The notes beneath the pieces are model-generated. The model saw only the letters and a list, made by a program, of their open reading frames with translations. It made no database searches and was not told the origin of the DNA. Shown piece by piece: positions 1 through 64,000 of a stretch of DNA of 64,000 nt. The translations under genes were made by a program, and so were the position numbers. Positions within the stretch are counted from its first letter, which is position 1; each line of letters starts with the position of its first letter. The DNA is from an uncultured bacterium (GTDB lineage Bacteria; Patescibacteriota; Minisyncoccia; Phycocordibacterales; GWA1-40-21), in assembly GCA_963798465.1 (NCBI GenBank), contig CAWCTC010000001.1, forward strand, positions 196,315 to 260,314. Reading direction: 5' to 3'.

Positions 1-1653
1 GATCAATATGCATGGGGAAATAATGTTGGATGGATAAACTTCGGCACAGCCGATGGCGATGTTCATGTCACTTCATCTGGGCTTTCAGGATACGCATGGG
101 ATTCTATTTACGGCTGGATAAATCTAAGTCCGACCTATTCCGGCGTAAAAAATGACGGCAATGGAAATCTATCCGGATTTGCTTGGAGCCAAGGCGCAGG
201 TTTTATAGATTTTTCCGGAGTAAGCATAAATTCTTCCGGTAAATTTACTGGCCAGGCATATGGCGCGACGTATGGAATAATTAATTTTGATTGTACTCAT
301 TGTAATGTATCGACGGATTGGAGAGCGACAACCTCGCCATCTGTACCACCACCAACTGGCGGAGGCGGTGGAGGAGGCATTTCTGGTAATCCACCGGTAT
401 TGATCGGCACTCCTATTGTTCCTCCGGAAACTCCGACAACACCGATTCCTCCCACAAATACAACTCCGCCCGAAGAAAATAATGAAACCCCAACTAACCC
501 TTCTCAAGTTCCAGAAAATCCTGTAAATAGCGAGCCAGTAGTAAATCAAAGCGGTTTGCCTGTTGTTAATACAGCACCGGGAAAAACTTTTGTTTCTCAA
601 CCTCAAGCATCGACTTCTGTAAATATAAGTCTGATGTTCAATAACATAATTAAGAATTTAATTCCTGATGTAAAAAAAATATTAAGCGGAGGTAAAAAAA
701 TTATTAATACTCCTCAAGGATCAGTTGTTACAAAATCAATTTCAACTTTGGGTATAATTTCTGCCGTAGCTGCACCTTTAACTTCTATCACATTTTCTGA
801 TCTCTGGCTCAACATAATCAGATTTTTTGGACTGCTTTTTGGAGCTTGGGGATTGAAAAGGAAAGAAAGACCCTGGGGCACCGTTTACGATTCAATCACT
901 AAGCGTCCTCTTGATCCTGTCTACGTCTCTCTCATAAATGTCGAGACGAACAAAGAAGTGGCAGGAGCAATTACAGATATCGATGGAAGATATGGCTTTC
1001 TAGTTTTGCCGGGCAAATACAGAATTGAAGCCAAGAAAACAAACTACATCGAACCTTCAGTCAAAATGAAAGGAAAATCATTCGATGAAGTCTATAGCGA
1101 TCTTTATTTCGGTGAAGATATAAACGTCACTGAAGAAGGCCAAATTATTTCAAAGAATATTCCTATGGATTCTCTTTCATTCGATTGGAATGAATTTGCC
1201 AAAACTAAGATGAATGTGAATAAGTTTATAAGACAGAGAGATATAACTTGGGCAAAAATTTCAGGAATAATATTTTTCATCGGAGCGATTGTTGCCGCGA
1301 TTGCTTTGGTTGCAGCTCCAGCACCATACAATTATATTATTGCCGGCTTGTATGTTCTCTCTTATATTTTAAATTACATCGTATTCAAAAACAAAAAATC
1401 TGGAACTCTCACGGAAAAATCAACCGGTGCTCCTCTTTCTTTCGCTATCGTAAAGATATTCAGAGAAGGTGAAGATATTCCTCTTACCAAAAAGATTGCT
1501 GATAAGTTTGGAGCTTACTATGCGCTTGTGCCGAGCGGAAAATATTATATTACGGTAGACAAGAAAAATGACGACCAGTCTTACTCGGAAATATTCCACA
1601 GCGGAATCGCGTATATAAAGAATGGCGTGATAAATGAGAATCTGAAAATATAG
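1..1653 (+). CDS. large secreted/surface protein, C-terminal part (5' end lies outside the window)
   Basis: Frame 1 is open from base 1 and continuous with listed ORF 400..1653. It has repeated GW(I)NF/YGWINL motifs, a Pro/Thr linker, a carboxypeptidase-regulatory-like segment (ITDIDGRYGFLVLPGKYRIEAKK) and C-terminal hydrophobic helices. Confidence 0.6.
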   Translation, partial: DQYAWGNNVGWINFGTADGDVHVTSSGLSGYAWDSIYGWINLSPTYSGVKNDGNGNLSGFAWSQGAGFIDFSGVSINSSGKFTGQAYGATYGIINFDCTHCNVSTDWRATTSPSVPPPTGGGGGGGISGNPPVLIGTPIVPPETPTTPIPPTNTTPPEENNETPTNPSQVPENPVNSEPVVNQSGLPVVNTAPGKTFVSQPQASTSVNISLMFNNIIKNLIPDVKKILSGGKKIINTPQGSVVTKSISTLGIISAVAAPLTSITFSDLWLNIIRFFGLLFGAWGLKRKERPWGTVYDSITKRPLDPVYVSLINVETNKEVAGAITDIDGRYGFLVLPGKYRIEAKKTNYIEPSVKMKGKSFDEVYSDLYFGEDINVTEEGQIISKNIPMDSLSFDWNEFAKTKMNVNKFIRQRDITWAKISGIIFFIGAIVAAIALVAAPAPYNYIIAGLYVLSYILNYIVFKNKKSGTLTEKSTGAPLSFAIVKIFREGEDIPLTKKIADKFGAYYALVPSGKYYITVDKKNDDQSYSEIFHSGIAYIKNGVINENLKI

Positions 1654-1739
1654 AAAATTGTTGAAAATGTAAAATGATATTTTTTCCAAAATAAAAATCG
1701 TCATTTTACATTTTTTATTTACATAGTAAGATACTAAAC

Positions 1740-2528
1740 ATGAAATATCTTGGAATAGATTATGGAGAAAAAAGGGTCGGAATAGCGATTTCCGATGAAG
1801 AAGGAAGAGTTGCTTTTCCGAAAACTGTTTTGGAAAATAATCCTAATCTCAAATCTCACATTTTGGATTTGTGCAAAGAGCACAATGTAGAAGCTATTGT
1901 CATCGGCGAATCGAAAAATTATAAAGGTGAGGACAATAAAATAAATCCGGAGATAATTTTTTTCAAAAGGGAATTGGGCGCTGAGCTGAAAATGCCGATT
2001 TCTCTAGAACCGGAATTCATGACTTCCATGCAAGTCGAGAAAAATTTTGGAAAGACAGACATGCTCGATGCTTCTGCAGCTTCAATAATTTTGCAGACTT
2101 TTATGGATAAGGAAAAAAATAGGAAAGAAAAAATTCAGAAGCAGAAAACTGAGGAAGAAAAGAAAAATGTCATTGCGAGCGACACGAAGCAAACCAATAA
2201 TAAAATCAATTATGATGATTTCAAAAAAATAGAAATGAAAATCGGAAAGATACTTTCTGCGGAACCTGTTGACGGCTCGGACAAGCTTTACAAACTTTCT
2301 GTCGATTTTGCCGAAGGCGAACCAAGGCAGATTATTTCCGGAATTGCCAAGTTTTTTCCAGATTCAAAAATCCTTGTTGGAAAAAAAGTCGCGTTCGTGA
2401 CGAATCTTGAACCAAAACCTCTCATGGGAATGCAAAGCAATGGAATGATACTCGCCGTCAAATCCGAAGAAAACCTTGCACTTTTGGAAGTTCCTGATTT
2501 CATAAAAGAAGGATCGGCTTTGAGTTAA
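1740..2528 (+). CDS. ruvX: RuvX/YqgF-type putative pre-16S rRNA nuclease fused to a C-terminal tRNA-binding (CsaA/Trbp111/MetRS-C-like) domain
   Basis: The N-terminus (MKYLGIDYGEKRVGIAISD...DASAASIILQTFMD) is the YqgF pattern. The C-terminus (KIEMKIGKILSAEPVDGSDKLYKLSVDFAEGEPRQIISGIA...NLEPKPLMGMQSNGMILA) is the tRNA_bind pattern. Confidence 0.75.
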   Translation: MKYLGIDYGEKRVGIAISDEEGRVAFPKTVLENNPNLKSHILDLCKEHNVEAIVIGESKNYKGEDNKINPEIIFFKRELGAELKMPISLEPEFMTSMQVEKNFGKTDMLDASAASIILQTFMDKEKNRKEKIQKQKTEEEKKNVIASDTKQTNNKINYDDFKKIEMKIGKILSAEPVDGSDKLYKLSVDFAEGEPRQIISGIAKFFPDSKILVGKKVAFVTNLEPKPLMGMQSNGMILAVKSEENLALLEVPDFIKEGSALS

Positions 2529-2543
2529 TCCATAAAAATTCAT

Positions 2544-3155
2544 ATGATAAATAATTTTCTTCATCTTCTTGATCCAATGGTAATAATAAAAGCTGTCGGA
2601 CTCATCGGCGTGCTCGGAATTGTTTTTGCCGAGTCTGGATTATTTTTCGGGTTCTTTTTTCCGGGAGATTCTCTGCTTTTTACGGCTGGTTTTTTAGCTT
2701 CGCAAAATTATTTTAACATAGCGATTCTCGCTTTCGGCGCATTCATATGCGCAATCTTGGGCGATAGCGTTGGATATTGGTTCGGAAGAAAAGTTGGTCC
2801 GAGGATTTTCAACAGGGAAGATTCATTTTTTTTCCATAAAAAACATATTGAAAGAGCGCAGAATTTTTATGACAAGTATGGCAACAAAACTATTTTTTTG
2901 GCGAGATTCGTGCCAGTCGTAAGAACTTTTGCTCCGATTGTAGCCGGAGTCGGGCAGATGAAATATAAGAATTTCATATTTTACAATGTAGCTGGAGGCT
3001 TGGTTTGGTCTTTGTTGCTGATTTTCTCAGGATATTTTTTAGGACGGATTATCCCCGGCGCAGACAAGTATATTCTTCCGATAATCATCGTAATAATAAT
3101 CATATCTTTTCTTCCGTTATTTTCTGAATTGATAAAATCAAAGTCTAAAAAATAA
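2544..3155 (+). CDS. DedA family membrane protein
   Basis: Multi-TM protein carrying GFFFPGDSLLF and FLARFVPVVRTFAPIVAGV, which are typical DedA/SNARE-associated motifs. Confidence 0.75.
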   Translation: MINNFLHLLDPMVIIKAVGLIGVLGIVFAESGLFFGFFFPGDSLLFTAGFLASQNYFNIAILAFGAFICAILGDSVGYWFGRKVGPRIFNREDSFFFHKKHIERAQNFYDKYGNKTIFLARFVPVVRTFAPIVAGVGQMKYKNFIFYNVAGGLVWSLLLIFSGYFLGRIIPGADKYILPIIIVIIIISFLPLFSELIKSKSKK

Positions 3156-3218
3156 TCAGCATCTTTTTCATCGTTATTTCCGAACTGCAAGTTTTTTGAT
3201 ATACTTCAGGTAGTATTT

Positions 3219-4322
3219 ATGAAGACAAATTTTTTGAAAAAAATATTCTATTTGCCGAACTTTTTATCTCTGCCGGTTGCCGGCATAGAGATATGCAACA
3301 AATCCATAAAATATATAGAGTTTTCAAATAAAAGAGGAAATATTTCCTTGAAGAATTTTGGAGAAGTTTTTTTGGCTCCGGATACCGTAAAGGATGGAGA
3401 TATTTTGAACAAGGTCGCACTTATAAAAGCGCTTGCTGAAGTTAAAGGAAAAATTTCATCTGATTTTGTGACAATTTCAATTCCCGAAGAAAAAACTTAT
3501 ATATTTGATGTGGAAATGCCGGCGGAAGCGAAGTCTGATATAAGAGAAGCTTTAGGATTCAAGATAGAAGAAAATGTCCCGCTCAAGCTTGAAGAAACAT
3601 CTTTTGAATATGAAATCATCAATGACAATAAAAAAAATTCCAAGAATATAAATGTAAATGTATCGGTCATTCCTGAAAAAGTTCTTTCCGATTATGCGGA
3701 TATTTTTGAACAGGCGGAAATATATCCATTATCTTTTGAATTGGAAGCGAAGATGATCGTGGATTCGGTCATTTCAAAAAATGATGCCGGAAATTTTATA
3801 ATCCTGCATATAAAAGATGATTCCACAATATTCATTGCTGTTGTCGGCGGAGTAGCCAGATTTACGTCATCGGTGGCGATAGGAGAAAGCCTCATAAGAG
3901 ATAGGCTTTTGAAAACGGGATTGTTCTCGGATGAATTGGCGAGTGGCAAATTTTTTGAAAATGATTTTTCTTTTGAAACGACTTACACGAAAGAATCTTA
4001 TGATTCTCTTATAAATATATTTTCCGTTTTGAAAGATGAATTGGAAAAGTTCAACGACTACGCGATAAATAAAATTTCCGACATGGATTTATCCGGTTCA
4101 AAAAAAATCGATAAGATAATTCTATGTGGAAGAAGTGCGACATTGCCCGGGCTCGCGAAGCATATCAATCAAAAAATAAATGCAGATATAGTCTTGGCCG
4201 ACGTTTGGTCGAATGTTTTTGATAAAAAAGAGGTTACTCCGAACATGAAATTCAGCGATTCTCTTGCTTTTGTCACAACTATCGGGCTTGTAGTATCATC
4301 ATATAAAGAAATAGATGCTTAA
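3219..4322 (+). CDS. pilM: type IV pilus assembly protein PilM-like (actin-like ATPase fold)
   Basis: Its length, its position upstream of PilN/PilO-like genes and a 4-nt overlap with the next gene fit PilM. Confidence 0.65.
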   Translation: MKTNFLKKIFYLPNFLSLPVAGIEICNKSIKYIEFSNKRGNISLKNFGEVFLAPDTVKDGDILNKVALIKALAEVKGKISSDFVTISIPEEKTYIFDVEMPAEAKSDIREALGFKIEENVPLKLEETSFEYEIINDNKKNSKNINVNVSVIPEKVLSDYADIFEQAEIYPLSFELEAKMIVDSVISKNDAGNFIILHIKDDSTIFIAVVGGVARFTSSVAIGESLIRDRLLKTGLFSDELASGKFFENDFSFETTYTKESYDSLINIFSVLKDELEKFNDYAINKISDMDLSGSKKIDKIILCGRSATLPGLAKHINQKINADIVLADVWSNVFDKKEVTPNMKFSDSLAFVTTIGLVVSSYKEIDA

Positions 4323-4854
4323 CTTTCTACCACAAAAAAATAAGAATGAAATCGTCTCGGAATATCTTCTCAGACTTTCATTTTTCTTATTGCTGTTCAT
4401 TTTTTTATCCAGCATAGTCTTGATTTCCTTATTCGTGCCTACATTTTTCTATGCAAAAATTAAGGATAATTCTTTCCAGCAACAGCTTGCTTCTGTAGAG
4501 CAGGAAAATGCAAGCAAAGGCGTGGATCCCGTGGCTTTTGTAAAAAATGTAAATATATTGGCGACTTCTCTTGCACTTAAAAGCGATCCGACGGATTACA
4601 GTGATATGATAAATAAAATAGTTTTTTTGAAAAATAAAGATATAAAAATATTATCGATTTCTATTTCCGAGGATACTCCTACTACCGAGAAAATATTGCT
4701 GAACGGTATTGCCGGCGAGAGAGACAGTTTGACAGATTATGAAAATGCCCTTGAGACCGACGGCTTTTTCAACAGCATATCTTTTCCTATCACGGATTTC
4801 ATCCAGGATTCCAATTCAGGCTTCTTCGCAACATTAATCTATAAAAATAAATAA
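4315..4854 (+). CDS. PilN-like fimbrial assembly protein
   Basis: N-terminal NFLPQK motif followed by a single TM helix. The start overlaps the pilM stop. Confidence 0.55.
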   Translation: MLNFLPQKNKNEIVSEYLLRLSFFLLLFIFLSSIVLISLFVPTFFYAKIKDNSFQQQLASVEQENASKGVDPVAFVKNVNILATSLALKSDPTDYSDMINKIVFLKNKDIKILSISISEDTPTTEKILLNGIAGERDSLTDYENALETDGFFNSISFPITDFIQDSNSGFFATLIYKNK

Positions 4855-4855
4855 A

Positions 4856-5410
4856 ATGCCCAAGAAAGAAACAAAAATATTAGTTATCATATTTTTGGCG
4901 ATAGATATAATATCTGTCGGAGCTTTTGTGTTTTTATTTTCTATGACATCGCGGATGATTGCGGATTCTATAAACATGGAAAATCAAATATTTACTGAAT
5001 TAAAAACAGACGAAGCAAGAACTCTGATGAAGAATGATCTTGCGAATGGTGAAAATTACCAGAACGAGCTCTCGGCTTATATGATATCTTCAGGCGGAAC
5101 AGTCGATTTTATAAAAACTTTGGGACAGTTGGTTTCAAACAGCAATATAAAGTCTGATATAAAAAGTGTGACGACCGAGCCGTATGACAAAGGAAATGCA
5201 GTCGGCGAGGAATTGCTCGCAGTCGATATAAGCGTTACCGGCGAATGGAATAACATACAATTTTTTATGAAAATGCTTGAAAATTATCCGCTCCGAATAG
5301 ACATGCAAAGCGTATCTTTCAATAAAATTTCAGATTATACGATAGGCGGAAAAGATGTTTCAGAGTGGTCTGGCGAATTTCAATTCACAGTCGTAAAAAT
5401 AAAAGATTAA
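4856..5410 (+). CDS. PilO-like single-pass membrane protein
   Basis: N-terminal TM helix. It is third in the pilMN operon, 1 nt after the previous stop. Confidence 0.35.
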   Translation: MPKKETKILVIIFLAIDIISVGAFVFLFSMTSRMIADSINMENQIFTELKTDEARTLMKNDLANGENYQNELSAYMISSGGTVDFIKTLGQLVSNSNIKSDIKSVTTEPYDKGNAVGEELLAVDISVTGEWNNIQFFMKMLENYPLRIDMQSVSFNKISDYTIGGKDVSEWSGEFQFTVVKIKD

Positions 5411-5546
5411 TCCGCACACTAACTTTGTCATTGTGTTTTTTTGTCAAAAGATATTTAATAAATAATTAGTGTTGTTGCTGCAAATGAAAGTTAATGTTGT
5501 ATAATATTAAAAACATAAGGCAAAGATGACAAAGTTAGTGTGCGGA
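5411..5546. repeat. 21-bp perfect inverted repeat (TCCGCACACTAACTTTGTCAT / ATGACAAAGTTAGTGTGCGGA) flanking a 94-bp AT-rich spacer
   Basis: Read directly: left arm 5411-5431, right arm 5526-5546. The spacer contains TATAAT at 5500-5505. Confidence 0.8.
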
Positions 5547-5560
5547 TAAAAAATAAAATC

Positions 5561-5872
5561 ATGAATAATCCCGCAAAAAAAACATCGACATTCGGAACTA
5601 TAAATTTTTCCGGCAAGCTGGTAAATCCGAAAAGGGATTGGCCTATACTTCTTTTTCTGTCCGTGGTATTCATACTTATTTCAGTCGGTTTTGATGTTTA
5701 TATGTATCTGCAAATTTCAAGCGGCAATATGTATGTGACAATATCGAAAAATGAATTGGTCATAGAAAGTCTCGATTCGTCGACCTTGCAGAATATATTG
5801 AATGATTTTGAAAATAAAAAAGCCAATATTGCCGATTTGAAAATTGATAATTTGGTTGACCCTTCCATATAA
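5561..5872 (+). CDS. hypothetical single-TM protein
   Basis: Listed ORF 5540..5872. ATG 5561 is preferred because GTG 5540 lies inside the inverted-repeat arm. Confidence 0.4.
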   Translation: MNNPAKKTSTFGTINFSGKLVNPKRDWPILLFLSVVFILISVGFDVYMYLQISSGNMYVTISKNELVIESLDSSTLQNILNDFENKKANIADLKIDNLVDPSI

Positions 5873-5910
5873 AACTGTTATATTGTTTTGGCATCTCAAG
5901 AAACATCCAT

Positions 5911-5982
5911 GCCCTTGTAGTTCAATGGATAGAACAGAGCTCTTCTAAGGCTTTGATGTAGGTTCGATTCCTGCCAGGGGCA
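5911..5982 (+). tRNA. tRNA-Arg (anticodon TCT)
   Basis: Manual cloverleaf: acceptor GCCCTTG/CAGGGGC, D arm GTTC..GAAC, anticodon loop CTTCTAA, T arm GTAGG-TTCGATT-CCTGC. No encoded CCA. Confidence 0.85.
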
Positions 5983-6019
5983 CAAAATTAAAAAACGCTG
6001 AAAGGCGTTTTTTAATTTT

Positions 6020-6065
6020 GTGCCCCTGAGGAAGTGCTCAGACGCACTTCCGTGCAGGAATCGAA
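6020..6065 (+). repeat. tRNA-Arg 3'-half mirror module
   Basis: GTGCCCCTG is the reverse complement of the tRNA acceptor 3' strand. It is followed by A + 22-nt hairpin GGAAGTGC-TCAGAC-GCACTTCC + GT. GCAGGAATCGAA is then the reverse complement of the T-loop and T-stem 3' strand. Confidence 0.8.
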
Positions 6066-6145
6066 AAACCTTGAGTATATTTTTGAGCTTTTACTAAAGT
6101 GAAAAAATACGAATGGTTGAAATGCGAATACATGTAGCATTTCAA

Positions 6146-6207
6146 AGACGGAGACTGACGAGTCGAGTCGGGGTCGAGCAAATTTTCAGTAGAAAATTAT
6201 GCGTGAC
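6146..6207 (+). repeat. GC-rich box (AGACGGAG...GTCGAG) plus 25-nt box TTTTCAGTAGAAAATTATGCGTGAC
   Basis: The 25-nt box matches 49192-49216 at 24/25 positions. The GC-rich box resembles 49107-49136, 17604-17640 and the box inside the tRNA-His units. Confidence 0.7.
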
Positions 6208-6373
6208 TACAGCTCCTGTAAGGAGAGATAAGTGTACTCACGGTCCTGCCAAGGGCACACGCATGTGAGACAGACCGAGAGGCTTAAATCCTCGCTTTTT
6301 TGGCGTTGAAAAAAACAACCCCGAAAGGAATCGAACCGAGAAATATTTTAACTATATTTTTCAATGTATCCCG

Positions 6374-7915
6374 CTAGTGAGACCGAGAGGGTTCGATTCC
6401 TATTAAGCGCACAAAATGTTTCTCATTATCTGTAAACTCAGATTTTAGCTTGTAAACTATGCTTAGTTCTGCGGTTTTAAACCCCGGATATGTGTATTCA
6501 ATATTTCTAGGAAAAATCAGCTCTCTTAAAACCCTTAGGTCTTTCACATCTAGGTTTTTCCACTCTTTAGGAAGATGTTTAAGAAAGTCTAAACTAGAGT
6601 CAATGACATTTTCTAATTCAAGTTCTGGAATGAAGATTTCATTAATAGCTTTTTCATGTTCATAAATATCAAATTTTATTTTTTCATTAGCTTCTGTAAA
6701 ATCTTCATCAGATATTTTTCCAGCCAATCTCAAATCAAGCAGTTTTTCTTTTTTATCTTTTCTCTCTAGTATTTTAGATTCAAAACCTGCTTTTGTTGCA
6801 GTTGTAGACTGGAGTTCCTGCTTATGAGCTATCTTAATTGTTTCTTTTAAGACTTCAAATAGATTATCATCAGGAGTTACATCTTTAAGAAGAGAGGTAA
6901 AGTCATTTTCAAAGATTTCCTTATTTATGGAAGTTCTTTTACCACACTCATAGCAATAGCAACTATAATAATGGTAGTATTTACCTCTACCTTTACTTTT
7001 TCCACCACTAATACTTCTACCACAGCCACCACACCTCACCCCTCTCAAAGGATACATGGGATTATCAATGTTCCTTGGAAATTTTTTACTAGCAGATTTA
7101 TTTCTTGCAGATTGAGCTTCAATAAACAACTTCTCACTAATGATTGGTTCATGATTGCCTTTAATAGATATTTCAAATTTGGGAGAAATAATCCATCCAT
7201 AATATACTGGGTTTTTAATTATGTTAGCTACAAGCTGTTTATAGAATTTTATTCCACGGCGACTTTTTAAACCAGTTTTGTTAACTTTTTTTGCCAATTC
7301 TTTAAAAGTATATTTACCTGTAGCATATTCCTCAAAAAGCATTTTAATAATAGGTGCTCTTTCTGGGTGAGGAATTATTATTTTGTTGCCAAGTCTATCT
7401 ATAGTATTTACATAGCCCCAAGGAGCTTTTGAATTGACATAACCTTTAAGAGTTCTGGCTTTCATACCATCAAAAGTTCTTTGTGATTTTACATTATTAT
7501 CAAATTCCGCAAATGAAATAAGCATATTTTCATATAGCTTACCAGCCGGAGTATCTTCAATATTTTCAGTGGCAGAAACTAAAGTAATACCCATTTTGTT
7601 TAAAGAATATTTGAGATATGGATAATCAAACGAAGATCTAGAAAGTCTGTCCACTTTGTAGAAAATAATAATTCCAATTTTATTTTTATTTTTTTCACAG
7701 TATCTCAACATCAATTGGAGTTGAGTTCTGTTTGCAGTTTTAGCACTCTCTCCTTCTTCTCTGAATATCTCTAAAACTTCATATCCATGCTTCAGTGCAT
7801 ATTCTCTACAAGTTTTTTCTTGGCTTCCCAAACTAAAATTTAGGATCTGCTCTTTTGAAGAAACCCTTACGTAAACCAAAGCATTCTTTGGTTTTATTTT
7901 ATTTATATTTTTCAT
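6374..7915 (-). CDS. large serine recombinase (resolvase catalytic domain + recombinase domain + zinc ribbon)
   Basis: ALVYVRVSSKEQ catalytic motif, YKVDRLSRS, Cys-rich CGGCGRSISGG...YYSCYCYECGK, and a C-terminal coiled-coil region. Confidence 0.85.
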   Translation of the reverse strand: MKNINKIKPKNALVYVRVSSKEQILNFSLGSQEKTCREYALKHGYEVLEIFREEGESAKTANRTQLQLMLRYCEKNKNKIGIIIFYKVDRLSRSSFDYPYLKYSLNKMGITLVSATENIEDTPAGKLYENMLISFAEFDNNVKSQRTFDGMKARTLKGYVNSKAPWGYVNTIDRLGNKIIIPHPERAPIIKMLFEEYATGKYTFKELAKKVNKTGLKSRRGIKFYKQLVANIIKNPVYYGWIISPKFEISIKGNHEPIISEKLFIEAQSARNKSASKKFPRNIDNPMYPLRGVRCGGCGRSISGGKSKGRGKYYHYYSCYCYECGKRTSINKEIFENDFTSLLKDVTPDDNLFEVLKETIKIAHKQELQSTTATKAGFESKILERKDKKEKLLDLRLAGKISDEDFTEANEKIKFDIYEHEKAINEIFIPELELENVIDSSLDFLKHLPKEWKNLDVKDLRVLRELIFPRNIEYTYPGFKTAELSIVYKLKSEFTDNEKHFVRLIGIEPSRSH

Positions 7916-7973
7916 AATATTTGTTTTTATAATTAAACCTCCTTTCCTTTAAAAAGAAAAGGAGTTAATCAAG

Positions 7974-8303
7974 TTAATAAATTGCTATCAGTTCTATTCC
8001 GTAATCTTTAATCATCTTTTCTATCCTCTGAAGCTCATCTGGTATTACCGATATTTTGCTCTTATCATTTACGATAAAAGCTCTTATATTTTCTTTATAG
8101 TCATTGCAATACCTTAAAGCTTCTCTCAAATAATATCTGTCACTTACTTTGGTAGCCACGGTATTCTCTCTGAAGATTTTAACTGTACATCCCAATTTCT
8201 TTGCTCTGTTTTTACAGAAGAGTTCCTGTAAAACTGCTTTTCTACATTCACCCTTAACATACGCCCGAGAACTGATAAAAATAACCACGATGTTTTTTTT
8301 CAT
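7974..8303 (-). CDS. small resolvase-catalytic-domain-like protein (degenerate, no DNA-binding domain)
   Basis: 109 aa, with the layout IVVIFISSRAY...LREALRYC...IRAFIVNDKSKIS...GIELIAI, which resembles a serine-recombinase N-terminal domain. It lies directly upstream of the large recombinase. Confidence 0.4.
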   Translation of the reverse strand: MKKNIVVIFISSRAYVKGECRKAVLQELFCKNRAKKLGCTVKIFRENTVATKVSDRYYLREALRYCNDYKENIRAFIVNDKSKISVIPDELQRIEKMIKDYGIELIAIY

Positions 8304-8341
8304 ATTTTTAATTGTTAATTTTGTTTGTAAAGCTTCCCTTT

Positions 8342-8365
8342 ACAGGGAAACAAAGGTTTCCCTGT
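8342..8365. promoter_or_regulatory. 24-bp perfect palindrome ACAGGGAAAC-AAAG-GTTTCCCTGT upstream of the recombinase operon
   Basis: Read directly. It lies ~40 nt upstream (minus-strand sense) of the 8303 start codon. Confidence 0.4.
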
Positions 8366-9480
8366 TATCTAGTTTGTATCCTTGTCCTTATGTTGTTTTG
8401 CCTTTTCTAGAGGCTCTTTTCTTAGCGAGTCCAACCAAAAAGACACTGAGATTGTATAAATGCTCAGCCTTTTTGTTTATTTCTTCTTCTCCTAAATTCC
8501 TAAAATGCAGAGAAAGTAGCTTTGCTATTTTCTCCAAATTTCCAGTATTATTTAACACTTTATTGAGGAGTTAGTGTTTTTACCATTTTTAGGAATAAAA
8601 AAACTAACTACCAAAATTAAAAGCACATCTCTATTTTAAAAAGAGATTTGCATTTAACTTTAAGAGCTAGTTTTATAACAATATTGTTTCTTTTTAATCT
8701 ATGGTTTGGACGAGGTCCAAAACGCAGTAATTTCTGTAAAAATACAATATTATCATCAGCAACACTTTGAACTTATGGGTTCTCGGATGTACGAAGTCAT
8801 GACACGGCCTGTCATTATTTATCCCCTAGAATTTGGGGTTTATGGCTTATAAATCTTGCAATGAACACTTTTCTGCACACAGAGTAATCCCAACTGAAAG
8901 AAATGTCAAATAAATTTAGCAATCAATCTGTGTTTAAACTGTGGAAAGAAAAATGGTCAATTTTCGTATGTAATTATTTGCGAAACTAGTTGAAAAACTA
9001 ACTAAAATTAATATTTGATATTTCAAATACACATACTGTAGCTGAATGTTTTCTAGAAATGATACAAAATATTTTTCAACTAGTTTAGCAAACATTTCTT
9101 TACCATTTATAAAGTAATTTATTTACAATTTTTACCCACTAAAAGACTAAAAAGCATCCCTTTTATTGAGACGTATATTTCAAAAATACCCTTGCATTAA
9201 AAATTCTATTTTCAATTAAATACAATTAAACAATGTTTTAGTCTTTAATTCAAAATAGTGCACTTGGAACAACATAGTCATTGTGATACTATTTCATTAC
9301 AACTTAATACGAAAGTAGCCTAAACTTGATGTAAATCAAGCATGGTGAAAATGAAGTCCCAGAAAGACATAAAAAACCCATCATATGGGGTTGTCTTTCT
9401 GGGCTATATTGGGAAACCAGTATAAACAGCTTTTGCTGTTAACCATGTGGTGGGCTTTTTGTGTACATAAAATATAAATA

Positions 9481-9942
9481 ATGAATCCAGCAGAAGAAAT
9501 AGTAAAATTTTGGCTTCAAGAAAATGGATATTTTCTTCAGTCTTCAATAAGACTAGCTCATAATAAAGAGATAGATATTTTAGCGGTAAATACTGAGAAG
9601 AAAGAAAAATTACACATTGAAGTTTCAGTATCAGTCAGAATGGCTAATTATGATAGAAATCCAAGTGAATTAGCAGAAGAATTTTATCAAAGGAAATTTA
9701 TAGCAGTTGAGAATGATGTAGCGAAAGCTTTTGGAGAGAAGTATAGTAAAAATCTAGTGGTTGGAAATGTTTCTTTTAAGAATAAAGATATCTTGAAAGA
9801 ATTTATTAAGGAATGTGAGAAAAGAGATATAAAGGTGATAACAATAAAAGAGATTTTAGATGTTATCAGACCAAAACTTTCCACTCACACATATTTGAAT
9901 GCTGTAATTAAAACCATTCAGATAGCAAAGGAGTTTAAGTAA
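9481..9942 (+). CDS. hypothetical protein with YraN/Hjc-like PD-(D/E)xK nuclease-fold signature
   Basis: AEEIVKFWLQENGYFLQSSIRLAHNKEIDILAV...LHIEVSVS resembles the GE..a..L...G..il..N.....EiDiia....vfvEVK pattern, but the Lys is replaced. Confidence 0.35.
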   Translation: MNPAEEIVKFWLQENGYFLQSSIRLAHNKEIDILAVNTEKKEKLHIEVSVSVRMANYDRNPSELAEEFYQRKFIAVENDVAKAFGEKYSKNLVVGNVSFKNKDILKEFIKECEKRDIKVITIKEILDVIRPKLSTHTYLNAVIKTIQIAKEFK

Positions 9943-9967
9943 ATTTTATTAGTTAATAAACAAAAAC

Positions 9968-10258
9968 ATGGAAATAATTGGATTAATAGAAATAATAATA
10001 GGATTGGGAATATATTTTATTCCTACATTTGTAGCATATGATAGAAAAATGAAGAATAAAGAAAGTGTATTGTGGTTGAATTTACTTTTGGGGTGGACAT
10101 TTATTGGTTGGGTTGTAGCATTAATTTGGTCATTGATAAAATCCGAGTCAAATGAATCAAAGATTACTCTTGAAAGTGAACTGAAAAAATGTCCTAAGTG
10201 TGCAGAATTAATAAAAAAAGAGGCTACTAAGTGTAAACATTGTGGATCTGAATTATAA
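9968..10258 (+). CDS. superinfection-immunity-like membrane protein with C-terminal zinc ribbon
   Basis: YFIPTFVAYDRK...LNLLLGWTFIGWVVALIWSL matches the Imm_superinfect pattern. The C-terminus carries CPKC...CKHCG. Confidence 0.55.
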   Translation: MEIIGLIEIIIGLGIYFIPTFVAYDRKMKNKESVLWLNLLLGWTFIGWVVALIWSLIKSESNESKITLESELKKCPKCAELIKKEATKCKHCGSEL

Positions 10259-10271
10259 TTTTTAAAAAAAT

Positions 10272-10541
10272 ATGAAAAAACAAAAATACATATTGGAAAA
10301 ATTATATCAAGATTTTAGAAATGCTCTTGCAGAATGGATTGTTGCAAAAACAAAAGCAAGAATTAAAGATGGATTTTATGATTTAAATGATATATTTAAA
10401 AAAATAGAATGGATTGAGAAGTATGATAAGAAAAACAAAAAGATGTTAGATAAGGTTAATAAAACTGAAGAAAAGTTTTTAAATAAAATAAATCCCAAGT
10501 TTTTTAAAAGCTATCTTCAATATTTAAAGGAGGAATATTAG
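10272..10541 (+). CDS. hypothetical protein
   Basis: Listed 89-aa ORF, Lys/Glu-rich, tightly spaced after the previous gene. Confidence 0.35.
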   Translation: MKKQKYILEKLYQDFRNALAEWIVAKTKARIKDGFYDLNDIFKKIEWIEKYDKKNKKMLDKVNKTEEKFLNKINPKFFKSYLQYLKEEY

Positions 10542-10547
10542 ATTTAG

Positions 10548-10940
10548 TTAATCCTGAAAAAACTTAACTATATTACCTACAAAAAGTGATAGTAGACCAT
10601 AGCCAGCCAAAGTTAACCCATAAAGTGTCTGTGGTGTATTTAAATCAATTCCACCATGTTGAGAAGCACTATTTCCAGCCCAAGCCAAACCACCAAAAAT
10701 TGCACACCATGAAAAAAATATAATCCATCTGCCAGTTTTTTTCTTTTTCTCTCCATGAGAAATAACCACTTTATTGGTATTAATACCCATGATTGCAACT
10801 ATAACTGCAACAATTACACCTCCTATTATTGTGCTTATTAAATTACTCATATTGAGTTGTAGTTTAAACAATATAATCAAAAAGTAAAGTAAGACAAAAT
10901 TTAGCACACGTTTTATTGGGCAGATAAAGTTAATATTCAC
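10548..10940 (-). CDS. hypothetical membrane protein (true start possibly Met-31 at 10850)
   Basis: Listed ORF with three to four hydrophobic helices. Confidence 0.4.
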   Translation of the reverse strand: MNINFICPIKRVLNFVLLYFLIILFKLQLNMSNLISTIIGGVIVAVIVAIMGINTNKVVISHGEKKKKTGRWIIFFSWCAIFGGLAWAGNSASQHGGIDLNTPQTLYGLTLAGYGLLSLFVGNIVKFFQD

Positions 10941-10974
10941 AAAGTTATAATTTTATGGTACAGTATAAAAACTT

Positions 10975-12150
10975 ATGACCATAGAAGAAGAAATAACACC
11001 AAGTGATTTTAGAGAGGTTCCTTACGGCGAAAGTAAGATTTTTTTTGATAAAAAATATGTTTTTCATGAACATTTTCAACATAAGAAAAAAACACGCAGA
11101 TTTCCTTATTGCAAAAATATTCTTGCCTTTATATCTGAAAATCCAGGATTAAATATTTATTTTACTTTGGATGAAAAAATAAAACCATTTAAGAAGATTA
11201 AAGATGGCTATCTTATAAATATTGATTCATATATGACATTTTGTGAGGCTATCCAAAGTAGAACTACTGGAAGAGCCAAGGCTTTTCTAAGTCAAAATCT
11301 TAATTTAAAAGACATCAGTGCGACAAAAAAAGATAAAGAAGAATATATTAAAGCAAACGCTGATGAAAAAATTCTTTTAGAAGCCTGTAAAAATCTTGAT
11401 CCTGAGTCTAAAAAAAATATAACTGATGCTTTAAATCAATTACAACCTGCCAATCAAAATGATGAGACTAAAAGACAAGATATAAAAAGCGAGGAGTTTA
11501 TTTTATTGTTTTCTAAATTTCTTTCCGATAAAGACGTCCAGCTAGCTATTATTCAAAATACTCCTAAAATTCAGATTCAAATTCTTAAAGCACATGTTTC
11601 TTTTCTTAAAGAAAATTTAGATAAGAATGAAACATTTATTCAAAATTGGATTGATGAAGATGATGGAAAGTATAGAAAACAAAGATGTCTTATTTTTGGA
11701 ATAGATTATGTAGATCCAAAACGAGAGGGGAGATTGTCTGGTAAAAAATTTGATGTTCTAGCAGAACAAAACAGAGATAACCACGTAATTATTGAATTAA
11801 AATCTCCGAATGCGGATGTATTTGACATTGAATTAAAACCAAATGCTAATGGTGGAGAAGTTGAAGAATTTAGAATCTCTAAAGAATTAGCTAGAGCTAT
11901 ACCGCAAGTACTTGGATATAAAAAATGGTATGGAGGCGCAACCACTGAAGAAATAAAAGAGCTTGGTCTGAAAGAAAAGAAAAATATATCACGTTGTATT
12001 ATTGTTATTGGACAAACTAAAGAATCAGAAGTTTGGAAAGAAAATCTAAATTGTTTAAGAAGCAGCTTATCTTCAATAGACGTATATACTTACACTGATT
12101 TAATACATAAGTTAGAAAATACAATTAAAAATCTTGAGGAAAATCTATAG
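10975..12150 (+). CDS. Shedu-like (DUF4263-type) PD-(D/E)xK nuclease, putative anti-phage effector
   Basis: The C-terminal half (ETFIQNWI...KFDVLAEQNRDNHVIIELKSPNADVF...AIPQVLGYKKWY...CIIVIGQTKE...IDVYTYTDLIHKLENTI) follows the DUF4263 order of motifs. Confidence 0.55.
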   Translation: MTIEEEITPSDFREVPYGESKIFFDKKYVFHEHFQHKKKTRRFPYCKNILAFISENPGLNIYFTLDEKIKPFKKIKDGYLINIDSYMTFCEAIQSRTTGRAKAFLSQNLNLKDISATKKDKEEYIKANADEKILLEACKNLDPESKKNITDALNQLQPANQNDETKRQDIKSEEFILLFSKFLSDKDVQLAIIQNTPKIQIQILKAHVSFLKENLDKNETFIQNWIDEDDGKYRKQRCLIFGIDYVDPKREGRLSGKKFDVLAEQNRDNHVIIELKSPNADVFDIELKPNANGGEVEEFRISKELARAIPQVLGYKKWYGGATTEEIKELGLKEKKNISRCIIVIGQTKESEVWKENLNCLRSSLSSIDVYTYTDLIHKLENTIKNLEENL

Positions 12151-12159
12151 TTAAAAATT

Positions 12160-13467
12160 ATGATAAATATTTGTAAATCACCACTAGATACAGCATATAA
12201 TCGTTTAGATGAAGCACATAGATCTTGGCACAATGCATTAAGCGGTTATCATAAAATAAATGATTTTCGTGCTGGTATAAATAGTGCGATTCAAGCACTT
12301 AGAAATCTAACTTTTGCAATACAAAAACAAAAAGATAATTTGCCGAACTTTGATAATTGGTATGCAGGCTGGCAATCAAAGATGAAAAATGATCCTATTC
12401 TTAAAGAACTTCACGATGCTAGAAACATTATTGTTAAAGAAGAGGATTTAATTTTATATAGTACTGCCAAAGCAACCACAAAAGGTTGGATGGATTTTGA
12501 AAAGACAGCGTTCACCTTTGATCCTTTACAAGATAGTTACACTGTTGCAAAGGATTTTTATGATACATATGCAAAATATTTACCTATAGCAGAAGATCTT
12601 AAAAAAAGATTAATATTTGAGTTTGAAAGAAAATGGGTTTATGAAAAAATACCAGATTATGAATTGTTAGATGCGATTTCTCATTCATATAATTTTCTCT
12701 ATGAAATACTTAAAGATGCAGAAGAAAAATTTTCTTTGCCCATAAAAGAAAATAATAGTACAGGAGATTATTGTACGAATGAATTAAATGACAAAAATAA
12801 ATTAAAATGTATGATAATTACATCACAAGAACGTTGTTTAAAATTTAGTTTTGAAAACGGAGCTTCCCTTGAAATGAAAACAGAAAAAATTTTATTAAAA
12901 GAAAGTGATTTAGATGTTGCACATAAAAGATATGGTGACAAATGGAAATCAGATGAGACACTAGCTTTACTTGAAGGTCTTTTTGCAGATGAATATCCAT
13001 TTAATCAAATGAAACTGTTTTCTCAAGTTGCTGTTGCTGCTCTAAAAAAAGATAAACATCTTATTCCAGTATCTTTCCTTTTTAAAATAAATGATAAAAG
13101 GCCAATGATTATATCTGGTGAATTTCAAAACCAGGAGCATAAAATAATGGTTATGGATAATATTGCTTCAGAAATTGTAAAAAATAATATTAAGTTTGTA
13201 CTTACAATAGCAGAAATTTGGAGATACGATTATGATGAAAAAAACCCACATTTTTTCCCAACAGGAGAACAAAGTGGTAGAGCTAAAGAAGCAATTGAAA
13301 TTGCCTGTTTATCTACTAATAAAATTAAGTTAATTGCGATACCATTCAAAAAGAATATTTTTGGAAAAATTATTTATTCAAAACCAGAGGTAATAAAAGA
13401 ATCTTCCACTGATAATTACCCACCTTCTATTTTTTCACCTATTATTAATGCATTGAGAAGTAATTGA
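12160..13467 (+). CDS. hypothetical 435-aa protein, likely co-transcribed with the Shedu-like gene
   Basis: Listed ORF, 9-nt gap from the previous stop. I recognise no family. Confidence 0.45.
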   Translation: MINICKSPLDTAYNRLDEAHRSWHNALSGYHKINDFRAGINSAIQALRNLTFAIQKQKDNLPNFDNWYAGWQSKMKNDPILKELHDARNIIVKEEDLILYSTAKATTKGWMDFEKTAFTFDPLQDSYTVAKDFYDTYAKYLPIAEDLKKRLIFEFERKWVYEKIPDYELLDAISHSYNFLYEILKDAEEKFSLPIKENNSTGDYCTNELNDKNKLKCMIITSQERCLKFSFENGASLEMKTEKILLKESDLDVAHKRYGDKWKSDETLALLEGLFADEYPFNQMKLFSQVAVAALKKDKHLIPVSFLFKINDKRPMIISGEFQNQEHKIMVMDNIASEIVKNNIKFVLTIAEIWRYDYDEKNPHFFPTGEQSGRAKEAIEIACLSTNKIKLIAIPFKKNIFGKIIYSKPEVIKESSTDNYPPSIFSPIINALRSN

Positions 13468-13761
13468 TTATTTTTTACCAAACTCATCAGGAGATTTCTT
13501 TTCAAGATACCACATTGAAACTTTTACATCACCACGTTGAATAGCGTCAACAATATTAAACTTGGCTGTCATGTTTGGGTACAATTTTAATTGTTGTTTT
13601 CTAACTGCGAAATCAGGATTATTAACCTGGTATCTATAAAGAGCATCTGTTGAAATGGCAGCTAATAAACAAGCTTCTTTGTCAGTACAGCACATTGCGT
13701 ATGCTTCTTCTAATTTCGCAAGTACCTTTTCAGTTATAGTTGATGTTCTACCAGCTTTCAT
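13468..13761 (-). CDS. phage-type HTH DNA-binding protein (terminase-small-subunit-like)
   Basis: GRTSTITEKVLAKLEEAYAMCCTDKEACLLAAISTDALYRYQVNNPDFA...MWYLEKKSPDEF is a pattern common in small phage HTH/terminase small subunits. Confidence 0.4.
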   Translation of the reverse strand: MKAGRTSTITEKVLAKLEEAYAMCCTDKEACLLAAISTDALYRYQVNNPDFAVRKQQLKLYPNMTAKFNIVDAIQRGDVKVSMWYLEKKSPDEFGKK

Positions 13762-13975
13762 ATTAATTAGATTTTAATATCATTAAGCGATAACTTCTCA
13801 ACATCATTTGTTGAAGAATATGTCCAAATCTGAGGTTTTTCAATATTCTTTATAATCTTAGAAAGGTTACAAAGAAATTCAATCAATGGTTTTGAATCTA
13901 GGCTCGTTAGGGGCACATGCATGTGAGACCTATCGAGAGGCTTAAATGTTGAATTTTTTTAGTTATTGAGAGAGA

Positions 13976-16216
13976 TCATTCAAGACCACTTTGCCTAAGA
14001 GCAATATCTTCATCTGCCCGTTTCTTTTGATATTCAATACTTTTCTCTAAATTAAAAACATATTCTTTGGTAAAATCTTGAAATTCCTTACTTCTATCAA
14101 CAGTATATTTTTCTATATTCTCTTTCTTTTTTGTGAGGGCATCAACGAAACCATATTCACCAGTAACTACACCAGTTTGTGACAAATAGCCAAATAATTG
14201 CGACTTGATATTTTTAAGTTCACCGTCTTTTTTATATGTTTTCATTATTTCTTCAACTATTTCATATAAAAATTCTTCGCCTTCATACTTGCCCAATAAA
14301 GAATAGACTATTTCTAAAGACTTCTTATCTTTTTTCTTGATTAACTTAAATAGTTCTTTCTTGAGAGTAGGGTTAAGCTGAGGGAATATATTTGAAATTA
14401 AATTGCTTGCTTCCCAACGATACAGCCAGTTTTCTTTTTCTGAGCCTAGTTCATACCATTTAAAAACCATAGGTATAACCTCCTTTTCGTGTTTACTTAA
14501 TGATTCTGCCAATTTACGAAAATCATATGGAATAGCATCATATCTATCATCTTCTTTGTATTTGCGATTTTTAAGAGTTTTAATTGCTACTCTTTTTTCA
14601 AAGAAATGTATAACTTTTTCTGGGTAAGAATCAGCAATAAAAGTCAGCATGGATTCAGCATCGTAGTTTATATTAATTGTAATCAGTAAAGATTCTAAGA
14701 TTTTATCTAGTTCAGCAGGAGTAAAATCTTTTAAGATTTGTTCTGACTTAAACCATATATGATTTAGCCATCTATCATTCTTTAATTTACAACTTAGTTC
14801 ATATATTACTTCAATTAAGATTTTCTTTAGTCTACCGTCTTTCCCGTAATTTCTTGTAATAGAGTCAACAATATTTGTTAAACTTATAAAATCTTTAGTT
14901 GCTTTAGCCTTTGAAACCACTAAATTAATTAAATCTATATCAACTTCTTCTACATAACTAAAGAGGAATGAAATACTTGGCAAGTTTTTTCCTGCCCCAA
15001 TCCACTTCTTTAATATTTTTATTAAGTCATTTTTCTTTGGACTTTTCCATAATCCAGCAATAAGATTAACCATGAAGGGCGAAAGTTTTTCTAACTTTAT
15101 AAATTCAAAACCAATTTCAGGTTTCGCCTTGGCTAATTCAAATAGGAATATATTAAAATATTGAAATTCACTATATTTATCTGAAGAATAATGACTTACC
15201 ACTTTAAACACTTTTTTTTTCCACTCTTTAATATTAGACATAGACATTGAGCTAATAAATTCTTTTATCTTTTCCAATCTTTGATTTTTTGCTTTGTCCC
15301 AGTCTAATTCTTTTGAAAACTCGTGGTCGTGCCCTACAAAAATCTTGAACATTCCGTAATCACTTTTGGTGGCGATTTTTGATTCAAGTTCCTCAATCCT
15401 TGGGAGAGATTCCTTCTTAGTCCATCGTAAAAACCAATTTTTTCGTTCCTCAATTGTTTTAACCACAACATTGTCTGCTTTATCGATAATTTCTATGTAA
15501 AAATCAATCACCGTGTTTGTGTCACTAGTAATCATATCAATCATATCCTCACCATAAGAATGGTTGCTGGGTCTTCTCGTTGCTTCTTCAAGTGTTTCTA
15601 TAACTTTCTTTTTCTTTTCAGATGTTTCTATAATGGAATACATTTTTTCCAAGAAAGAGATGGCTTCTTTTCTGATAGATATTAATCTTTCGTTTGCATT
15701 AAGGGGTCCGGAATGAAAAGTCATGGTTTTGTAGTCTTGCATGCTCGTGCCTTCAAAAGATGGTTTTAATATACAACCAATAATCAGTAACAAATCTTCC
15801 AAGTGTTCTTTAATGTCTTCATTTTTAAAACTTTTAATGAATTCTAGTACAACTTCTTGTGGTCTATACCCAATCTGTTTTAAAGCATTAAAATCATATT
15901 TAGATAAATACTCCATAGTTTTTCTTGCTTCAGAAGTAGGGCTACCTTCAAATTTCTCTGTAACTGCAAATAAGAGTTTCAATGTTTCTTTGGTTTTTAA
16001 GTACCTTACTTTCTGAAGAACTTCCATAGCTGTATGTAATACATCATCGTATGCTTTACCGTAAATTACATGTGGGCCAAATTTACCCAACGGCTTAGGT
16101 TTGATTTTCTTTTTAGTATTAACAATAACGCTAACTATCTTTATGGCTTTATCAGGAACTTTATAAGCAAACTTCATTAAGTTATTTAATTTTTCTATTA
16201 GTTGGTCATTTGTCAT
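13976..16216 (-). CDS. hypothetical 746-aa alpha-helical-repeat protein, second gene of a two-gene operon
   Basis: Listed ORF. Its start overlaps the stop of the upstream gene by 4 nt (ATGA). No recognisable catalytic motif. Confidence 0.5.
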   Translation of the reverse strand: MTNDQLIEKLNNLMKFAYKVPDKAIKIVSVIVNTKKKIKPKPLGKFGPHVIYGKAYDDVLHTAMEVLQKVRYLKTKETLKLLFAVTEKFEGSPTSEARKTMEYLSKYDFNALKQIGYRPQEVVLEFIKSFKNEDIKEHLEDLLLIIGCILKPSFEGTSMQDYKTMTFHSGPLNANERLISIRKEAISFLEKMYSIIETSEKKKKVIETLEEATRRPSNHSYGEDMIDMITSDTNTVIDFYIEIIDKADNVVVKTIEERKNWFLRWTKKESLPRIEELESKIATKSDYGMFKIFVGHDHEFSKELDWDKAKNQRLEKIKEFISSMSMSNIKEWKKKVFKVVSHYSSDKYSEFQYFNIFLFELAKAKPEIGFEFIKLEKLSPFMVNLIAGLWKSPKKNDLIKILKKWIGAGKNLPSISFLFSYVEEVDIDLINLVVSKAKATKDFISLTNIVDSITRNYGKDGRLKKILIEVIYELSCKLKNDRWLNHIWFKSEQILKDFTPAELDKILESLLITININYDAESMLTFIADSYPEKVIHFFEKRVAIKTLKNRKYKEDDRYDAIPYDFRKLAESLSKHEKEVIPMVFKWYELGSEKENWLYRWEASNLISNIFPQLNPTLKKELFKLIKKKDKKSLEIVYSLLGKYEGEEFLYEIVEEIMKTYKKDGELKNIKSQLFGYLSQTGVVTGEYGFVDALTKKKENIEKYTVDRSKEFQDFTKEYVFNLEKSIEYQKKRADEDIALRQSGLE

Positions 16217-17100
16217 AATTTTTTCTTTATGTCTTTTAAATATTCTTCAGCAATGTCTTCTAATACTTCTTCTGAATTTTTATTTCTGATTTCTGCTATT
16301 TTTCCTAAAATCACAGCCTTTTGCTTTTCATCTTTTGCCATAGCTGTAATGCTGTTAACTTCTTTTTTTGTAAGCTTAGAAATATATTCTGCAATTTCTG
16401 CTAAGCCTGATTTTTCATCTGAAACTAACAGTATACGACCAACACTTTTAATTAGCCCTCTTTTTAAAGACTCATACAGTAAGGCTGTGAACTCTTTGTT
16501 TTCAATTGAAAGTTTCTCTTTAATTTTATCAATACTTGCCACATCTCCATCCTGAATGGGTGCTAATAAATAAAAAATACCAATGAAGGCATGTATCTTT
16601 TCTTCTATACCATTAACAATGGCATTCCACTCATCAGCCACGAAATTATCATCTCCTAGGGCAATATTGTACCAATCATTTAGATAGTTCGTGTCATCTT
16701 TAATGGATTTATCAGGGTCAAGAACTATTGTTTTGTGCTTTTGATTTTCTTTTATGTCTAAAGTTCTTAAAAACTTTTTATCAATTTCCTGCCAGCAAGC
16801 AATTTTTTTATCATTATCTACAAGTATAAAAACTACTGGTGGGCTAGATTTTGCCCAGTGTTGTAAGTCCGATACTCTGCAAGGGAATGAATACTTCTTA
16901 AGCTTAACTTTACCTTTCGCCTGATAGAGTAAATATTTACTTGTATAAGATTTGTTATCTGCTATGAACTGCAAAAGACCGTCTACTCCGGGGTAATTTC
17001 CATTTATGGGTAAATGCTCTAAATATCTCTTGTTTAGTAAATCGCCTAATATTCCTACTGCCTGCCCATCTATTATTTTCTGCTCAGTTGTTTTTGGCAT
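16213..17100 (-). CDS. DUF4365-like restriction-endonuclease-fold protein
   Basis: The N-terminus (GQAVGILGDLL...YPGVDGLLQF...YLLYQAKGK) resembles the D.GiD...vQvK core of DUF4365/Mrr-like PD-(D/E)xK domains. Confidence 0.45.
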   Translation of the reverse strand: MPKTTEQKIIDGQAVGILGDLLNKRYLEHLPINGNYPGVDGLLQFIADNKSYTSKYLLYQAKGKVKLKKYSFPCRVSDLQHWAKSSPPVVFILVDNDKKIACWQEIDKKFLRTLDIKENQKHKTIVLDPDKSIKDDTNYLNDWYNIALGDDNFVADEWNAIVNGIEEKIHAFIGIFYLLAPIQDGDVASIDKIKEKLSIENKEFTALLYESLKRGLIKSVGRILLVSDEKSGLAEIAEYISKLTKKEVNSITAMAKDEKQKAVILGKIAEIRNKNSEEVLEDIAEEYLKDIKKKL

Positions 17101-17434
17101 TTATCCAGTCATTCTAACATTTATTTTGAAACTCAGAAATCTAAAAATTCAGAATTTATGATGGGGTAATTTTTAACTAACCCGCACCTTTTTGTTATTC
17201 ATCACTACCTTACTCCTCAAGTATTACTCAGTATGCACAATAAATTTGCTTTAAAATAAATTAAAAAAATCCTCTGTAAAATTTCAGGGGATTTTTTATT
17301 GTTTGTTTTACTTCGATTATTTAAAAATTATTTTTTATTTGTTTTTTCCATTTTTTAATGTAATATAACTTTGCAAGGGCGCTTAGCTGTTTTGGCTAAC
17401 ATGCAAGTTTACAAGTTTTGAAAGTTTAATGTTT

Positions 17435-17508
17435 GGGCGCTTAGCTCAGTTGGTTAGAGCACCTCATTTACACTGAGGGGGTCAGGGGTTCGAATCCCTT
17501 AGCGCCCA
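17435..17508 (+). tRNA. tRNA-Val (anticodon TAC)
   Basis: Manual cloverleaf: GGGCGCT/AGCGCCC acceptor, GCTC..GAGC D stem, anticodon loop TTTACAC, T arm AGGGG-TTCGAAT-CCCTT. No CCA. Confidence 0.85.
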
Positions 17509-17539
17509 CAAATAAAATCTGCGACAGCAGATTTTTTGA

Positions 17540-17584
17540 TGGGCGCTAGCACGCAAATTGCTTTGCGTGCGTAAGGGATTCGAA
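17540..17584 (+). repeat. tRNA-Val 3'-half mirror module
   Basis: TGGGCGCT is the reverse complement of the acceptor 3' strand. It is followed by A + 22-nt hairpin GCACGCAAA-TTGC-TTTGCGTGC + GT. AAGGGATTCGAA is then the reverse complement of the T-loop and T-stem 3' strand. Confidence 0.8.
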
Positions 17585-17702
17585 AGACTTTTCCGTGTCG
17601 AGTGAAACGAGACGGAAAAGTACCCGCGACGGTCGTCGAGAATCCCTGAGTTGTTTAAATAGCAGTTATCTCAAATCTATGCTAAATTATTAAAATAAAT
17701 TT

Positions 17703-18429
17703 ATGAAAATTCCCATCCTCTACGAAGACAAAGATGTTGTCGTTATAAACAAGCCAGCTGGGCTTGTCGTCCATTCTGATGGAAAAACCAAGGAAAAAAC
17801 TTTGGTTGATTGGATTTTGAAAAAATATCCGAAGACAAAAAATGTCGGCGAGCCAATCATTTTGGATGACGGGACAAAAATATTAAGACCGGGAATTGTC
17901 CACAGAATTGATAGAGATACTACCGGCACTTTGATAATCGCAAAAAACAAAGAAGCTTTTGAATTTCTGAAAGAACAATTCAAAGACAGAAAAGTTCACA
18001 AAATTTATCAAGCTTTTGTTTACGGAGATTTGAAAGAGGAAAGAGGAATGATAGATCGACCTATCGGAAGAAGTACAAATGATTTCCGAAAATGGACTGC
18101 ACAGAGAGGAGTGCGTGGAGAAAGACGAGAAGCTGTAACATATTTCAAAGTTTTAGATAAAAAGGGCGATATAACTTTTGTCGAAGCCATGCCAAAAACC
18201 GGAAGAACTCATCAGATTAGAGTTCATTTAAGTGCAATCAATCATCCGATTATTCAGGATAAACTTTATGCGACGGATTTTTTTTGAAGAAAAAACAGCA
18301 GCTTGGATTCAAAAGGATGGCACTTCATGCAAGAGAATTGGAAATAGAACTTCCTTCGGGAAAATTGCTTGAATAGTAGCTCCGTATCCTGAAGATTTTG
18401 AGGAAGCTATAAAAAAAATAATGAAATAA
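17703..18429 (+). CDS. RluA/RluD-family pseudouridine synthase, reading frame interrupted twice as sequenced
   Basis: [15 protein letters not shown] and GRTHQIRVH motifs. The C-terminal part continues in other frames (..[23 protein letters not shown], then [18 protein letters not shown]). Breaks are at the T8 run 18278-18285 and near 18372. Confidence 0.7.
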
Positions 18430-18454
18430 AATCGGTTGTCAAAAATTATTTAAT

Positions 18455-18895
18455 GTGCTAAATTACATAACCTATGGAATTGAAAAAATCAAGACATCGC
18501 CTATAGACATGGAAGCCAGAAAAAAGATTGATATGAGATCTGGAGACACTGTTCGTGTTTGGCAGAAAATACAGGAAGGAGAAAAAACAAGACTTCAAGC
18601 TTTTGAAGGAATGGTTTTGGCTTTGAAACATGGAAAAGAAAATGGCGGAACTTTTACTGTCAGAAGAGTCGTGGATGATGTCGGAGTTGAAAGAATTTTC
18701 CCATTATATTCTCCATCTATCGATTCGATCGAAGTTTTGAAGAGAGCACAAGTAAGAAGAGCAAAACTTTATTACATCAGAGAAAAAGCCACTAAAGAAT
18801 TGAAGAGACATTTGAAGAGCGAGCTTCTTGGAGCCAGAAAAGAAAGCAATACCGATACGAAAAAGGCAGAAAAAGAAAAGAAAGAAGAGAAATAA
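18455..18895 (+). CDS. rplS: 50S ribosomal protein L19 (start may be ATG 18509), Lys-rich C-terminal tail
   Basis: [31 protein letters not shown]...[17 protein letters not shown] is a clear L19. Confidence 0.85.
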
Positions 18896-18905
18896 TTTGA
18901 GCAAA

Positions 18906-18935
18906 CAAAAAAACCACCAGGGAGTGGTTTTTTTG
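18906..18935 (+). terminator. intrinsic terminator after rplS
   Basis: AACCAC-CAGGGA-GTGGTT hairpin followed by a T run. Confidence 0.6.
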
Positions 18936-18994
18936 TCCAATTAAATTGGTAGACGCTACATCCTTGAGCCAAATATATAAGATGATATAATAAG

Positions 18995-19678
18995 ATGGTG
19001 AAAAGGGGACCAAAACCAAGAAGTAAAGTAAAAATAAAATGGTCTGCAAATTTTGCTTATGCAATCGGGCTTATTGCAACAGATGGCAATTTATCTCCCG
19101 ACGGCAGACATATATCATTTACTTCAAAAGATATTGAACAAATCAATAATTATCAAAAAGCATTAAAAATTAGTTGCAGTATAGGAAAAAAAAGTAATGG
19201 TTTTGTTAAAGAAAAAAAATATTATGTAGTACAGTTTAGCGATATTTTTTTCTATCAATTTTTAGAATCTATTGGAATAACTCGTGCAAAATCAAAAACT
19301 CTGGGTAAAATAGATGTTCCATCAAAATATTTTTTTGATTTTTTACGAGGCTCATTTGATGGCGATGGTACATTTTATTCATATTGGGATAAAAGATGGA
19401 AATCTAGTTTCATGTTTTATTTGGAATTTATATCAGCGAGTAAAAAACATATCTTATGGATAAGATCTGAGATTGAAAAGAGATTAAAGATTAGAGGACA
19501 TATAACTAATGATGGCAGTAAAAAAACGTTACAATTAAAATATGCCAAAAGAGAATCGCTGGAAATTATTAAAAGAATGTACTACAATCAAACGGTTGTT
19601 TGTTTATCCCGCAAGCGTATTAAAATTATCAAAGTTTTAAAGATTGAACATAATCAGCAAAAGAGGTATGAGTTTTGA
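18995..19678 (+). CDS. free-standing LAGLIDADG-family homing endonuclease
   Basis: Two LAGLIDADG-type motifs: AIGLIATDGNL and FLRGSFDGDGTF. Confidence 0.75.
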   Translation: MVKRGPKPRSKVKIKWSANFAYAIGLIATDGNLSPDGRHISFTSKDIEQINNYQKALKISCSIGKKSNGFVKEKKYYVVQFSDIFFYQFLESIGITRAKSKTLGKIDVPSKYFFDFLRGSFDGDGTFYSYWDKRWKSSFMFYLEFISASKKHILWIRSEIEKRLKIRGHITNDGSKKTLQLKYAKRESLEIIKRMYYNQTVVCLSRKRIKIIKVLKIEHNQQKRYEF

Positions 19679-19687
19679 CAAAATAAT

Positions 19688-19769
19688 GCACGGGTGTTGT
19701 AACTGGTAGCCAAGTATGCTTGAGGTGCATATGCCGTAAGGCGTGCGGGTTCAAGTCCCGCCCCGTGCA
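19688..19769 (+). tRNA. tRNA-Leu (anticodon GAG), long variable arm
   Basis: Acceptor GCACGGG/CCCGTGC, anticodon stem-loop TATGC-TTGAGGT-GCATA, variable arm CCGTAAGGCGT, T arm GCGGG-TTCAAGT-CCCGC. Confidence 0.8.
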
Positions 19770-19944
19770 CATTGCAAATAATTGAAAATCGCTAAACTTA
19801 TATTTAGAGGCGATTTTCTTTTGTAGTATACAAGTTGAACTGGGCGTAACGAAGGAGATTATGTCGGAGATTTGTCTTAAGTTCACGAAAGACAAAATGT
19901 CTGACCACACAAAATTCTTCAATATTATAAAAAATATTGTATAA

Positions 19945-20634
19945 TTGTTAAACATTATGAAAACATTTTACAAAATTTTCGGCCTATCTTTCATATGGTT
20001 CTCGGTCTGGGGCATTTTTATTTTTTATCTTCAGCCACAAGGAGTCGATTATATAAATAATTATCTTCTTACCGCCATATATTTTCTGCTTGTTATTGTC
20101 GCTCTCACTTCGATCTTCAAAAAAGAAATGGACGGTTATATCGATAAATTTTCACCGAGAGATTTATTGGCAATGGTTCTTTTTTCTATTGTCGTCATAT
20201 CGATATATTATTTTTTGAATGCCCTGAACATAAATACTCCGCTCGGAGCCATAAGAAATACTTTGCCCGCAGTTTTCCAGCTCGATCCAAAGTTTATAGT
20301 TACTAAAGCTTTTGAAATAATGTTCCAGCAGGTATTTTTCATGATAAGCATATATTATCTTTTTGGAAATAATGTTTCAAAATATATAGATATACTTTTG
20401 TTCGGTTTTTATACCATGTTTATACATCTGCCAATACTTTTTACGGATGCTTCCACGGGTAAAATCCTTTTTGGAGCTTCATTTTTTGTAGGTTTGATTT
20501 TTTCTTACTGCATTACAAAATCGAAAAAAGGTTTTATATACAGCTATATGATACACTTCGGACTATACGTGATTTTGACAGCGATTTTTTGGCTCGGAGG
20601 TTCAAAATTAATATCGGGTTTGGGAATAATTTAA
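19945..20634 (+). CDS. hypothetical polytopic membrane protein
   Basis: Listed ORF with 6-7 hydrophobic helices. The resemblance to the CPBP family is weak and not asserted. Confidence 0.4.
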   Translation: MLNIMKTFYKIFGLSFIWFSVWGIFIFYLQPQGVDYINNYLLTAIYFLLVIVALTSIFKKEMDGYIDKFSPRDLLAMVLFSIVVISIYYFLNALNINTPLGAIRNTLPAVFQLDPKFIVTKAFEIMFQQVFFMISIYYLFGNNVSKYIDILLFGFYTMFIHLPILFTDASTGKILFGASFFVGLIFSYCITKSKKGFIYSYMIHFGLYVILTAIFWLGGSKLISGLGII

Positions 20635-20682
20635 AATTTGTCGGACTTGTAGATAAAAAATGTTTGGCTTAATTCAAAAAAA

Positions 20683-21207
20683 ATGCTTTACACAAAAAAA
20701 GGAGACGATGGAAAAACAAATATTTTCGGCTGCAATCAGCGGCTTTCAAAAAGTTCGGCAATAACTGAAGCACTTGGATGTTTGGACGAGATAAATTCCT
20801 ATCTTGGAGTCGTGAAGTCAAAAATTAGCGATGATAAAAACAAGGAAATAATCCATCGGATTCAAAACGATCTTTTTATTATTCAAGCTGAAGTTGCCGG
20901 AGCAGACAAGAAAATAAAAGAGGAAGAAGTAAATTTTTTGGAAGAAATCATAAGCAATATTGAAAAAGAACTTCCACCAATTAAAACTTTTCTAATTTCT
21001 GGTGCGAATGAGATTTCTGCCAGTTTTGATTTTGCCCGAACGCTTGCACGCCGAGCCGAAAGAAGAGTTGTTGCTGTCTCCGAAGAAGGAATTGCAAAAA
21101 TCGACTCTCAAACTCTGATTTTTTTGAACAGACTTTCGAGTTTGCTTTATGCTTTTGCGAGATTTACCGCAAAAGAAAATGGAGCGGAAAAATCTCCGAA
21201 ATATTAA
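20683..21207 (+). CDS. PduO-type ATP:cob(I)alamin adenosyltransferase
   Basis: N-terminal LYTKKGDDGKTNIFG...ALGCLDEINSYLG is the Cob_adeno_trans pattern. Confidence 0.75.
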   Translation: MLYTKKGDDGKTNIFGCNQRLSKSSAITEALGCLDEINSYLGVVKSKISDDKNKEIIHRIQNDLFIIQAEVAGADKKIKEEEVNFLEEIISNIEKELPPIKTFLISGANEISASFDFARTLARRAERRVVAVSEEGIAKIDSQTLIFLNRLSSLLYAFARFTAKENGAEKSPKY

Positions 21208-21268
21208 TCCTAGATTTTATCGCAAAAATCTGTTATAAATAGCAAATCAAAACAATGTTTTGATGAAT

Positions 21269-21340
21269 GGTGGCTATGGTGTAGCGGTAGCACAAGAGTT
21301 TGTGGAACTTTTAGTTCGGGTTCAACTCCCGATAGCCACC
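21269..21340 (+). tRNA. tRNA-His (anticodon GTG) with encoded G-1
   Basis: G-1 + GTGGCTA/TAGCCAC acceptor, discriminator C, anticodon loop TTGTGGA, T arm TCGGG-TTCAACT-CCCGA. Confidence 0.85.
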
Positions 21341-21342
21341 CA

Positions 21343-21906
21343 AATGAAAAAGCGGCGTTAAGCCGTCTTTTTCATTTGGGTGGCTAAGCAAGCAAACTGC
21401 TTTGCTTGCGTTCGGGAGTTGAACAGCGGAATGATGTTTTTTCAGCAGGAAAAACGAATGAGCTGGTGCCCAGACAAAGCTGAGTGACGACGAAGCTTTA
21501 GTCGAGGGAAACATCCCCGATAGCCACCCAAATGAAAAAGCGGCGTTAAGCCGTCTTTTTCATTTGGGTGGCTAAGCAAGCAAACTGCTTTGCTTGCGTT
21601 CGGGAGTTGAACAGCGGAATGATGTTTTTTCAGCAGGAAAAACGAATGAGCTGGTGCCCAGACAAAGCTGAGTGACGACGAAGCTTTAGTCGAGGGAAAC
21701 ATCCCCGATAGCCACCCAAATGAAAAAGCGGCGTTAAGCCGTCTTTTTCATTTGGGTGGCTAAGCAAGCAAACTGCTTTGCTTGCGTTCGGGAGTTGAAC
21801 AGCGGAATGATGTTTTTTCAGCAGGAAAAACGAATGAGCTGGTGCCCAGACAAAGCTGAGTGACGACGAGATGAGAGGCGAGGGAAACATCCCCGATAGC
21901 CACCCA
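21343..21906 (+). repeat. three head-to-tail 188-bp units (21343-21530, 21531-21718, 21719-21906), each ending in the last 15-16 nt of tRNA-His
   Basis: Read directly. Units 1 and 2 look identical, and unit 3 differs in a 9-nt patch at 21870-21878. The overlapping minus-strand ORFs in the track repeat the same peptide, confirming the period. Confidence 0.9.
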
Positions 21907-21976
21907 GCATTATTTTTAAGATAATATATCCTTATATTACTTTGGTTTTCCAATTCTACTCTGGTATACTTTTGGT

Positions 21977-22630
21977 ATGAATAAGGAAACAAAATTATTT
22001 ATTGAAAAATTACAAACACAATCCAATGTTCTCGGAATTATTTTATTCGGTTCTTGGGCAAGAGGAAATAATCGTCCAAACAGCGATATTGATTTGATAG
22101 TTATTCTTAAAGATGGGTTCAAAAGAACTGTAGAGTATAAAGATGACCAAGCTTTTGAAATTACATACACAACAGAAAAATCAGTTATGGAATATTGGAA
22201 AAGTCAAAAAGATGATTGTGCAGGGTTGTGGAAGGTGGCAAAAATTCTTTATGATAAAGATGGAACAATAAAAAAACTTGAAAAATTTGCTCAGAAAATA
22301 ATAAGCAAAGGAAAAGAACCATTAGACGAGACAAAATTAAATCATCTGAAATTTGATGCAGGAGATAGTTTAGAAGCAATAAGAGCTTTTTCTAAGACAG
22401 AACCAATATTAGCAAATTTTTTGTTAAATAATAAAATTTTTGGTCTAACTGAGTTATTTTTTGATATACGACAATTGTGGATACCTGCTCCCAAACAGAG
22501 ATTTTCTGAAATAAGAGAAATTAATCAAGAACTTTTTAATCTTCTGAACCGATTCTATCAAGAGAACATATTTCTTGTGGAAAAAATTAAGATTGCAGAG
22601 GAAATCACCCAAATAGTTTTTAAACAATAG
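21977..22630 (+). CDS. nucleotidyltransferase-domain protein (MNT/KNTase-like)
   Basis: GIILFGSWARGNNRPNSDIDLIVIL is the polymerase-beta-type NTase motif. Confidence 0.7.
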   Translation: MNKETKLFIEKLQTQSNVLGIILFGSWARGNNRPNSDIDLIVILKDGFKRTVEYKDDQAFEITYTTEKSVMEYWKSQKDDCAGLWKVAKILYDKDGTIKKLEKFAQKIISKGKEPLDETKLNHLKFDAGDSLEAIRAFSKTEPILANFLLNNKIFGLTELFFDIRQLWIPAPKQRFSEIREINQELFNLLNRFYQENIFLVEKIKIAEEITQIVFKQ

Positions 22631-22735
22631 TGTACTCGAGGGTAGGGTAAAAAGCGGGAATATAAATACTTGTATCATTTAATCTATCAAACACAGTTCT
22701 TACATCCTCTACAACGGCACCCAAGAGAATTTTTA
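22627..22735. repeat. copy 1 of a ~100-bp diverged direct repeat (minus strand reads as a start-less C-terminal protein fragment)
   Basis: It aligns with 22959-23052. The shared core is GGAATATAAATACT..ATCATTTAAT..AGTTCT.ACATC.TCT. Confidence 0.6.
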
Positions 22736-22776
22736 CTGTAAATATTTTTTAAAGACACTCGTGATATAATTTAGTC

Positions 22777-22944
22777 ATGAAAAAATATCCATTGTACATA
22801 TATGTGATTGGGACTGCTGTTGCATGGGCGATTGTTCTCACGCTCTCATGGTTTGGTGTTATCTGGAAACCCTTCCATAACGTTGTCACAGTATTTGGAG
22901 GTTTCGTGCTCGGAATGCTATATATGTATATTAGCATGAAGTGA
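22777..22944 (+). CDS. small (55-aa) two-TM membrane protein, below the ORF-track length cut-off
   Basis: ATG 22777 is preceded by GATATAAT. The product is MKKYPLYIYVIGTAVAWAIVLTLSWFGVIWKPFHNVVTVFGGFVLGMLYMYISMK*. This is preferred over the antisense 62-aa ORF. Confidence 0.35.
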   Translation: MKKYPLYIYVIGTAVAWAIVLTLSWFGVIWKPFHNVVTVFGGFVLGMLYMYISMK

Positions 22945-22958
22945 TTTGCAGTTAATAA

Positions 22959-23052
22959 ATAGTGTATTCAAAAATACTGGAATATAAATACTCACATCAT
23001 TTAATTTTGCAAAAATAGTTCTAACATCTTCTGCTACGATACCAACTTTTTA
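22959..23052. repeat. copy 2 of the ~100-bp diverged direct repeat
   Basis: See 22627-22735. The minus-strand reading is KVGIVAEDVRTIFAKLNDVSIYIPVF, against ..GAVVEDVRTVFDRLNDTSIYIPAF in copy 1. Confidence 0.6.
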
Positions 23053-23146
23053 GGTGTGATATGTGAAGTATCTTGACGTTTTGGTTTTTTTAGTGTACTA
23101 TTTTTTGTGGAAGATTAATCTTTTAAAAATAGAGAGGGGAGAAAAA

Positions 23147-23716
23147 ATGAAAAAATCATTATTTCTGTTTGTATGTTTTATTTTCTTTGTTGTAGGTTAT
23201 GTTCGCGCTGCCGATGAGACAAATGCCGCAAAAGGCCCTTATCTTGCATGCGTTGCAACTGTCGGTATTGATAAGACCGACGGCAAAGAAAAAATTTCGG
23301 AAATAAAAGGTCTTGCATCGGGAGAAATTTTTGGTTTTAAGGGCAATCTTGATACCTCAAATACTACTGTTACGGCTGAAGCAACGACACAAACTGCTAT
23401 TCAGGTTTTTGAAGTTGTCAGAGACGGAACAGCCGATGATTATCTTGGATTCTTTGATCGGCCGATTTATGAACTTTATCTGACACAGAGCCAGGTAAAA
23501 GAATTTCTAGATAACCCGATCTTTTTCAAGGACGACGACCACTACTATAATTTTTTATGCAGGGAGAATGGCCATTGTTTCCTGGTAAGTGCAAAACATT
23601 CGGAAAATGGAATAAATATGTTCGTGTTTCCATTTCCAACTGACACTTCGCTGTCAGGGATAATCCTGTCGGCGAAAAATAATTTAATTATAGTTGTGCC
23701 AGCGCCGAAATTGTAA
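23147..23716 (+). CDS. secreted hypothetical protein
   Basis: The signal peptide MKKSLFLFVCFIFFVVGYVRA starts at the internal ATG 23147 of listed ORF 23063..23716. Confidence 0.5.
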   Translation: MKKSLFLFVCFIFFVVGYVRAADETNAAKGPYLACVATVGIDKTDGKEKISEIKGLASGEIFGFKGNLDTSNTTVTAEATTQTAIQVFEVVRDGTADDYLGFFDRPIYELYLTQSQVKEFLDNPIFFKDDDHYYNFLCRENGHCFLVSAKHSENGINMFVFPFPTDTSLSGIILSAKNNLIIVVPAPKL

Positions 23717-23839
23717 TTTCCTCTGTCAGATTTAACCCTTCAGTATCTTGCGACAAGCATGGTACTGGAGGGTTTTTTAAATTGGAAAATATGGCAGGGA
23801 TTTTTTTGTTGCAATTTGATATAATTTCTATGTAATTGT

Positions 23840-24841
23840 ATGGATACAAAAATTTTAATAAAAACTATCGATAGGCTGACAAAATCTCCGAAAGGAATTC
23901 TTGCAATAGATGAAAGTACAAAAACTTGCAATAGCCGTTTTGAAAAACTCGGAGTTCCGCAGACCGAAGAAAAAAGAAGGGAATACCGCGAGCTTCTTGT
24001 CACCGCTCCGAACATTGAAAAATATATTTCGGGATATATCGTTTTTGACGAGACGATAAGACAGTTCACAAAAAACGGAAAAAGTTTTACTTCTATTTTA
24101 AAATCAAAAAAAATCGATATCGGAATAAAAGTTGATAAAGGAACTGTAGATTTTGGAAATATTCCGGGAGATAAAATTACCGAAGGGCTTGAAGGATTGT
24201 CCGAAAGATTGGACGAATACAAAAAAATGGGCGCGACTTTTGCAAAGTGGAGAGCGATTTATAATATCAGCGAAAATACTCCGAGCGAGGAAGACATGAA
24301 AGCAAACGCAGAAAATTTTTCAAAGTATGCTTTGCTTTGCCAGGAACATGACATCGTTCCGATAGTCGAGCCGGAAGAATTGATAGACGGCGACCACTCG
24401 ATTGAAAAGTGCTATGAAGTGACGGCGAAAAATCTGGATATGATTTTTTCCGCGCTGAAATCTGCAGGAATTTTTATTCCCGGAATGATTTTGAAAACCA
24501 GCATGGTGATTGCCGGAAAAGGCGCGCAAAAACAATCGGCTCCCGAAGAAGTGGCGGAGATGACTATAAAATGCTTGAAAGAAAATGTTCCGGCTGAAAT
24601 CGGCGGGATAGTTTTTCTTTCCGGCGGACAGGAAGATGAGGAAGCGACTTTGAATCTGAATGCGATGAAGAAACTCGGCAAACTGCCTTGGCCTCTGACT
24701 TTTTCTTATGGCAGAGCGATACAAAATCCGGCGCTCCAAAGCTGGGCGAAAAATCCGGCAGATTTTTTGACAGCTCAAAAATTGCTCGTTGAAGCCGCGA
24801 AAAGAAATAATTTGGCGAACAAAGGAAAATATAAAAAATAA
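23840..24841 (+). CDS. class I fructose-bisphosphate aldolase
   Basis: GILAIDESTKTCNSRFEKLGV, ..ILKTSMV.., LSGGQ are the class I (Schiff-base) FBA pattern. Confidence 0.8.
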   Translation: MDTKILIKTIDRLTKSPKGILAIDESTKTCNSRFEKLGVPQTEEKRREYRELLVTAPNIEKYISGYIVFDETIRQFTKNGKSFTSILKSKKIDIGIKVDKGTVDFGNIPGDKITEGLEGLSERLDEYKKMGATFAKWRAIYNISENTPSEEDMKANAENFSKYALLCQEHDIVPIVEPEELIDGDHSIEKCYEVTAKNLDMIFSALKSAGIFIPGMILKTSMVIAGKGAQKQSAPEEVAEMTIKCLKENVPAEIGGIVFLSGGQEDEEATLNLNAMKKLGKLPWPLTFSYGRAIQNPALQSWAKNPADFLTAQKLLVEAAKRNNLANKGKYKK

Positions 24842-24921
24842 TCCACTATTATATGCTGTTTGTCTTTACTGAAAATTAAAAAATGTGTATAATATAGGAG
24901 ATATTTAAAAAGTTGCTTTAG

Positions 24922-27900
24922 ATGACAAATTTAAAAAAATACATACCATTTTTTTTCGCTGCAGCTCTTATTTTATTGCCTATAAAATCTTTTTCGGCAC
25001 CTTTGTATTACCCAGGACAGACAATAGATCCTCAATGTTATCCGACAGATTCTGATTGTGCCGTTAGCACAACAACTTCTTCCTCAGTTTGGAATCTTAA
25101 CGGCACCAGTGCAAATTATTTGGCTGGAAATATCGGAATTGGAACTTCAACGCCGAGCTCGCTTCTTTTTGTCAATGGTTCGACAACAATTTCTTCTCTT
25201 ACTTCCGGATTTGTAAAATCAGATAATTCTGGAAATCTTTATACTGATTCAACCGCATATACTACTGAAGGGGAAAATGATAATTTATCTTACAGATACA
25301 ATACGGTGCCGCTTTTATATTGGACTGATGCTCCTAAAGTAGTAAAGACCATAAGTGTTACACATACGAATAATTATGGCACATGGGATGGGAAAAATCT
25401 TTGGGTTCCAGGCGGCGGAGCTGATAATATATCAAAAATAAATGAGAATGGACAAATTTTATTTACTTATAGTCTTTTATCTACTCAATATTTAGGAAAT
25501 ATAGCATCTCCTTTACAATTGGCATATGATGGAAGAAATATTTGGATAGCAAGCTACGATAATTATGGACAACTGATCAGATTTGATACTGTGACTAACA
25601 CTATTACAGGCCATTATATAATGAATCCTTCAGGATCTGGAGGTGGAGGAATACAAGGGATTGTTTGGGATGGAACTAATATATGGATAGGTCTTGCTCA
25701 AGATAATGGTGGAACTGGTTTGGTTGAAAAAATTGATCCGAATACCGGAGCAGTATTGGCTTCTGTTGGAGGCCAGACTAATGTAAATGGAATGGCAATA
25801 ACGGATTTGCCATCAGCGTCTGGAAATGGAATGACTGAATATATTTGGGCTGCTTGCGATGGTTTCATAACTAAAATAAATGCTAGCGATATGACATATC
25901 AGTCATTTCCTTCAGGCGTATATACGTATCGCATAGCGACAGACGGACAATACATTTATGGAGCAAGTTTTGAAGATGGAGCAATAAGAAAATTTTCAGC
26001 TGAGGACGGTTCGCTTGTTGCAACTTGGCCGGCCAATCGACTTCTGAATACGATTGCTTTTGATGGAAAATATATTTGGACAGCGGATAATAATTATAAC
26101 GTGACTATTTTCGATAGAGATACTGGAAATGTTATTTATACTTTGCCTAATGCTGGCAGTTCAGATTTGATTTTCGACGGAACTTATATGTGGAGTATTT
26201 CATATATGATTGGACAGGTAAATAAAATTTCCGTAGGAAATGAAATAGGTAATTTGAAAGTTGCACAAAGTTTAAGCATTATGGATGATAATTCAAATAC
26301 GGCTTTATTTCTTTCAGGAACTTCTACCGAGAAGTAGTTTCATGTTGAGTAATTTTGGAATCGGAACAACAACACCTTCTCAAGCTTTGACAGTGAATGG
26401 AAATATGAATTTGTCTGGAGCATTTTTTGACAGTACAAATGCTTCTGGAACCGCAGGAATGGTATTGCTCAGTACTGGTACAAGCACTACATGGGTATCA
26501 ACATCCTCACTGAACATAAATGGAAGTATGAACAGCGGTGTTGCTGGCCAGTTGGCATATTGGACATCTCCAAGTGTAATAGGAAGTCTTGCAACTGGAA
26601 CGCCAGGATTATTTTTGAGAGCTTCCTCAACTTCTCCAACTGGATTTGATTGGGCCTTTGCAAGCAGCAGCAGCATAAGCCAATGGAATACAAATGGTTC
26701 AAATATTTATTACGATGAGGGAGATGTTGGAATCGGAACTTCAACTCCAAGTTCGGCTCTTGATGTTATCGGTATGGTTACAGTAGATAATGTTTCTTCT
26801 CACGCAAGCAGTTCACTAACTTTATCCGGCGGAGATGTTATTAATCTGCAGTCTCCTAACGGAATGCAATATAGTAATGGAAATAATATAGAAAGTTATT
26901 TGAATAATAATGAAATTTATTTTAATTTTTCCGATCCGACTGACAGCAATGCCGGCGCATCATTGGATTTTTACAAACAAGGACTTTCCGGAAATTTTAA
27001 ATCGGACGATGGTTCCAGTGGAAGTTTGACTATAAATAATGGCGAAACTTATTCAGGTTTTTATAATGGAAATGATAGTTCTTATGGAAGTTCAGAGGTG
27101 ACAAATTCTGGTATTCATCTAAGTTTCAATAATTCATCAAATGGTACTCTAGGAGACTCGTTTGTTTATCCATTTGAATTTGGCGGAGATTTTCAAAATG
27201 GTTCCAATAGCGGGCATATATATGCAGAAGATACTGCTCTTGATATAAGTGGAACAGATATAAACGGCGGCAGTGGAATTCACTCTGTTGAAGTAAGTCC
27301 AAACACTGCTTCCATTTTTCGGACAGAGCACGACATCATCTCCTTATTATAATTTCAGCATAGACAAAGATAATGGATTATCGGTTTCATTCAGCACGAC
27401 AACTCCTGTGTTTACAGTTCTCACAAACGGAAATGTCGGAATTGGAACTTCAACTCCTTCGCAAGCTCTGACAGTGAATGGAAATCTTGCTTTGTCAGGA
27501 GCGATTTTTGACAGCACGAATGCTTCGGGAACTGCAGGAATGATTTTGGAAAGCACGGGAACTTCTACTTTATGGACTGATACTAAATCTCTGACTGGAG
27601 GAGCCGGATATTCTTGGACCGCTCAAACCGCGCCAGGAACTTCCGCGTGGTCGTCTGTTGTTTATGGCGATGGAAAATTTGTCGCGGTATCTTACGACGG
27701 TCATGTAATGAATTCTTCCGATGGAATAAATTGGGCGACTTCAACATCAGCCGAAGCAAACAGTTGGACTTCCGTAACTTACGGCAATGGATTATTTGTC
27801 GCGGTTGCGAGCAGCGGAACTCATCAAGTTATGATTTCCAAGGATGGAATAAATTGGACTTTACAAACAGCAGTTAATGGTTCGTGGAATTCAGTAACTT

Positions 27901-30900
27901 ACGGTGATGGAAAATTTGTTGCGATAGCAGCGGGACTATGGACGATGTCTTCTCCTGATGGAATAAATTGGACACTTTATACTGTATTTTCGGGTGACTC
28001 TTGGGATTCAATAACTTATGGTAACGGATTATTTGTTGCTGTCTCTGGAGGCGGTCATGTGGCGGTTTCCAATGACGGAATAAATTGGACACAAACATCT
28101 ATTGTAGCTGATGGATGGCAATCAATAGCTTACGGCAACGGATTATTTGTTGCTGTCGCTAGTGGTGGAGATGTTGAAACTTCTCCAGATGGAATAAATT
28201 GGACGGCGCAAATATCAGCCATTCCAAACTCATTACGCTCAATAGCTTATGGCAACGGATTATTTGTTGTAGTCACCAATAGCTTAGGCTCAACTAATCA
28301 AGTTATGACTTCACCCGACGGAATGAATTGGACAGTCCGATCATCCGCTGAAGCAAATACTTGGAATTCGGTAGCTTACGGAAATGGAACTTTCGTTGCA
28401 GTTTCTCAAGATGGAACTCATCGGGCCATGAGTTCGGGCGAAACAGATTCAAATATAATTCCTACAGATAATATTTATCAAGGTGGAATGAATATTTTTG
28501 GATATGTCGGAATTGGAACAACAACTCCATCGCAGGCTTTGACGGTGAATGGAAATCTTTCTTTGTCAGGAGCAATTTTTGATAGCACAAATGCTTCTGG
28601 AACAGCTGGAATGATTTTACAAAGTACGGGTACGAGCACATTATGGACGATAAATTCATCGCCAAGTTTCGCATATGCTTCGTCATCATATCTTTTGTAT
28701 TCTTCTTCAACGGAAGTTTTGAACTCTGCGAATTTTGCCCCAGTTTCTATTCCTAGTGCCGTAACTTATGATACAAATACGTTGGCAGTTTATAATTTTG
28801 AAAATAATGGGAATGATTCAATCAGCAATTATAATTTGACACCAGTAGGCACCGGTCCAGTTTTTCAAACAGATTTAATAAAACAAGGTTCATATTCAGA
28901 AAGTGTTCAGGTTGGTAATGGCAGTGGTGCTAATTATGATATATTTCCAAATTCTTTGATGACAACTCTTGGAAGTGAATCTCAGTGGACTATTGAAGGA
29001 TGGGTATATCTTAGCTCAGTACGAAGTCCTAGTGTATGGAGTACCTTTATTACAAATAATTGGGCTACAACCACAGGAGATTTGGCTGTAGAACTTAGAA
29101 CGGATTCACCCGATGTATGTTTTGGGTATGCTCCTCAGATGAATAGCTGTGGCTATGATCCTTCAATTACAACTGATGCTTGGCATTTTGTTTCAGTCCA
29201 GTGGGATGGTTCCAATGCGAAATTATATATAGATAGTTCGTTAGTCGGAACAATTGCTTCTTCAATAAATATCTTTGCCTCTCCAATCGGACCAATGGTA
29301 ATTGGAAATGGAACAACTTATTCAGACAGTTATAATACAAATTCAAGAATTGATAAAATGATTGTAAGTAATGTTGTCAGAAACGGAGTTGAAACAGATC
29401 CAACGATTGGCGGATATTTTACCCCTCAAATATTTGCAGATGCTTCCGGAACTCTTTTTGCTAAGAACGCAATTGGAACAATATCCAATCTTAATTCTTG
29501 GGTAACAAATGGCAATAATACAGATTATCTTTTAGGAAATGTTGGAATTGGTACTGACGCACCATCGTCGGCACTTACAGTTATCGGTTCAACTACAATC
29601 TCAAGTCTTTCTTCTGGTTTTGTAAAAGCAACAGCATCAGGAGAGCTTTATACAGATCCGAATACATATTCTACAGAAGGGGAAAATGATAATTTATCTT
29701 ACAGATATAATACAGACCCACTTTTATATTGGAGTGGTGCTGGTCCACAAATAGTTAAAAATATAACTGTTCCTGGTGCTGAAAATTATGGAGCTTGGGA
29801 TGGTCAGAATTTTTGGACGACGAATTTTTACAACAGTTCCATATCAAAAGTAAATGCAAACGGAGTTGTTTTGGCTACTTATACTTTTTATGGCACGAAT
29901 CCAATACAAGCGGTTTATGATGGAAAAAATATTTGGGTTGCCAGTGCAAACGGTCTTGGCACGTTGATAAAATTTAATCCAACCACCTTAGCTTCTTCCA
30001 CATATATTACGAATCCTGGAAGTGTCGGTTCAGGAGGAATCCAAGGCATTGTTTGGGATGGAAAAAATATTTGGATAGGTATTGCAGGTATTAATACCGT
30101 TGCAAAAGTAGATCCGTCTACTGGTGCGATTATTGCATCGACAACCGGACAATATAATGTAAACGGAATGGCTATAACAAACATAGAAGAAGCCTCCGGG
30201 ACTGTGGAATATATCTGGGCGGCTAATACGTATGGTTTGGGCAAAATAAAAGCAAGTGATTTGAGTTACACGACTTATCCCGCCAGACAAGGTTCTTATC
30301 GCATAGCTACAGATGGAACATATATATATGATTCCGATTGGTTCACTGGAAAAATCGACAAATATTTAGCAAGTGACGGTTCTCTGGTTGACACATGGCA
30401 AGGTGAAACAGGTTTAAATACGATAGCCTTTGATGGAAAATATGTTTGGACGGGAGGTGGCGGACCAGATCTCGTTGAAATTTTTGATAGGGATAACGGA
30501 ACCATGATTGATTCCATTCCTGATCCTGGAGTGGGTACAGGCCTTGCAGATTTGATATTTGACGGAAGTTATATGTGGGCTGTTGTAAACGGTACATCTT
30601 CATCAGTGATGAAAATTTCCATCGGCAACCAGATGGGTAACTTAAAAGTTGCACAAAGTTTGAGCATCATGGACGACAATGCCAACACAGCATTATTCCT
30701 TTCCGGCACATCAAGTCAAAACAGTTTCATGCTAAGCAATTTTGGAATCGGCACCACGAGCGCCTCATCCGTCCTCACAATATCCGGAACTCCAACAAGC
30801 ACACTTATGCGACTTGTAGGATTCGGAAGTGGTGCTCTCATGACTGATGCAAACGGAGTTGTCTATGACAACTCAGACGAAAGATTGAAAGACATTGCAG

Positions 30901-31838
30901 GAACTTCAACAATCGGTCTTTCTGCAATAGAAGGATTGAATCCTATAAATTATCATTGGAATGCAACAAGCGGTCTTGATATGGTAAATGAATACACAGG
31001 ATTCTCTGCACAAAACGTACAAGCAAACATTCCAAATGCAGTCGGAACAGATTCAAAAGGTTATCTCACTCTTGATGACAGGCCAATAGTCGCAGCTCTT
31101 GTAAATTCCGTAAAAGAAATCGGTTCATTCATCACAAAAGTTGAAAATGGAATCGCTTATCTCACGAACATTGTTGTTGAAAGATTAACTGTTGGTTCAA
31201 CTATTTCTCCTGAAGGAATTACGATGTATGACACTGTGACGAAACAGCCGTATTGCGTTTCTGTAAGCAATGGAAGTCTTGTTAACAAACCTGGAGATTG
31301 TTCATCATATGATTCATCGACATCAACATCGGAAATGGAAAGTCTAGGTACGGGCGGAAGTTCTGCTCCTGATATAATTTCCACTTCCTCTACTTCTTCA
31401 GTTGATATTTTAACTTCAACTTCTTCTTCCGAAACCTCCACCTCGACTGAAGCAACTTCCACGAGTTCAACCGCAACCACCACGCAAGCAACCTCAACTC
31501 CTTCCAGCGACGGCACCGCGACTTCAACAGCAACTTCAACTCCAGCAGACACCACACCTCCAGTCATAACAATAAACGGAGATAATCCAACAAACATAAC
31601 AGCAGGAGACACATATACAGATGCAGGAGCAACAGCTCTAGATGATATAGATGGAACAGTTCCAGTATTGACTTCAGGCGCAGTCGATTCTTCAACAGCC
31701 GGAACTTACACAATCACTTACACTGCAAGCGATTCTTCCGGAAACACTTCAACAGCCGAAAGAATTGTAAATGTCGCACCTGTCCAAACTTCCGATGATA
31801 GTGCGACGAGCAGTGATGCGACATCGACAGTTTCGTAA
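24922..31838 (+). CDS. giant (~2300 aa) secreted surface protein, split into three ORFs by two frame breaks as sequenced
   Basis: - Signal peptide, and a duplicated beta-propeller-like module (24.9-26.3 and 29.5-30.7 kb).
- A thrice-repeated GIGT(S/T)TPSQALTVNGN..LSGA.FDSTNASGTAGM module.
- Six S.DG(I/M)NW(T) Asp-box-like repeats, and a LamG-like lectin region.
- SDERLK intramolecular-chaperone (peptidase S74-like) domain, a Ser/Thr linker and a C-terminal Ig-like (DUF5011-type) domain.
- Frame breaks near 26330 and 27318. Confidence 0.7.
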
Positions 31839-31847
31839 AAATTAAAA

Positions 31848-31880
31848 TAAAAAGGGCGGCCGCTTCGCGGCCGCCCTTTT
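31848..31880 (+). terminator. intrinsic terminator
   Basis: AAAAAGGGCGGCCGC-TTCG-GCGGCCGCCCTTTT. Confidence 0.8.
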
Positions 31881-32029
31881 AAATTTTTTTTTATCGTAGA
31901 TCGATTCGCGAAAGTGTAATCACTTGAGGGAAGCGAGTTGTGTTTTGCCGTTTGCGGCGGCGAAATCTCATAGCGAAAAGAAAACCTGGTATTTTAAAAG
32001 CCGTCTTGAAACGGCTTTTAAAATTTTTC

Positions 32030-32275
32030 TTATTTAATTATTCCCGCTTTCTTCAATGTCGCATAAGCGCCATTTTTCTGAATAGTTTTTATACCTTTTG
32101 TTGAAATAGTTAAGACGAAAGTTTTCTTTAGTTCAGGAACATATATCCTTTTTTTCTGGAAATTGACTTGTTTTCTCACTTTTCCTGTTGGGTTAAACTG
32201 CGTAGCACGAGTTGCGTTGCTGTAGCCACCGCTCATAAGTGAAGTCTTTTTTGTTATTGGACAGATTTTTGCCAT
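32030..32275 (-). CDS. rpmB: 50S ribosomal protein L28
   Basis: MAKICPITKK....GGYSNATRATQFNPTGKVRKQVN.QKKRIYVPELKKTFVLTISTKGIKTI is the L28 pattern. Confidence 0.8.
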   Translation of the reverse strand: MAKICPITKKTSLMSGGYSNATRATQFNPTGKVRKQVNFQKKRIYVPELKKTFVLTISTKGIKTIQKNGAYATLKKAGIIK

Positions 32276-32410
32276 AAATTTTATTTGAATTAATTTATAA
32301 AACTCAGAATTTAGTAAAGATTTGCTTCACAATTCAGCTTTTAGTTTTACGGTCTTTCATGTTATCATAATATTGTAAAAACGCAATGTTTAAATAGTTT
32401 CTTATCCTTA

Positions 32411-32499
32411 TTGTCATTGCGAGCGAAGCGAAGCAAACCAGATCTTATTTTTTTAACTAGACTTAAACCTGGGTTGCCACGCTTTGCTCGCAATGACAA
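32411..32499. repeat. REP-like palindromic element (20-bp arms TTGTCATTGCGAGCGAAGCG / CGCTTTGCTCGCAATGACAA, one mismatch, 49-bp spacer)
   Basis: Read directly. A 28-nt half-copy (26/28) lies at 2169-2196. Confidence 0.75.
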
Positions 32500-32512
32500 C
32501 ACAAATATCAAA

Positions 32513-33145
32513 ATGCAATTGAACGTAATTTTCGAAATCATAATACTTATTTTTTCTGTCATCATTCACGAAATCTCTCACGGTTTCATGGCTCTTTATT
32601 TTGGAGATAAAACTGCACAATATGAAGGCAGACTTACTTTAAATCCTCTGAAACATCTGGATTGGTTCGGTTCCGTTATTTTGCCCCTCGCATTGTATTT
32701 GACCGGAACCGGAATAATGTTCGGCTGGGCAAAACCTGTTCCATATAATCCGTACAATTTGAGAAACAGAAATATAGCAGAACCGCTTGTCGCGCTCGCC
32801 GGCCCGGCATCAAATATTTTCGTGGCAATTATTTTCGGACTTTTGATAAGAGGCATGGCTTATTTTGGCCTTGTTTCTTCTGTTGCAATGACTGGGTTGT
32901 TAAATATTTTTGCATTTGTTGTTCTTATAAATGTAAGCTTGGCAATTTTCAATCTGATACCTGTGCCACCGCTTGACGGTTCAAAAATTTTCTTCGCATT
33001 CTTACCACCAGTGGCAAAATATAAATTTTTCAGCATTTCCGAGAAATATGGATTGATAATCCTCCTGCTTATTATATTGTTTTTGCCGAATTTTATTTTG
33101 CCGGTAATTCATTTTGTTTTTTCACTTATTACCGGAATAAATTAA
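32513..33145 (+). CDS. site-2 protease (M50) family zinc metalloprotease
   Basis: HEISHGF HExxH motif in a TM helix, LTLNPLKHLD, NLIPVPPLDGSK. ATG 32513 is chosen because the upstream part of the listed ORF is the palindromic repeat. Confidence 0.75.
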   Translation: MQLNVIFEIIILIFSVIIHEISHGFMALYFGDKTAQYEGRLTLNPLKHLDWFGSVILPLALYLTGTGIMFGWAKPVPYNPYNLRNRNIAEPLVALAGPASNIFVAIIFGLLIRGMAYFGLVSSVAMTGLLNIFAFVVLINVSLAIFNLIPVPPLDGSKIFFAFLPPVAKYKFFSISEKYGLIILLLIILFLPNFILPVIHFVFSLITGIN

Positions 33146-33188
33146 GTTTTAACTGGATTTCTTTTGTTAAAATTTATGATAAAATATA

Positions 33189-33818
33189 ATGAATAAAATG
33201 AAAAACTTTAAAAAATCCGGCTTCACTCTCATCGAAATGCTCGTTGCCACTGCCGTCTTCATGTCCGTCATGACAGTTGCCGTTTCAGCTTTGATAACGA
33301 TAATAAATGCAGACAAACAATCGCAGAATATAAAAACGACGACAGACGCCGTGACATTTGCAATAGACACGATGTCGAGAGATATGAGAGTCGGCACAGA
33401 TTATACTTGTTTGAAGGATTCCACGCCGACTGACGGTCCCCAAGGATTGGAACAAAGCGATTGTGCTGGCGGTTCGAGATCAGTCGGATATTTAAATAAT
33501 TCCGGTCAATATATAAAATATTCCTTTACTCCGCCAAACGGAACGAATAGTTCGGGCGTGCTGACGGAAAATACTTGCGATTCAGATTTTACAACTTGCT
33601 CATCTGAAGACCTCATCTCTTCAGATTCCGGCGCGAATATTTCCAATGTGGAATTTTATGTCATGGGCGTTGATTGTGAAAACGGCGAGGGAAGTTGTTC
33701 CGCAAAAGCTCAGCCAGGCATTCTCATTTCCGTTTCCGGCGTCATTCCCGAAACAACAAGCACCACGACAACCGAATTTGATTTGCAGACAAAGATTATG
33801 CAAAGATCTATTAAATAA
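33189..33818 (+). CDS. type IV pilin-like / pseudopilin protein
   Basis: Prepilin N-terminal motif KSGFTLIEMLVATAVF. Confidence 0.7.
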   Translation: MNKMKNFKKSGFTLIEMLVATAVFMSVMTVAVSALITIINADKQSQNIKTTTDAVTFAIDTMSRDMRVGTDYTCLKDSTPTDGPQGLEQSDCAGGSRSVGYLNNSGQYIKYSFTPPNGTNSSGVLTENTCDSDFTTCSSEDLISSDSGANISNVEFYVMGVDCENGEGSCSAKAQPGILISVSGVIPETTSTTTTEFDLQTKIMQRSIK

Positions 33819-33822
33819 AATT

Positions 33823-34524
33823 ATGAATATTAATTTTTCAAAAAAGAATATAAACAATAAAAAGGCGTTCACCTTGATTGAAGCTCTTGTCGCCATCGCC
33901 GTTCTCATGGTTGCCATCACCGGCCCGATGATTTTGGCACAGAAAAGTTTGTCGGCTGCCGAGTCGGATAAAGATCAGGCGATAGCCGGGTCTTTGGCGC
34001 AAGATGCGATTGAAACTGTGCTGGGAGTAAGAGATCAGATTTCAAAAAACGGTTCTCCAGGAGATGATTGGCTCACAGGTCCAGCATCAAATCCGCAAGG
34101 ATTTTTATATCCTTGTCTTTGCACGACCGATGATACATGCAATTTTAATTCAGTACACTTAAGATCTTGCACGATAGACACGACATCAACAGTTTTGGAT
34201 GGAAGTAATATTCAACCTGCTCAACCACCAGTCCCCAAACTAACAATGACCTATAATGTTAATTCACAAGGTGCAACATCTTTTTTGAAATATGGATATG
34301 ATGGTTATGTTAATAACGTTTTTACTCCCAGCTCTGCTCCTTCTGGCGAAGTTGTAAAACTCTCAAAATTCACCAGATATATTACTGTAAGAAAAAATCC
34401 AGCGAATGATGGCAATACAAATGAAGCCGTAATAAGTGTCAAAGTTTCCTGGGATTCTTCTTCCGGAATTCAAAGTATTATTCCTGTTCAAGATTTCATA
34501 TACAACTATTCCGCGAATCTTTGA
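33823..34524 (+). CDS. type IV pilin-like / pseudopilin protein
   Basis: KKAFTLIEALVAIAVLMVAITG. The internal ATG 33823 of listed ORF 33646..34524 is chosen. Confidence 0.7.
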   Translation: MNINFSKKNINNKKAFTLIEALVAIAVLMVAITGPMILAQKSLSAAESDKDQAIAGSLAQDAIETVLGVRDQISKNGSPGDDWLTGPASNPQGFLYPCLCTTDDTCNFNSVHLRSCTIDTTSTVLDGSNIQPAQPPVPKLTMTYNVNSQGATSFLKYGYDGYVNNVFTPSSAPSGEVVKLSKFTRYITVRKNPANDGNTNEAVISVKVSWDSSSGIQSIIPVQDFIYNYSANL

Positions 34525-34613
34525 GGAAATAAAAACGAGAATGAAAATATGAAATAAAAATAGGGCTCAGCAGATTTAATCTGCCGAGCCCTATGAAGTT
34601 TTGCCACTTAATT

Positions 34614-35219
34614 TTAGCCTAAACTTCCTGAAAAATTTCCTCCGTTTTGTAAGGGATCAGGAGCACTCGTTCCATAAATGCTCCCATTTCTGTAAACGGT
34701 TACGTGCAGGATTTTGTCGCAAACACCTTGATAAAACAAATCCGACACATAGGGGACCGTTTGAACGTCTAGTGAATTCCAGTTTCCGTCACTGTCAAAC
34801 GTGGCTTGCAAATTTTGCGTGGTCCACGCTGTCAGCTCCGTCGCTTCGTCGTAAACACCATAGGAGATTGTAAAAGTATCTCCCGGCGTTCCCGTAATGA
34901 CAATCTCCCATATCACAGTGGATTGGGGAGTGATTGTCACGGTTGCTGTAGCTGTGGATGTTTCCGTTGACGTCGGCGTAATTGTCGCTGTCGAATTTCC
35001 AACAGCTGTCGGCGTTTTTGTAACCGTCGGCGTGGCATTCACGACGACATTGTTCGTCGGCGTCGCAGTCGCTTTTCCAGCTTCTGCAGTTTGCGTTTCC
35101 TGTGCGCAGAGCGCGCAGCCAGTCGACGGCCCCACCGGATTTTTTGTGCACCCGGCGGCAATAACGATTATAAAAAAAACTGTAACAACAACTCCAAAAA
35201 TCAATGAGATTTTTTTCAT
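34614..35219 (-). CDS. lipoprotein with Thr-rich linker
   Basis: Lipobox-like signal peptide (VIAAGC), then a TPT/TAT-rich low-complexity region. Confidence 0.55.
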   Translation of the reverse strand: MKKISLIFGVVVTVFFIIVIAAGCTKNPVGPSTGCALCAQETQTAEAGKATATPTNNVVVNATPTVTKTPTAVGNSTATITPTSTETSTATATVTITPQSTVIWEIVITGTPGDTFTISYGVYDEATELTAWTTQNLQATFDSDGNWNSLDVQTVPYVSDLFYQGVCDKILHVTVYRNGSIYGTSAPDPLQNGGNFSGSLG

Positions 35220-35549
35220 GTTCGCACCTCCAGAGTGCCCTGTCCCGAGATAAAACTAATGTTTTATTTTTCGGGATTTTATTTTTATATTTTTTAAGTG
35301 GCTTTCAAAGTACAAGCCAACATTATTTTCTTACAAATCAAAAGATTTGACAAAATTCATGTGGCGTTATCTGCTAATATTCTACACTTATTCCCCATAT
35401 CTGTCAATCAGCTATCCACAGCCTGTTTGTGCGACAAAATATGGCTAGAAATAATGCTATATTCTAAATATTTTAGGATAATTATAGAAATATAACTTTA
35501 CTTTCGTTTTTTTTAAAAAAAATTAAAATTTTTCTGATACAATATATCT

Positions 35550-36821
35550 ATGAATACAAAAAACTTTGATCCATATGATTTTTCCGAAAGGGAAATTGAC
35601 GGAGTAAAAATCTATTATAAAAATTTGCCGACAGCGCCGTGTATTCATATTCGTGTGGTATTTAATACTGGTGCTTTTGATGATCCAATAGGAAAGGAGG
35701 GTTTGTCTCATTTTTTAGAGCATATGATTTTTAACGGTTCGCCAACTTTGCCGAATAAAAAGGCGATAAAGGAATGGTCAAAAATTCATACATTGAACAC
35801 ATGGAACGCCTGGACTAATTTTGATAATACTTGCTATTGGCTTAAATGTTTGCCTGAAGAATATGACAAAGTTCTTCCAGGAATGAAAGATATGATTTTC
35901 AATTCGTACTCACGGGATGAAGATGTTGAGCATGAAAGGAAGGTAATCACGCAGGAAGCGTGGAATGGATTTTTGAATGAAAAATATTTGAATTATTGCA
36001 GAGATTTTAATGATAATTTATATCATGGGCATTCTCACGCGAGAATTTTTACACCGCTTGGCTGGCCGGATACAATAGAAAAAATATCGGCGGATGATAT
36101 AAAAAGTTGGCACAAGAAAAATTATGGAATCGGAAATTTTTATATAGTTCTTGCTGGCGCCGTGGAAGAAAAACATGTTGAAGGTTTAAAAAATTTTTTG
36201 AAAGATTTGCCTAAAGTGAGTGAAACCGTTAAAAAAGTCGGAGAGCTCGGCAGGCCGAAAAACAAAAGATTTGTAAAAACCGCTGATGAAATTGGCGAAG
36301 TGAAGGAACAGGTTGAGATTTCAGTGATGAGGGTTGCAGAAAAAATGCTTTATTCTAAAAACGAAATAATCAGTTTATCGGGCAGATTGCTATACGATTT
36401 GTTGTTTGAAAGATTGAGAATGGAAAATAGTCTTTGTTATGGAGTTATGGTCAGCTTTTGGCCGGAAAAATCATTTTCTCAGATGTCTATGAATGTAAAA
36501 ACCGATGAGAAGAATATTGAGATAGTCGAAAAAGAATTTGAAAAAGCTATAAATGAAATTCTGAATAAGAAACATGTCTCCAGATTTGATCTAATAAAGA
36601 AAATGTACATTGAACAATTAAAATCTGCAGAGTTTATTTCTGGCGATATCGCCAATACTTCAGTTCGCGAAGTGTCGAAATTTGATGGACATATTATTAC
36701 GCAGAAAGAACAGCTCAAAGATGCAGAAGAAGTGTTGTATGACGATGTTGTAAAATTTATAAAATTCGCTTTTGATCCGGAATATATTTATACAGAAATT
36801 ATTCTTCCGTCAAAAAAATAA
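35550..36821 (+). CDS. M16-family (insulinase/pitrilysin-like) zinc peptidase
   Basis: Inverted zinc motif GLSHFLEHMIFNGS (HxxEH). Confidence 0.75.
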   Translation: MNTKNFDPYDFSEREIDGVKIYYKNLPTAPCIHIRVVFNTGAFDDPIGKEGLSHFLEHMIFNGSPTLPNKKAIKEWSKIHTLNTWNAWTNFDNTCYWLKCLPEEYDKVLPGMKDMIFNSYSRDEDVEHERKVITQEAWNGFLNEKYLNYCRDFNDNLYHGHSHARIFTPLGWPDTIEKISADDIKSWHKKNYGIGNFYIVLAGAVEEKHVEGLKNFLKDLPKVSETVKKVGELGRPKNKRFVKTADEIGEVKEQVEISVMRVAEKMLYSKNEIISLSGRLLYDLLFERLRMENSLCYGVMVSFWPEKSFSQMSMNVKTDEKNIEIVEKEFEKAINEILNKKHVSRFDLIKKMYIEQLKSAEFISGDIANTSVREVSKFDGHIITQKEQLKDAEEVLYDDVVKFIKFAFDPEYIYTEIILPSKK

Positions 36822-36836
36822 TAGCGGATAATATAT

Positions 36837-37430
36837 TTAAAATATTTTTTTGCTTTTAAATTCATCTCTGCTATAAGGACCTCTTTCCCAGCCGGTTAAG
36901 ATTTTTTTCATAAATTCTTTTGATTCATCATTAGACATTGTTTTCAATCCTAGTTCTGAAGCAACTTCTTCTATTTGTTTGATAGTTTTAGGAACATTTT
37001 CTTTGTTGTCTATCACTATTTCCATTTCACAATGAAAACCCCAGCTGACAGTGTATTTTATGGCAAATTCTACTCCTTTATATAAATAGTTGTGACGATT
37101 TTGGTATGAGTATAAATGATTTTCACCGTAACCAAGAATATCTAATATTCTTAAAACATTATTCATATCTTTTGGTAAAAAATTAACATCAATCTCTTCA
37201 AAGTCATCTCCAAGGCCAATTTTTTGAAGTTTTAAAGTTAATTTGGCACTATTTTTAGTTTCACTATTTACAACTTTTATAAGCTTATCTGGAAGGTGAT
37301 AGAAGTATGAATCTTTATTATCTTCACCCAGGTCTTTACCATTTTTAATAAGAAAATCATTTAGTTCAATAAACTTCTTTTCATCTATCAGCGAGCGTAA
37401 CTCAACTTCAATATTTTTCTTAGTTTCCAT
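36837..37430 (-). CDS. CYTH-domain (triphosphate tunnel metalloenzyme / class IV adenylate cyclase-like) protein
   Basis: N-terminal KNIEVELRSLI (ExExK-like) and a beta-rich ~190-aa size. Start taken at METKK. Confidence 0.5.
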   Translation of the reverse strand: METKKNIEVELRSLIDEKKFIELNDFLIKNGKDLGEDNKDSYFYHLPDKLIKVVNSETKNSAKLTLKLQKIGLGDDFEEIDVNFLPKDMNNVLRILDILGYGENHLYSYQNRHNYLYKGVEFAIKYTVSWGFHCEMEIVIDNKENVPKTIKQIEEVASELGLKTMSNDESKEFMKKILTGWERGPYSRDEFKSKKIF

Positions 37431-37529
37431 TATAAAAAGTATAGCATAAATGATTAAATTAGAATGCATAAAATTTTAAATAATAAAAAACTAGCCATTT
37501 TCATGGCTAGCTGTGTTGAATGGGGGAGT

Positions 37530-38165
37530 TTATTTTTCCAGTTTTGCTAATGCATCTCTTAGTTGAGATAAGATGTATTGAGCTTTATCAGGACATTCTT
37601 TATTGATGTCCTCAATAAGTGGAAAAAAAACTTTTCTTGTTTCTTTAATTTTTCTTTGCTGTTTTTCCTGACAACAAGAATCAAGAGTTCTTGTATTGTG
37701 CAGTCTGTCAGCCAGTTTGATAAGTTTAACCTCAATACTGGAATTCTTTACATGTTCAAAATACCATTTAAGTCTTTTCTTGTTTGATGAAAACCGCGGG
37801 TCATCCTTTTTCGGTTTTGTTACCGCTGAGACGAACTTAGCTACTCGCTCACCGAAAATAGTTTTGATTCTATTCTCCGTAAGTATGTAGCTATCTTCAA
37901 GGATGTCATGAAGTAAAGCTGCGATAATAATTTCTACGTCAAAGATTCCAAATTCTTCGGCGAGAATTATTGCCACAGCTCTCACATGTTCAAAATATCT
38001 TGCATCTGTTTCTCTGAACTGATTTCTGTGTCCATACTTTGCCAGTTGATAGGCAAAGTCCAATTTTTCCATTTCAGCTGGGGAGATTTTAAGACAAAAA
38101 ATGTTCAAGAACCTTTTGTGATTTTCACCACACGTACCTTCTTTTCTTCTCGCATCCTCGTTCAT
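37530..38165 (-). CDS. HD-domain (p)ppGpp hydrolase-like protein (SpoT/RelA hydrolase domain only)
   Basis: YFEHVRAVAIILAE...IIAALLHDILEDS...KLADRLHNTRTL. Confidence 0.7.
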   Translation of the reverse strand: MNEDARRKEGTCGENHKRFLNIFCLKISPAEMEKLDFAYQLAKYGHRNQFRETDARYFEHVRAVAIILAEEFGIFDVEIIIAALLHDILEDSYILTENRIKTIFGERVAKFVSAVTKPKKDDPRFSSNKKRLKWYFEHVKNSSIEVKLIKLADRLHNTRTLDSCCQEKQQRKIKETRKVFFPLIEDINKECPDKAQYILSQLRDALAKLEK

Positions 38166-38316
38166 TTTATCTCTCCTTTTTGAGATGTATTTTGTAAACT
38201 ATATTAAGGTCCTAAATCTGGCTTGATTCTAGAGTAAATAGGGAGGAGTGTCAAATTAAAATATAAATAAAATTTTGTTTGAGAAAACATATAATAAATG
38301 ATACTATGCTTTCCAT

Positions 38317-38398
38317 GCGCCGGTCGTATAGTGGCAATTACACGAGACTGTAAATCTTGCGGCTTCGGCCTTCGGGGGTTCGAGTCCCTCCCGGCGCA
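38317..38398 (+). tRNA. tRNA-Tyr (anticodon GTA), long variable arm
   Basis: Acceptor GCGCCGG/CCGGCGC, anticodon loop CTGTAAA, variable arm, T arm GGGGG?TTCGAGTCCCTC region. No CCA. Confidence 0.8.
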
Positions 38399-38431
38399 CA
38401 TTGATGAGATAATGTGGCAGTGTTTGTTAAT

Positions 38432-38460
38432 TTGACATAATCTCAATATATCTATATAAT
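38432..38460 (+). promoter_or_regulatory. consensus sigma70-type promoter (TTGACA-17 nt-TATAAT) upstream of tyrS
   Basis: TTGACA at 38432-38437, a 17-nt spacer, TATAAT at 38455-38460. Confidence 0.6.
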
Positions 38461-38501
38461 ATACAGGTATAATTATTTAATAAATTTATTAGGTTAATAA
38501 T

Positions 38502-39899
38502 ATGGAAAAATTTGAAATGAAAAATAATATTGAAGATAACCATTCTGAGAATGGTGCTATTGATAAATCAAAAAAACATGTTAAAGAGAGTATAGAATCT
38601 CCTGATTTTTTGAATATATTAGAAAAAGAATTATTGGATAGAAGAGAATTTGATTTATCTGAATTATCTAGTAAAGAACAATTTGAATTGATTAAAGATA
38701 GGTCATTAAATATAATATCTGAAAATGATTTATTAGAGAGGCTTGAAAAATCAAAAAAGGAAGATAAACCTCTTGTTGTAAAATTCGGTATAGATCCAAC
38801 TGGATCTGAGATACATATTGGTCACGCAGTACCTATGGTTATAGTAAATAGATTACAAAGAATGGGTCATAAAGTAGTATTTGTTATAGGTGATTTTACA
38901 GCAAAGATAGGCGATCCAAGTGGAAGAACTGCAGAGCGTCCAGCATTAACTGATGAAATTATTACTCAAAATCTTAGTTCTTATAAAGAACAAATTAAAC
39001 CGTTTTTTGATTTATCAAAAGCTGAGATTTTACATAATGGTGATTGGTTAAATGATATTAAGTTACCCGATTTTGTTAAATTATTAAGTAAAATTAATGT
39101 TTCCGATTCTTTACAGAGAGATGATTTTCGTAAAAGATTATCAGAAGGACAAGGTTTGACACAAGCTGAACTTATATATTCCGTGATTATGGCTATGGAT
39201 TCTTTACATATTGATAATGATGTCGAGGTTGGTGGAGTTGATCAATTATTAAATTTACAGATGTGTAGAAAAGTTATGGAAATAGAAGGTAATAAACCTG
39301 AATGTTTGATAACAACAGGATTATTACCTGGTATAACAGGAAATGATCAAAAAATGAGTAAAAGTCTTGGAAATTATGTTGGATTATCGCATTCTTCAAA
39401 GGAAATATATGGGAGAATAATGTCAATACCAGATTCATTACTTGAAACTTACTTTAAAGCTATGTCTGAAATTAATGATGAGGAATGGGATATCTTGGAT
39501 AATATGATTAAAAATGGTGGTATAAATCCAATGGAGGTCAAAAAAATGTTAGCTAGATATATAGTGTCAGTATTACATAACAAAAATGAATCAGAAGATG
39601 CTGAAAAAGACTTTGCTTTAAGATTTTCTAAAAAAGATTATTTAGAATTAAATGATTTAAATTCGTACGAACAAGTTGATGGAAACTCTTCAATTTTAGA
39701 TTTTCTTTCAGAAAAAGAATTATTTAAATCAAAAGGAGATATTAGAAGACTTGCTACAAGTGGAGCAATTAAGATAATAAGTAATGATGGCACAATTATA
39801 AAAGTAGATAATCCTTTAGATTCTTTTGAATCTAAGATATCACTTAAAGAATTTATATTGAAAATTGGTAAAAAAGTTCTATCAATAAAATTGAAGTAA
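38502..39899 (+). CDS. tyrS: tyrosyl-tRNA synthetase with ~85-aa N-terminal extension and S4-like C-terminal domain
   Basis: HIGH region GSEIHIGHAVPM, FVIGDFTAKIGDPSGR, KMSKS (DQKMSKSLGN). Confidence 0.8.
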   Translation: MEKFEMKNNIEDNHSENGAIDKSKKHVKESIESPDFLNILEKELLDRREFDLSELSSKEQFELIKDRSLNIISENDLLERLEKSKKEDKPLVVKFGIDPTGSEIHIGHAVPMVIVNRLQRMGHKVVFVIGDFTAKIGDPSGRTAERPALTDEIITQNLSSYKEQIKPFFDLSKAEILHNGDWLNDIKLPDFVKLLSKINVSDSLQRDDFRKRLSEGQGLTQAELIYSVIMAMDSLHIDNDVEVGGVDQLLNLQMCRKVMEIEGNKPECLITTGLLPGITGNDQKMSKSLGNYVGLSHSSKEIYGRIMSIPDSLLETYFKAMSEINDEEWDILDNMIKNGGINPMEVKKMLARYIVSVLHNKNESEDAEKDFALRFSKKDYLELNDLNSYEQVDGNSSILDFLSEKELFKSKGDIRRLATSGAIKIISNDGTIIKVDNPLDSFESKISLKEFILKIGKKVLSIKLK

Positions 39900-39900
39900 A

Positions 39901-40971
39901 ATGACGGAAAATATTTCGGAGAAGAATATAAACAAAGTGGTTTTTGACGATAGTTATTATTCTGAAATTATTAAAAAATATAACTATAATCCAGTTGACT
40001 TTAAAAAAATAAATTTTTCTATTAATAATTTAGATATCGCAACTCTAGAAAGTAAATTTGTCTGTCATCATAATGGAGATGTGTTTGTAGATAATATGAA
40101 AAAAGGACAAAAATCTATAATCACAACTGGTTTTGGTTTAAGTGGAAATCCTCATCTTGGTAGTATATCTGAAATGTTAAAAATCGTTGCTTTTTCAAAA
40201 GCTGGTTTAAATACCCAGGTAGTTCTTGGTGATCTTGATTCATATAATGCTAGAAATCAAGAAATTGATATTGTGCGTAAAAGAGTAAAATTATATATAA
40301 AATTTTTGAAAAATTTAGGATATAATAAAAATAATATATTAAGAGATCAATATTCTCACGTTGACGTATTACATACAGCTTTTATAATAGCCCACTATTT
40401 GACAGATGAAGATTTTACAGAAGCTGAAGAAGATATTTCTTATATATACAAAAAAGAAGGTATATATAAAAATTTTAGTTTCCCCATGAAACTTTCTTTA
40501 TTATTAATGATTGCTGATTTTATTCATCTAGGGACTGTTAATGGAAATAAAAATATTATGGTAATGTTAGGAATGGAAGAACATAAATATGTTCTTTTAG
40601 CTAAAAAAGTTGTTGAGAGGATGAACTTAAAAATTAACATTTCGGCAATTTACGGTAAAATAATAAAAGGATTAAATGGATATCCTAAGATGTGTAAGAG
40701 TATAAAAAAATCATCTATAAGCGTATTAAATACACCTAAAGAAATATTATCATTACTTTATAATAATAGTGATTCTTTAGATAATATTGATAATAATGCT
40801 GTTTTTCAAATGATGGAACAGACATCATATTTTACCGCATCTCAATTAAAAGATATTCGTTCTATTTGTAAAAGAGGGGATAAAAAAGAATGGACAAAAG
40901 TTATAAAAAAATATTCTATAATGTTGAATAAAATATTAAGTAAGTGGCCTAAAAATAAGGATTTATCTTAG
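39901..40971 (+). CDS. divergent class Ic aminoacyl-tRNA synthetase paralog (TrpRS-like)
   Basis: HIGH-like GLSGNPHLGS, VVLGDLDSYNAR, KMSKS-like YPKMCKS..ISVLNTPKEI. It starts 1 nt after the tyrS stop. Confidence 0.5.
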   Translation: MTENISEKNINKVVFDDSYYSEIIKKYNYNPVDFKKINFSINNLDIATLESKFVCHHNGDVFVDNMKKGQKSIITTGFGLSGNPHLGSISEMLKIVAFSKAGLNTQVVLGDLDSYNARNQEIDIVRKRVKLYIKFLKNLGYNKNNILRDQYSHVDVLHTAFIIAHYLTDEDFTEAEEDISYIYKKEGIYKNFSFPMKLSLLLMIADFIHLGTVNGNKNIMVMLGMEEHKYVLLAKKVVERMNLKINISAIYGKIIKGLNGYPKMCKSIKKSSISVLNTPKEILSLLYNNSDSLDNIDNNAVFQMMEQTSYFTASQLKDIRSICKRGDKKEWTKVIKKYSIMLNKILSKWPKNKDLS

Positions 40972-41003
40972 TGTTTTATTGATATATCAATATTTGATTG
41001 ATA

Positions 41004-41972
41004 TTATGGTAAAAAAACTATTTTTTTAGTTTGAGTTTTACCTTTGTTTTTAAATAATTTTAAACCTATTTTAAAATCTTTAAGTTTAAAAACATTTGTA
41101 ATGATACCCTTAATTTTTATCTTTTCTTTGAGTATTAGGTCAATAGCTTTTTTAAAATCATCTTTTCTATTGGTCTTGGTGTAAGAATTTGATCCAATCA
41201 TACATATTTCTTTTGAGAATAATTTTCTAGCGTTTAGTGGAAGAATATAGTTTTCTTTAAAAACACCCAAAACCAATATCGTACCTCGTATTTTTGTAAT
41301 ATCAATTGATGTATTTACTGTACTACAATTGTTTCTTCCAACGCATTCAACGGTGATATCGAAATGATCTTTATATTTAGAATAGTTTTTTGTATTTTTA
41401 TCAAATAGAATAGCTTCTTTAGCTCCTTTATATTTTGCTACTCTACGGAATAATTCTCCTATAGTCCCATTACCTATAATCCCAACATTCTTATTGTATA
41501 AATTTGGAATAAATTGAAGTGCGTGTATACACACAGCTAATGGATCAGCCAATACAAATTTGTATTCAAATTTATCAGATGGTATTTTATACAAATTTTT
41601 ATTATTTGTAACAAGTATTTTTTCAGCAAAACCACCATTAACATTTTTACCTAATGCTGTTTTATTCAAGCAGTGTTGTATGTATCCTTTTTTACAAATA
41701 CTACATTTTGAACAACCAATTATTGGGGAAATGACTACCATATCTCCAATTTTTATTGGACTTCTATTTTTGTTTGTAACAATAACTTCACCAATTATTT
41801 CATGCCCTAATATTTTTTTTTCTTTATATCCTATTTTTTCTATATTTTGAACATCACTACCACATAATCCTACTGCCTTAACTTTTACAATTACATCATT
41901 ATTCTTTATAATTTTTGGGTCAGATACCTCCTTATATAGAATTTTGTTTTTTGATATTACAATTGCTTTCAT
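41004..41972 (-). CDS. zinc-dependent medium-chain dehydrogenase (threonine/sorbitol dehydrogenase-like)
   Basis: VKAVGLCGSDV, GHEIIGEV, structural-zinc Cys cluster CSKCSICKKG..HC, GNGTIG Rossmann motif. Confidence 0.7.
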   Translation of the reverse strand: MKAIVISKNKILYKEVSDPKIIKNNDVIVKVKAVGLCGSDVQNIEKIGYKEKKILGHEIIGEVIVTNKNRSPIKIGDMVVISPIIGCSKCSICKKGYIQHCLNKTALGKNVNGGFAEKILVTNNKNLYKIPSDKFEYKFVLADPLAVCIHALQFIPNLYNKNVGIIGNGTIGELFRRVAKYKGAKEAILFDKNTKNYSKYKDHFDITVECVGRNNCSTVNTSIDITKIRGTILVLGVFKENYILPLNARKLFSKEICMIGSNSYTKTNRKDDFKKAIDLILKEKIKIKGIITNVFKLKDFKIGLKLFKNKGKTQTKKIVFLP

Positions 41973-43102
41973 ATATATTTTTTATATTTATTAGAGTTTC
42001 CACCAGTCAACATAATAAATTCCTCAAGTTTTTTAATAGCTAATCCAGATTCTATTGCTATCTTAGCTTTATTATAACCGTCAGTAATATTGCTAGCCTT
42101 ATCTGAAAGAAATAATATAGTAGCCGCATTTACACATATAATATCAATTAATGCCTCATTTCCTTTACCAGATAAAGCTTGAACTCCTTTTTTAATATTC
42201 ATTTCTTTATTATTACCTTGCATTATTGATTCTCTATCATATCTAGGGAATTTTAAAATATTTGCTGTTTGTATACTTTTAATATTACCGATAACTCCAT
42301 TTTTAGCTCCTATTATCGATGTGGTACCGAATACACCAACTTCATCAAAGAAATGTACACCATCATCTGTTGTTGTAACTACCATAACATTTTTATATCC
42401 AAGTTTTAAAAAAACTTCTGCTGATGTATTTATACTATTATGAGATAAACCATAAAGTAGTACATTTGGTTTAAAGGGTAAAACAGTTCCAGCCAAGCCC
42501 AAACTTAAAACATGTGGTGCATAAAAATTACCACCATATTTTGAATCAAATTTTTTTATTTGATTTTCAATTTTAAAAAAACCTAAGCCTGTTTTTTTAA
42601 GTATATTAATCATTTTTTGTTTGTTAATATTTATATTTGCTCCTAATGATTCTATAAAATCACTAGAACCGCTTGCTGATGAAGTTGCTTTTGAACATGG
42701 TTTGGCCACATATGCTCCGATTGATGCAGCTACTATTGCAGCACATGATGAAACATTTATTGTTTTAATTGCTTTTTTCCCACTACCTGCAACTCCAATT
42801 ACTTTTTTATTTTGACCAATATCTATGATGGGTATGTTGTCAATATTTATATTATCTAATTTTAATGCTGCCTTTATAAAGCCTACAACCTCATCCACTT
42901 TAGGTTGTTTAGCCATAATTCCATTAAGTAAAATACCCATGATTACTGCTCTTTTGGTATTATCTTTAATTTTTAAGGCAGTTGAAAATACTTTGAAGGA
43001 CTCGGATTCATTCATATCCTGCCGAACATTCATCTTATATACTGCATTTTGCAAAATATTTGGCAACTCTATTGATTTTGCAAATTTTTTATTTTTTTTC
43101 AT
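41969..43102 (-). CDS. glycosyl-transferase family 3 protein (anthranilate phosphoribosyltransferase / nucleoside phosphorylase-like), divergent
   Basis: GVAGSGKKAIKTINVSSCAAIVAAS is the counterpart of the TrpD GTGGDG..tfNiSt.aA motif. Size is 377 aa, with a 4-nt overlap with the downstream dehydrogenase. Confidence 0.5.
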   Translation of the reverse strand: MKKNKKFAKSIELPNILQNAVYKMNVRQDMNESESFKVFSTALKIKDNTKRAVIMGILLNGIMAKQPKVDEVVGFIKAALKLDNINIDNIPIIDIGQNKKVIGVAGSGKKAIKTINVSSCAAIVAASIGAYVAKPCSKATSSASGSSDFIESLGANININKQKMINILKKTGLGFFKIENQIKKFDSKYGGNFYAPHVLSLGLAGTVLPFKPNVLLYGLSHNSINTSAEVFLKLGYKNVMVVTTTDDGVHFFDEVGVFGTTSIIGAKNGVIGNIKSIQTANILKFPRYDRESIMQGNNKEMNIKKGVQALSGKGNEALIDIICVNAATILFLSDKASNITDGYNKAKIAIESGLAIKKLEEFIMLTGGNSNKYKKYI

Positions 43103-43640
43103 ATTTCATATTTATATATTCTAATACTCTTTTTACAGAATCATTTATTGTTTCGTTTTCAGAGTTTAATACTAAATCTGCCATTTTGTATTCGTTTTTT
43201 AAAGATGAATAAATTTTAGATTTAATTTTGTGGAGTGAAACCTTATTTATTTTATTAATATCTTTTCTGCTTGTCGCTCTTAAAAAACATGTTTTTACAC
43301 TAGCTTTAATTTGTATAACAAAAAATAATTTATTAGTTTTTCTTGCAAGATTTTTTAATAATTTAATATATTTATCTTGTTCAATACTATTGTCTAATAT
43401 AACATTAAAGTTATTTGAAATGAAGTACTCACAATTGTTCAGTATTATATTAGCAATATCATCATTATATCTTTTAGAAGTGTTTTTATAATCAGATATA
43501 GTGTATTTTATATAATCTGGTTCTATAAGGACAGTCCGGTAAAAAGTTTTTTGTAACTCTTTTGCCAAAGTAGACTTGCCACTACCCATCGGACCATTTA
43601 TTATTAATAAAAAATTGTTTCTACTCATATATGTATACAT
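43089..43640 (-). CDS. P-loop kinase (AAA_33/zeta-toxin-like fold)
   Basis: Walker A INGPMGSGKSTLAKEL. An internal Met is chosen because the listed N-terminus runs through the RayT-flanking repeat. Confidence 0.55.
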   Translation of the reverse strand: MYTYMSRNNFLLIINGPMGSGKSTLAKELQKTFYRTVLIEPDYIKYTISDYKNTSKRYNDDIANIILNNCEYFISNNFNVILDNSIEQDKYIKLLKNLARKTNKLFFVIQIKASVKTCFLRATSRKDINKINKVSLHKIKSKIYSSLKNEYKMADLVLNSENETINDSVKRVLEYINMKYEKK

Positions 43641-43682
43641 TATTACATTTTTTGTATAAAAAGAAATAAACCTAGGGGAAAA

Positions 43683-44394
43683 GGGGTCAGGAGCCTTTTT
43701 ATGATATACTCTATTCATGCCAAGAAATATTAGAGTAGATATTGCAGGAGAAATATATCATATAATAAATCGTGCAAATGCACGGATGAAGATTTTTGAT
43801 AATGATAAAGATTACAAACTATTTGAACAAGTATTAGAAGAAGCAAAGGATCGTACAGACATAAAAATATATGCATATTGTGTAATGCCAAATCACTGGC
43901 ATTTAGTTGTATCACCAAAAAATGATGGCAATCTATCAAAATTTATGGCTTGGTTCACTATGACACATACCCAAAGATGGCACTCAATGCACAAAAGTAT
44001 AGGAAGTGGTCATTTGTATCAAGGAAGATACAAATCATTTATTGTTCAAAGTAATGAATATTTTTTACAACTATGCAGATATGTGGAAAGAAATCCAGTA
44101 AGAGCAAAATTAGAAAAGAAAGCGCAAGGTTGGAAATGGGGAAGTCTATGGAGAAGAGAAAATGGAACTATAGAACAACTTAAAATTCTAAATTCATGGC
44201 CAACGGACACACCAAAAAACTATCTTGGTTGGGTAAATGAATCTGAATCAATAGAAGCACTCAGTCTAATTCGAAATAGTGTGAATAAAGGTAAACCCTA
44301 TGGTAAAATGTCGTGGATAGAAAAGAAAATTGATGAGTATAAACTTGAATCAACATTACGCAGTCCTGGAAGACCAAAGAAAGGCTCCTGACCC
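43683..44394 (+). mobile_element. RayT unit bracketed by 12-bp inverted repeats (GGGTCAGGAGCC ... GGCTCCTGACCC)
   Basis: Left repeat within 43683-43695, right repeat 44383-44394, which overlaps the stop codon. Confidence 0.6.
43717..44391 (+). CDS. REP-associated tyrosine transposase (RayT / IS200-like Y1 HUH transposase)
   Basis: YHIINRAN..., HUH motif MPNHWHLVV, catalytic-Tyr region LCRYVERNPVRA. Confidence 0.8.
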   Translation: MPRNIRVDIAGEIYHIINRANARMKIFDNDKDYKLFEQVLEEAKDRTDIKIYAYCVMPNHWHLVVSPKNDGNLSKFMAWFTMTHTQRWHSMHKSIGSGHLYQGRYKSFIVQSNEYFLQLCRYVERNPVRAKLEKKAQGWKWGSLWRRENGTIEQLKILNSWPTDTPKNYLGWVNESESIEALSLIRNSVNKGKPYGKMSWIEKKIDEYKLESTLRSPGRPKKGS

Positions 44395-44447
44395 TATTTT
44401 TTCCAAAGAAGTTTGATTTTGCGAATATCTTTGATAAAGACAAAAAT

Positions 44448-44657
44448 ATGATCTTGTTTGATCAAAGATATTCTTATGAAAACAATAGGACAGAAAAATG
44501 TTTTTCAGAAAAATGTCCCTTTGTGCCAGTATGTAATGGTGGATGTGTATGGCGTTCAATTTTTAAAAATCCACCGAATGGATATTTAAATCGGAATTGT
44601 AATAAGACGGCGATGTCGATTATTAATTCGGGTTTAATCAAATCAGAATTTTTGTAA
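44448..44657 (+). pseudogene. 3' remnant of a radical-SAM/SPASM-domain maturase gene
   Basis: Only the C-terminal CPFVPVCNGGCVWRS SPASM-type Cys cluster is present. There is no radical-SAM core upstream, and it abuts the RayT unit. Confidence 0.5.
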
Positions 44658-44674
44658 TTACTAATTTGACTAAT

Positions 44675-44706
44675 GGCGGGTTGTTTTTCGACAGCCCGCC
44701 TTTTTT
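44675..44706 (+). terminator. intrinsic terminator
   Basis: GGCGGGTTG-TTTTTCG-ACAGCCCGCC followed by T6. Confidence 0.7.
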
Positions 44707-44718
44707 AGTATACTATAT

Positions 44719-45452
44719 TTGAATATGCTATATAAACAATTTATTAAAAACTATAAAGAAGATTATAAAAAATATAATGGATGGTTGAAGAAGGAAACAA
44801 GTCACTACATCTTTAATTATTTTGATAATAAATTTATAAAAGAACATATAAATAGGATATCAAAAATCCAGGAAAATTCTAATAATAAAATTTTTGAATT
44901 TTTAGGTATAAGAAATGCAAAAAAATTAATTATTATATATATCCAAGTGAATTTTTAAAAAGTAAATATATGGGCAATCCAATTTATGCTCAGTCTGTTT
45001 ATAAAGATTATTCAGTACACATAGTTTATAATAAAAAAATTAGACCTCTTGGACCTCATGAAGATACACATTTAATTTCTTTAAAATTTGGTTTACCGCC
45101 AAGTTTTTTTGCTGAAGGTTTAGCAGAATCGATTGCAAGCAAAAAAAGATTTTTTAATGGTAAAAGCAGAAAATATTTTATTAAAAAATGGTTGAACAAA
45201 TATGATAAAGATAGTCTATCTAATTTTTTTATTCAAAAAGGTTGGCTCGATACTCCAGATAATGAAAGCGGGGAGTTTTATTCAATAGCAATGTCCTTTA
45301 CCTTGTATTTGATAAAAGTTTTTGGCAAAGAGAAATTTTTTAAATTATATAAAAAAATTAATAGAAATATGACTATAAAGCAAATAGTTTATACAATGGA
45401 GAAAGTTTTTCTGATGGATTATGAACAAATAATCTCTAATTGGAAAATATGA
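44719..45452 (+). CDS. hypothetical protein (possible metallopeptidase-like HExxH-less fold), split by one frame break as sequenced
   Basis: ORFs 44719..44958 and 44970..45452 join as ..KKLIIIYIYPSEFLKSKYMGNPIYAQ.. if one base is adjusted in the (TA)n run near 44935. Confidence 0.45.
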
Positions 45453-45735
45453 ATGGCAACGTTGAATCTTACCATTTAGATTATTTAATGGGCAAAATAC
45501 GGCTAGAAATTTAGCAAATATATTATTATTCATATTTGCTTTTTGAAAAGCTTTATTGTATTATCTTTTTATCTTAGCTACTTGGCTGTACGCAAAGGTT
45601 GCCTGTTTCCGAAAGGAAATATATAGAGTTGAATACTTAACGAGTTGCGGGGATTTTTGCGATTAAGAAGGGAGCAAAAGTTTCTGTAGCTTTTTTGTTT
45701 ATAAGATATATCTTTATTAGAAAAAAATATTAATT

Positions 45736-46158
45736 ATGCCTACAATAAATCAATTAATCAAAAAGAATAGGAAAACTGCAAAGAGAAAGCCGAAAGCTGT
45801 CGCTTTGATGAAGGGTTTCAATACTCTTGAGAACAGACCGACAAGAAATAATTCTCCTTTCAAGAGAGGTGTTTGTATAAAAGTTACAACAAAGACTCCA
45901 AAGAAACCAAACTCTGCTATCAGAAAGATTGCAAGGGTTAGACTTTCTAATGGAATGGAAGTTACTGCTTATATTCCGGGAATGGGACACAATTTACAGG
46001 AACACTCAGTTGTTCTTTTAAGAGGTGGAAGAGTTAAGGACCTCGGTATTAGATATACTATAGTAAGAGGAGTTCTTGATGCAACTGCAGTTGAAGGAAG
46101 AAGAAAAGGTCGCAGCCAATACGGTGCAAAAAAGCCGAAAGCGGAAGTAAAGAAATAA
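45736..46158 (+). CDS. rpsL: 30S ribosomal protein S12
   Basis: [10 protein letters not shown]...[56 protein letters not shown]. Confidence 0.95.
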
Positions 46159-46223
46159 TCTAATTTGAAAGAAGCGTCGCGCCTAATAATAGGACAGTTG
46201 TGCGACGTGATTTCGTAAAACCA

Positions 46224-46694
46224 ATGAGAAGAAAATTAAAAACAAAGAAAGCATTAAAGCCGGATTATAAATATCAGTCTCCGAAAGTTTCAAAACTTAT
46301 AAACTATATAATGTATAGCGGAAAGAAAAGTATAGCCGAGAAAATAATCTACGATATGCTTGAAATTGTAAAAGAACAGGCAAAAGTTAAAAATCCTGTT
46401 GAAATACTTGAACTTGCTCTTTCAAACACTGCTCCGAATATGGAAGTCAGATCAAAAAGAGTCGGAGGTGCGAATTATCAGGTGCCAGTCGAAGTCAGGC
46501 CGGAAAGAAGAGCTGCTTTGTCCATGAAATGGATTATCGATGCCGCAAGAAGCAAGAAAGGTTCTCCGATTGCGGAAAAATTGGCTGCGGAAATAATTTC
46601 AGCTTCAAAGAATGAAGGTGAAGCAGTCAGGAAGAGGGAGAATACTCATAAAATGGCAGAGGCAAACAAAGCCTTCGCTCATTTTGCCTGGTAA
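46224..46694 (+). CDS. rpsG: 30S ribosomal protein S7
   Basis: KLINYIMYSGKKSIAEKIIY...VEVRSKRVGGANYQVPVEVRPERR. ATG 46224 is preferred to listed GTG 46200, which lies in an upstream hairpin. Confidence 0.9.
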   Translation: MRRKLKTKKALKPDYKYQSPKVSKLINYIMYSGKKSIAEKIIYDMLEIVKEQAKVKNPVEILELALSNTAPNMEVRSKRVGGANYQVPVEVRPERRAALSMKWIIDAARSKKGSPIAEKLAAEIISASKNEGEAVRKRENTHKMAEANKAFAHFAW

Positions 46695-46903
46695 TTTTCT
46701 TTTAATTTTTGCGAACTTCTTCGTTGCTGAGAAAATTTGTTTCTGCAATGTACCAACGTACATTTTAGTCACAAATTTTCTCACCACCTCGAATTTCATC
46801 AAAAATAAAAAGAAAAAATTAATTCAAATATTTTTTATTAACAATTATCAAATCTCGTCGCGCTTAAAGGACGGTCGCGCGACATGATTTCGCAAAATCA
46901 AAA

Positions 46904-49062
46904 ATGAAACGAGATTATCCATTAGAAAAAGTAAGAAACTTCGGTATCATTGCGCACATTGATGCTGGAAAGACGACAACATCCGAGAGAATTCTTTATT
47001 ACACGGGTTCTCAGCATAAAATCGGAGAAGTTCACGAAGGTGAAACGACGACCGACTGGATGGAACAGGAAAGAGAAAGAGGAATCACTATTACCTCGGC
47101 CGCTATTACCTGTTTCTGGAATCCTTCATACATGCCGAAGGAAGACACGAGCAAAAAAGTAAGATTCAATATCATCGATACTCCGGGGCACATCGATTTT
47201 ACCGCAGAAGTTAAGCGTTCACTGCGAGTTCTTGACGGAGCTCTTGTCGTTTTTGACGGAGTTGCAGGAGTTGAACCGCAGTCTGAAACAAATTGGAGAT
47301 ATGCCGACGAAGGAAAAGTCCCAAGAATCTGTTTGATAAATAAACTAGATAGAACTGGAGGAAGTTTTGAAAGATCATTTCAATCAATTTTGGAAAGGCT
47401 TACAAAAGATGCAGTCAGAATGCAGCTTCCAATCGGAGCGGAATCGGATTTCATCGGAGTTGTGGATTTGATGAAGATGAAGGCGTATTATTTTGAAGGT
47501 GAAATGGGTTCAATCGTCAGAGAAGCCGAAGTGCCGACAGATATGCTTGATGAGGCGAAAAAATACAGGCAGGAACTTGTGGAAAAAATTGCCGAGAATG
47601 ATGAAAAATTAATGAATGATTATCTTGAAGGAAAAGAAATTCCGATAGACGAATTGAAAAAAGTTTTGAGAAAAGCGACGATTGCAAACACGATTGTCCC
47701 TGTTTTTACAGGTTCAGCTTTGAAAAATAAAGGCATTCAGCTTTCTCTTGATGCAGTTGTCGATTATCTTCCTTCACCTCTTGATATTCCGCCGGTAAGT
47801 GGAATCGATCCAAGAGATGGAAGCGAAGCAATTAGACACGCGTCCGATGAAGAGCCATTTTGTGCTTTGGCTTTCAAATTGCAGAACGATCCATTTGTCG
47901 GACAGCTTACATATTTCAGAGTTTATTCCGGAAGCATTTCTTCAGGAACATATATTTACAATTCAACAACAGGCGAAAAAGAAAGATTGGGAAGAATTGT
48001 CCGAATGCACGCAAATGACAGAGAAGAAGTTGAAACAGTTTTTTCCGGAGAAATTGCAGCTGCCGTCGGACTTAAAAATGCAAAAACTTCTCACACGCTT
48101 TGCGACGAGGCAAACCCAATAATTCTTGATCAAATCGTATTTCCTGAGCCGGTTATTACACTCAGAATTGAACCAAAGACAAAAGCCGACCAGGAAAAAA
48201 TGGGATTTGCTTTGAAGAAACTTTCTGACGAAGATCCAACATTTAAAATTAAATCAGATTCAGAAACAGGAGAAACTGTTATGGCTGGCATGGGAGAGCT
48301 TCACCTTGAAATTCTTGTGGACAGAATGAAAAGAGAATTCGGAGTTGAAGCAAATGTCGGTAAACCACAAGTTGCTTACAAAGAAACAATTACCGGAGAA
48401 GCTGAGAAAGAAGAAAAATACATCAAGCAATCTGGAGGAAAAGGACAATACGGCCACGTTCTTATTAAAATCAAACCGATGCAACCTTTGGAGGAAGGAA
48501 AGAAAATTCCAAAAAATGTTAAGAGATACAGAAGACTTTGAATTCATCGATTCTATTAAAGGAGGAGTTATTCCACAAGAATTTATTCCTGCTGTTGAAA
48601 AAGGAGTCAAGGAAAGTATGGAAAGAGGAATTCTTGCAGGATACAGAATGGTAAATATTTCTTGCTGAACTTACTTACGGTTCATATCACGATGTCGACT
48701 CATCTGAAATCGCTTACAAGATTGCAGCTTCGATGGCTTTCCAAGATGCAGCGAAGAGAGCAAGACCTGTTATTCTTGAACCTGTCATGAAAGTTGAAGT
48801 TGTCACACCGGAGAAATTCATGGGAGACGTTTCAGGTTCAATTAATTCAAGAAGAGGACAAATAACTGAAATGTTCGACAGAGGAATGAACAAAGTCATC
48901 AGAGCAAATGTTCCGCTTGCGGAAATGTTCGGTTATGTCACGACACTTCGTTCAATTACTGAAGGAAGAGCTTCATCAACAATGGAATTCGGAAGCTATG
49001 AAATAGTTCCGCCAAATGTTGCGAAAGAGATTATTGAAGTGAGGGGCACACAAAGCAAGTAA
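46904..49062 (+). CDS. fusA: elongation factor G, reading frame interrupted twice near the 3' end as sequenced
   Basis: Intact from [14 protein letters not shown] to ~48520. It then continues in other frames (..[24 protein letters not shown].., then [27 protein letters not shown]..). Breaks are at ~48520 and ~48665. Confidence 0.9.
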
Positions 49063-49065
49063 TTG

Positions 49066-49091
49066 AAAACCGCTGGGATACCAGCGGTTTT
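49066..49091 (+). terminator. intrinsic terminator after fusA
   Basis: AAAACCGCTGG-GATA-CCAGCGGTTTT. Confidence 0.75.
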
Positions 49092-49093
49092 CT

Positions 49094-49216
49094 CTTGCTT
49101 TGTGTGAGACGGAGCGCGACGGCGCGAGTCCGGGCGTAGATTTTCTTATGAACGAAGTGAGTTAGAAAATCAAGTGCAAAGCTCGCGATATTTTTCAGCA
49201 GAAAATTATGCGTGAC
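49094..49216 (+). repeat. fusA-3'-end mirror (CTTGCTTTGTGTG) + GC-rich box + 25-nt box, related to the tRNA-linked modules
   Basis: 49094-49106 is the reverse complement of 49047-49059. AGACGGAGCGCGACGGCGCGAGTCCGGGCG is at 49107-49136, and TTTTCAGCAGAAAATTATGCGTGAC is at 49192-49216. Confidence 0.75.
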
Positions 49217-49443
49217 CTGCAATAACTAAATAATTTAGTTACTTAAATATTAAAATAGCAAAAATATAACAGAAACTTTTGTTTAATAAATTAATTATTC
49301 TACAATGTTTTTTGAATCCAACTTTAAAAAAAAGTTGGAATTGTTCTTTTTAGATTTAGATTAAAAATAAAATGATGAGGAGGTGAGAGTTTTTAGTTTT
49401 AGAAAGGTAAGAGTTTTAAAAAACTATATGAGGTGAAAGAAGA

Positions 49444-50079
49444 ATGAAGAAATTTTTATTTCTCGTTTTAGCTTCAGTTTTAATCTTTATCGTTTCATGC
49501 TCGAAAAATGTAATGCCGACAGCAAGCGACAACAGTGCAACAGTTTCTGCTCTGTCAACAGGCTGGCATCAGCTGACGCAGTTGCAAAGAAACGCGGCAA
49601 TTGTTGCGGCTGTCACTAATAACTGGTATAACGGTCAACTTTATACTGGATTAGGACAATGCAAAGGATGGGTACAAACTGTTGTATCTCAGGCATCAAG
49701 TGGGCTGGCTTGTCTTCCTGCCAATCAAGTACCTCCTGCATATCCTGTGGGTAATGAGTACAAATGGTCAACAAGCGATACTTGTTATCAATATGTCAAT
49801 TGGCTTACTCAGAATGCTTGTATTCCAATTGAGTACTCTCAACCTGGGTGGATAGTGCAGATGTATTTTAAGACTTTAAGTACTGGTCACGTTGATCCTC
49901 ACACCATGATTATTATGCGTGTGGACGGGACTGGTATTTATATTTCTGACTGCAATAGAAGTGTCGCTAATGCAGTTGCTATTAACTACTACATGCTATT
50001 TACGTATTTTTACGCACACGTGTCCGATTACTACGGAAATATCAACAGAAACTATTACAATTTGTATTCCGTTCTTTAG
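49444..50079 (+). CDS. lipoprotein with CHAP/NlpC-P60-like papain-fold signature
   Basis: Lipobox FIVSC. GQCKGWVQ (Cys) and GHVDPHTMII (His) are spaced as in CHAP-type amidases. Confidence 0.4.
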   Translation: MKKFLFLVLASVLIFIVSCSKNVMPTASDNSATVSALSTGWHQLTQLQRNAAIVAAVTNNWYNGQLYTGLGQCKGWVQTVVSQASSGLACLPANQVPPAYPVGNEYKWSTSDTCYQYVNWLTQNACIPIEYSQPGWIVQMYFKTLSTGHVDPHTMIIMRVDGTGIYISDCNRSVANAVAINYYMLFTYFYAHVSDYYGNINRNYYNLYSVL

Positions 50080-50171
50080 TTTGAATAGTTAGTTAAGTTT
50101 GTTATACTGCGAGTCTTGATTGATATTACCATCAAGACTCGTTTTTTATTAATAAATTAATTACCAAAAAT

Positions 50172-51215
50172 ATGATCAATAAAAAAATCTCAAATTTAAA
50201 AATTGTTTTAGCCGTCACTTTTCTATTGATTGTTGTTTTTGGATTCTATCTTTTAAAAACTCCTACCAAATCTATCAATTTAATAACTGTTGGTAGCGGT
50301 CCTTCTGGTATTGTTATTTCAGGTAATTATGCATATGTGGCTGATAATGGAGATGGAACTTTTTCTGTTATAAATATTTCCAATCCTTTATTACCCAAAA
50401 AAGTTACGATTGCTTATTTTAATAATTCCTTTGCGGGAGATTCTTTAAACGGTCTCGCTATTTCTGGTAATTATGCATACGTAACTAATCTAGCGAATAA
50501 CTCAATTTCAGTTCTTGATATTTCAAATCCTTCATCTCCAAAACAGGTTGCTACAACAACAGTTGGAAGTGGCCCACTAAATATTGTTATCTTTGGCAAA
50601 TATGCATATGTAACTGATAACATTGACGGTACACTTGACGGTATAGTTTCTGTTATTGATATTTCAAATCCTTTATTACCAAAACAAATTTCTACAACTA
50701 AAGTTGGAAAGGAACCTTCCGGTATAGCTATTAGTAATAGCTATGCATATGTGACCAATGGTGGTGATAATACTATTTCTGGTAACACAATTTCAGTTCT
50801 TGATATTTCAAATCCTTCATCTCCAAAACAGGTTGCTACAACAACAGTTGGAAAAGGTCCACAAAGCATTGCAATCAGCGGTAATTATGCATATGTAACC
50901 AATTATGTTGATGGTACAATCTCAGTTGTTAATATTTCAAATCCATTATCACCAAAACAAATTGCTACGGCTAAAGTGGGAGATGTTCCTATTGGCATTA
51001 CAATTTCTGGAAAAAATGCATACGTAGCTAATTATAGATCCAATACTATTTCTGTTCTTGATATTTCAAATCCTTTATCTCCAAAACTGATTACTACCAT
51101 CACAGTTGGAAGAGGTCCACAAGGTATCTTTATCCTTAATAAATATGCATACATAACAAATAATAGTGATGGTACAGTTTCTGTTGTTGATATTTCCAAA
51201 ATCATATCCAAATAA
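50172..51215 (+). CDS. membrane-anchored beta-propeller repeat protein (LVIVD/YVTN-type repeats, ~8 copies)
   Basis: N-terminal TM helix, then repeated VG.GP.GI.ISGNYAYV.N....T(I/F)SV(L/I)(D/N)ISNP..PK(Q)(I/V) units. Confidence 0.65.
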   Translation: MINKKISNLKIVLAVTFLLIVVFGFYLLKTPTKSINLITVGSGPSGIVISGNYAYVADNGDGTFSVINISNPLLPKKVTIAYFNNSFAGDSLNGLAISGNYAYVTNLANNSISVLDISNPSSPKQVATTTVGSGPLNIVIFGKYAYVTDNIDGTLDGIVSVIDISNPLLPKQISTTKVGKEPSGIAISNSYAYVTNGGDNTISGNTISVLDISNPSSPKQVATTTVGKGPQSIAISGNYAYVTNYVDGTISVVNISNPLSPKQIATAKVGDVPIGITISGKNAYVANYRSNTISVLDISNPLSPKLITTITVGRGPQGIFILNKYAYITNNSDGTVSVVDISKIISK

Positions 51216-51262
51216 TTAATAACCCTATCAAGAATTGTCCTTGATAGGTATAAAAATACAGC

Positions 51263-51292
51263 AAAAGGCGGGCCGTAAACGGCCCGCCTTTT
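51263..51292 (+). terminator. intrinsic terminator (hairpin identical to 59135-59156)
   Basis: AAAAGGCGGGCCG-TAAA-CGGCCCGCCTTTT. Confidence 0.8.
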
Positions 51293-51317
51293 GAATTGGT
51301 TATAACTCTCAAAAGTA

Positions 51318-51346
51318 TTGACTCTTTACTTTTCTCTTGCTATTAT
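51318..51346 (+). promoter_or_regulatory. sigma70-like promoter upstream of tuf (TTGACT-17 nt-TATTAT)
   Basis: TTGACT at 51318-51323 and TATTAT at 51341-51346. This leaves a ~190-nt leader before tuf. Confidence 0.45.
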
Positions 51347-51541
51347 CTTTGATACGCACTGTGCGGCTTTTTATTTTATTATATAAGCTACACAACAGTT
51401 GCAAAGTCGTAATTTATAAGTTTCCCAGTTCGCATTCCATGCCATGAGCAGGTTGTGAATGATGGGAGTAATTAATTTAGCTGGTTTTATAGGCAGAGTC
51501 ATTCTCGTGCACTCCGCTTTTAAAATCAGCAAGCACATAAT

Positions 51542-52742
51542 ATGGCAGAATTTTTAAGAGATAAACCACACGTAAACGTTGGTACAATCGGTCACATCGA
51601 CCACGGTAAGACAACTTTAACAGCAGCAATCACGCATGTCCAGGCCTTGAAAGGTTTGGCAAATGAAATTGCTTACGATCAAGTCGCTAAAGCGTCAGAA
51701 TCAGCAGGTAGAAGAGATGCAACAAAGATCATCACTATTTCTATTTCTCACGTCGAATATTCATCAGACAAGAGACACTATGCACACGTGGATTGCCCAG
51801 GGCACGCCGATTACATCAAGAACATGATTACAGGAGCCGCTCAAATGGACGGTGCTATTCTTGTAGTTTCAGCAGTTGACGGTCCTATGCCACAAACAAG
51901 AGAACACATTCTTTTGGCCAACCAAGTTGGAGTTCCAAAGATTGTTGTATTTCTAAACAAAGTTGACATGGTTCCAGATCCAGAACTTTTGGATTTGGTT
52001 GAAGCAGAAGTCAGAGAGCTTTTGACAAAATATAATTATGATGGAGAAAGCTCCGATAATCAGAGGTTCAGCAACAGAAGCTCTTAAAGCAAAGACACCA
52101 GATGATCCAGGAGCAAAATGTATAACTGAGCTTATGAATGCTCTTGATACATATATTCCGCTTCCAGTAAGAGATATCGACAAGCCATTTCTTATGCCTA
52201 TTGAAGATATATTCTCAATTGAAGGAAGAGGAACTGTTGTTACCGGAAGAATTGAAAGAGGAATTGTAAAAGTTGGAGAAGAAGTTGAAATCGTGGGTAT
52301 AAAACCAACAACAACCACAACAGTTACTGGTATCGAAATGTTCAACAAACAGCTTCAGAAGGGATGGCTGGAGACAATGCCGGAATTCTTTTGAGAGGTA
52401 CAAAGAAAGAAGATGTTCACAGAGGACAAGTTCTTGGCAAAACCAGGAACATTCACTCCTCACACAGAATTTGAAGCTGAAGTTTATGTTTTGAAGAAAG
52501 AGGAAGGCGGAAGACACACACCATTCTTTACAGGTTACAAGCCACAGTTCTACATGAGAACAACAGACGTAACAGGAGATGTTACTCTTGCAACAGGAGT
52601 AGAAATGGTTATGCCAGGAGATACAGTTACATTTAAAGTTAAACTCGTTGCTCCAGTCGCTCTTGAAGACAAAATGAAATTTGCCATCAGAGAAGGAGGA
52701 AAGACAGTCGGTTCAGGAGTCGTGACGAAAGTCATTGCTTAG
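51542..52742 (+). CDS. tuf: elongation factor Tu, reading frame interrupted three times as sequenced
   Basis: [27 protein letters not shown] full, stop-free EF-Tu can be read if single-base changes are allowed near 52060, 52360 and 52430. Confidence 0.9.
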
Positions 52743-52912
52743 AAAAATAAGAGTGAAGCGATATATTCTTCTTAGCCCCGTGAAATAAATTTTGTAAAAA
52801 TTTATTTTGTGAAAGCAAAATATTTCACTGGGGCTGCCCCAGTCAAATAAAAATGCAGAAATGCATTTGACGGGGCCATGATTTTTATACTCGCTTTGTT
52901 CGTTAAAAATCA

Positions 52913-53300
52913 ATGGAAAAAACAGCAATAAAAAAGAATACGAAAAGCTGCACCAAAAATCAAAGCAACGAAAGTTGCTGCAAAGAGGAAAGCTTCTTCC
53001 ATCTTAAGAATAAGAGTCAGGGCTTATGACAGCAAAATATTAGATGCTTCAGTGAAGCAAATAATTGAAACTGCTTTGCGACATGATGCAAAAATTGTCG
53101 GTCCAGTGCCCTTGCCAACGGAAATAAAAAAATATACGGTCAATCGAGCATCTTTCGTCTACAAAAATGCGCGAGAACAGTTTGAGATGAGGATACACAG
53201 AAGACTGATAGACATAATAAATCCGAACGCAAAAGTTATTGAGGCTCTTACAAACATCAGTTTGCCTTCAGGGGTGAACATCGATGTAAAGATGATCTAA
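52913..53300 (+). CDS. rpsJ: 30S ribosomal protein S10 with Lys/Ala-rich N-terminal extension, one frame break as sequenced
   Basis: ..ILRIRVRAYDSKILDASVKQIIETALRHDAKIVGPVPLPTEIKKYTVNRASFVYKNAREQFEMRIHRRLIDI.. ATG 52913 is in another frame, and the break lies in the A-run near 52930. Confidence 0.8.
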
Positions 53301-53439
53301 TAAAATCTAAATATTTACAGGCAGTGACCGCAATCCATTTATGGTTTGTGGTTTATCTGTATTAAAACATTATTAAAATAATACCGAATTTTAAAGTTAA
53401 GATATTGGCGACAATAAAACAATTTGAAATTCAAAACAG

Positions 53440-54048
53440 ATGAAATTTATACTAGGAATAAAACAGAATATGACTCAAATCTTCGACGAGAGCGGAAAAG
53501 TCCATCCTGTACAATTTTGCAAGCTGGTCCTTCGACGATTACTCAGGTGAAGACCAAGGAGAATGACGGCTATTGCGCCGTCCAGATCGGATGCGGACAG
53601 AAAAATGAAAAAAATATAAACAAGCCGATGAAAGGCCATTTGAACGGAGTCAATGCAAGATTTATAAAAGAATTTGTAGTTCTCGATGTTGCACGCTTTC
53701 AAAGTCGGAGAAAAAATAGATCTCTCATCCTTTGCGGTGGGCGATGTTATTGAAGTTTCAGCTATTTCAAAAGGAAAAGGATATCAGAGCGTTATCAAGA
53801 GACATGGTTTCAAAGGACAGCCAAGAAGCCACGGACAAAAACATACGTGAAAATGCTCCAGGTTCTATTGGAGGAGGTTTGAGAAACAAAGTTCCGAAAG
53901 AATATGAGAATGGCCGGAAGAATGGGAGGAGACAGAATTACCGTAAAGAATCTAAAAGTTCTCGGAGTCGACCAAGAACAACAATCAGCTTTTGATTAGC
54001 GGAGCAGTTCCAGGAAGAAGGGGAACTCTCGTCGAAATCAGAGGATAA
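53440..54048 (+). CDS. rplC: 50S ribosomal protein L3, at least five frame breaks as sequenced
   Basis: Pieces [24 protein letters not shown] / [27 protein letters not shown].. / [49 protein letters not shown] / APGSIGGG / [23 protein letters not shown] / [19 protein letters not shown] lie in alternating frames. Confidence 0.8.
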
Positions 54049-54054
54049 TACTTC

Positions 54055-54822
54055 ATGGAAAAAACAAAAACAAAAAACATGAAAAAAGTTTCAACCAAAA
54101 AAGCAAAAGAAATCGCTGAAAAAACCAAATAAAAGCGATTCCAGAAGCATCTTCTGCAAAAGTTTACAATCAAAGAGGAAAAGAAGTCGGCGAAATAAAA
54201 TTACCGGGAAATGTTTTCGGACTTTCTTGGAATGCCGACCTTGTCACCAAGTCATATACTTCAATGCTTTCAGACAGCAGAGTTATTTATGCCCACACAA
54301 AAACAAGAGGAGAAGTCCAGGAGGAGGAAAGAAACCATGGCAACAGAAAGGAACAGGACGCGCAAGACACGGTTCCACAAGATCACCTATCTGGGTTCAC
54401 GGAGGTATTGCCCACGGTCCAAACGGATTGAAAAATTACGGAAGAAAAATAAACAAGAAGATGAAATCAAAAGCTCTTTACACTATTCTTTCCAGAAAAT
54501 TGAAAGACGGAGAAATTCTTTTTGTTGATAAATTTGAAATTGCAAAACCAAAAACGGCAGAAGCATAGAAATTTTGAAATCTTTGAGCAAAATAAAAACT
54601 GTCCGAGATATATTCACAAAAAAAAATAATAGCGCAATCATTGCGATTTCAGGAAAAAAGCCTGCTTTTGAAAAGAGTTTTTCAAATATCGGAAATGTCG
54701 CGGTCGACGAAGTTAGAAACATAAATCCGGTAGATTTATTGAACATGAAGTATCTCGTAATCGAGAATCCGGAAGAATCAATCAAATTTATTGCAGGTAA
54801 AATGACAAAATACAAATATACC
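54055..54822 (+). CDS. rplD: 50S ribosomal protein L4, at least three frame breaks as sequenced (3' end uncertain)
   Basis: ..VYNQRGKEVGEIKLPGNVFGLSWNADLV.. / RGGGKKPWQQKGTGRARHGSTRSPIWVHGGIAHGP / ..ISGKKPAFEKSFSNIGNVAVDEVRNINPVDLL. Confidence 0.75.
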
Positions 54823-55122
54823 ATGAAAAACACAACAAGAAAAAAATCATATTTTGTCAATCATAAAGAAGCCAAAAATTACCGAAAAAGCAGGAATCAA
54901 GTCTGAATCCAGAATGTTTACACATTTCGAAGTTCAAAAGATGCCACAAAGAAAACGATTGCCGAAGCGATGCAAGTAGATTTACAAAGTTACGCCAATA
55001 AAAGTAAATATCGTAAATTTACCGGCAAAAAATGTTACAGCAAGAGGAAAAAGAGGAGTCAAACGGCTGTAAAAAAAGCTCTTGTATTCTTGAAAAAGGG
55101 AGATAAGATAGCATTTATATAA
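54823..55122 (+). CDS. rplW: 50S ribosomal protein L23, several frame breaks as sequenced
   Basis: HILSIIKKPKITEKAGIKSESRMFTHFEVQK / DATKKTIAEAMQ / YKVTPIKVNIVNLPAKNVTARGKRGVK / KKALVFLKKGDKIAFI* lie in different frames. ATG 54823 needs a shift in the A7 run. Confidence 0.7.
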
Positions 55123-55130
55123 AATACAAC

Positions 55131-55985
55131 ATGAAATTCTATAAACCAACATCACCGTCCAGAAGAAACATGTCCACTGTTACTTACAGAGGAGTTATTG
55201 ACTGCTGTCAAAGCCAGTAAAAGTCTCTGACAAAAGGAAGAAAGCAATGGCGGAAGAAACAACAGAGGAAGAATCACCATGAGACATCAAGGAGCGGGAA
55301 ACAAAAAAGTTTTCAGAGATGTAGATTTTATTTACGACAAGAAAGATATTCCCGCAAAAATAGTGACAGTTGAATATGATCCTTACAGAACCGGATTCAT
55401 CGGACTTGTAAATTACAAAGATGGAGAAAAAAGATATGTTCTTTTGCCAAAGGGAATGAAAGTCGGAGATACATTTCATTGTTTCAGAAAAAGCAGAAAT
55501 GAAAACAGGAAACAGAGTGCCTTTGAAAAGAATTCCAGTCGGTGCATTTGTTTACAACGTTGAAATCAAAGTTGGACGGCGGAGCAAAGCTTTGCAGATC
55601 TGCTGGAAACTTCGGCCAGATTGTTGCAAACGACGCCGGATATGTCCACATCAAACTTCCTTCAACTGAAATCAGAAAAGTTCCTGAAAATGCATGGGCA
55701 TGTATCGGATAAGTTTCAAATGAAGAACAGTGGCTCGTAAATGTCGGAAAAGCCGGAAGATCAAGATGGCTTGGAATCAGACCAACAGTTAGAGCTTCCG
55801 TTATGAACCCAGTGGACCACCCATACGGAGGAGGAGAAGGAAAACACGGACAGAGGTATGAGATTTGCAAAGACACTTGGGGTCAGCATGTCGGAAAAGG
55901 ACAGAAAACAAGAACTCCGAAGAAATACTCAAATTATCTGGTTGTTTCAAGACGAAAAGTCGGAAAAGCAAAGGGAGAGAAATAA
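55131..55985 (+). CDS. rplB: 50S ribosomal protein L2, many frame breaks as sequenced
   Basis: [15 protein letters not shown].., [24 protein letters not shown].., [79 protein letters not shown] lie in alternating frames. Confidence 0.8.
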
Positions 55986-56084
55986 TTTAAAAACCGCGAA
56001 AGCGATTGGAAAATTACTTGGCAGCAGGATAAATCCGTCACTTTTCATTTGCTTCAAACAGTGGTATATATTATGTATAAAACC

Positions 56085-57249
56085 ATGTCTGAAAAAATAC
56101 CAAAATCACCGGAAGAAAAAAAAAGACGAAGATCTTTTGAATGACGAAGATCTTCTGTCGATATTAAATGTATCAAAGGATGCATCTCTTTTACCTGTCC
56201 AAGATATTAAATTCAACAGGGATATGAAAGCTGCGGAAAGCGAGGCAATCTGGAATGCATTTTCGAAAGAACCTCAAAAATCTGAAGAGAGCGTAAAATA
56301 TCTTGAAGAAAAAAAAGATAAGCTCAATGAAAAGCTAGAAGGCGAGACTGATGAAGGAAAAAAGAAAAAAGTTGAAATGATGCTGGCTGAAATCGATGAA
56401 ATTATCAATAAATTGTCAGAAAATATCCCTGTTAAAAAATCTGAAGTTTCACCGGAAAAAAATAATGAGCCTGTTGCCACAAAAAAATCTGTCGCATCGG
56501 ATTTTTTGTCCACCAATGAAGCAAAAGACGTTCTGAATAATTTTCCGAAAAAATTGCCAGATATTAAAAATCCTAGCAATCTCAACAGTTTTGAATTACC
56601 TGATATTCCAGTTAAAGAATTTGTAGATACAAATAAGGAAAATGTTCCCGCACGTTCTGACAAACAAAAAACAGAAGATATAATAAACAAGGCAAATGAA
56701 GAAAGAGAAAAACAAAAAAAGTTCGATATGGAGCTTAGAGAAAAAATTTCCAAACTTAAACCAATAGAAATAAAAACCGGCAACTTGGTTCCGGAAAAAG
56801 ATTTATTTGGGAAAAAAAAAGAAATAACTCATGATCAAATGGAAGAGGCCTATTTTAAAGAAGCTAAAAATCTTAAAATTTCGCTGAAAGATTCCATCAG
56901 AAGTTATTTGATTGGCGGAGCCTGCATTTTAGAAAACACAGAAAAAATTATAAATTTGGTTGGTGTGAAACTTGAAAAAATAGGTCTTGTCGGTACAAAA
57001 ATAAAATCCTCGGATATATTTGAAAGAGCTCAATTTCTCGGCCTATCTCCGTGCACAAACGATACAGTTTTAGACCTGTCTCCAAAGATGAAAGATTTAT
57101 TTTCAAACGGAGGAGAATTTTTCATGTTTATTGAGAATCACAAAGTTCTTGCTTTATCTTGCGATAAAAACGGCAAAAATATGTCTTTACGATTGGTAGA
57201 AAGCAAAGATTTTCCTGATGACAGCAGATGGTTTTTCGATAGAAAATAA
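56085..57249 (+). CDS. hypothetical Lys/Glu-rich protein, one frame break in an A9 run as sequenced
   Basis: ATG 56085 (MSEKIPKSPEE..) joins the long ORF frame (..KKKDEDLLNDEDLLSILNVSK..) across A9 at 56116-56124. The listed start 55858 overlaps rplB and is unlikely. Confidence 0.5.
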
Positions 57250-57297
57250 AATATCTCCGCTTTACTTTTTACGATTTTCTGATAATATTTTAAGTAT

Positions 57298-57530
57298 TAA
57301 GGCCAAAGACAATCGGTATCCTGAAAGGGAAGAAATCCGATCGAGGCTTGCCCGAAGACTTGCTTGCAAGTGACGGGTCAACTCTAAATCGTTAGAGGCC
57401 TTATCGGAGATCGATTTGTGAAGCTTTTTTGCTGAACAAAGCGAGTCGTGTTTAGGAATCGGCGGAGCCGATTCCTATTCCGAAAAGCTAACCCCGTTGC
57501 TTTATTAAAATTAATATTTTAATAAAGATT
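57298..57530 (+). promoter_or_regulatory. GC-rich structured leader upstream of rplJ (putative L10-leader-type autoregulatory element)
   Basis: Long-range pairing TAAGGCC (57298-57304) / GGCCTTA (57394-57400), a 10-bp hairpin AGGAATCGGC-GGA-GCCGATTCCT, and its position immediately 5' of rplJ. Confidence 0.35.
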
Positions 57531-57578
57531 AGCTTATAAACTTTATAAGGTCGATTTTTTATTATAAAAAATATTAGA

Positions 57579-58070
57579 ATGCCTATCACAAAAGAAAAAA
57601 AGAAAGAATTAGTTGAAAAAATTTCCGAAGCTTTGAAAAAATCAAAGTCAGTCGTGTTTGCAAACTTTCATCAGTTGAATGTTGCGGACGATATGGCTAT
57701 GAGAAGAGCTTTGAGAAAAGAAGGTGTTGGATACATGGTTGTCAGAAAAACACTCGCAAAGATTGCTTTGGCTGATGCCAAGATAGAAGGAACAATACCT
57801 GAATTCGTCGGTGAACTCGCCATGGTTTATGGCGAAGATCTAACGACTCCAGCAAGAGAATTTTATTCTTTCCAGAAAAAATACAAAGATAATGTAAAAA
57901 TTGTCGGAGGAATTTTTGAAGGAAAATATATGACCGTCGAAGAAATGACTGCAATTGCAGCAATTCCTTCACAGAAAACTCTTTATGCTCAGTTCGTCAA
58001 TCTTATCAATTCGCCGATTCAAAGATTTGCAGTTGTACTTGATGCAATAGCAAAGACAAAGACAGCATAA
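57579..58070 (+). CDS. rplJ: 50S ribosomal protein L10
   Basis: Listed ORF, with VVFANFHQLNVADDMAMRRALRKEGVGYMVVRKTLAKIAL. Confidence 0.9.
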   Translation: MPITKEKKKELVEKISEALKKSKSVVFANFHQLNVADDMAMRRALRKEGVGYMVVRKTLAKIALADAKIEGTIPEFVGELAMVYGEDLTTPAREFYSFQKKYKDNVKIVGGIFEGKYMTVEEMTAIAAIPSQKTLYAQFVNLINSPIQRFAVVLDAIAKTKTA

Positions 58071-58101
58071 ATTATATTATTAATTAATCTTAAAAATCAC
58101 A

Positions 58102-58491
58102 ATGGAAGAAACAAAAGTAGAAATTCCTGCAAAGTTCAAAGCTTTGGTCACGGAAGTAGAAAAAATGTCAGTATTAGATCTTCACGAACTTGTAAAAGCT
58201 CTTGAAGCTCACTTCGGAGTATCAGCGCAAGCTGTGGCGGTTGCAGGTCCAGCAGTAGCAGCTGCCGCAACAGAAGAGAAATCTTCATTTAATGTAGAAC
58301 TTACAGATGGAGGTGCTCAAAAAATTGCGGTTATCAAAGCAGTCAAGGAAGCACTAGGTCTTGGACTTAAAGAAGCAAAAGATTTGGTAGATGCAGCTCC
58401 TTCAGTCTTGAAAACAGATATGAAGAAGGAAGAAGCAGAGGCTTTGAAGAAAGCTGTTGAAGCAGCGGGTGGAAAGGTGACACTTAAATAG
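58102..58491 (+). CDS. rplL: 50S ribosomal protein L7/L12
   Basis: Ala-rich hinge, then [29 protein letters not shown]....[19 protein letters not shown]. Confidence 0.95.
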
Positions 58492-58535
58492 TCAAAAGTC
58501 TGTAAAGTCCATAAAGTCAAAAGTAAATACAAATC

Positions 58536-58569
58536 AAAAAGGGCGGGCGCTTTGCGCCCGCCCTTTTTG
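58536..58569 (+). terminator. intrinsic terminator after rplL
   Basis: AAAAAGGGCGGGCGC-TTTG-CGCCCGCCCTTTTT. Confidence 0.8.
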
Positions 58570-58638
58570 ATTTTAACTTTTAATTATTTGTAATACAAAA
58601 CTTGACTTTTGTATTACAGTAGATTAATATGTAAACAT

Positions 58639-58854
58639 ATGAGAAATATAGTAAATATATCAATGCCAGCTAGTTTAAAGAAAGAAGTTGACGCTTATGT
58701 AAAAGAGGGTCAGTATTCTTCTGTCAGTGAGTTTTTTCGTGATATGCTCAGAACTTGGAAAAGAAACAATCTTCTAGCCGAATTAAGAGCTTCACAGAAG
58801 GAAATAAGAGAAGGAAAGGGTAAAAAATTAATTTCTTTTAAGGATTTGAGATAA
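58639..58854 (+). CDS. ribbon-helix-helix antitoxin (ParD/CopG-like)
   Basis: MRNIVNISMPASLKKEVDAYVKEGQYSSVSEFFRDMLR. It is followed 4 nt later by a RelE/YafQ-like gene. Confidence 0.65.
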   Translation: MRNIVNISMPASLKKEVDAYVKEGQYSSVSEFFRDMLRTWKRNNLLAELRASQKEIREGKGKKLISFKDLR

Positions 58855-58858
58855 TTTA

Positions 58859-59116
58859 ATGGATATATTTTATACCCCAAAATTTTTGAGAGTCTATAAA
58901 AAACTATTGGATGAAATTAAAGATAAGGTAGAGTCAAAAGAAAAGTTAATCAAAAATGATCTGTTTAATAAAGCTCTTAAAACTCATAAATTGCACGGAG
59001 ATTTTGAAGGTTTTTATGCCTTTTCCATTGATTATAAGATTAGAATAATTTTTGAACTTAGCGAAAATAATACAGCAATTTTTCATGATATAGGCAGTCA
59101 TGATATATATGAGTAA
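58859..59116 (+). CDS. RelE/ParE-superfamily (YafQ-like) toxin
   Basis: KTHKLHGDFEGFYAFSIDYKIRIIFEL....AIFHDIGSHDIY. Confidence 0.65.
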   Translation: MDIFYTPKFLRVYKKLLDEIKDKVESKEKLIKNDLFNKALKTHKLHGDFEGFYAFSIDYKIRIIFELSENNTAIFHDIGSHDIYE

Positions 59117-59130
59117 ATAAGTATCAATAC

Positions 59131-59161
59131 AAAAGGCGGGCCGTAAACGGCCCGCCTTTTT
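59131..59161 (+). terminator. intrinsic terminator (same hairpin as 51267-51288)
   Basis: AAAAGGCGGGCCG-TAAA-CGGCCCGCCTTTTT. Confidence 0.8.
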
Positions 59162-59228
59162 GTGTTTGACAAATTACTGGGGGGGGTAAAATGGGTATTG
59201 GATTTATTAATTTAACTAATATAAAAAT

Positions 59229-59609
59229 ATGGAAAAAATGAATTTTGAACAACCAACTGATAAAGAAGGAATGAACTACAACATTGTAAGAATAACAGGC
59301 ACGGATATTGTACGCGCAAGAAAGGCAGTTGAAAGACTACAAAAATTAGGGTTTGAGACCAGCCTTTATTTTCACTCTCTTGATTTAAGAGGAAGTGAAC
59401 AGGATGCTACAGGACATCCTGGTCTTTTTAATCTTGAGGTAACGATACCTGAGGGAACAGATAGTAAAAAAGAAAAAGCTGCAGAGCGTGCAGTTCTAAA
59501 AGTAAATAACGATTATGATTTGCGAGCGAAGGAAGCAGGTCAAATTACTGCCTACAAGTACAATGACAAGGGAAAAGAAATACCATTTTCAATAGATTCA
59601 GAAAATTAA
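59229..59609 (+). CDS. hypothetical protein
   Basis: Listed 126-aa ORF bounded by terminators. Confidence 0.45.
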   Translation: MEKMNFEQPTDKEGMNYNIVRITGTDIVRARKAVERLQKLGFETSLYFHSLDLRGSEQDATGHPGLFNLEVTIPEGTDSKKEKAAERAVLKVNNDYDLRAKEAGQITAYKYNDKGKEIPFSIDSEN

Positions 59610-59623
59610 TAATAAATAAAATA

Positions 59624-59659
59624 AAAAGGGCGGTTTTGCGAAGCAAAACCGCCCTTTTT
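59624..59659 (+). terminator. intrinsic terminator
   Basis: AAAAAGGGCGGTTTTGC-GAA-GCAAAACCGCCCTTTTT. Confidence 0.8.
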
Positions 59660-59745
59660 ATTTCTGCGGAATCACATCGCACGAGTCATTTTGGTGCGAT
59701 TCATAATTGAGAAAAGAGCTTTTCAGTGCTATAATACGATTAATT

Positions 59746-60366
59746 ATGGATGCATTAAGCACATTATTCGGCAGTGAAGCCCGAGTCAGAATCATGAGAC
59801 TTTTCCTCTTCAATCCTGAGGAGGTTTTTGATTTTGATATGATATCTGAAAAGTCAAAAGTCAGCAGAGACACTGCGAAAAAGGAAATTGCAGTTTTTGA
59901 AAAAGCCAAACTTATCAAAAAAAAGTTTTTTTCTAAAAATCTTCCTAAAAAAGTCGGCAATAAAATCAAAGATGTAAAAGTCAAATCCAGTGGTTTTTAT
60001 CTCAATCAGGATTTTTCATACATTATTGCTCTCAAGCAATTATTGATAAAAACAAAAACACTTGAAGGCGGAGAAATAGTCAGAAGACTTTCAAAAGCCG
60101 GCAGATTGAAAATGGTTATTGTTTCCGGTGTGTTCACCCAAGATAAAGACAGCAGAGTGGATATTTTCATTGTCGGCGACAACATAAGCAAATCATCTTT
60201 GAACAATATAATCCGTTCTTTGGAAGCCGAGCTTGGAAGAGAACTGACTTATGCATGTTTTGAAACTCAGGATTTCCAATACAGACTGGGCATGTATGAC
60301 AAGCTGATTCGCGACGTCATGGATTATCCGCATCAGGTTTTGTTGGATAAAATTTCAGTGGAATAA
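59746..60366 (+). CDS. winged-helix (ArsR-like) DNA-binding protein with C-terminal nucleotidyltransferase-like region
   Basis: LFGSEARVRIMRLFLFNPEEVFDFDMISEKSKVSRDTAKKEIAVFEKAKLI. Internal ATG 59746 is chosen. Confidence 0.45.
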   Translation: MDALSTLFGSEARVRIMRLFLFNPEEVFDFDMISEKSKVSRDTAKKEIAVFEKAKLIKKKFFSKNLPKKVGNKIKDVKVKSSGFYLNQDFSYIIALKQLLIKTKTLEGGEIVRRLSKAGRLKMVIVSGVFTQDKDSRVDIFIVGDNISKSSLNNIIRSLEAELGRELTYACFETQDFQYRLGMYDKLIRDVMDYPHQVLLDKISVE

Positions 60367-60573
60367 CTTTTGTTTATCAACATTACCAGTCGTTCAATGA
60401 CTTTTCAAGTTGATTGATAAAATGATATAATTGCATTGTAAATAATGTCGTTGGGTTCTGAAATGTTCCCGGCTTAATTTGCAGGATATTTGATTATTTT
60501 GTAAATTAAAACGCCTCGATTCGGCGAAATTCAGGCGGATTATTAAAATTTATTAGATTAATTTAAGTTTTAT

Positions 60574-61261
60574 ATGTTAATAGATACATGGGGAAATGTT
60601 TTGTCGACTTCTTTGCAGAATATCTGGTTGGGTATTGCCAATTTTATTCCTACATTTTTAGCCGCCATTGTTTTGATTCTTGTCGGTTGGATAATCGGAG
60701 TAGTATTTTTCAAATTGATTGAAAATTTGGTAAGACTTTCAAAATTGGATGTTGCTTTGAAAGCGGCAGGTTTTGATAAAGTAGTTGAAAGAGCAGGACT
60801 TAAGCTGAACTCAGGATATTTTTTGGGCAAGCTCGTTGAATGGTTTTTCATCATAGTATTTGTAGTCGCGGCTCTTGATATTTTGAAATTGACTCAGGTG
60901 ACGACATTTTTAAGCGATGTAGTTCTCGGATATTTGCCACAAGTTATTGTTGCAGTAATTATAATACTCGTTGCGGCTCTAGTTGCTGAAGCGATGCAGA
61001 AGATAGTTGTTGGCGCAGCAAAGTCAGCAAATATGAAGTCAGCAAATTTTGCCGGCAAAGTCACAAAATGGGCAATTTGGATTTTTGCCATTCTTGTAGC
61101 AATAACACAGCTTGGTATTGCAACTCAATTGATTCAAACTTTGTTCACTGGAGTCGTAATAGCGATTGCTTTAGCCTTGGGACTTTCATTTGGTCTGGGA
61201 GGACAAGAATGCGGCAGCAAAAACTATTGAGAAAATAAAAGGTGATATCTCAGATAAATAA
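60574..61261 (+). CDS. conserved polytopic membrane protein (TM-helix-repeat type), one frame break near the 3' end as sequenced
   Basis: The listed ORF ends ..GLGGQECGSKNY*. Shifting one base near 61207 gives ..GLGGQE-AAAKTIEKIKGDISDK*. Confidence 0.5.
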
Positions 61262-61279
61262 TAAAGATTGATTAACAAT

Positions 61280-61313
61280 AAAAGGCGATTTTGCCCTGCA
61301 AAATCGCCTTTTA
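61280..61313 (+). terminator. intrinsic terminator
   Basis: AAAAGGCGATTTTGC-CC-TGCAAAATCGCCTTTT. Confidence 0.75.
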
Positions 61314-61836
61314 TTATTGCGTTATTTTTTTAACAGTTTGTCTACTTTGTTGGTCACAAAATATTGCCATATAAATAAAGGCATATTCTTGTGATACAAT
61401 TTTTGTAATACATAAATCGACATTATTGACTTGCAGGCTATTTTTGTCGGGAGTATAATTATGGCAGGATTATTCGGAAAGCATTATCCGAACAAATTTT
61501 TTTTAAGGGAGTCTAACTTTTGTTACACCTTGGTGCAACATCGAGGACACCCACCTAGATTTATCTAGGGTAATGTTTATCCAGTAATCCTTATTAAGAG
61601 ACTCACCGATTGGTGGGTTTTTTATTTTTGATGATGAGATTTAAATTTTTATATTTGATATAATTAACCCGTTAAAGTTTTTGCTGACGTGTTGAAAATG
61701 ATAATCAATCGGATAAATCTTTTAGTAAAGAAAAATCTGCAAAATGATTTAGTTATATAACATCAACACATTTTCACCCGTCAAAATTTGATTACAAATT
61801 TTCTTCGGGTAAGTCAGCAAAAATTTTCTCGGGTAA

Positions 61837-62295
61837 ATGCACAAGAAAAAACTTTTATTAATTTCTTTCTTTACGATTCTGCTTATCGCAATTATCCATA
61901 TTGTAGCTCTAAGATTTAGCTTGTATTGGAGATTCAGATGGTTGCATCTTTTTGTACATATGATGGGAGGGTTTTGGATTGCGATTACGATTTTATGGAT
62001 AGCTTTGAAAATTGGGCATATTGAAAAAATTACACATTATAAAAGAAGAGCGTTGATTATAATGGTTGGTTCAGCTCTGATTATTGGAATAGTCTGGGAG
62101 ATATTTGAACTTATTTTTAAGATTGATTTAGTAAATAAGATTGGTTATTGGCCGTATACGATTAATGCTGTGGTTGCCGATCTTATCGGAGGAATAATCG
62201 CATTTTGGTATTTTATGAGCAGTAAAAAGTCAGCAAATGTTTTGCCGAAAAAATCGGAAAATTATTTAATAATGCCGCTAGTAATAAAACAATAA
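61837..62295 (+). CDS. hypothetical four-TM membrane protein
   Basis: Listed ORF. Its stop is 1 nt before the next start. Confidence 0.45.
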   Translation: MHKKKLLLISFFTILLIAIIHIVALRFSLYWRFRWLHLFVHMMGGFWIAITILWIALKIGHIEKITHYKRRALIIMVGSALIIGIVWEIFELIFKIDLVNKIGYWPYTINAVVADLIGGIIAFWYFMSSKKSANVLPKKSENYLIMPLVIKQ

Positions 62296-62296
62296 T

Positions 62297-63700
62297 ATGA
62301 AAACAAAAAGCAAAAATATTTCGGGAAAGACAAAACTCACTTTTTATGGAGGAACGGGTTCTGTCACAGGCGCAAATTTTTTCTTGGAATCGACCGATGG
62401 CGATAAAACAATAAAATTTCTTGTTGATTGCGGACTAATGCAGGGAACTGAAACTGCGGATAGCTTCAACAGAGATCCATTTCCATACAATCCTGAAGAA
62501 ATAGATTTTTTGATTGTTACTCATGCTCACATGGATCACATAGGCAGGATTCCTAAATTGGTAAAAGGTGGTTTCAAAGGGAAAATTTTAAGCACTCCGC
62601 CGACGAAAGATATGGCCGCGATTCTTTTTGAAGATGCGATTGGAATAATGGATTCTGATTCAAGAAAAAATGGAGTTTTGCCTTTGTATGATAAGCAAGA
62701 TGCGGAAAAAGCGCTTAGTATTTGGGAGACGATTCCTTATCATCAGAACTACGGGCTTGGAAACGGCGTTTCAATTTATCTGAAAGATTCCGGACATATT
62801 TTAGGCTCTGCAATGGTTGAAGTGAGTGATGGGGAAATGAAAGCTATTTTTACAGGAGATTTGGGAAATTCTCCATCTTTGCTTTTGAATGACACTGAGA
62901 ATATTACGGATGCAGATTATATTACGATGGAAAGCGTTTATGGAGATAGGAACCATGAGCCGAAAGAAAAAAGAAGAAATGAATTGAAGGATGCAATAAA
63001 AGATACTATTGATAATAAAAGACTTCTGATAATTCCGGTATTTTCCATTGAAAGAACTCAGATGATGCTTTATGAAATGAATGAATTTTTTGAAAGTCAT
63101 GAGCTATCGCAGATTCCGGTTTTTCTTGATTCACCGCTCGCGATAAAGATAACCAGTATTTATGAAAAATATTGCAGTTATATGAACAAAGTTGTCTGTG
63201 ATGCTATAAAAGGAGGAGATGATGTTTTTAATTTTCCAAGATTAAAATCAACAGCACTTATCAGAGATTCAGAAAAAATTGATGCAACTCCAAACCCAAA
63301 AATAATTCTTGCTGGAAGTGGAATGAGCAATGGCGGAAGAGTGGTCCATCATGAACATGATCATGCCGGAGATAAAAATGCGACAATTCTTCTTGTTGGA
63401 TATCAAGCAGTCGGAACTTTGGGCAGACAGCTTCAAGATGGCGCGAAGACTGTAAATATTTATGGACAAAATATAGAAGTAAAAGCGAAGATTATAACTA
63501 TTGAAGGTTTTTCTTCTCACAAAGATTCTGATCATCTTGTTGAGTTTGTTGAAATAGCAAATAATTCACACAAGCTCAAAAAAGTTTTTACAGTCATGGG
63601 CGAGCCGAAAGCTTCTTTATTTCTGGTGCAAAGGCTTCGCGATGAACTTGATGTGAATGCAGAATATCCGGAATATAAAGAATCGGTGGACTTAATTTAA
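62297..63700 (+). CDS. metallo-beta-lactamase / beta-CASP family RNA-processing nuclease
   Basis: HAHMDHIGRIP (HxHxDH), a later SGH and ESVYG.. motifs, C-terminal ..GFSSHKD.. typical of beta-CASP. Confidence 0.75.
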   Translation: MKTKSKNISGKTKLTFYGGTGSVTGANFFLESTDGDKTIKFLVDCGLMQGTETADSFNRDPFPYNPEEIDFLIVTHAHMDHIGRIPKLVKGGFKGKILSTPPTKDMAAILFEDAIGIMDSDSRKNGVLPLYDKQDAEKALSIWETIPYHQNYGLGNGVSIYLKDSGHILGSAMVEVSDGEMKAIFTGDLGNSPSLLLNDTENITDADYITMESVYGDRNHEPKEKRRNELKDAIKDTIDNKRLLIIPVFSIERTQMMLYEMNEFFESHELSQIPVFLDSPLAIKITSIYEKYCSYMNKVVCDAIKGGDDVFNFPRLKSTALIRDSEKIDATPNPKIILAGSGMSNGGRVVHHEHDHAGDKNATILLVGYQAVGTLGRQLQDGAKTVNIYGQNIEVKAKIITIEGFSSHKDSDHLVEFVEIANNSHKLKKVFTVMGEPKASLFLVQRLRDELDVNAEYPEYKESVDLI

Positions 63701-63758
63701 AAGTTATAAAGTAATTAAATATAATATAAAAAGCGGCACAGAAGGTGTTGCTTTTATA

Positions 63759-63989
63759 TTATTTAATAGAAGCTAAAGCAAATATGAGTAGAAGTATGAG
63801 AATAAAGGTATATATTATGTATATTATTATCCATAACGTTTGACCCCAGAATTTTGTATTTCTCCACCATTCCAGTCCGGTTTTGTGGGCGGAATATTGT
63901 CCATATATAGCAACAATAGATAAACCACACCATAAAATAAAAACAGTTGTTGTTGTATAATTTATGCCAGTTGGGAAATGAAAAAACAC
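63759..63989 (-). CDS. small hypothetical membrane protein
   Basis: Listed 76-aa ORF with two to three hydrophobic helices, near the window edge. Confidence 0.35.
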   Translation of the reverse strand: MFFHFPTGINYTTTTVFILWCGLSIVAIYGQYSAHKTGLEWWRNTKFWGQTLWIIIYIIYTFILILLLIFALASIK

Positions 63990-64000
63990 GAAGGAACCTA

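Follow-up and report, generated by a model that had tools for sequence, protein, structure and literature searches.

The segment downstream of tRNA-Arg(TCT) belongs to a large family of modular structured RNAs that is unannotated, has no gene of its own and lies immediately 3' of tRNA and tmRNA genes, in the orientation of those genes. The module layout is found behind tRNAs of at least 14 isotypes and behind tmRNA, in more than 80 genomes (Patescibacteria, Elusimicrobia and a few others). The unit at the Arg locus is a composite, with one module nested within another and two structured-module families represented. The initial annotation of this DNA overlooked both the composite organisation and the large family, which also occurs behind tmRNA and one protein gene. 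We tentatively interpret the module as an RNA co-transcribed as part of the tRNA trailer and turning over by recombination at the tRNA-end repeats, an interpretation in which our confidence is a little short of even.

Organisation of the tRNA-Arg unit

The features of the Arg locus are listed below, numbered from the first nucleotide of the window (the whole 64-kb stretch of DNA that was analysed).

5911-5983, plus strand: tRNA-Arg(TCT), called by ARAGORN; 67.1 bits with the Rfam tRNA model
5963-5984, plus strand: U, the last 22 nt of tRNA-Arg from the T loop, template of the mirror
5985-6019, plus strand: spacer at the palindrome centre, a hairpin resembling an intrinsic terminator, its A- and T-tracts symmetric (inverted-repeat search)
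6020-6028, plus strand: mirror arm L, reverse complement of tRNA positions 66-74 (100% complementary)
6029-6053, plus strand: 25-nt insert, A + hairpin + GT, the hairpin being GGAAGTGC-TCAGAC-GCACTTCC
6054-6065, plus strand: mirror arm R, reverse complement of tRNA positions 54-65, T loop and T-stem 3' strand (100%)
6066-6117, plus strand: type-2 scaffold, 5' part (AAACCTTGAG...hairpin...CGAATGGT), common to relative L131
6117-6207, plus strand: nested type-1 module, matched by the R1 covariance model at 6141-6210 with 58 bits, a match not independent of the model, since this sequence was in the R1 seed
6208-6243, plus strand: type-2 scaffold, 3' part (TACAG-CTCC-TGTA-AGGAG-AGA...GTACTCACGG), from comparison with relatives
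6244-6259, plus strand: D, a direct copy of the tRNA 3' end, positions 60-74 (15/16)
6260-6417, plus strand: degenerate second unit (direct and inverted repeats)

The palindrome consists of two perfect inverted repeats, one of 24 nt (5975-5998 and 6005-6028) that comprises the acceptor 3' strand and the terminator, and one of 12 nt (5963-5974 and 6054-6065) that comprises the T loop and the T-stem 3' strand. Arm L spans the complement of the acceptor 3' strand, the discriminator and position +1. The insert is made up of A6029, a hairpin with 8 bp and a 6-nt loop (6030-6051) and GT (6052-6053). Structured sequence of about 180 nt separates arm R from D, which repeats 5969-5984. The initial annotation had described the arms, an insert placed between the complements of tRNA positions 66 and 65, its parallels at the Val and His loci and the 15/16 direct copy, and all of these coordinates were confirmed.

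The type-2 scaffold was aligned with that of L128/L131 by eye. The nested type-1 module has its own P1 hairpin (6117-6145, TTGAAATGC/GCATTTCAA) followed by a core at 6146-6207 (GACGGAG..CGAGTC GGGGTCGAG..GCGTGAC). The degenerate second unit has a terminator-like hairpin (6277-6301), an inverted T-arm copy lacking the hairpin insert (6319-6337) and a remnant resembling a tRNA 3' end (6390-6417). On the opposite strand, the 3' end of a serine recombinase gene (6374-7915) runs into this remnant; the gene is part of a separate island that is missing in L131.

Three further loci in the window carry related units.

17511-17650, plus strand: tRNA-Val unit, with the architecture seen at Arg (repeat and hairpin pattern search)
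21343-21906, plus strand: tRNA-His unit, with the architecture seen at Arg (188-nt unit x 3.1)
49047-49217, plus strand: related type-1 module downstream of a protein gene (R1 match of 17 bits, E = 0.004)

The Val unit comprises a spacer (17511-17539), arm L (17540-17547), A + hairpin + GT (17548-17572), arm R (17573-17584), a type-2 core (17585-17640) and a decayed D (17641-17650). The His array has type-1 cores at 21419-21512, 21607-21700 and 21795-21888, the third being decayed. At Arg, Val (17540-17584) and His (21377-21423) the insert lies between the complements of positions 66 and 65, and the arms are specific to the tRNA at each locus. The module behind the protein gene has a pre-terminator sequence (49047-49059), a terminator (49065-49092), a contiguous mirror with no hairpin (49094-49106) and a core (49107-49217). 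Near-identity is confined to the tandem His copies, and the type of core differs among Arg, Val and His. The LOOT RNA at 9317-9440 was considered as a possible relative and rejected, its sequence being unrelated and its location being in the neighbouring island.

Constraint on the mirror and the insert

The architecture is confirmed as real, far above chance and under constraint. The hairpin patterns are expected 0.00 times in a shuffled window. Both mirror arms, in order and with at most one mismatch per arm, are present at 34 of the 153 tRNA/tmRNA genes in the fetched loci. The initial annotation had called for a control using other tRNAs, and when tRNA ends were compared with the downstream DNA of another tRNA the mean number of genes with both arms was 0.0. 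The arms lie 25 nt apart in 28 of the 34, 23-26 nt apart in four and 0 nt apart in two. The position and size of the insert are thus kept across dozens of tRNAs, which bears out the earlier argument for constraint rather than chance.

The closest relative (L128/L131) has an identical tRNA-Arg and identical mirror arms. Six distinct hairpins occur between identical Arg arms. Five of these have equal length and could be aligned: they are 100% Watson-Crick, with compensatory changes at 7/8 pairs and no G·U, which supports the proposal that the hairpin is constrained. The hairpin sequence GCAAGCAAACTGCTTTGCTTGC is kept across dozens of genomes. Over 61 loci, 87% of the 21 mirror positions are Watson-Crick complementary to the tRNA. 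The T-loop complement (positions 55-60) fits its own tRNA in 85-97% of cases, whereas the same positions fit the downstream copy D in about 6-50%, depending on position; the mirror follows the tRNA's own 3' end better than it follows D. Mirror mismatches show no RNA-type wobble bias (29 G·U vs 27 A·C), and given that the hairpins also lack G·U, both resemble perfect DNA palindromes. Unlike the core, the mirror and hairpin look as if they are perfect either by copying or through a need for perfect pairing.

An intrinsic (bidirectional) terminator is present at 5985-6019, and a T-run terminator spacer lies between tRNA and module in 27 of 30 distinct loci. The initial annotation allowed that the complementarity might be that of extended bidirectional terminators. 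The long perfect terminator palindromes elsewhere in the window (59619-59663 and 58531-58573) have arms made only of A-tract and GC stem, and none reaches into a gene. The terminator explains the centre of the palindrome, not arms L and R, the 25-nt insert or the body of about 180 nt.

It might nevertheless be supposed that the unit has no dedicated function, being an over-extended bidirectional terminator combined with decaying partial duplications of the tRNA gene, and that hairpin-driven template switching at a recombination hot spot makes the copies perfect and keeps them so. This would agree with the lack of wobble bias in the mirror and with the long perfect bidirectional terminators that are common in the source genome. 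In L131 a tRNA-Val gene lies on the opposite strand where the window carries the Val mirror, and the E. coli tyrT/rtT repeats show that tRNA ends can be duplicated spontaneously. Such an origin does not account for an insert of the same size and position in 28/34 loci, across phyla, for the conservation of GCAAGCAAACTGCTTTGCTTGC, for the retention of the element in very small genomes, or for strong covariation of the core together with conserved non-canonical features. Because of the covariation and the cross-phylum conservation, this explanation is largely refuted, and we consider it highly improbable.

A family of folded modules

A hairpin-pattern scan found at least 119 loci; among the 119 matches listed, the A-hairpin-G context is present in 88, most of them from Patescibacteria and Elusimicrobia. 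The covariance model R1 gave 80 matches at E<=0.01. Among the 67 strongest, 50 lie no more than 500 nt downstream of a co-oriented tRNA or tmRNA, typically at 40-90 nt, and 7 further matches lie at the edge of a locus. Units are 130-280 nt long with no ORF inside, and their cores 60-120 nt.

Known RNA families were considered and rejected. For the unit and its relatives, Rfam 15 gave no match at the gathering threshold (cmscan, whole window and 18 loci), and none for the unit at E<=10 on 5850-6500 and locus L036; cmscan matched only tRNA, tmRNA, LOOT and chance miRNA-like hairpins. No Rfam match was obtained for hammerhead, HDV, twister, pistol or hatchet ribozymes. Inspection showed no hammerhead core, and no consistent boxes across the family that would indicate a hammerhead, an HDV-like ribozyme or a box C/D guide. 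The resemblance to the GGUC...GACC stem of Y RNA is superficial, with no YrlA match. Full-text searches of the literature found no description of the element; the motif paper of Weinberg (2017) mentions tRNA proximity for GOLLD and ROOL only.

The core has a well supported fold. Its 20 pairs are 93.6% paired, compared with 27-39% when the pairing is slid, and 18 of the 20 show compensatory changes; the observed values were reached by 0/500 shuffles. RNAalifold predicts 29 pairs, 19 of them compensatory, and a G·U pair is kept in 22 of 23 sequences. On the plus strand the core helices contain 39 G·U against 4 A·C. Judged by these patterns, the body is a modular RNA folded on the tRNA strand. 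Single-stranded DNA containing G·T pairs could in principle give an equally strand-specific fold. Read on its minus strand, the unit looks like the 3' end of a tRNA interrupted by an insert, but a tRNA-like gene on that strand was rejected for the body because of the plus-strand excess of G·U and its near-invariant G·U pair.

In the nested copy (6117-6207), and in copies that we call variant B, a local P1 hairpin lies directly 5' of P2, from which it follows that P1 belongs to the module. Arm R is the 3' strand of helix P1. In the structural model, the 25-nt insert branches off where acceptor and T stem meet, giving a three-way junction.

Predicted pairing between the unit and the tRNA

The segment folds far better than shuffled sequences (z = -7), which supports the structural constraint proposed in the initial annotation. 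That annotation had further proposed that the segment can close into an acceptor/T-stem helix with D. Such closure is possible, but it is not a conserved feature. The downstream copy in L128/L131 keeps only TCCTGCC, with no acceptor part, and minimum-energy folding of a sequence that contains the tRNA has the mirror paired to the 3' end of that tRNA. Where the mirror is part of the folded sequence, the prediction has the tRNA 3' end bound to it (-82.5 kcal/mol, z = -11.6). For 5911-6262 the lowest-energy fold (-152.9 kcal/mol, z = -12.7) has U paired to the mirror and the acceptor and T-stem 5' strands paired to D. The unit is predicted to form an acceptor-like plus T-stem-like stack, with the T loop base-paired or absent, and neither ARAGORN nor the Rfam tRNA model calls a tRNA on it. 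In these models the mirror-paired state destroys the cloverleaf, and its benefit to the cell is not obvious.

The fold of 5911-6262 shows exactly the pairing expected of an intron-like or strand-swap device, in which the mirror would sequester the first 3' end and the tRNA body would pair with D. The product would be a tRNA with an insertion of about 280 nt in the T loop, to be processed further or to provide an alternative 3' end. The only difference between D and U at the Arg locus converts the U5·G68 wobble to U-A, and D matches well in about 60% of loci. We nevertheless regard this as very unlikely. The closest relative and the Val locus have a truncated or decayed D. Changes in D that keep pairing with the tRNA body number 62 of 207, only slightly above the 45 expected, and transition bias can explain the excess; selection on D for this pairing was accordingly rejected, the test being weak and confounded by that bias. 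Signatures of group I or group II introns are lacking: Intron_gpI and group II models gave no matches at E<=10, and the cores are only 60-120 nt.

Turnover between relatives

The units differ between close relatives. L131 is syntenic and lacks the nested module, the site reading GGT/GTACAG (the slash marks the junction). Its His unit has a different core subtype from that of the window, its tRNA-Leu is followed by a unit that the window lacks at that place, and one of its genes is flanked by two unit copies. Orthologous tRNAs carry different core types, and different tRNAs carry near-identical cores. This shuffling looks more like the behaviour of a mobile or selfish element than that of a housekeeping RNA.

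One possibility is a miniature integrative element without an integrase, inserting in the T loop or at the extreme 3' end of tRNA/tmRNA genes. The element would bring a replacement tRNA 3' end and terminator, making U element-borne and D the displaced host end. The U-terminator-mirror palindrome could act as a folded single-strand attachment site for a recombinase supplied in trans, imitating the duplex end of a tRNA gene as integron attC and CTX phage attP sites do, with the bulged hairpin marking strand or polarity. Candidates for a factor acting in trans are the RuvX-tRNA_bind fusion encoded at 1740-2528 and tyrosine recombinases. As in tRNA-targeting elements, direct repeats of the tRNA 3' end flank the inserted DNA and the tRNA is left intact. 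The junctions are suitably placed, the mirror starting at T54/55 and the type-1 D at about position 57 (GTGACC/GATTCC...); a T-loop sublocation is reportedly the site for one class of integrases that target tRNA genes. D has often decayed next to an intact U, the most decayed copy in tandem arrays lies farthest from the tRNA, and at locus L003 D and its terminator duplicate U and its terminator. The nested module sits at a T-arm-like GGT/T site. The perfect Watson-Crick mirror and hairpin, the presence/absence polymorphism among close relatives and the L131 gene between two unit copies would also fit.

Other observations argue against integration. Units have no integrase inside them and no ORF, no integrase, transposase or reverse transcriptase (RT) is found among the 25 commonest Pfam families (118 ORFs, up to 3 kb downstream), and there is no recurrent neighbour gene: a search for a conserved neighbour protein (integrase, RT, Ro, TnpB etc.) gave only housekeeping genes (706 ORFs clustered, 118 downstream ORFs Pfam-scanned). 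Phage and plasmid collections gave no match, and a phage or plasmid origin was rejected, the His unit having no blastn match. Copies within the genome are not near-identical, with different core types at Arg, Val and His. A double-stranded attachment site would leave 20 covarying core pairs and a conserved G·U unexplained, and it is hard to account for the re-specification of U, mirror and D for more than 14 different tRNAs. We consider such an element unlikely. MITE-like or REP-like elements fit no better: there are not many near-identical copies, and the arms are tRNA-specific.

A related proposal, which we regard as somewhat unlikely, is a new class of gene-less, RNA-structured element that colonises tRNA/tmRNA 3' ends and regenerates the tRNA 3' end, its antisense arm specifying or templating attachment. 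The target would be recognised by base pairing with the tRNA gene end, and the chemistry performed by host enzymes or by RNA. The self-matching antisense arm of this putative element is split by a fixed-size hairpin at the acceptor/T-stem boundary.

A proposed passenger RNA in the tRNA trailer

The interpretation that we tentatively prefer, a co-transcribed passenger RNA, would work as follows. The module would be a hairpin set P1-P2-P3, with the mirror forming the 3' strand of P1 and pairing with whatever adjoins upstream. At the Arg locus the partner strand would be the tRNA's T loop, T-stem 3' strand and acceptor 3' strand, and the terminator hairpin would form the tip of the helix. Where the partner crosses from T stem to acceptor stem, between positions 65 and 66, the mirror would bear the 25-nt insert, with a hairpin of 20-22 nt and free sequence. 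Given this location, the paired state would be a three-way junction resembling in shape the stacked acceptor and T arms of a tRNA, a stub replacing the D and anticodon arms.

Transcripts that end at the terminator would give normal tRNA, and those that read through would yield the module, whose mirror would capture the tRNA 3' end, or the downstream D if present. Since a terminator is present in 27/30 loci and there is no known promoter, the module would be made by read-through only. As a passenger, it would borrow the tRNA promoter and gain tRNA-like paired ends, and thereby probably tRNA-type end processing and stability. The anatomy, the family, the covarying strand-specific fold, the link to tRNA/tmRNA 3' ends and the turnover among relatives are observed; read-through transcription, processing by RNase Z/P and any cellular role are what we infer here. 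Recombination between tRNA-end repeats would allow the module to multiply, be lost and be exchanged.

Ultra-small genomes have little spare DNA, and in many of them a conserved covarying RNA-like element occupies tRNA ends. If the module is a passenger RNA, it represents an abundant unannotated family with a possible effect on the maturation of tRNAs in Patescibacteria and Elusimicrobia; a mobile element would represent a new mode of targeting tRNA genes with no integrase gene. Either interpretation offers a concrete object for experiment, with defined arms, a 25-nt insert and a covariance model.

Comparison with known systems

The 3' ends of tRNA and tmRNA genes are classic landing sites for mobile DNA, and their flanks are usually taken to be plain terminators. 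Integrative elements that target these genes, in the class with a T-loop crossover, resemble the module in their flanking 3'-end direct repeats, intact tRNA, T-loop junction, use of tmRNA genes and tandem arrays. The module differs in its size of 130-280 nt, in having no integrase or cargo, in its inverted copy of the attachment sequence and in its covarying single-strand fold. Integron attC and CTX phage attP sites are long imperfect palindromes that imitate a duplex, with extrahelical features that fix strand and polarity. The likeness visible in the module is the geometry of a palindrome with a bulge. Here there is no integron integrase, and the bulge consists of an entire 22-nt hairpin instead of single bases.

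Retroviruses and LTR retrotransposons have primer-binding sites that share with the module a stretch of about 18-21 nt able to pair with a specific tRNA's 3' end. In contrast, the complement in the module covers the gene trailer and not the added CCA, is interrupted by 25 nt and lies in cis, immediately downstream of the tRNA gene, with no reverse transcriptase nearby. REP/BIME, ERIC, BOX and Correia elements are likewise non-coding, modular and hairpin-rich, with nested insertions and no gene of their own, and they are co-transcribed with their neighbours, as the module would be; unlike the module, they are near-identical within a genome, with no tie to tRNA 3' ends and no gene-matched arms.

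MALAT1 mascRNA, plant tRNA-snoRNA genes and the tRNA-miRNA units of MHV68 couple a non-coding RNA to a tRNA or to a structure resembling one, and such passenger RNAs depend on the tRNA promoter and on RNase P/Z for their ends. These offer an analogy for an RNA joined to a tRNA, with tRNA-type promoter and processing, although they are eukaryotic or viral and none has an antisense tRNA 3' end.

Finally, the E. coli tyrT/tyrV repeats and the rtT (RttR) RNA may be compared. The tyrT repeat is 178 bp x 3.14. There is no kinship in sequence or in Rfam (RtT, RF00391, has no match at E<=10); the E. coli units lack the full 54-74 mirror, the 25-nt hairpin insert and the terminator palindrome, and they belong to one enterobacterial locus, compared with many tRNAs in several phyla for the module. 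Both, however, are same-strand tandem units of about 180 bp behind a tRNA (188 nt x 3.1 at His), each ending in a copy of the tRNA 3' end, and the E. coli unit holds GGGGAAGGAT, the complement of the tRNA-end sequence ATCCTTCCCC. The rtT small RNA is freed from a tRNA co-transcript, a likeness that would extend to the module if it is co-transcribed as proposed. For annotation, tRNA-like fragments and 'terminators' behind tRNAs in these phyla should be seen as parts of a larger unit.

Units behind tRNA genes in the window

ARAGORN and a repeat finder bear out the initial annotation, in which the region behind tRNA-Arg was described as an antisense copy of the tRNA 3' end (the mirror) closed by a direct copy of the same end.

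Features of the units in the window
5911-5983: tRNA-Arg(TCT) (ARAGORN)
5975-5998 / 6005-6028: perfect 24-nt inverted repeat; acceptor 3' strand, trailer and terminator stem (repeat finder)
5963-5974 / 6054-6065: perfect 12-nt inverted repeat; T loop and T-stem 3' strand (repeat finder)
6029-6053: 25-nt insert separating the Arg mirror arms; A6029, hairpin 6030-6051, GT 6052-6053
5969-5984 / 6244-6259: direct repeat, 15/16 (repeat finder)
17540-17584: same layout behind tRNA-Val
21377-21423: same layout behind tRNA-His
49047-49217, plus strand: type-1 module behind a protein gene, not a tRNA; contiguous mirror of 13 nt before the terminator, no hairpin insert

The mirror has two arms, L (complement of tRNA positions 66-74) and R (54-65). 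Since A6029, the hairpin and GT fill the space between them, the insert separates the complement of position 66 from that of position 65, and the coordinates confirm the same placement at Val and His. The His unit is 188 nt long and present in 3.1 tandem copies, and tRNA-Leu and tRNA-Tyr of the window lack the layout. The final codons of the protein gene preceding the module at 49047-49217, GAGGGGCACA, resemble the tRNA-Arg 3' end.

The hairpin insert

Metagenomes were scanned for the Arg arms (TGCCCCTGA...GTGCAGGAATCG) separated by any filler of 18-28 nt. Seven loci are genuine (L122, L123, L126-L129 and L131, the last a syntenic close relative of the window); four further matches are due to chance. 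Six different fillers lie between identical arms: GGAAGTGCTCAGACGCACTTCC, GTAAGCAGGAGTACCTGCTTAC, GAAACTGCTATGTAGCAGTTTC, GGGCGTGACCCAGGTCACGCCC, GCAAGCAAATGATTTTGCTTGC and GAATGCGTGGGGACGCATTC. Five of them have the same length; aligned, their 8 pairs give 40 cells, every one of which is Watson-Crick, with compensatory changes in 7 of the 8. None of 500 shuffles equals this pairing and covariation, and in controls with the pairing slid 28-48% of cells pair. Of the 22 hairpin positions, 12 differ between the window and L131, while their tRNA-Arg is identical and the flanks are about 90% identical. By these comparisons, the hairpin is a structural element whose size is fixed but whose sequence is free, and this sequence evolves fast.

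Distribution and controls

A scan for the Val/His hairpin GCNNGCAAANTGCTTTGCNNGC, taking one genome per species, found at least 119 loci. Of the 119 matches listed, 88 have A just before the hairpin and G just after it, and at most of these the flanking 9 and 12 nt are the reverse complement of a tRNA 3' end, the matching tRNA being found 45-78 nt upstream in the same orientation. The tRNAs that carry the unit include Arg, Val, His, Tyr, Leu, Ser, Lys, Ile, Pro, Trp, Glu, Gly, Ala and Asn, and tmRNA genes precede it at two loci. The hosts are chiefly Patescibacteria (Paceibacteria/Parcubacteria groups, Saccharibacteria) and Elusimicrobia; a few carrier MAGs are labelled Betaproteobacteria, Burkholderiales or Leptospira, and may be genuine or mis-binned. 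Rfam 15 contains no family matching any unit examined, even at E<=10, and full-text literature searches found no description of the module.

A covariance model of the type-1 core, R1, gave 80 matches at E<=0.01 in 100 loci. Among the best 67 of these 80, 50 have a co-oriented tRNA or tmRNA in the 500 nt upstream of them, mostly at 40-90 nt, and a further 7 are at a locus edge. The tRNA-to-module spacer looks like a good terminator in 27 of 30 distinct cases; the L122 spacer has no terminator.

The expected number of hairpin patterns in shuffles of the window is 0.00. ARAGORN was run on all fetched loci, giving 153 tRNA/tmRNA genes with sufficient downstream DNA, and both arms (in the correct order, with at most one mismatch each) were found behind 34 of them; when a tRNA end was paired with the downstream region of another tRNA, the mean number with both arms was 0.0. 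The arms are 25 nt apart in 28 of the 34; four others have spacings of 23-26 nt, and the last two of 0 nt. The earlier proposal of constraint rather than chance thus holds. Other perfect 20-21-nt bidirectional terminator palindromes are present in the window, consisting of A-tract and GC stem only, and none extends into a gene. On the census, the control pairings and this terminator comparison, therefore, the complementarity is not that of extended terminators and the insert position is conserved, contrary to the two outcomes that the initial annotation named as fatal to its proposal. The mirror architecture is neither chance nor merely a long terminator.

Core types and folding

Two main core types recur between the mirror and the direct copy. 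Type 1 consists, in order, of arm R, A, RGYC-GGAG-NN-AUGU, a hairpin, YGAG-RC, GG, GGUCGNGA, a long hairpin and NYGUGACC. RNAalifold predicts 29 pairs from 23 units, 19 of them with compensatory changes, and one G·U is retained in 22 of the 23 sequences. The window's Arg and His units are among 21 type-1 cores that were aligned; in that alignment the share of paired cells is 93.6%, compared to 27-39% when slid, with covariation in 18 of 20 pairs, matched by none of 500 shuffles. The helices contain 353 Watson-Crick, 39 G·U and 4 A·C cells, and the ratio of G·U to A·C fixes the strand of the fold as the tRNA strand. Type 2 combines a long CUUUUCC...GGAAAAG hairpin with a GUAC element and a small hairpin whose loop is YGUAR; the Val unit is of this type, and so is the outer scaffold in the Arg unit. 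The approximately 180 nt from mirror to direct copy are thus modular, and folded on the tRNA strand.

G·U pairs are tolerated, even conserved, in the core; the mirror and hairpin are essentially pure Watson-Crick, the mirror having 27 A·C and 29 G·U mismatches. We infer that either a process at the DNA level or the need for a perfect duplex keeps the arms perfect; a candidate process is templated correction inside the long palindrome, for which the selected tRNA would serve as template. The core, unlike the arms, would be selected as a folded single strand, and there is room for a role as single-stranded DNA.

Pairing partner of the mirror

Across 61 loci, 87% of positions in the 21-nt mirror form Watson-Crick pairs with the tRNA, the values for T-loop positions 55-60 being 85-97%. 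Against the downstream direct copy, D, positions 54-56 pair in only 6-20% of cases and 57-60 in 41-49%, the T loop rarely being part of D. Only about 60% of loci have a D with at most 4 mismatches in 14, and the D behind tRNA-Arg in L131 keeps only TCCTGCC. In the predicted folds of 5911-6070 and 5911-6262, the mirror and the 3' end of the tRNA itself form a 36-bp helix from which the hairpin branches off; in the longer fold the acceptor and T-stem 5' strands of the tRNA pair with D. The acceptor/T-stem helix that was originally suggested to close the segment does form when the unit is folded alone, but it is neither a conserved pairing nor energetically preferred.

The Arg unit contains a further module. 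L131 reads CGAAAGGT followed directly by GTACAGCTCCTGTAAGGAG where the window has about 90 extra nt (6117-6207), comprising a local hairpin (TTGAAATGC/GCATTTCAA) and then a complete type-1 core (58 bits with R1, whose seed included this sequence). One module is therefore nested within another, which makes the Arg unit a composite. P1, the first of the module's helices, is in the nested module the local hairpin directly 5' of P2. In 'variant B' units, which begin immediately behind the tRNA, P1 is made from the tRNA's last bases and the trailer, with the conserved hairpin at its tip. Homology makes arm R the 3' strand of P1, with its natural partner upstream.

Turnover and possible origin

Core types differ at orthologous tRNAs (the core behind tRNA-Val is type 2 in the window but type 1 in the relative L089), and almost the same core, judged by eye, is found behind different tRNAs with different arms (window His and tRNA-Arg(GCG) of locus L054). 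tRNA-Leu(GAG) is followed by a unit in L131 but not in the window, and the His core of L131 is of a different subtype. At 3636-5000 of L131 (reverse strand), the unit behind tRNA-His is followed by a segment of about 850 nt with an ORF and then by a second, near-identical unit, the flank GCGTTAGTTTT included, so that the gene is bracketed by two units. In arrays, the distal copies show more decay. D starts in the T loop (for example, at GATTCC after GTGACC). Core exchange, presence or absence, the bracketed gene, decay of distal copies and the T-loop start fit recombination at repeated tRNA-end sequences. They also keep alive the idea of a gene-less integrative element, which we consider rather unlikely. 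The neighbouring genes are housekeeping genes with no recurrent family, no recombinase, reverse transcriptase or transposase is among the 25 commonest Pfam families of 118 downstream ORFs, and a comparison of the His unit with phage and plasmid collections gave no match. The module is real, conserved and structurally constrained. We give little weight to a strand-swap or intron-like device and to non-functional decay. The reading that we tentatively favour is a co-transcribed tRNA-trailer RNA module, with P1 built on the tRNA 3' end and turnover by recombination at tRNA-end repeats.

The closest architectural precedent known to us is E. coli tyrT/tyrV, where tandem units of about 178 bp each close with the tRNA-Tyr 3' end and yield rtT/RttR RNA. 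In MG1655 (L120, 1286650-1287340), the 178-bp rtT repeats that follow tyrV all include GGGGAAGGAT, which matches in antisense the copy of the tRNA-Tyr 3' end, ATCCTTCCCC, at the close of the repeat, and thus a short mirror in the classical locus. There is no sequence or model relationship, and E. coli lacks the full mirror and the hairpin insert. Integrative elements that target tRNA genes, passenger RNAs that mature through tRNA enzymes, folded attC/CTX sites and the primer-binding sites of retroviruses offer partial analogies.

Neighbouring features

What is probably an integrated defence island lies between tRNA-Arg and tRNA-Val; its GC content falls to 0.28-0.30 and it is missing in L131.

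Other features of the window
6374-17100: probable defence island
6374-7915, minus strand: large serine recombinase, its last codons overlapping a tRNA-3'-end-like remnant (6390-6417)
9317-9440, plus strand: LOOT RNA (Rfam RF03000, 75.7 bits), within the island; sequence unrelated to the tRNA-trailer modules
9968-10258: superinfection-immunity protein (island)
10975-12150: Shedu SduA_C protein (island)
16213-17100: DUF4365 protein (island)
17377-17389: partial copy of the tRNA-Val 5' end, GGGCGCTTAGCTG, about 45 nt upstream of the gene
18995-19678, plus strand: LAGLIDADG-like ORF (weak Pfam match), ending just before tRNA-Leu(GAG)
21977-22630, plus strand: nucleotidyltransferase (NTP_transf_2/Polbeta) gene directly behind the tRNA-His unit array
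50505-50939: 144-nt tandem repeat, 3 copies, 67% identity, probably encoding a repeated protein domain

The partial copy GGGCGCTTAGCTG is also present in L089 (about 648-660), and in L131 the entire tRNA-Val gene is on the opposite strand. At 1740-2528 (plus strand), a RuvX/YqgF nuclease domain is fused to a tRNA-binding (tRNA_bind) domain, an unusual combination; this protein could work on tRNA-shaped junctions.

Follow-up and report, generated by a model that had tools for sequence, protein, structure and literature searches.

A DUF4365 nuclease gene coupled to an alpha-solenoid gene in a patescibacterial island: a candidate split abortive-infection pair

Two overlapping genes lie within a 64,000-nucleotide stretch of DNA from an uncultured member of the Patescibacteriota (the whole stretch is called the window here), and the question they raise is whether they work together in defense against phages. 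A preliminary description of this DNA, made from its letters, had called them a candidate defense pair, an upstream protein with a nuclease-like core followed by a long helical-repeat protein. We asked what each gene encodes, where relatives of the pair occur, and which known systems it resembles.

The operon and its island

Both open reading frames (ORFs) were found as previously described, and the translational coupling proposed for them was confirmed. The plus strand reads TCAT at 16213-16216, which is ATGA on the coding strand, so that the TGA stop of the upstream gene (gene A) overlaps the ATG of the downstream gene (gene B).

16213..17100, minus strand: gene A, an ORF of 295 aa, the putative effector subunit, a DUF4365/DREN-type nuclease with a helical linker
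13976..16216, minus strand: gene B, an ORF of 746 aa that encodes a HEAT/ARM-like alpha-solenoid, proposed as the sensor or scaffold
16213..16216, minus strand: ATGA stop/start overlap (translational coupling), read from the sequence
17101..17376, minus strand: non-coding DNA upstream of the operon; a single weak sigma-70-like match lies at 17280..17253

A promoter consensus scan gave 9 sites versus 18.5 expected from shuffles, and the sigma-70-like match is thus no evidence of function.

An 11.4-kb insertion flanked by tRNA-Arg and tRNA-Val contains the pair. The two tRNA genes are separated by 11,451 bp in the window versus 29, 34, 40, and 335 bp in the same-genus genomes that carry both tRNA flanks on one contig (4 of 4).

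5911..5983, plus strand: tRNA-Arg(tct), left flank of the 11.4-kb island
17435..17509, plus strand: tRNA-Val(tac), right flank of the island
17377..17398, plus strand: partial duplicate of the tRNA-Val 5' end at the right island edge (12 nt exact, 22 nt at 82% identity)
13911..13959, plus strand: direct repeat D1 (49 nt), right copy; the left copy is at 6253-6301, with 82% identity

The first 12 nt of tRNA-Val had been reported as duplicated at 17377-17388, with the suggestion that the duplicate marks a second insertion boundary. The duplication is real: the window contains exactly two copies of GGGCGCTTAGCT, one at 17377-17388 and the other forming the tRNA-Val 5' end (17435-17446), and a longer likeness covers 22 nt with 82% identity. 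Allowing at most one mismatch, we observed 3 matches versus 0.07 expected, and none of 100 shuffles reached 3; a chance origin of the 12-mer duplicate was rejected on these figures. A role for it as an insertion boundary is plausible. The repeat previously placed at 13.9 kb proved to be D1, which has these two copies only, genome-wide, and the right copy divides the gene A/B pair from a serine-recombinase/Shedu element. The Shedu gene belongs to this neighboring, separately bounded element and lies beside the pair. The AT-richer tract described around the pair also exists, though the bias is modest, with a GC content of 0.27-0.35 over 13.75-17.25 kb versus 0.35-0.39 immediately to the right.

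The nuclease and the solenoid

Gene A divides into an N-terminal nuclease domain and a C-terminal helical linker.

16657..17100, minus strand: nuclease domain of gene A (residues 1-148), from Foldseek and the alignment of partners
17068-17070, minus strand: candidate catalytic D11, codon read from the sequence
16981-16983, minus strand: candidate catalytic D40, codon read from the sequence
16921-16923, minus strand: candidate catalytic Q60, codon read from the sequence
16915-16917, minus strand: candidate catalytic K62, codon read from the sequence
16219..16644, minus strand: C-terminal helical linker of gene A (residues 153-294), from the AF2 secondary structure

The PD-(D/E)xK core of DUF4365 type that had been read in PGVDGLL...LLYQAKGK is borne out by Pfam, where DUF4365 (PF14280) matched residues 37-136 at 40.4 bits, above the cut-off of 24.3 (E 3.7e-10). 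The D...Q-x-K motif is present, and D11, D40, Q60, and K62 were invariant in 13 of 13 aligned partners. Q60 and K62 are the counterparts of Q62 and K64 of TmuRE, which were proposed and mutated in that protein; the Q62A/K64A double mutant was made there as the inactive control (PMC10810196). A restriction-endonuclease-like alpha/beta fold is supported by the AF2 model of gene A (mean pLDDT 82.1) together with Foldseek, in which the best 13 rows were all SPARDA DREN-APAZ chains (E 1.1e-7 to 3.6e-4, with alignments covering 138-157 columns) and the next rows were Hjc resolvases. The closest structures to the nuclease domain were the SPARDA entries 9qcc, 9jt2, 9vx6, 9jsz, 9qbp, and 9qbq. Judged by its sequence and its predicted fold, gene A is a DUF4365/DREN-type PD-(D/E)xK nuclease with an intact candidate catalytic motif.

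The linker of gene A contains a winged-helix-like unit in the AF2 model (helix 187-213 and strands 217-226), which drew weak MarR-family Foldseek rows, and by alignment it matches residues about 160-296 of relatives in which the two genes are fused. We propose that it is the docking part for gene B. Prediction of a complex between gene B and residues 140-295 of gene A gave a score of 0.57 versus 0.02 for the best of three controls, a score to be read against the 7 of 80 solved complexes, and both passing mismatches, that passed at 0.60 or below. The mark itself was passed by 58 of the 80 solved complexes and by 2 of 110 mismatched pairs. The runs shared at least 93% of contacts, with a partner pLDDT of at least 72. 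This prediction hints at docking between A and B.

Gene B had been called long, alpha-helical, and repeat-like with no motif that could be named, and this account holds. The AF2 model (mean pLDDT 86.2, pTM 0.69) is all-helical except for one beta hairpin at residues 153-171 and is a confidently modeled HEAT/ARM-like alpha-solenoid. Searches of Pfam, PADLOC, NCBIfam, and PHROGs assigned gene B to no family; PADLOC v2 contains no model for the solenoid. Against the Pfam HEAT and HEAT_2 profiles, gene B gave nothing at E <= 0.1, and HEAT matches in the relatives P0012 and P0013 were sub-threshold (17.4 and 18.5 bits). The likeness of gene B to HEAT repeats is at the level of the fold only. A profile search of PDB sequences with the solenoid gave nothing below E 0.079, and the searches for a solved specific relative (Foldseek, VIA wide, and VIA second look) returned generic HEAT/ARM repeats only. 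These fold matches were generic eukaryotic or designed repeats, the best with a Z of 13.2, in the common range for helical repeats. No DSR2 chain was among the solenoid fold matches listed, which may miss a likeness to DSR2. Matches in the ESM Atlas were to unnamed clusters of 789, 798, and 530 aa only.

Two motifs of gene B are near-invariant across phyla and are its most conserved blocks.

15701..15769, minus strand: conserved block 1 of gene B (residues 150-172, LKPSFEGTSMQDYKT.TF..GPL), covering the sole beta hairpin
14126..14182, minus strand: conserved block 2 of gene B, a glycine-rich loop (residues 679-697, SQTGVV.GEYGF..A...K)

Block 1 has dense invariant columns in the eight-sequence alignment A2. 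The columns of block 2 are invariant in alignments A1 and A2, and the block is coil in the AF2 model. A surface that follows fast-evolving phage proteins would not usually be so conserved, and the motifs could serve a small-ligand or enzymatic role instead of phage-protein sensing.

Relatives, neighborhoods, and competing explanations

The two genes occur together elsewhere. Two of the 15 non-self homologues of gene B are fusions of 1,038-1,039 aa with an N-terminal DUF4365 domain, and residues 36-293 of gene A align to residues 41-296 of both (E 2e-21 and 3e-20). Seven of the 15 bear RelA_SpoT in place of the nuclease and one bears a MerR/HTH domain; a repeat search with alignment A1 returned the same 16 proteins and none new. 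The fused relatives are about 1,030-1,040 aa, with both parts in one chain; the form at locus L001 has 1,027 aa. Fused forms, at least 850 aa in length, account for 52 of 148 family cluster representatives. When 49 of these 52 were scanned with Pfam, 19 had DUF4365, 25 had RelA_SpoT, 5 had no Pfam domain, and none had SIR2 or DUF4062. Separate solenoid genes always had an abutting, co-oriented upstream partner gene (10 of 10 in genome loci and 2 on plasmids), and these partners included other kinds, PIN on two plasmids and an HNH-like gene at locus L019.

A FastTree phylogeny of 173 solenoid modules required at least 8 changes between DUF4365 and RelA and at least 13 between fused and separate forms; the tree carried long-branch warnings, and these counts are slightly inflated since two sets of identical rows carry two labels. 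Gene B of the window and P0002 were sister to the fused DUF4365 forms with a local support of 98. Genes A and B thus represent a modular protein in its split form, one whose effector is swappable.

The solenoid family comprises 1,623 clusters at 50% identity and spans many phyla, including ultra-small Patescibacteria-type genomes. Its spread is patchy. The genome from which the window comes carries the solenoid once. None of 60 close relatives had it, and a search of 400 other genomes from the phylum at E <= 1e-10 recovered it in 8, all of different genera. Copies 35-43% identical were recovered from Firmicutes, Nitrospirota, and Gamma- and Deltaproteobacteria by a related-loci search with alignment A2. 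There was no tblastn match to the solenoid in 50,697 phage records and no match to two peptide patterns in IMG/VR viral contigs.

Restriction-modification (RM) genes lay within about 4.5 kb of the solenoid at 8 of 19 loci. In six of these (L001, L003, L004, L007, L009, and L011), the system is the last member of a co-oriented type I, IIG, or III RM cluster, directly downstream of it, with gaps of -4 to 161 nt or one small gene between. Two more loci, L005 and L018, have divergent methyltransferase clusters with a LexA-like regulator. Other neighbors of the family were capH/capP-like regulators, LexA-like regulators, DUF4238, integrases, and recombinases. This arrangement suits an RM guard, an accessory that senses when restriction fails or is inhibited (phage anti-restriction proteins being one possible cause) and responds by firing its nuclease or RelA/SpoT domain; PrrC coupled to EcoprrI is a comparable case. 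Such a guard would be a special case of the defense reading with a different trigger. However, the examined stretch held no RM genes at 11 of the 19 loci, at four plasmid loci, or in the window, and the linked RM systems are of unrelated types, so that general defense-island clustering fits as well as a specific partnership. We regard an RM guard as unlikely for this pair.

The nature of the effectors and of the mobile surroundings bears on a second explanation, that of a toxin-antitoxin or addiction module in which the solenoid is the proteinaceous antitoxin of a toxic nuclease and the pair stabilizes an island or plasmid with no phage sensing. DNase, RelA/SpoT of the toxSAS kind, PIN, and HNH are classic toxin domains, and copies of the family lie on plasmids and near integrases and recombinases. 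However, a partner of 750 aa that is conserved over its full length and often fused in cis (52 of 148) is unlike the usual labile antitoxin, and phage sensing is known from fused toxin-antitoxin proteins such as CapRel. We think an addiction module quite improbable.

Several loci, chiefly those with RelA/SpoT, have ordinary genes around them: L016 adjoins smpB, infC, and rplT, L015 adjoins tgt, L013 is similar, and L017 adjoins glycosyltransferases and a two-component system. These loci, together with the strongly conserved solenoid motifs, which suggest a fixed ligand, speak for a housekeeping or regulatory complex outside conflict, for example one for DNA repair or nucleotide signaling on a HEAT scaffold. 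Against it stand the absence of the family from 60 of 60 relatives, its presence in only 8 of 400 phylum genomes, the swapping of effectors, and the island location. With RM genes near 8 of 19 loci and the window copy in an insertion that 4 of 4 same-genus genomes lack, the neighborhood is not mainly housekeeping, and there is little chance that this explanation is correct.

That the split is a frameshift in a once-fused gene and the pair a non-functional, decaying remnant is scarcely credible: the overlap follows an A6 run, where one extra A would join the frames, and the fused relatives are sister to the window clade, but the gene A stop is kept in three homologues (P0018, P0019, and P0020, with 80, 68, and 55% identity), a separate gene B homologue of 743 aa has 58% identity, neither ORF is truncated or lacks an invariant residue, and other lineages of the family are also split, with a 14-nt overlap. 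A sequencing or frameshift artifact at the A6 run was likewise rejected, because the split is conserved in homologues. The records of the 743-aa gene B homologue and of the gene A homologue with 55% identity each give a single contig, 14,111 nt long in both cases.

A proposed mechanism and comparison with known systems

We think it rather likely that genes A and B form a split effector-plus-sensor immune protein of the abortive-infection kind, made of two subunits, and the earlier interpretation as a candidate defense pair is supported. Four elements of the following model are inferences: physical binding of A to B, the identity of the trigger, the way in which activation occurs, and an anti-phage phenotype. 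The winged-helix/helical linker of gene A would dock on gene B and recreate the single-chain form found in other bacteria. In an uninfected cell, the solenoid would keep the nuclease inactive. A trigger derived from the invader, most likely a phage protein, would bind the solenoid and alter its conformation or oligomeric state, and the nuclease domains would be brought together in a manner comparable to the filament assembly of SPARDA DREN domains. DNA would then be cut indiscriminately, and the infected cell would stop growing or die, to the benefit of the population, which would be protected.

We found no experiment in the literature on any member of the solenoid family and no paper linking a HEAT-like sensor with DUF4365, RelA/SpoT, or PIN, although supplementary tables may list the family under a candidate name. 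The DefensePredictor text makes no mention of DUF4365 or the solenoid. The two genes appear to represent a widespread type of antiviral system of bacteria that has not been described before. Should the family prove defensive, bacterial immune receptors would gain a widespread sensor scaffold, the SPARDA nuclease domain would be in use outside Argonaute systems, and reduced, episymbiont-type genomes (~0.75 Mb), where every gene is costly, would have one of few candidate abortive-infection systems seen in them. The family also offers natural single-chain and two-chain versions of one machine for structural work, and its recurrent position behind RM operons yields a directly testable idea on layered immunity. 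A wider conjecture, which we hold with low confidence, is that the ~750-aa solenoid defines a large unnamed immune-sensor family that drives interchangeable effectors (DREN DNase, toxSAS-like RelA/SpoT, PIN, and HNH) in cis or as a coupled gene, that it is recruited 3' of type I/IIG/III RM operons as a second-line guard firing on evaded or inhibited restriction, and that the two invariant motifs are a fixed site for a conserved trigger.

The pair shares with SPARDA the nuclease domain of gene A (DUF4365, the D...QxK motif, and the closest structures) and probably the effector logic of a collateral DNase switched on by assembly. Unlike SPARDA, gene A has no APAZ domain: the PADLOC model Aga_REase-PNTD1-PNTD2 matched it (E 1.8e-10) at profile positions 34-122 of 429 only, and its C-terminal half is helical and winged-helix-like. 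A short Argonaute (MID-PIWI) gene is also absent, and the coupled gene B has no Piwi or Argonaute match. With neither an APAZ domain nor an Argonaute gene, membership in SPARDA was rejected. The partner is an all-helical solenoid, so that, as far as the architecture goes, sensing would not be nucleic-acid guided.

The RelA/SpoT-fused relatives of gene B resemble CapRel-type fused toxSAS sensors and the PADLOC candidate PDC-S33. Their N-terminal 200 residues match PDC-S33 (E 2e-14 to 4e-13), which points to a sensor domain acting in cis on a toxSAS-like effector. This likeness applies to the relatives and not to the window pair, and their C-terminal sensor is a solenoid of ~750 aa, not a small antitoxin domain. 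Divona, from a Vibrio integron cassette, is a non-Argonaute defense protein with DUF4365 and crr6 domains (bioRxiv 10.1101/2024.07.02.601686). It resembles gene A in carrying DUF4365 outside Argonaute proteins and differs in its C-terminal partner, crr6, and in being a single small cassette protein.

In overall design, the pair has parallels in DSR2 and Vulcan. DSR2 consists of SIR2, MID, and a C-terminal alpha-solenoid domain by which the phage tail tube is sensed (PMC11850899, PMC11263360). Vulcan (WP_050009967.1) joins an NIR/DUF4062 NADase to HEAT repeats and is activated by lambdap79, and SthRAP-13B is a further effector-plus-repeat case with a TIR domain and a HEAT-like region. In DSR2 and Vulcan, the helical-repeat region recognizes a phage protein, leading to abortive infection. 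As in those proteins, the fused relatives and the solenoid model combine an N-terminal enzymatic effector with a large C-terminal helical-repeat region. The solenoid had no detectable sequence relative in the PDB. Unlike DSR2 and Vulcan, the effectors of the family are DNase, RelA/SpoT, PIN, or HNH domains and not NADases (SIR2/DUF4062 in 0 of 49), and the gene B family is often a two-gene system. Our best reading is that the pair would be an analogue of DSR2 and Vulcan with a solenoid family and effectors of its own.

A putative nuclease coupled to a helical-repeat protein

We confirmed the two translationally coupled open reading frames (ORFs) of the preliminary description at the sizes claimed:

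16213..17100, minus strand: gene A, ORF of 295 aa
13976..16216, minus strand: gene B, ORF of 746 aa

The stop and start overlap in ATGA at 16213-16216, where the coding strand reads ...AAG AAA AAA TTA TGA and the ATG begins 1 base before the stop; an A6 run precedes the overlap.

The nuclease fold proposed for gene A held up, with a Pfam DUF4365 match of 40.4 bits (threshold, 24.3) and with SPARDA nuclease subunits as the best 13 Foldseek rows against the PDB (E of 1.1e-7 to 3.6e-4 over 138 to 157 columns), followed by archaeal Hjc resolvases. The sole PADLOC match was to the nuclease part (profile positions 34 to 122 of 429) of an Argonaute-associated nuclease model. In the AF2 model (pLDDT, 82.1), an alpha/beta domain (residues 1 to 148) is followed by a disordered stretch (151 to 161) and then by a helical C-terminal half containing a winged-helix-like unit. 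D11, P37, D40, G41, Q60, and K62 were identical in all 13 aligned sequences (gene A, 3 close homologues, 2 fused N termini, and 7 separate partners from other loci). For the DUF4365-APAZ nuclease TmuRE, PMC10810196 proposes that Q62 and K64 belong to the active site and takes the double mutant as an inactive control. Because of the DUF4365 match, the invariant residues, the modeled fold, and the SPARDA rows, we classify gene A as a predicted DREN-type nuclease without an APAZ domain.

Gene B matched no family in Pfam, PADLOC, NCBIfam, or PHROGs, and its AF2 model (pLDDT, 86.2; pTM, 0.69) is a confident alpha-solenoid with one beta hairpin (residues 153 to 171), which agrees with the earlier view of a long helical repeat-like protein with no named motif. 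In Foldseek, VIA wide, and VIA second-look searches, it matched only generic HEAT/ARM folds (CRM1, CAND1, importins, PP2A-A, and designed repeats; best Z, 13.2; query-normalised TM-scores, 0.06 to 0.37), and a profile search found no relative among PDB sequences. A simple variable-sensor model leaves two near-invariant solenoid motifs (residues 150 to 172 and 679 to 697) unaccounted for; these motifs may instead serve a fixed-ligand or guard function.

A word-indexed search for gene B homologues gave 15, not counting gene B itself:

separate, 743 aa, 58% identity: 1
fused to N-terminal DUF4365, 1038-1039 aa: 2
fused to RelA_SpoT, ~965 aa: 7
fused to MerR/HTH: 1
separate, ~800 aa: 3
fragment: 1

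Residues 41 to 296 of the DUF4365 fusions align with gene A end to end, and the pair is the split counterpart of these fusions. We ruled out an artefact of the A6 run as the origin of the split, since the split is conserved: three close gene A homologues (292 to 295 aa) keep the same stop position, and one of these three probably shares a contig with the 743-aa gene B homologue, because the only contig listed for each is 14,111 nt long.

Complex prediction for gene B with gene A residues 140 to 295 scored 0.57 versus 0.02 for the best of three controls. Among 80 solved complexes, 58 reached the mark used, as did 2 of 110 mismatches, and passing scores at or below 0.60 came from just 7 of the 80 solved complexes and from both of those mismatches. 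Contact agreement between runs was at least 93%, with partner pLDDT at least 72. These models tentatively suggest that gene B may bind this part of gene A.

Effector exchange in the solenoid family

In an exhaustive profile search, solenoid clusters numbered 1623 at E ≤ 1e-3, falling to 1271 at E ≤ 1e-10 and to 815 at E ≤ 1e-30. Among the 148 new representatives listed, 96 were under 850 aa and 52 over; a Pfam scan of 49 of these 52 found DUF4365 in 19, RelA_SpoT in 25, and no Pfam domain in 5. The 19 genome loci carried the following forms:

DUF4365: 2 fused, 8 split (one partner cut by a contig end)
RelA/SpoT, fused: 5 (L018 placed by 47% identity to L003)
HNH-like partner: 1 (L019)
partner of no assigned type, split point before the linker: 1 (L010)
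broken copy: 1 (L012)
copy cut by a contig end: 1 (L014)

Of four plasmid copies, two have PIN-domain partners, one is fused to RelA/SpoT, and one is a fusion of 1310 aa. The last (L025, 4912-8844; from Rhizobium rhizogenes plasmid pC6.5d), whose annotation is poly-gamma-glutamate hydrolase family, lies near VapBC, an integrase, and a SIR2 family protein and may be a further effector class.

A FastTree phylogeny of 173 solenoid modules, which gave long-branch warnings and in which two sets of identical rows bear two labels, implied at least 8 DUF4365/RelA changes and at least 13 fused/separate changes. It placed gene B and its homologue P0002 as sister to fused DUF4365 forms.

Genomic setting of the pair and its relatives

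The solenoid family is single-copy in the window's own 0.75-Mb genome, was not found in any of 60 relatives (25 of the same genus, 11 of the same family, and 24 of the same order), and turned up in 8 of the 400 genomes searched from elsewhere in the phylum. The gap between tRNA-Arg(tct) and tRNA-Val(tac) is 11,451 bp in the window versus 29, 34, 40, and 335 bp in four genomes of the same genus that have the two flanks on a single contig, in one of which ARAGORN puts tRNA-Val on the opposite strand. The insertion is composite:

6253-13959: element between the two copies of direct repeat D1 (49 nt), inclusive
6374..7915, minus strand: large serine recombinase (phrog_95 integrase)
9968..10258: superinfection-immunity protein
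10975..12150: Shedu SduA (SduA_C, E 6.9e-10)
starting 10 nt past Shedu: phrog_19262 protein, 435 aa
13468..13761, minus strand: small-terminase-like gene, 97 aa

The D1 copies (6253-6301 and 13911-13959; 82%) are unique in the genome, and the element that they bound resembles a prophage remnant or a satellite with defence cargo. The pair lies outside it, between the right D1 copy and a partial tRNA-Val duplicate. As first noticed, the first 12 nt of tRNA-Val (17435-17509) recur exactly at 17377-17388; matches with at most 1 mismatch numbered 3 versus 0.07 expected (0 of 100 shuffles reached 3), and the likeness extends over 22 nt (82%).

The region of tRNA-Arg (5961-6417) carries a perfect 24-nt inverted repeat (5975-5998/6005-6028) spanning the tRNA 3' end, an inverted T-arm copy (6319-6337), and a 28-nt direct copy of the 3' end (82%; 6390-6417) within the 3' end of the recombinase gene. 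These scars suggest repeated integration at the site. The inserted element also holds a LOOT RNA (Rfam RF03000; 9317-9440, plus strand; 75.7 bits versus a gathering score of 46.4). Directly 3' of tRNA-Val is a GC-rich structured stretch (17536-17655, plus strand; MFE, -47.1 kcal/mol; z, -3.86) with no Rfam match; related sequence follows tRNA-Val in one compared genome (G019) and is absent from two others (G020 and G021). A free-standing LAGLIDADG_3 homing-endonuclease-like ORF (18995-19678, plus strand; E 1.8e-6) lies between rplS and tRNA-Leu.

Of the 19 loci, 8 have restriction-modification genes within ~4.5 kb; at L006 and L014, the upstream flank available is very short. At six loci (L001, L003, L004, L007, L009, and L011), the system comes immediately after a type I, IIG, or III cluster that runs in the same direction. 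Other neighbours include a PLD-SNF2 helicase, integrases, a serine recombinase, Prim-Pol with a gp3-like packaging gene, capH/capP-like and LexA-like regulators, and DUF4238, which we take to be the named system Rst_DUF4238. Four or five loci (among them L013, L015, L016, and L017) have ordinary-gene surroundings. Searches of phage records and of IMG/VR viral contigs revealed no copy. Regulators of the capH/capP-like (HTH plus M78 peptidase) or LexA/S24 type adjoin the system at L011 (10506-11528), L005 (6068-6700), and L018 (5797-7308), which hints at DNA-damage-responsive control.

Relation to known systems

The evidence is consistent with an effector-plus-sensor immune protein in a two-subunit form. 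In the proposed activation step, a trigger would bind and the DREN domains would then oligomerise, as in SPARDA filaments. SPARDA has a DREN nuclease like that of gene A, but its APAZ domain is absent from gene A. We found no description of the solenoid family, its effectors, or its frequent two-gene form in the literature, supplementary files being outside the scope of the search. The effector-plus-sensor kind itself is already known from DSR2 and Vulcan, whose helical-repeat sensors bind phage proteins and whose effectors are SIR2 or NIR NADases.

What the first reader, a model, noticed from the sequence alone, without database searches (positions are those of the whole stretch)
17487..17650. 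Mirror module downstream of tRNA-Val with a covarying 22-nt hairpin
TGGGCGCT (17540-17547) is followed by A + GCACGCAAA-TTGC-TTTGCGTGC + GT and then AAGGGATTCGAA (17573-17584). Together these mirror the last 20 nt of tRNA-Val, with the same 25-nt insertion point.

The hairpin is the same as the His version except at paired positions 4 and 19 (C:G here, A:T at His) and one loop base. That is a compensatory change supporting a conserved stem.

Downstream there is a further hairpin (CTTTTCCGT...ACGGAAAAG) and a GC-rich box CGCGACGGTCGTCGAG, followed by GAATCCCT, which can pair with AGGGATTC. Unlike Arg and His, no clean direct copy of the acceptor 3' strand closes the module.
Basis: seen in the sequence. 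Interest (0 to 1): 0.75.

Follow-up and report, generated by a model that had tools for sequence, protein, structure and literature searches.

The report
tRNA-end homing mini-element with mirror guide
The segment after tRNA-Val is one copy of a widespread, previously uncatalogued family of tiny protein-less insertion elements that sit at the 3' end of tRNA and tmRNA genes in ultra-small bacteria and carry a split antisense copy of the tRNA's last 20 bases around a conserved hairpin, which looks like a built-in address label.

Summary
17540-17584 is the reverse complement of tRNA-Val positions 66-73 and 54-65, split by A + a 22-nt hairpin (P2) + GT. The same layout follows tRNA-Arg and tRNA-His.

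It is not a decayed duplicate. A pattern scan found P2 in at least 119 species-level genomes, mainly Patescibacteria and Elusimicrobiota. It lies almost always just 3' of a same-strand tRNA or tmRNA. The arms match the cognate tRNA, and 8 of 9 P2 pairs covary. No Rfam family, phage, plasmid or paper matches.

Close relatives of this genome have the tRNA-His site empty, or hold a different module type. Units occur in tandem and are bounded by a ~20-nt repeat of the tRNA 3' end. No protein gene is linked to them.

Best reading: a 120-250 bp non-autonomous insertion element made of a terminator hairpin, a mirror guide with P2, a covarying core and a terminal tRNA-end copy. The arm-target three-way junction spans the element boundary and probably directs homing by an unknown enzyme acting in trans. 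Whether it acts as ssDNA or as RNA is unresolved. The Val copy lacks the acceptor part of its terminal repeat.

The parts
17435..17508 (+). tRNA-Val(TAC); positions 54-73 (17489-17508) are the sequence mirrored by the module
   Evidence: ARAGORN; Rfam RF00005, 72.8 bits
17509..17539 (+). H: terminator-type hairpin (AAAATCTGC-GACA-GCAGATTTT + TT) with partly paired A/T flanks. It forms the top of helix P1.
   Evidence: Sequence and fold. The equivalent hairpins of the His units are called terminator-like. The empty tRNA-His sites of relatives lack such a hairpin.
17540..17547 (+). P1' arm, TGGGCGCT: the reverse complement of the acceptor 3' strand plus A73
   Evidence: arms match the cognate tRNA
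17548..17572 (+). Invariant A + P2 hairpin (17549-17570) + GT
   Evidence: A1, G24 and T25 are invariant in 21 variants and 8 of 9 pairs covary; the insertion is 25 nt long in 57/77 cases
17573..17584 (+). P3' arm, AAGGGATTCGAA: the reverse complement of the T-stem 3' strand plus the T loop (positions 65-54)
   Evidence: The perfect run reaches T54/G53 in 34/59 modules. The arm is AAGGG, Watson-Crick to CCCTT, and not the tRNA's own AGGGG.
17585..17639 (+). Core of the 'Val type': J3/4 (UCG)AAAG, P4 hairpin 17587-17621, ACCCG, and P5 hairpin CGAC-GGTC-GTCG at 17627-17638
   Evidence: Alignment A1 of 12 modules from different tRNAs and genomes; P4 covaries
17640..17647 (+). GAATCCCT: a partial terminal copy of the tRNA T loop and T-stem 3' strand. 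The acceptor part is missing, so this copy is 3'-truncated.
   Evidence: complete terminal repeats occur in 66 other elements
5984..6259 (+). Sister element after tRNA-Arg(TCT): H 5984-6020, P1' 6021-6028, A 6029, P2 (a different sequence, GGAAGTGC-TCAGAC-GCACTTCC) 6030-6051, GT, P3' 6054-6065, a larger core, and a terminal copy CCTGCCAaGGGCACA at 6245-6259
21342..21905 (+). Three tandem 188-nt elements after tRNA-His(GTG). First unit: P1' 21377-21386, A, P2 21388-21409, GT, P3' 21412-21423. Each unit ends with CCCGATAGCCACCCA.
   Evidence: (D2); the site is empty in relatives L123-L125, whose flank is homologous to the window's flank

Best explanation
The segment 17509-17647 is one copy of a family of small (about 120-250 bp), protein-less insertion elements that home to the 3' end of tRNA and tmRNA genes.

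Each element has four parts:
1. A hairpin H, usually an intrinsic-terminator type, which now ends the tRNA transcription unit.
2. A split antisense of the tRNA: arm P1' pairs with positions 66-73 and arm P3' with positions 65-54, on either side of an invariant A-[22-nt hairpin P2]-GU.
3. A covarying core of two hairpins. Several interchangeable core types exist.
4. A direct copy of tRNA positions ~56-73 at the right end.

On the tRNA-sense strand, the arms pair either with the tRNA 3' end or with the element's own terminal copy. This gives a three-way junction, and one of its helices runs across the element/target boundary.

Shown: the family, its structure, the cognate complementarity of the arms, the terminal repeats, the tandem arrays, and presence/absence and type turnover at orthologous tRNAs.

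Inferred: the arms are a guide that aligns the target end and the element's own right end (the same sequence) for cutting and joining by an enzyme supplied in trans. This follows the logic of the guide-next-to-hairpin ends of IS200/IS605 single-strand transposons. P2 would be the enzyme's handle. Whether the active form is single-stranded DNA or RNA is not resolved. The Val copy has lost the acceptor half of its right-end repeat and is probably immobile.
For: **Family and context**
- P2 was found in at least 119 genome stretches.
- 100 of 128 instances have a same-strand tRNA just upstream, covering 38 anticodon classes. Two follow tmRNA genes, and their arms match the tmRNA's unusual T loop.

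**Structure**
- P2 covaries and P4 covaries.
- The tRNA-sense strand folds 7.1 kcal/mol better than the opposite strand, in 98 of 119 cases, p = 2e-16.
- The Val fold has z = -10.8.

**Arms**
- The arms are cognate-specific.
- At tRNA G·U positions, the arms are Watson-Crick to the 3' strand in 23 of 25 cases. They are therefore a mirror of that strand and not a copy of the tRNA 5' half.
- The split lies at 64/65 or 65/66 in 56 of 59 modules.

**Mobility**
- tRNA-His is empty in L123, L124 and L125. The flank that follows the tRNA there (TTTCCAATCTACTCT) follows the 3-unit array in the window.
- In relatives with 85-88% identical RluA, the same tRNA carries a different core or P2 type, a truncated copy, or nothing.
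- 66 elements are bounded by a repeat of T3+acceptor+N73 that extends 4-6 nt into the T loop and 1-3 nt past N73.
- tRNAs carrying an element encode CCA in 2 of 61 cases, against 24 of 153 for tRNAs without one. In 5 loci CCA follows the distal copy while the tRNA lacks it.
- Tandem and nested arrays occur.

**Guide logic**
- In a 'shifted' subtype, the 11-nt arm pairs with only the last 4-7 nt of the target plus the element's own first nucleotides. The right end then repeats only 2-6 nt of the target. Repeat length therefore tracks arm-target pairing.

**No linked gene**
- There is no ORF inside any element.
- No neighbouring protein family recurs in more than 8 of 119 loci.
Against: - No transposase or recombinase is linked, so mobility rests on comparative patterns only. 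No excised or circular form was observed.
- There is a single conserved hairpin per unit, unlike the two ends of IS200/IS605.
- The boundary lies on helix P1 in the common type and on P3 in the shifted type, which argues against a simple fixed geometry.
- Proximal copies are conserved across Elusimicrobia species while a distal partial copy decays. This suggests selection at fixed loci, which fits a host-useful RNA as well.
- The complex conserved core is more than a simple recombination site needs.
- With a terminator ahead of the module, an RNA form would be poorly expressed in the window's copies. In about a third of loci there is no terminator, and co-transcription is then expected.
- How the arms become matched to about 40 different tRNAs is unexplained. 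Lineage-specific elements combined with core exchange is only a conjecture.
Confidence: 0.5

Rival explanations
1. Host-useful structured small RNA derived from tRNA 3' trailers (3'-ETS-like or tRNA-top-half mimic). The module is co-transcribed with the tRNA. Its arms pair with the terminal copy to give an acceptor/T-stem-like stack with P2 in place of the D and anticodon arms. It is then released by RNase P, RNase Z or RNase III and acts in the cell. Arrays arise by local duplication.
For: - The sense strand folds into a closed three-way junction with good z-scores (-4.7 to -6.4).
- About a third of loci lack a terminator between the tRNA and the module (d <= 35 nt).
- Proximal copies are conserved in four to six Elusimicrobia species while a neighbouring partial duplicate decays.
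- P2 is identical across phyla.
- The core junction sequences are conserved.
Against: - Presence/absence varies and different types occupy the same tRNA in close relatives.
- The arms pair N73 and continue into H, so there is no free discriminator/CCA-like end.
- The arms mirror the 3' strand and do not imitate the tRNA 5' strand.
- All three loci in the window have a terminator in front of the module.
- No covariance model of the tRNA clan matches.
- The Val copy cannot close its acceptor-like helix.
Confidence: 0.2
2. Miniature integrative element moved by a host tyrosine (Xer/integron-like) recombinase. The single-stranded form folds so that the tRNA-end copy and its mirror make a duplex imitation of the tRNA-gene att site, with P2 as an extrahelical branch. 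This would resemble integron attC or CTX-phage attP(+). Crossover would occur in or near the T loop, and the element would supply the new tRNA 3' end and a terminator.
For: - The identity block of about 20 nt running from the T loop to the tRNA end is typical of tRNA-targeting integrases.
- tmRNA genes are also targets.
- Tandem arrays occur.
- In tRNA-His, the filled alleles have T60, matching the arm. The empty alleles, and the window's distal copies, have C60.
- A Xer-like ORF family occurs in 6 of 119 loci.
Against: - No integrase is consistently nearby.
- In L124 tRNA-Arg, the distal copy rather than the tRNA matches the arms.
- The shifted subtype shares only 2-6 nt with its target.
- This model does not explain the conserved core.
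Confidence: 0.15
3. Cis-acting device for tRNA transcription or maturation. It would provide a strong terminator plus a clamp that captures the tRNA 3' half in read-through transcripts, for example by creating a long perfect helix for RNase III and so insulating downstream genes.
For: - The minimum-energy fold of a tRNA-Val + module co-transcript sequesters positions 54-73 (-103.9 kcal/mol).
- P1 plus H is a perfect helix of 20-30 bp in many loci.
- The H hairpins look like terminators.
Against: - Only some tRNAs carry it, and orthologous sites can be empty.
- Tandem copies and terminal repeats have no role in this model.
- The conserved P2 and core are unexplained.
Confidence: 0.1
4. Decayed inverted duplication of the tRNA gene with chance insertions.
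For: The arms are an inverted copy of the tRNA end.
Against: The same A-hairpin-GT insertion occurs at the same tRNA position in at least 119 genomes, with covariation, and the cores are conserved.
Confidence: 0.01

Closest known systems
IS200/IS605-family single-strand transposons and their gene-less derivatives (PATEs; REP/BIME with RAYT)
   Same: - A conserved subterminal hairpin with adjacent nucleotides that base-pair with the cleavage sites.
- Strand-specific insertion directly 3' of a defined sequence.
- The right end carries its own copy of the recognised sequence.
- Gene-less copies are mobilised in trans.
   Different: - The guide here is 8 + 12 nt of Watson-Crick pairing split around the hairpin, not about 4 nt.
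- There is one hairpin per unit.
- A large covarying core is present.
- No Y1/HUH gene is linked. The window's only Y1_Tnp ORF has its own unrelated inverted repeats.
- The target is a tRNA or tmRNA end.
IS110/IS1111 bridge (seek) RNAs
   Same: A structured non-coding segment of about 150-200 nt in which two guide stretches flank a capping hairpin and specify the insertion site. One set of guides also matches the element's own junction.
   Different: - Both arms here pair with one strand as a contiguous 20-nt duplex.
- There is only one guide loop.
- No DEDD recombinase gene is adjacent.
- No sequence or Rfam similarity was found.
Integrative elements that target the 3' end of tRNA/tmRNA genes (integrase-borne islands, prophages)
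   Same: - Insertion at the tRNA or tmRNA 3' end.
- Direct repeats made of the tRNA 3' end.
- The tRNA stays intact.
- Repeated insertions give arrays.
   Different: - The element is 120-250 bp, with no integrase.
- It additionally carries an inverted, hairpin-split copy of the att sequence and a conserved structured core.
Folded single-strand recombination sites (integron attC, CTX-phage attP(+))
   Same: The site is formed by intrastrand pairing of inverted repeats with an extrahelical feature. Arrays of short units lie next to a fixed site.
   Different: There is no IntI or demonstrated Xer dependence. The stem imitates a tRNA gene end. The extrahelical feature is a whole conserved hairpin.
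Bipartite antisense guides around a hairpin (H/ACA pseudouridylation pocket; RNase P external guide sequences)
   Same: The topology matches: two antisense arms flank an internal hairpin and form a three-way junction with a continuous target strand.
   Different: No ACA/H boxes or ACCA tail are present. The target has no unpaired nucleotides. The bacterial context and the insertion-element behaviour also differ.

Membership tests
IS200/IS605 / PATE / REP-RAYT | Y1 HUH transposase (TnpA/RAYT) encoded in or next to the element | tested here: not met
   No ORF lies between the terminal repeats. No recurrent neighbouring protein was found. The Y1_Tnp ORF at 43717-44391 lies about 22-26 kb from the nearest modules and is flanked by its own repeat, GGGTCAGGAGCCTTT.
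IS200/IS605 / PATE / REP-RAYT | Conserved hairpins at both ends | tested here: not met
   There is one P2 per unit. A second P2 appears only where the next unit begins.
IS200/IS605 / PATE / REP-RAYT | Insertion 3' of a specific sequence that pairs with guide bases beside the hairpin, with the same logic at the right end | tested here: met
   The boundary lies at N73(+1). The arms are complementary both to the target and to the right-end copy. The functional role of this pairing cannot be tested here.
IS200/IS605 / PATE / REP-RAYT | Single-stranded DNA intermediate | not testable with these tools
   Only indirect evidence exists: the structure forms on the tRNA-sense strand.
IS110/IS1111 bridge RNA | Adjacent DEDD/Tnp recombinase gene | tested here: not met
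IS110/IS1111 bridge RNA | Two binding loops (target and donor) whose left and right guides pair with opposite DNA strands (this defining feature is taken from my own knowledge of the published system) | tested here: not met
   There is a single arm pair, and both arms are reverse complements of the same strand.
tRNA-targeting integrative elements | Direct repeats of the tRNA 3' end flanking the insert, with the tRNA left intact | tested here: met
tRNA-targeting integrative elements | Own integrase gene | tested here: not met
   The serine recombinase at 6374-7915 belongs to a separate 7.7-kb island.
tRNA / tRNA-like RNAs (Rfam clan CL00001, tmRNA, Y-RNA-like) | Match to a covariance model; cloverleaf-derived arms | tested here: not met
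   Nothing matched above noise at E <= 10 or at gathering score in 16 loci. The arms mirror the 3' strand in 23 of 25 G·U cases.
Known ribozymes and introns in Rfam (hammerhead, twister-sister, hatchet, HDV-like, group I/II) | Match to a family model | tested here: not met
Intrinsic terminator (component H only) | GC-containing stem-loop followed by a T run | tested here: met
   The scan flags H in all three His units. In Val the hairpin and T run are visible by eye, but the scan missed them because the A/T flanks pair.

The most novel reading that the evidence does not exclude
This is a previously undescribed class of nucleic-acid-guided, gene-less mobile elements. A split 20-nt antisense guide around a conserved hairpin recognises the 3' end of a specific tRNA or tmRNA gene and also the element's own end. 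It thereby programs excision and integration by a still unknown, possibly host-encoded, enzyme, or by the structured core itself.
Probability: 0.35. Interest if true: 0.9.

Novelty: new variant of a known kind. Interest (0 to 1): 0.8.

Why it matters
If the arms are a true guide, this would be a compact, naturally reprogrammed targeting module. One scaffold would be matched to dozens of different 20-nt tRNA ends.

The elements occur in some of the most streamlined bacterial genomes known. That would point to a new homing mechanism and a missing enzyme.

Even on the conservative reading, three things follow:
- It adds an abundant, uncatalogued structured element to Patescibacteria and Elusimicrobiota.
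- It explains many 'orphan' hairpins and tRNA-end fragments next to tRNA genes.
- It flags a source of mis-annotation and of rearrangements at tRNA loci.

Tried and rejected
- **Rfam.** The whole window at gathering score, the three loci at E <= 10, and 16 related loci gave only tRNA, tmRNA and LOOT.
- **Hammerhead.** A hammerhead reading of CTGACGAG in the Arg core was rejected by eye, because there is no proper stem II or GAAA, and by the Rfam result.
- **Minus-strand gene, or tRNA pseudogene with a T-loop insertion.** Rejected because of the strand asymmetry and the G·U test.
- **Copy of the tRNA 5' half with the middle replaced.** Rejected.
- **Primer-binding site of a retroelement.** Rejected. 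No CCA complement was apparent in the loci inspected by eye (not counted). The arms are split by P2. No reverse transcriptase was found nearby.
- **Phage or plasmid origin.** There were 0 hits in viral contigs, phage records and plasmid records.
- **Autonomous copies with an ORF.** None was found between the repeats.
- **Linked protein.** ORF clustering gave no family in more than 8 of 119 loci.
- **RAYT-like Y1 gene as the mobilising enzyme.** No support; its own inverted repeats are unrelated to P2.
- **Exact look-up of the RluA product.** Not on record.
- **Literature.** Searches by sequence and by descriptors found nothing relevant. The Patescibacteria tRNA-intron paper and the 224-motif paper do not mention the element.
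- **Palindromic protein operator or DNA-uptake sequence.** Considered and set aside. Unrelated P2 sequences keep the hairpin, and copies occur only at tRNA ends.

Full report
**What is in the window**

tRNA-Val(TAC) lies at 17435-17508. It is followed by:
- a hairpin with A- and T-rich flanks (17509-17539);
- TGGGCGCT (17540-47);
- A (17548);
- the 22-nt hairpin GCACGCAAA-TTGC-TTTGCGTGC (17549-70);
- GT (17571-72);
- AAGGGATTCGAA (17573-84).

The two arms together are a 20/20 reverse complement of tRNA positions 54-73. They are interrupted exactly at the T-stem/acceptor boundary.

The same plan follows two other tRNAs:
- tRNA-Arg has arms at 6021-28 and 6054-65, with a different 22-nt hairpin.
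- tRNA-His has three tandem 188-nt units (repeat family D2).

tRNA-Leu and tRNA-Tyr have no module.

**It is a large family, not a local accident**

The carriers are:
- many classes of Patescibacteria;
- about 15 Elusimicrobiota;
- one Omnitrophota;
- a few bins of doubtful assignment;
- one clear false positive inside a coding region (L114).

Of 128 hairpins, 100 have a same-strand tRNA just upstream, covering 38 anticodon classes. In L043 and L031 the upstream gene is tmRNA. In L043 the arms are complementary to the tmRNA's own unusual T loop.

A second search ignored the hairpin sequence and asked only for a split mirror of the tRNA end. It found 77 of 200 tRNAs, with a 25-nt insertion in 57 of the 77. 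It also revealed other P2 sequence classes, always between A and GT.

No match was found in 2.9 million viral contigs, in phage records or in plasmid records. No Rfam family matches. No paper was found by sequence or by description.

**Structure**

- *P2 positions 4:19.* They read A:T 90, C:G 15, G:C 14, T:A 5 and G:T 2, with 3 mismatches.
- *P2 as a whole.* Over 21 distinct A-P2-GT variants, 8 of 9 pairs show changes on both sides and 96.8% of cells pair. No shuffle and no slid register comes close. The flanking A, G and T are invariant.
- *Core of the Val module.* This core type recurs next to Gly, Arg, Trp, Ile, Leu, Ala, Val and Asp tRNAs in other genomes. It has conserved junctions (UCGAAAG; ACCYG) and a covarying P4. 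At least three other core types exist.
- *Strand.* The tRNA-sense strand folds better than its complement by 7.1 kcal/mol on average, in 98 of 119 cases (p = 2e-16).
- *Val fold.* From the T loop to the module end, the fold is a three-way junction with z = -10.8. P1 is the acceptor 3' strand + H + P1'. P3 is the T loop/T3 + P3'. P2 is the third helix.
- *Co-transcript.* In a tRNA + module transcript, this fold outcompetes the cloverleaf.

**What the arms are**

They are cognate-specific. They match their own tRNA at a mean of 16.6 of 20 positions, against 11.0 for other tRNAs. At least 18 of 20 match in 36/82 cognate pairs, against 3/1640 non-cognate pairs.

The split lies at 64/65 or 65/66 in 56 of 59 modules. 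Perfect P3 pairing stops at T54/G53 in 34 of 59.

Where the tRNA's own stems contain G·U pairs, the arm is Watson-Crick to the 3' strand in 23 of 25 cases. In Val it is AAGGG, not the tRNA's AGGGG. The arms are therefore a true mirror of the 3' strand and not a relic of the tRNA 5' half.

**It behaves as an insertion**

I fetched orthologous loci through RluA homologues of 85-88% identity.

tRNA-His:
- L123, L124 and L125 have nothing after tRNA-His, not even a terminator hairpin. The flank that follows the tRNA there is homologous to the flank after the window's three-unit array.
- L120 has one unit with a different P2 (ACGAGC...GCTCGT) and a different core type.
- L122 has a 5'-truncated remnant.

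tRNA-Val:
- L124 carries a module with yet another P2 (GTAAGC...GCTTAC) and core.
- L120 carries an array.
- L122 carries nothing.

tRNA-Leu(GAG) is filled in L120 and empty in the window.

Independently of P2, 66 elements are bounded by a direct copy of T3+acceptor+N73, 100-380 nt downstream. This repeat extends 4-6 nt into the tRNA-specific part of the T loop and 1-3 nt beyond N73.

The CCA pattern places one edge of the insert at N73(+1). tRNAs with an element encode CCA in 2 of 61 cases, against 24 of 153 for tRNAs without one. In 5 loci CCA follows the distal copy while the tRNA itself lacks it.

No element contains an ORF. No neighbouring protein family recurs in more than 8 of 119 loci.

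**A second subtype links repeat length to arm pairing**

In eight 'shifted' elements, the 11-nt arm pairs with only the last 4-7 nt of the tRNA end plus 3-7 nt of the element's own start. H alone forms P1 (10-11 of 11 matches). In the six with a usable right end, that end repeats only 2-6 nt of the target; L107 ends in a full tRNA-end copy and L059 is cut off.

So the terminal repeat is as long as the stretch of target that the arms can pair with. In both subtypes, a helix of the junction runs across the element/target boundary. This is the main reason to read the arms as a guide for both boundaries.

**Mechanism: what is shown and what is inferred**

Shown:
- a conserved, covarying, sense-strand structure;
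- cognate arms;
- insertion polymorphism;
- terminal repeats;
- arrays;
- no linked gene.

Inferred: the arms align '...N73|' of the target and of the element's right end for cleavage and joining by a trans-acting enzyme, and P2 is the handle. This is how guide nucleotides beside the end hairpins work in IS200/IS605 transposons (established knowledge).

Membership of that family fails, however. There is no Y1 gene, only one hairpin per unit, and far longer Watson-Crick guides.

I cannot decide between a single-stranded DNA form and an RNA form.
- For DNA: terminators stand ahead of the modules, including all three loci in the window. GNA/GAA-type mini-hairpin caps are also enriched (101 observed against 38.7 expected).
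- For RNA: the core is elaborate and conserved, and about a third of loci have no terminator.

How the arms became matched to about 40 tRNAs is open. tRNA-specific lineages with exchange of cores between elements would fit the near-identical cores seen with His arms (window) and Asp arms (L075).

**Evidence that cuts the other way**

In Elusimicrobia, the tRNA-Asn module is conserved across species (P2 identical) while an adjacent partial duplicate decays. This suggests selection at a fixed locus and keeps a host-function reading alive.

In L124 tRNA-Arg, the arms match the distal copy rather than the tRNA. In tRNA-His, the arm matches the tRNA's T60 rather than the distal C60. The exchange point within the ~20-nt repeat is therefore not fixed by these data.

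**The Val copy itself**

It has H, both arms, P2, the core and GAATCCCT, but not the acceptor part of the terminal repeat. It is therefore 3'-truncated.

Relative to rluA, the tRNA-Val + module block is inverted compared with all relatives examined. A rearrangement at this site may have removed the end.

**Verdict**

The object is an uncatalogued, widespread element at tRNA and tmRNA ends. It is best explained as a non-autonomous homing element with a built-in mirror guide. Its enzyme and its active nucleic-acid form are unknown.

Noticed in passing
window 6253-13959: A probable ~7.7-kb genomic island lies next to the tRNA-Arg module. It is flanked by 49-nt direct repeats (6253-6301 and 13911-13959, 82% identical) that begin with the tRNA-Arg end GGGCACA. 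It carries a large serine recombinase (6374-7915, minus strand), a Shedu-like SduA_C protein (10975-12150) and a LOOT RNA (9317-9440).
   Followed up: partly
window 6390-6417: A tRNA 3'-end-like fragment, GGTTCGATTCCTATTAAGCGCACAAAAT, is 82% identical to the tRNA-Arg end plus trailer. It overlaps the stop end of the serine recombinase ORF and may be an att remnant.
   Followed up: no
window 43684-44394: A RAYT/IS200-like Y1_Tnp ORF (43717-44391, 224 aa) is flanked by perfect 15-nt inverted repeats, GGGTCAGGAGCCTTT. These are the only two copies in the window. No link to the tRNA modules was found.
   Followed up: partly
window 1740-2528: An ORF fuses a RuvX/YqgF Holliday-junction-resolvase-like nuclease domain to a tRNA-binding domain (PF03652 + PF01588). 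It is an untested candidate for acting on tRNA-like junctions.
   Followed up: no
window 17703-18430: The RluA-family pseudouridine synthase gene just downstream of the Val module is broken by two frame changes near its 3' end (frames 1, 3, 2 against a 255-aa homologue). This indicates a pseudogene or an assembly error.
   Followed up: partly
window 17379-17391; L120, L122, L124: A partial copy of the tRNA-Val 5' end (GGGCGCTTAGCT) lies about 45 nt upstream of the gene, in the window and in relatives. The tRNA-Val + module block is inverted relative to rluA in the window compared with all relatives.
   Followed up: partly
window 18995-19678: An ORF with a weak LAGLIDADG-like domain hit ends 10 nt before tRNA-Leu(GAG). 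Relatives have a 223-226-aa ORF of similar size about 200 nt downstream of tRNA-Leu instead; its homology to the window ORF was not checked.
   Followed up: no
L001-L125 and window, tRNA 3' flanks: Most tRNA genes in these genomes are followed by CA directly after the discriminator (130 of 214), whether or not they carry a module. Only 26 of 214 encode a full CCA.
   Followed up: partly
module loops and linkers, e.g. window 17600-17609; L020, L029: A recurrent cap motif, GA-NN-(GAA/AAA/GNRA)-N'N'-GA (e.g. GAGCGAAGCGA, GAACGAAGTGA), closes many module helices. It also replaces the terminator as the linker between tRNA and module. It is enriched 2.6-fold over shuffles.
   Followed up: partly
L031 2057-2175: A second LOOT RNA lies about 220 nt downstream of a tmRNA-linked module in another Patescibacteria genome. 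Any relation to the modules is unknown.
   Followed up: no
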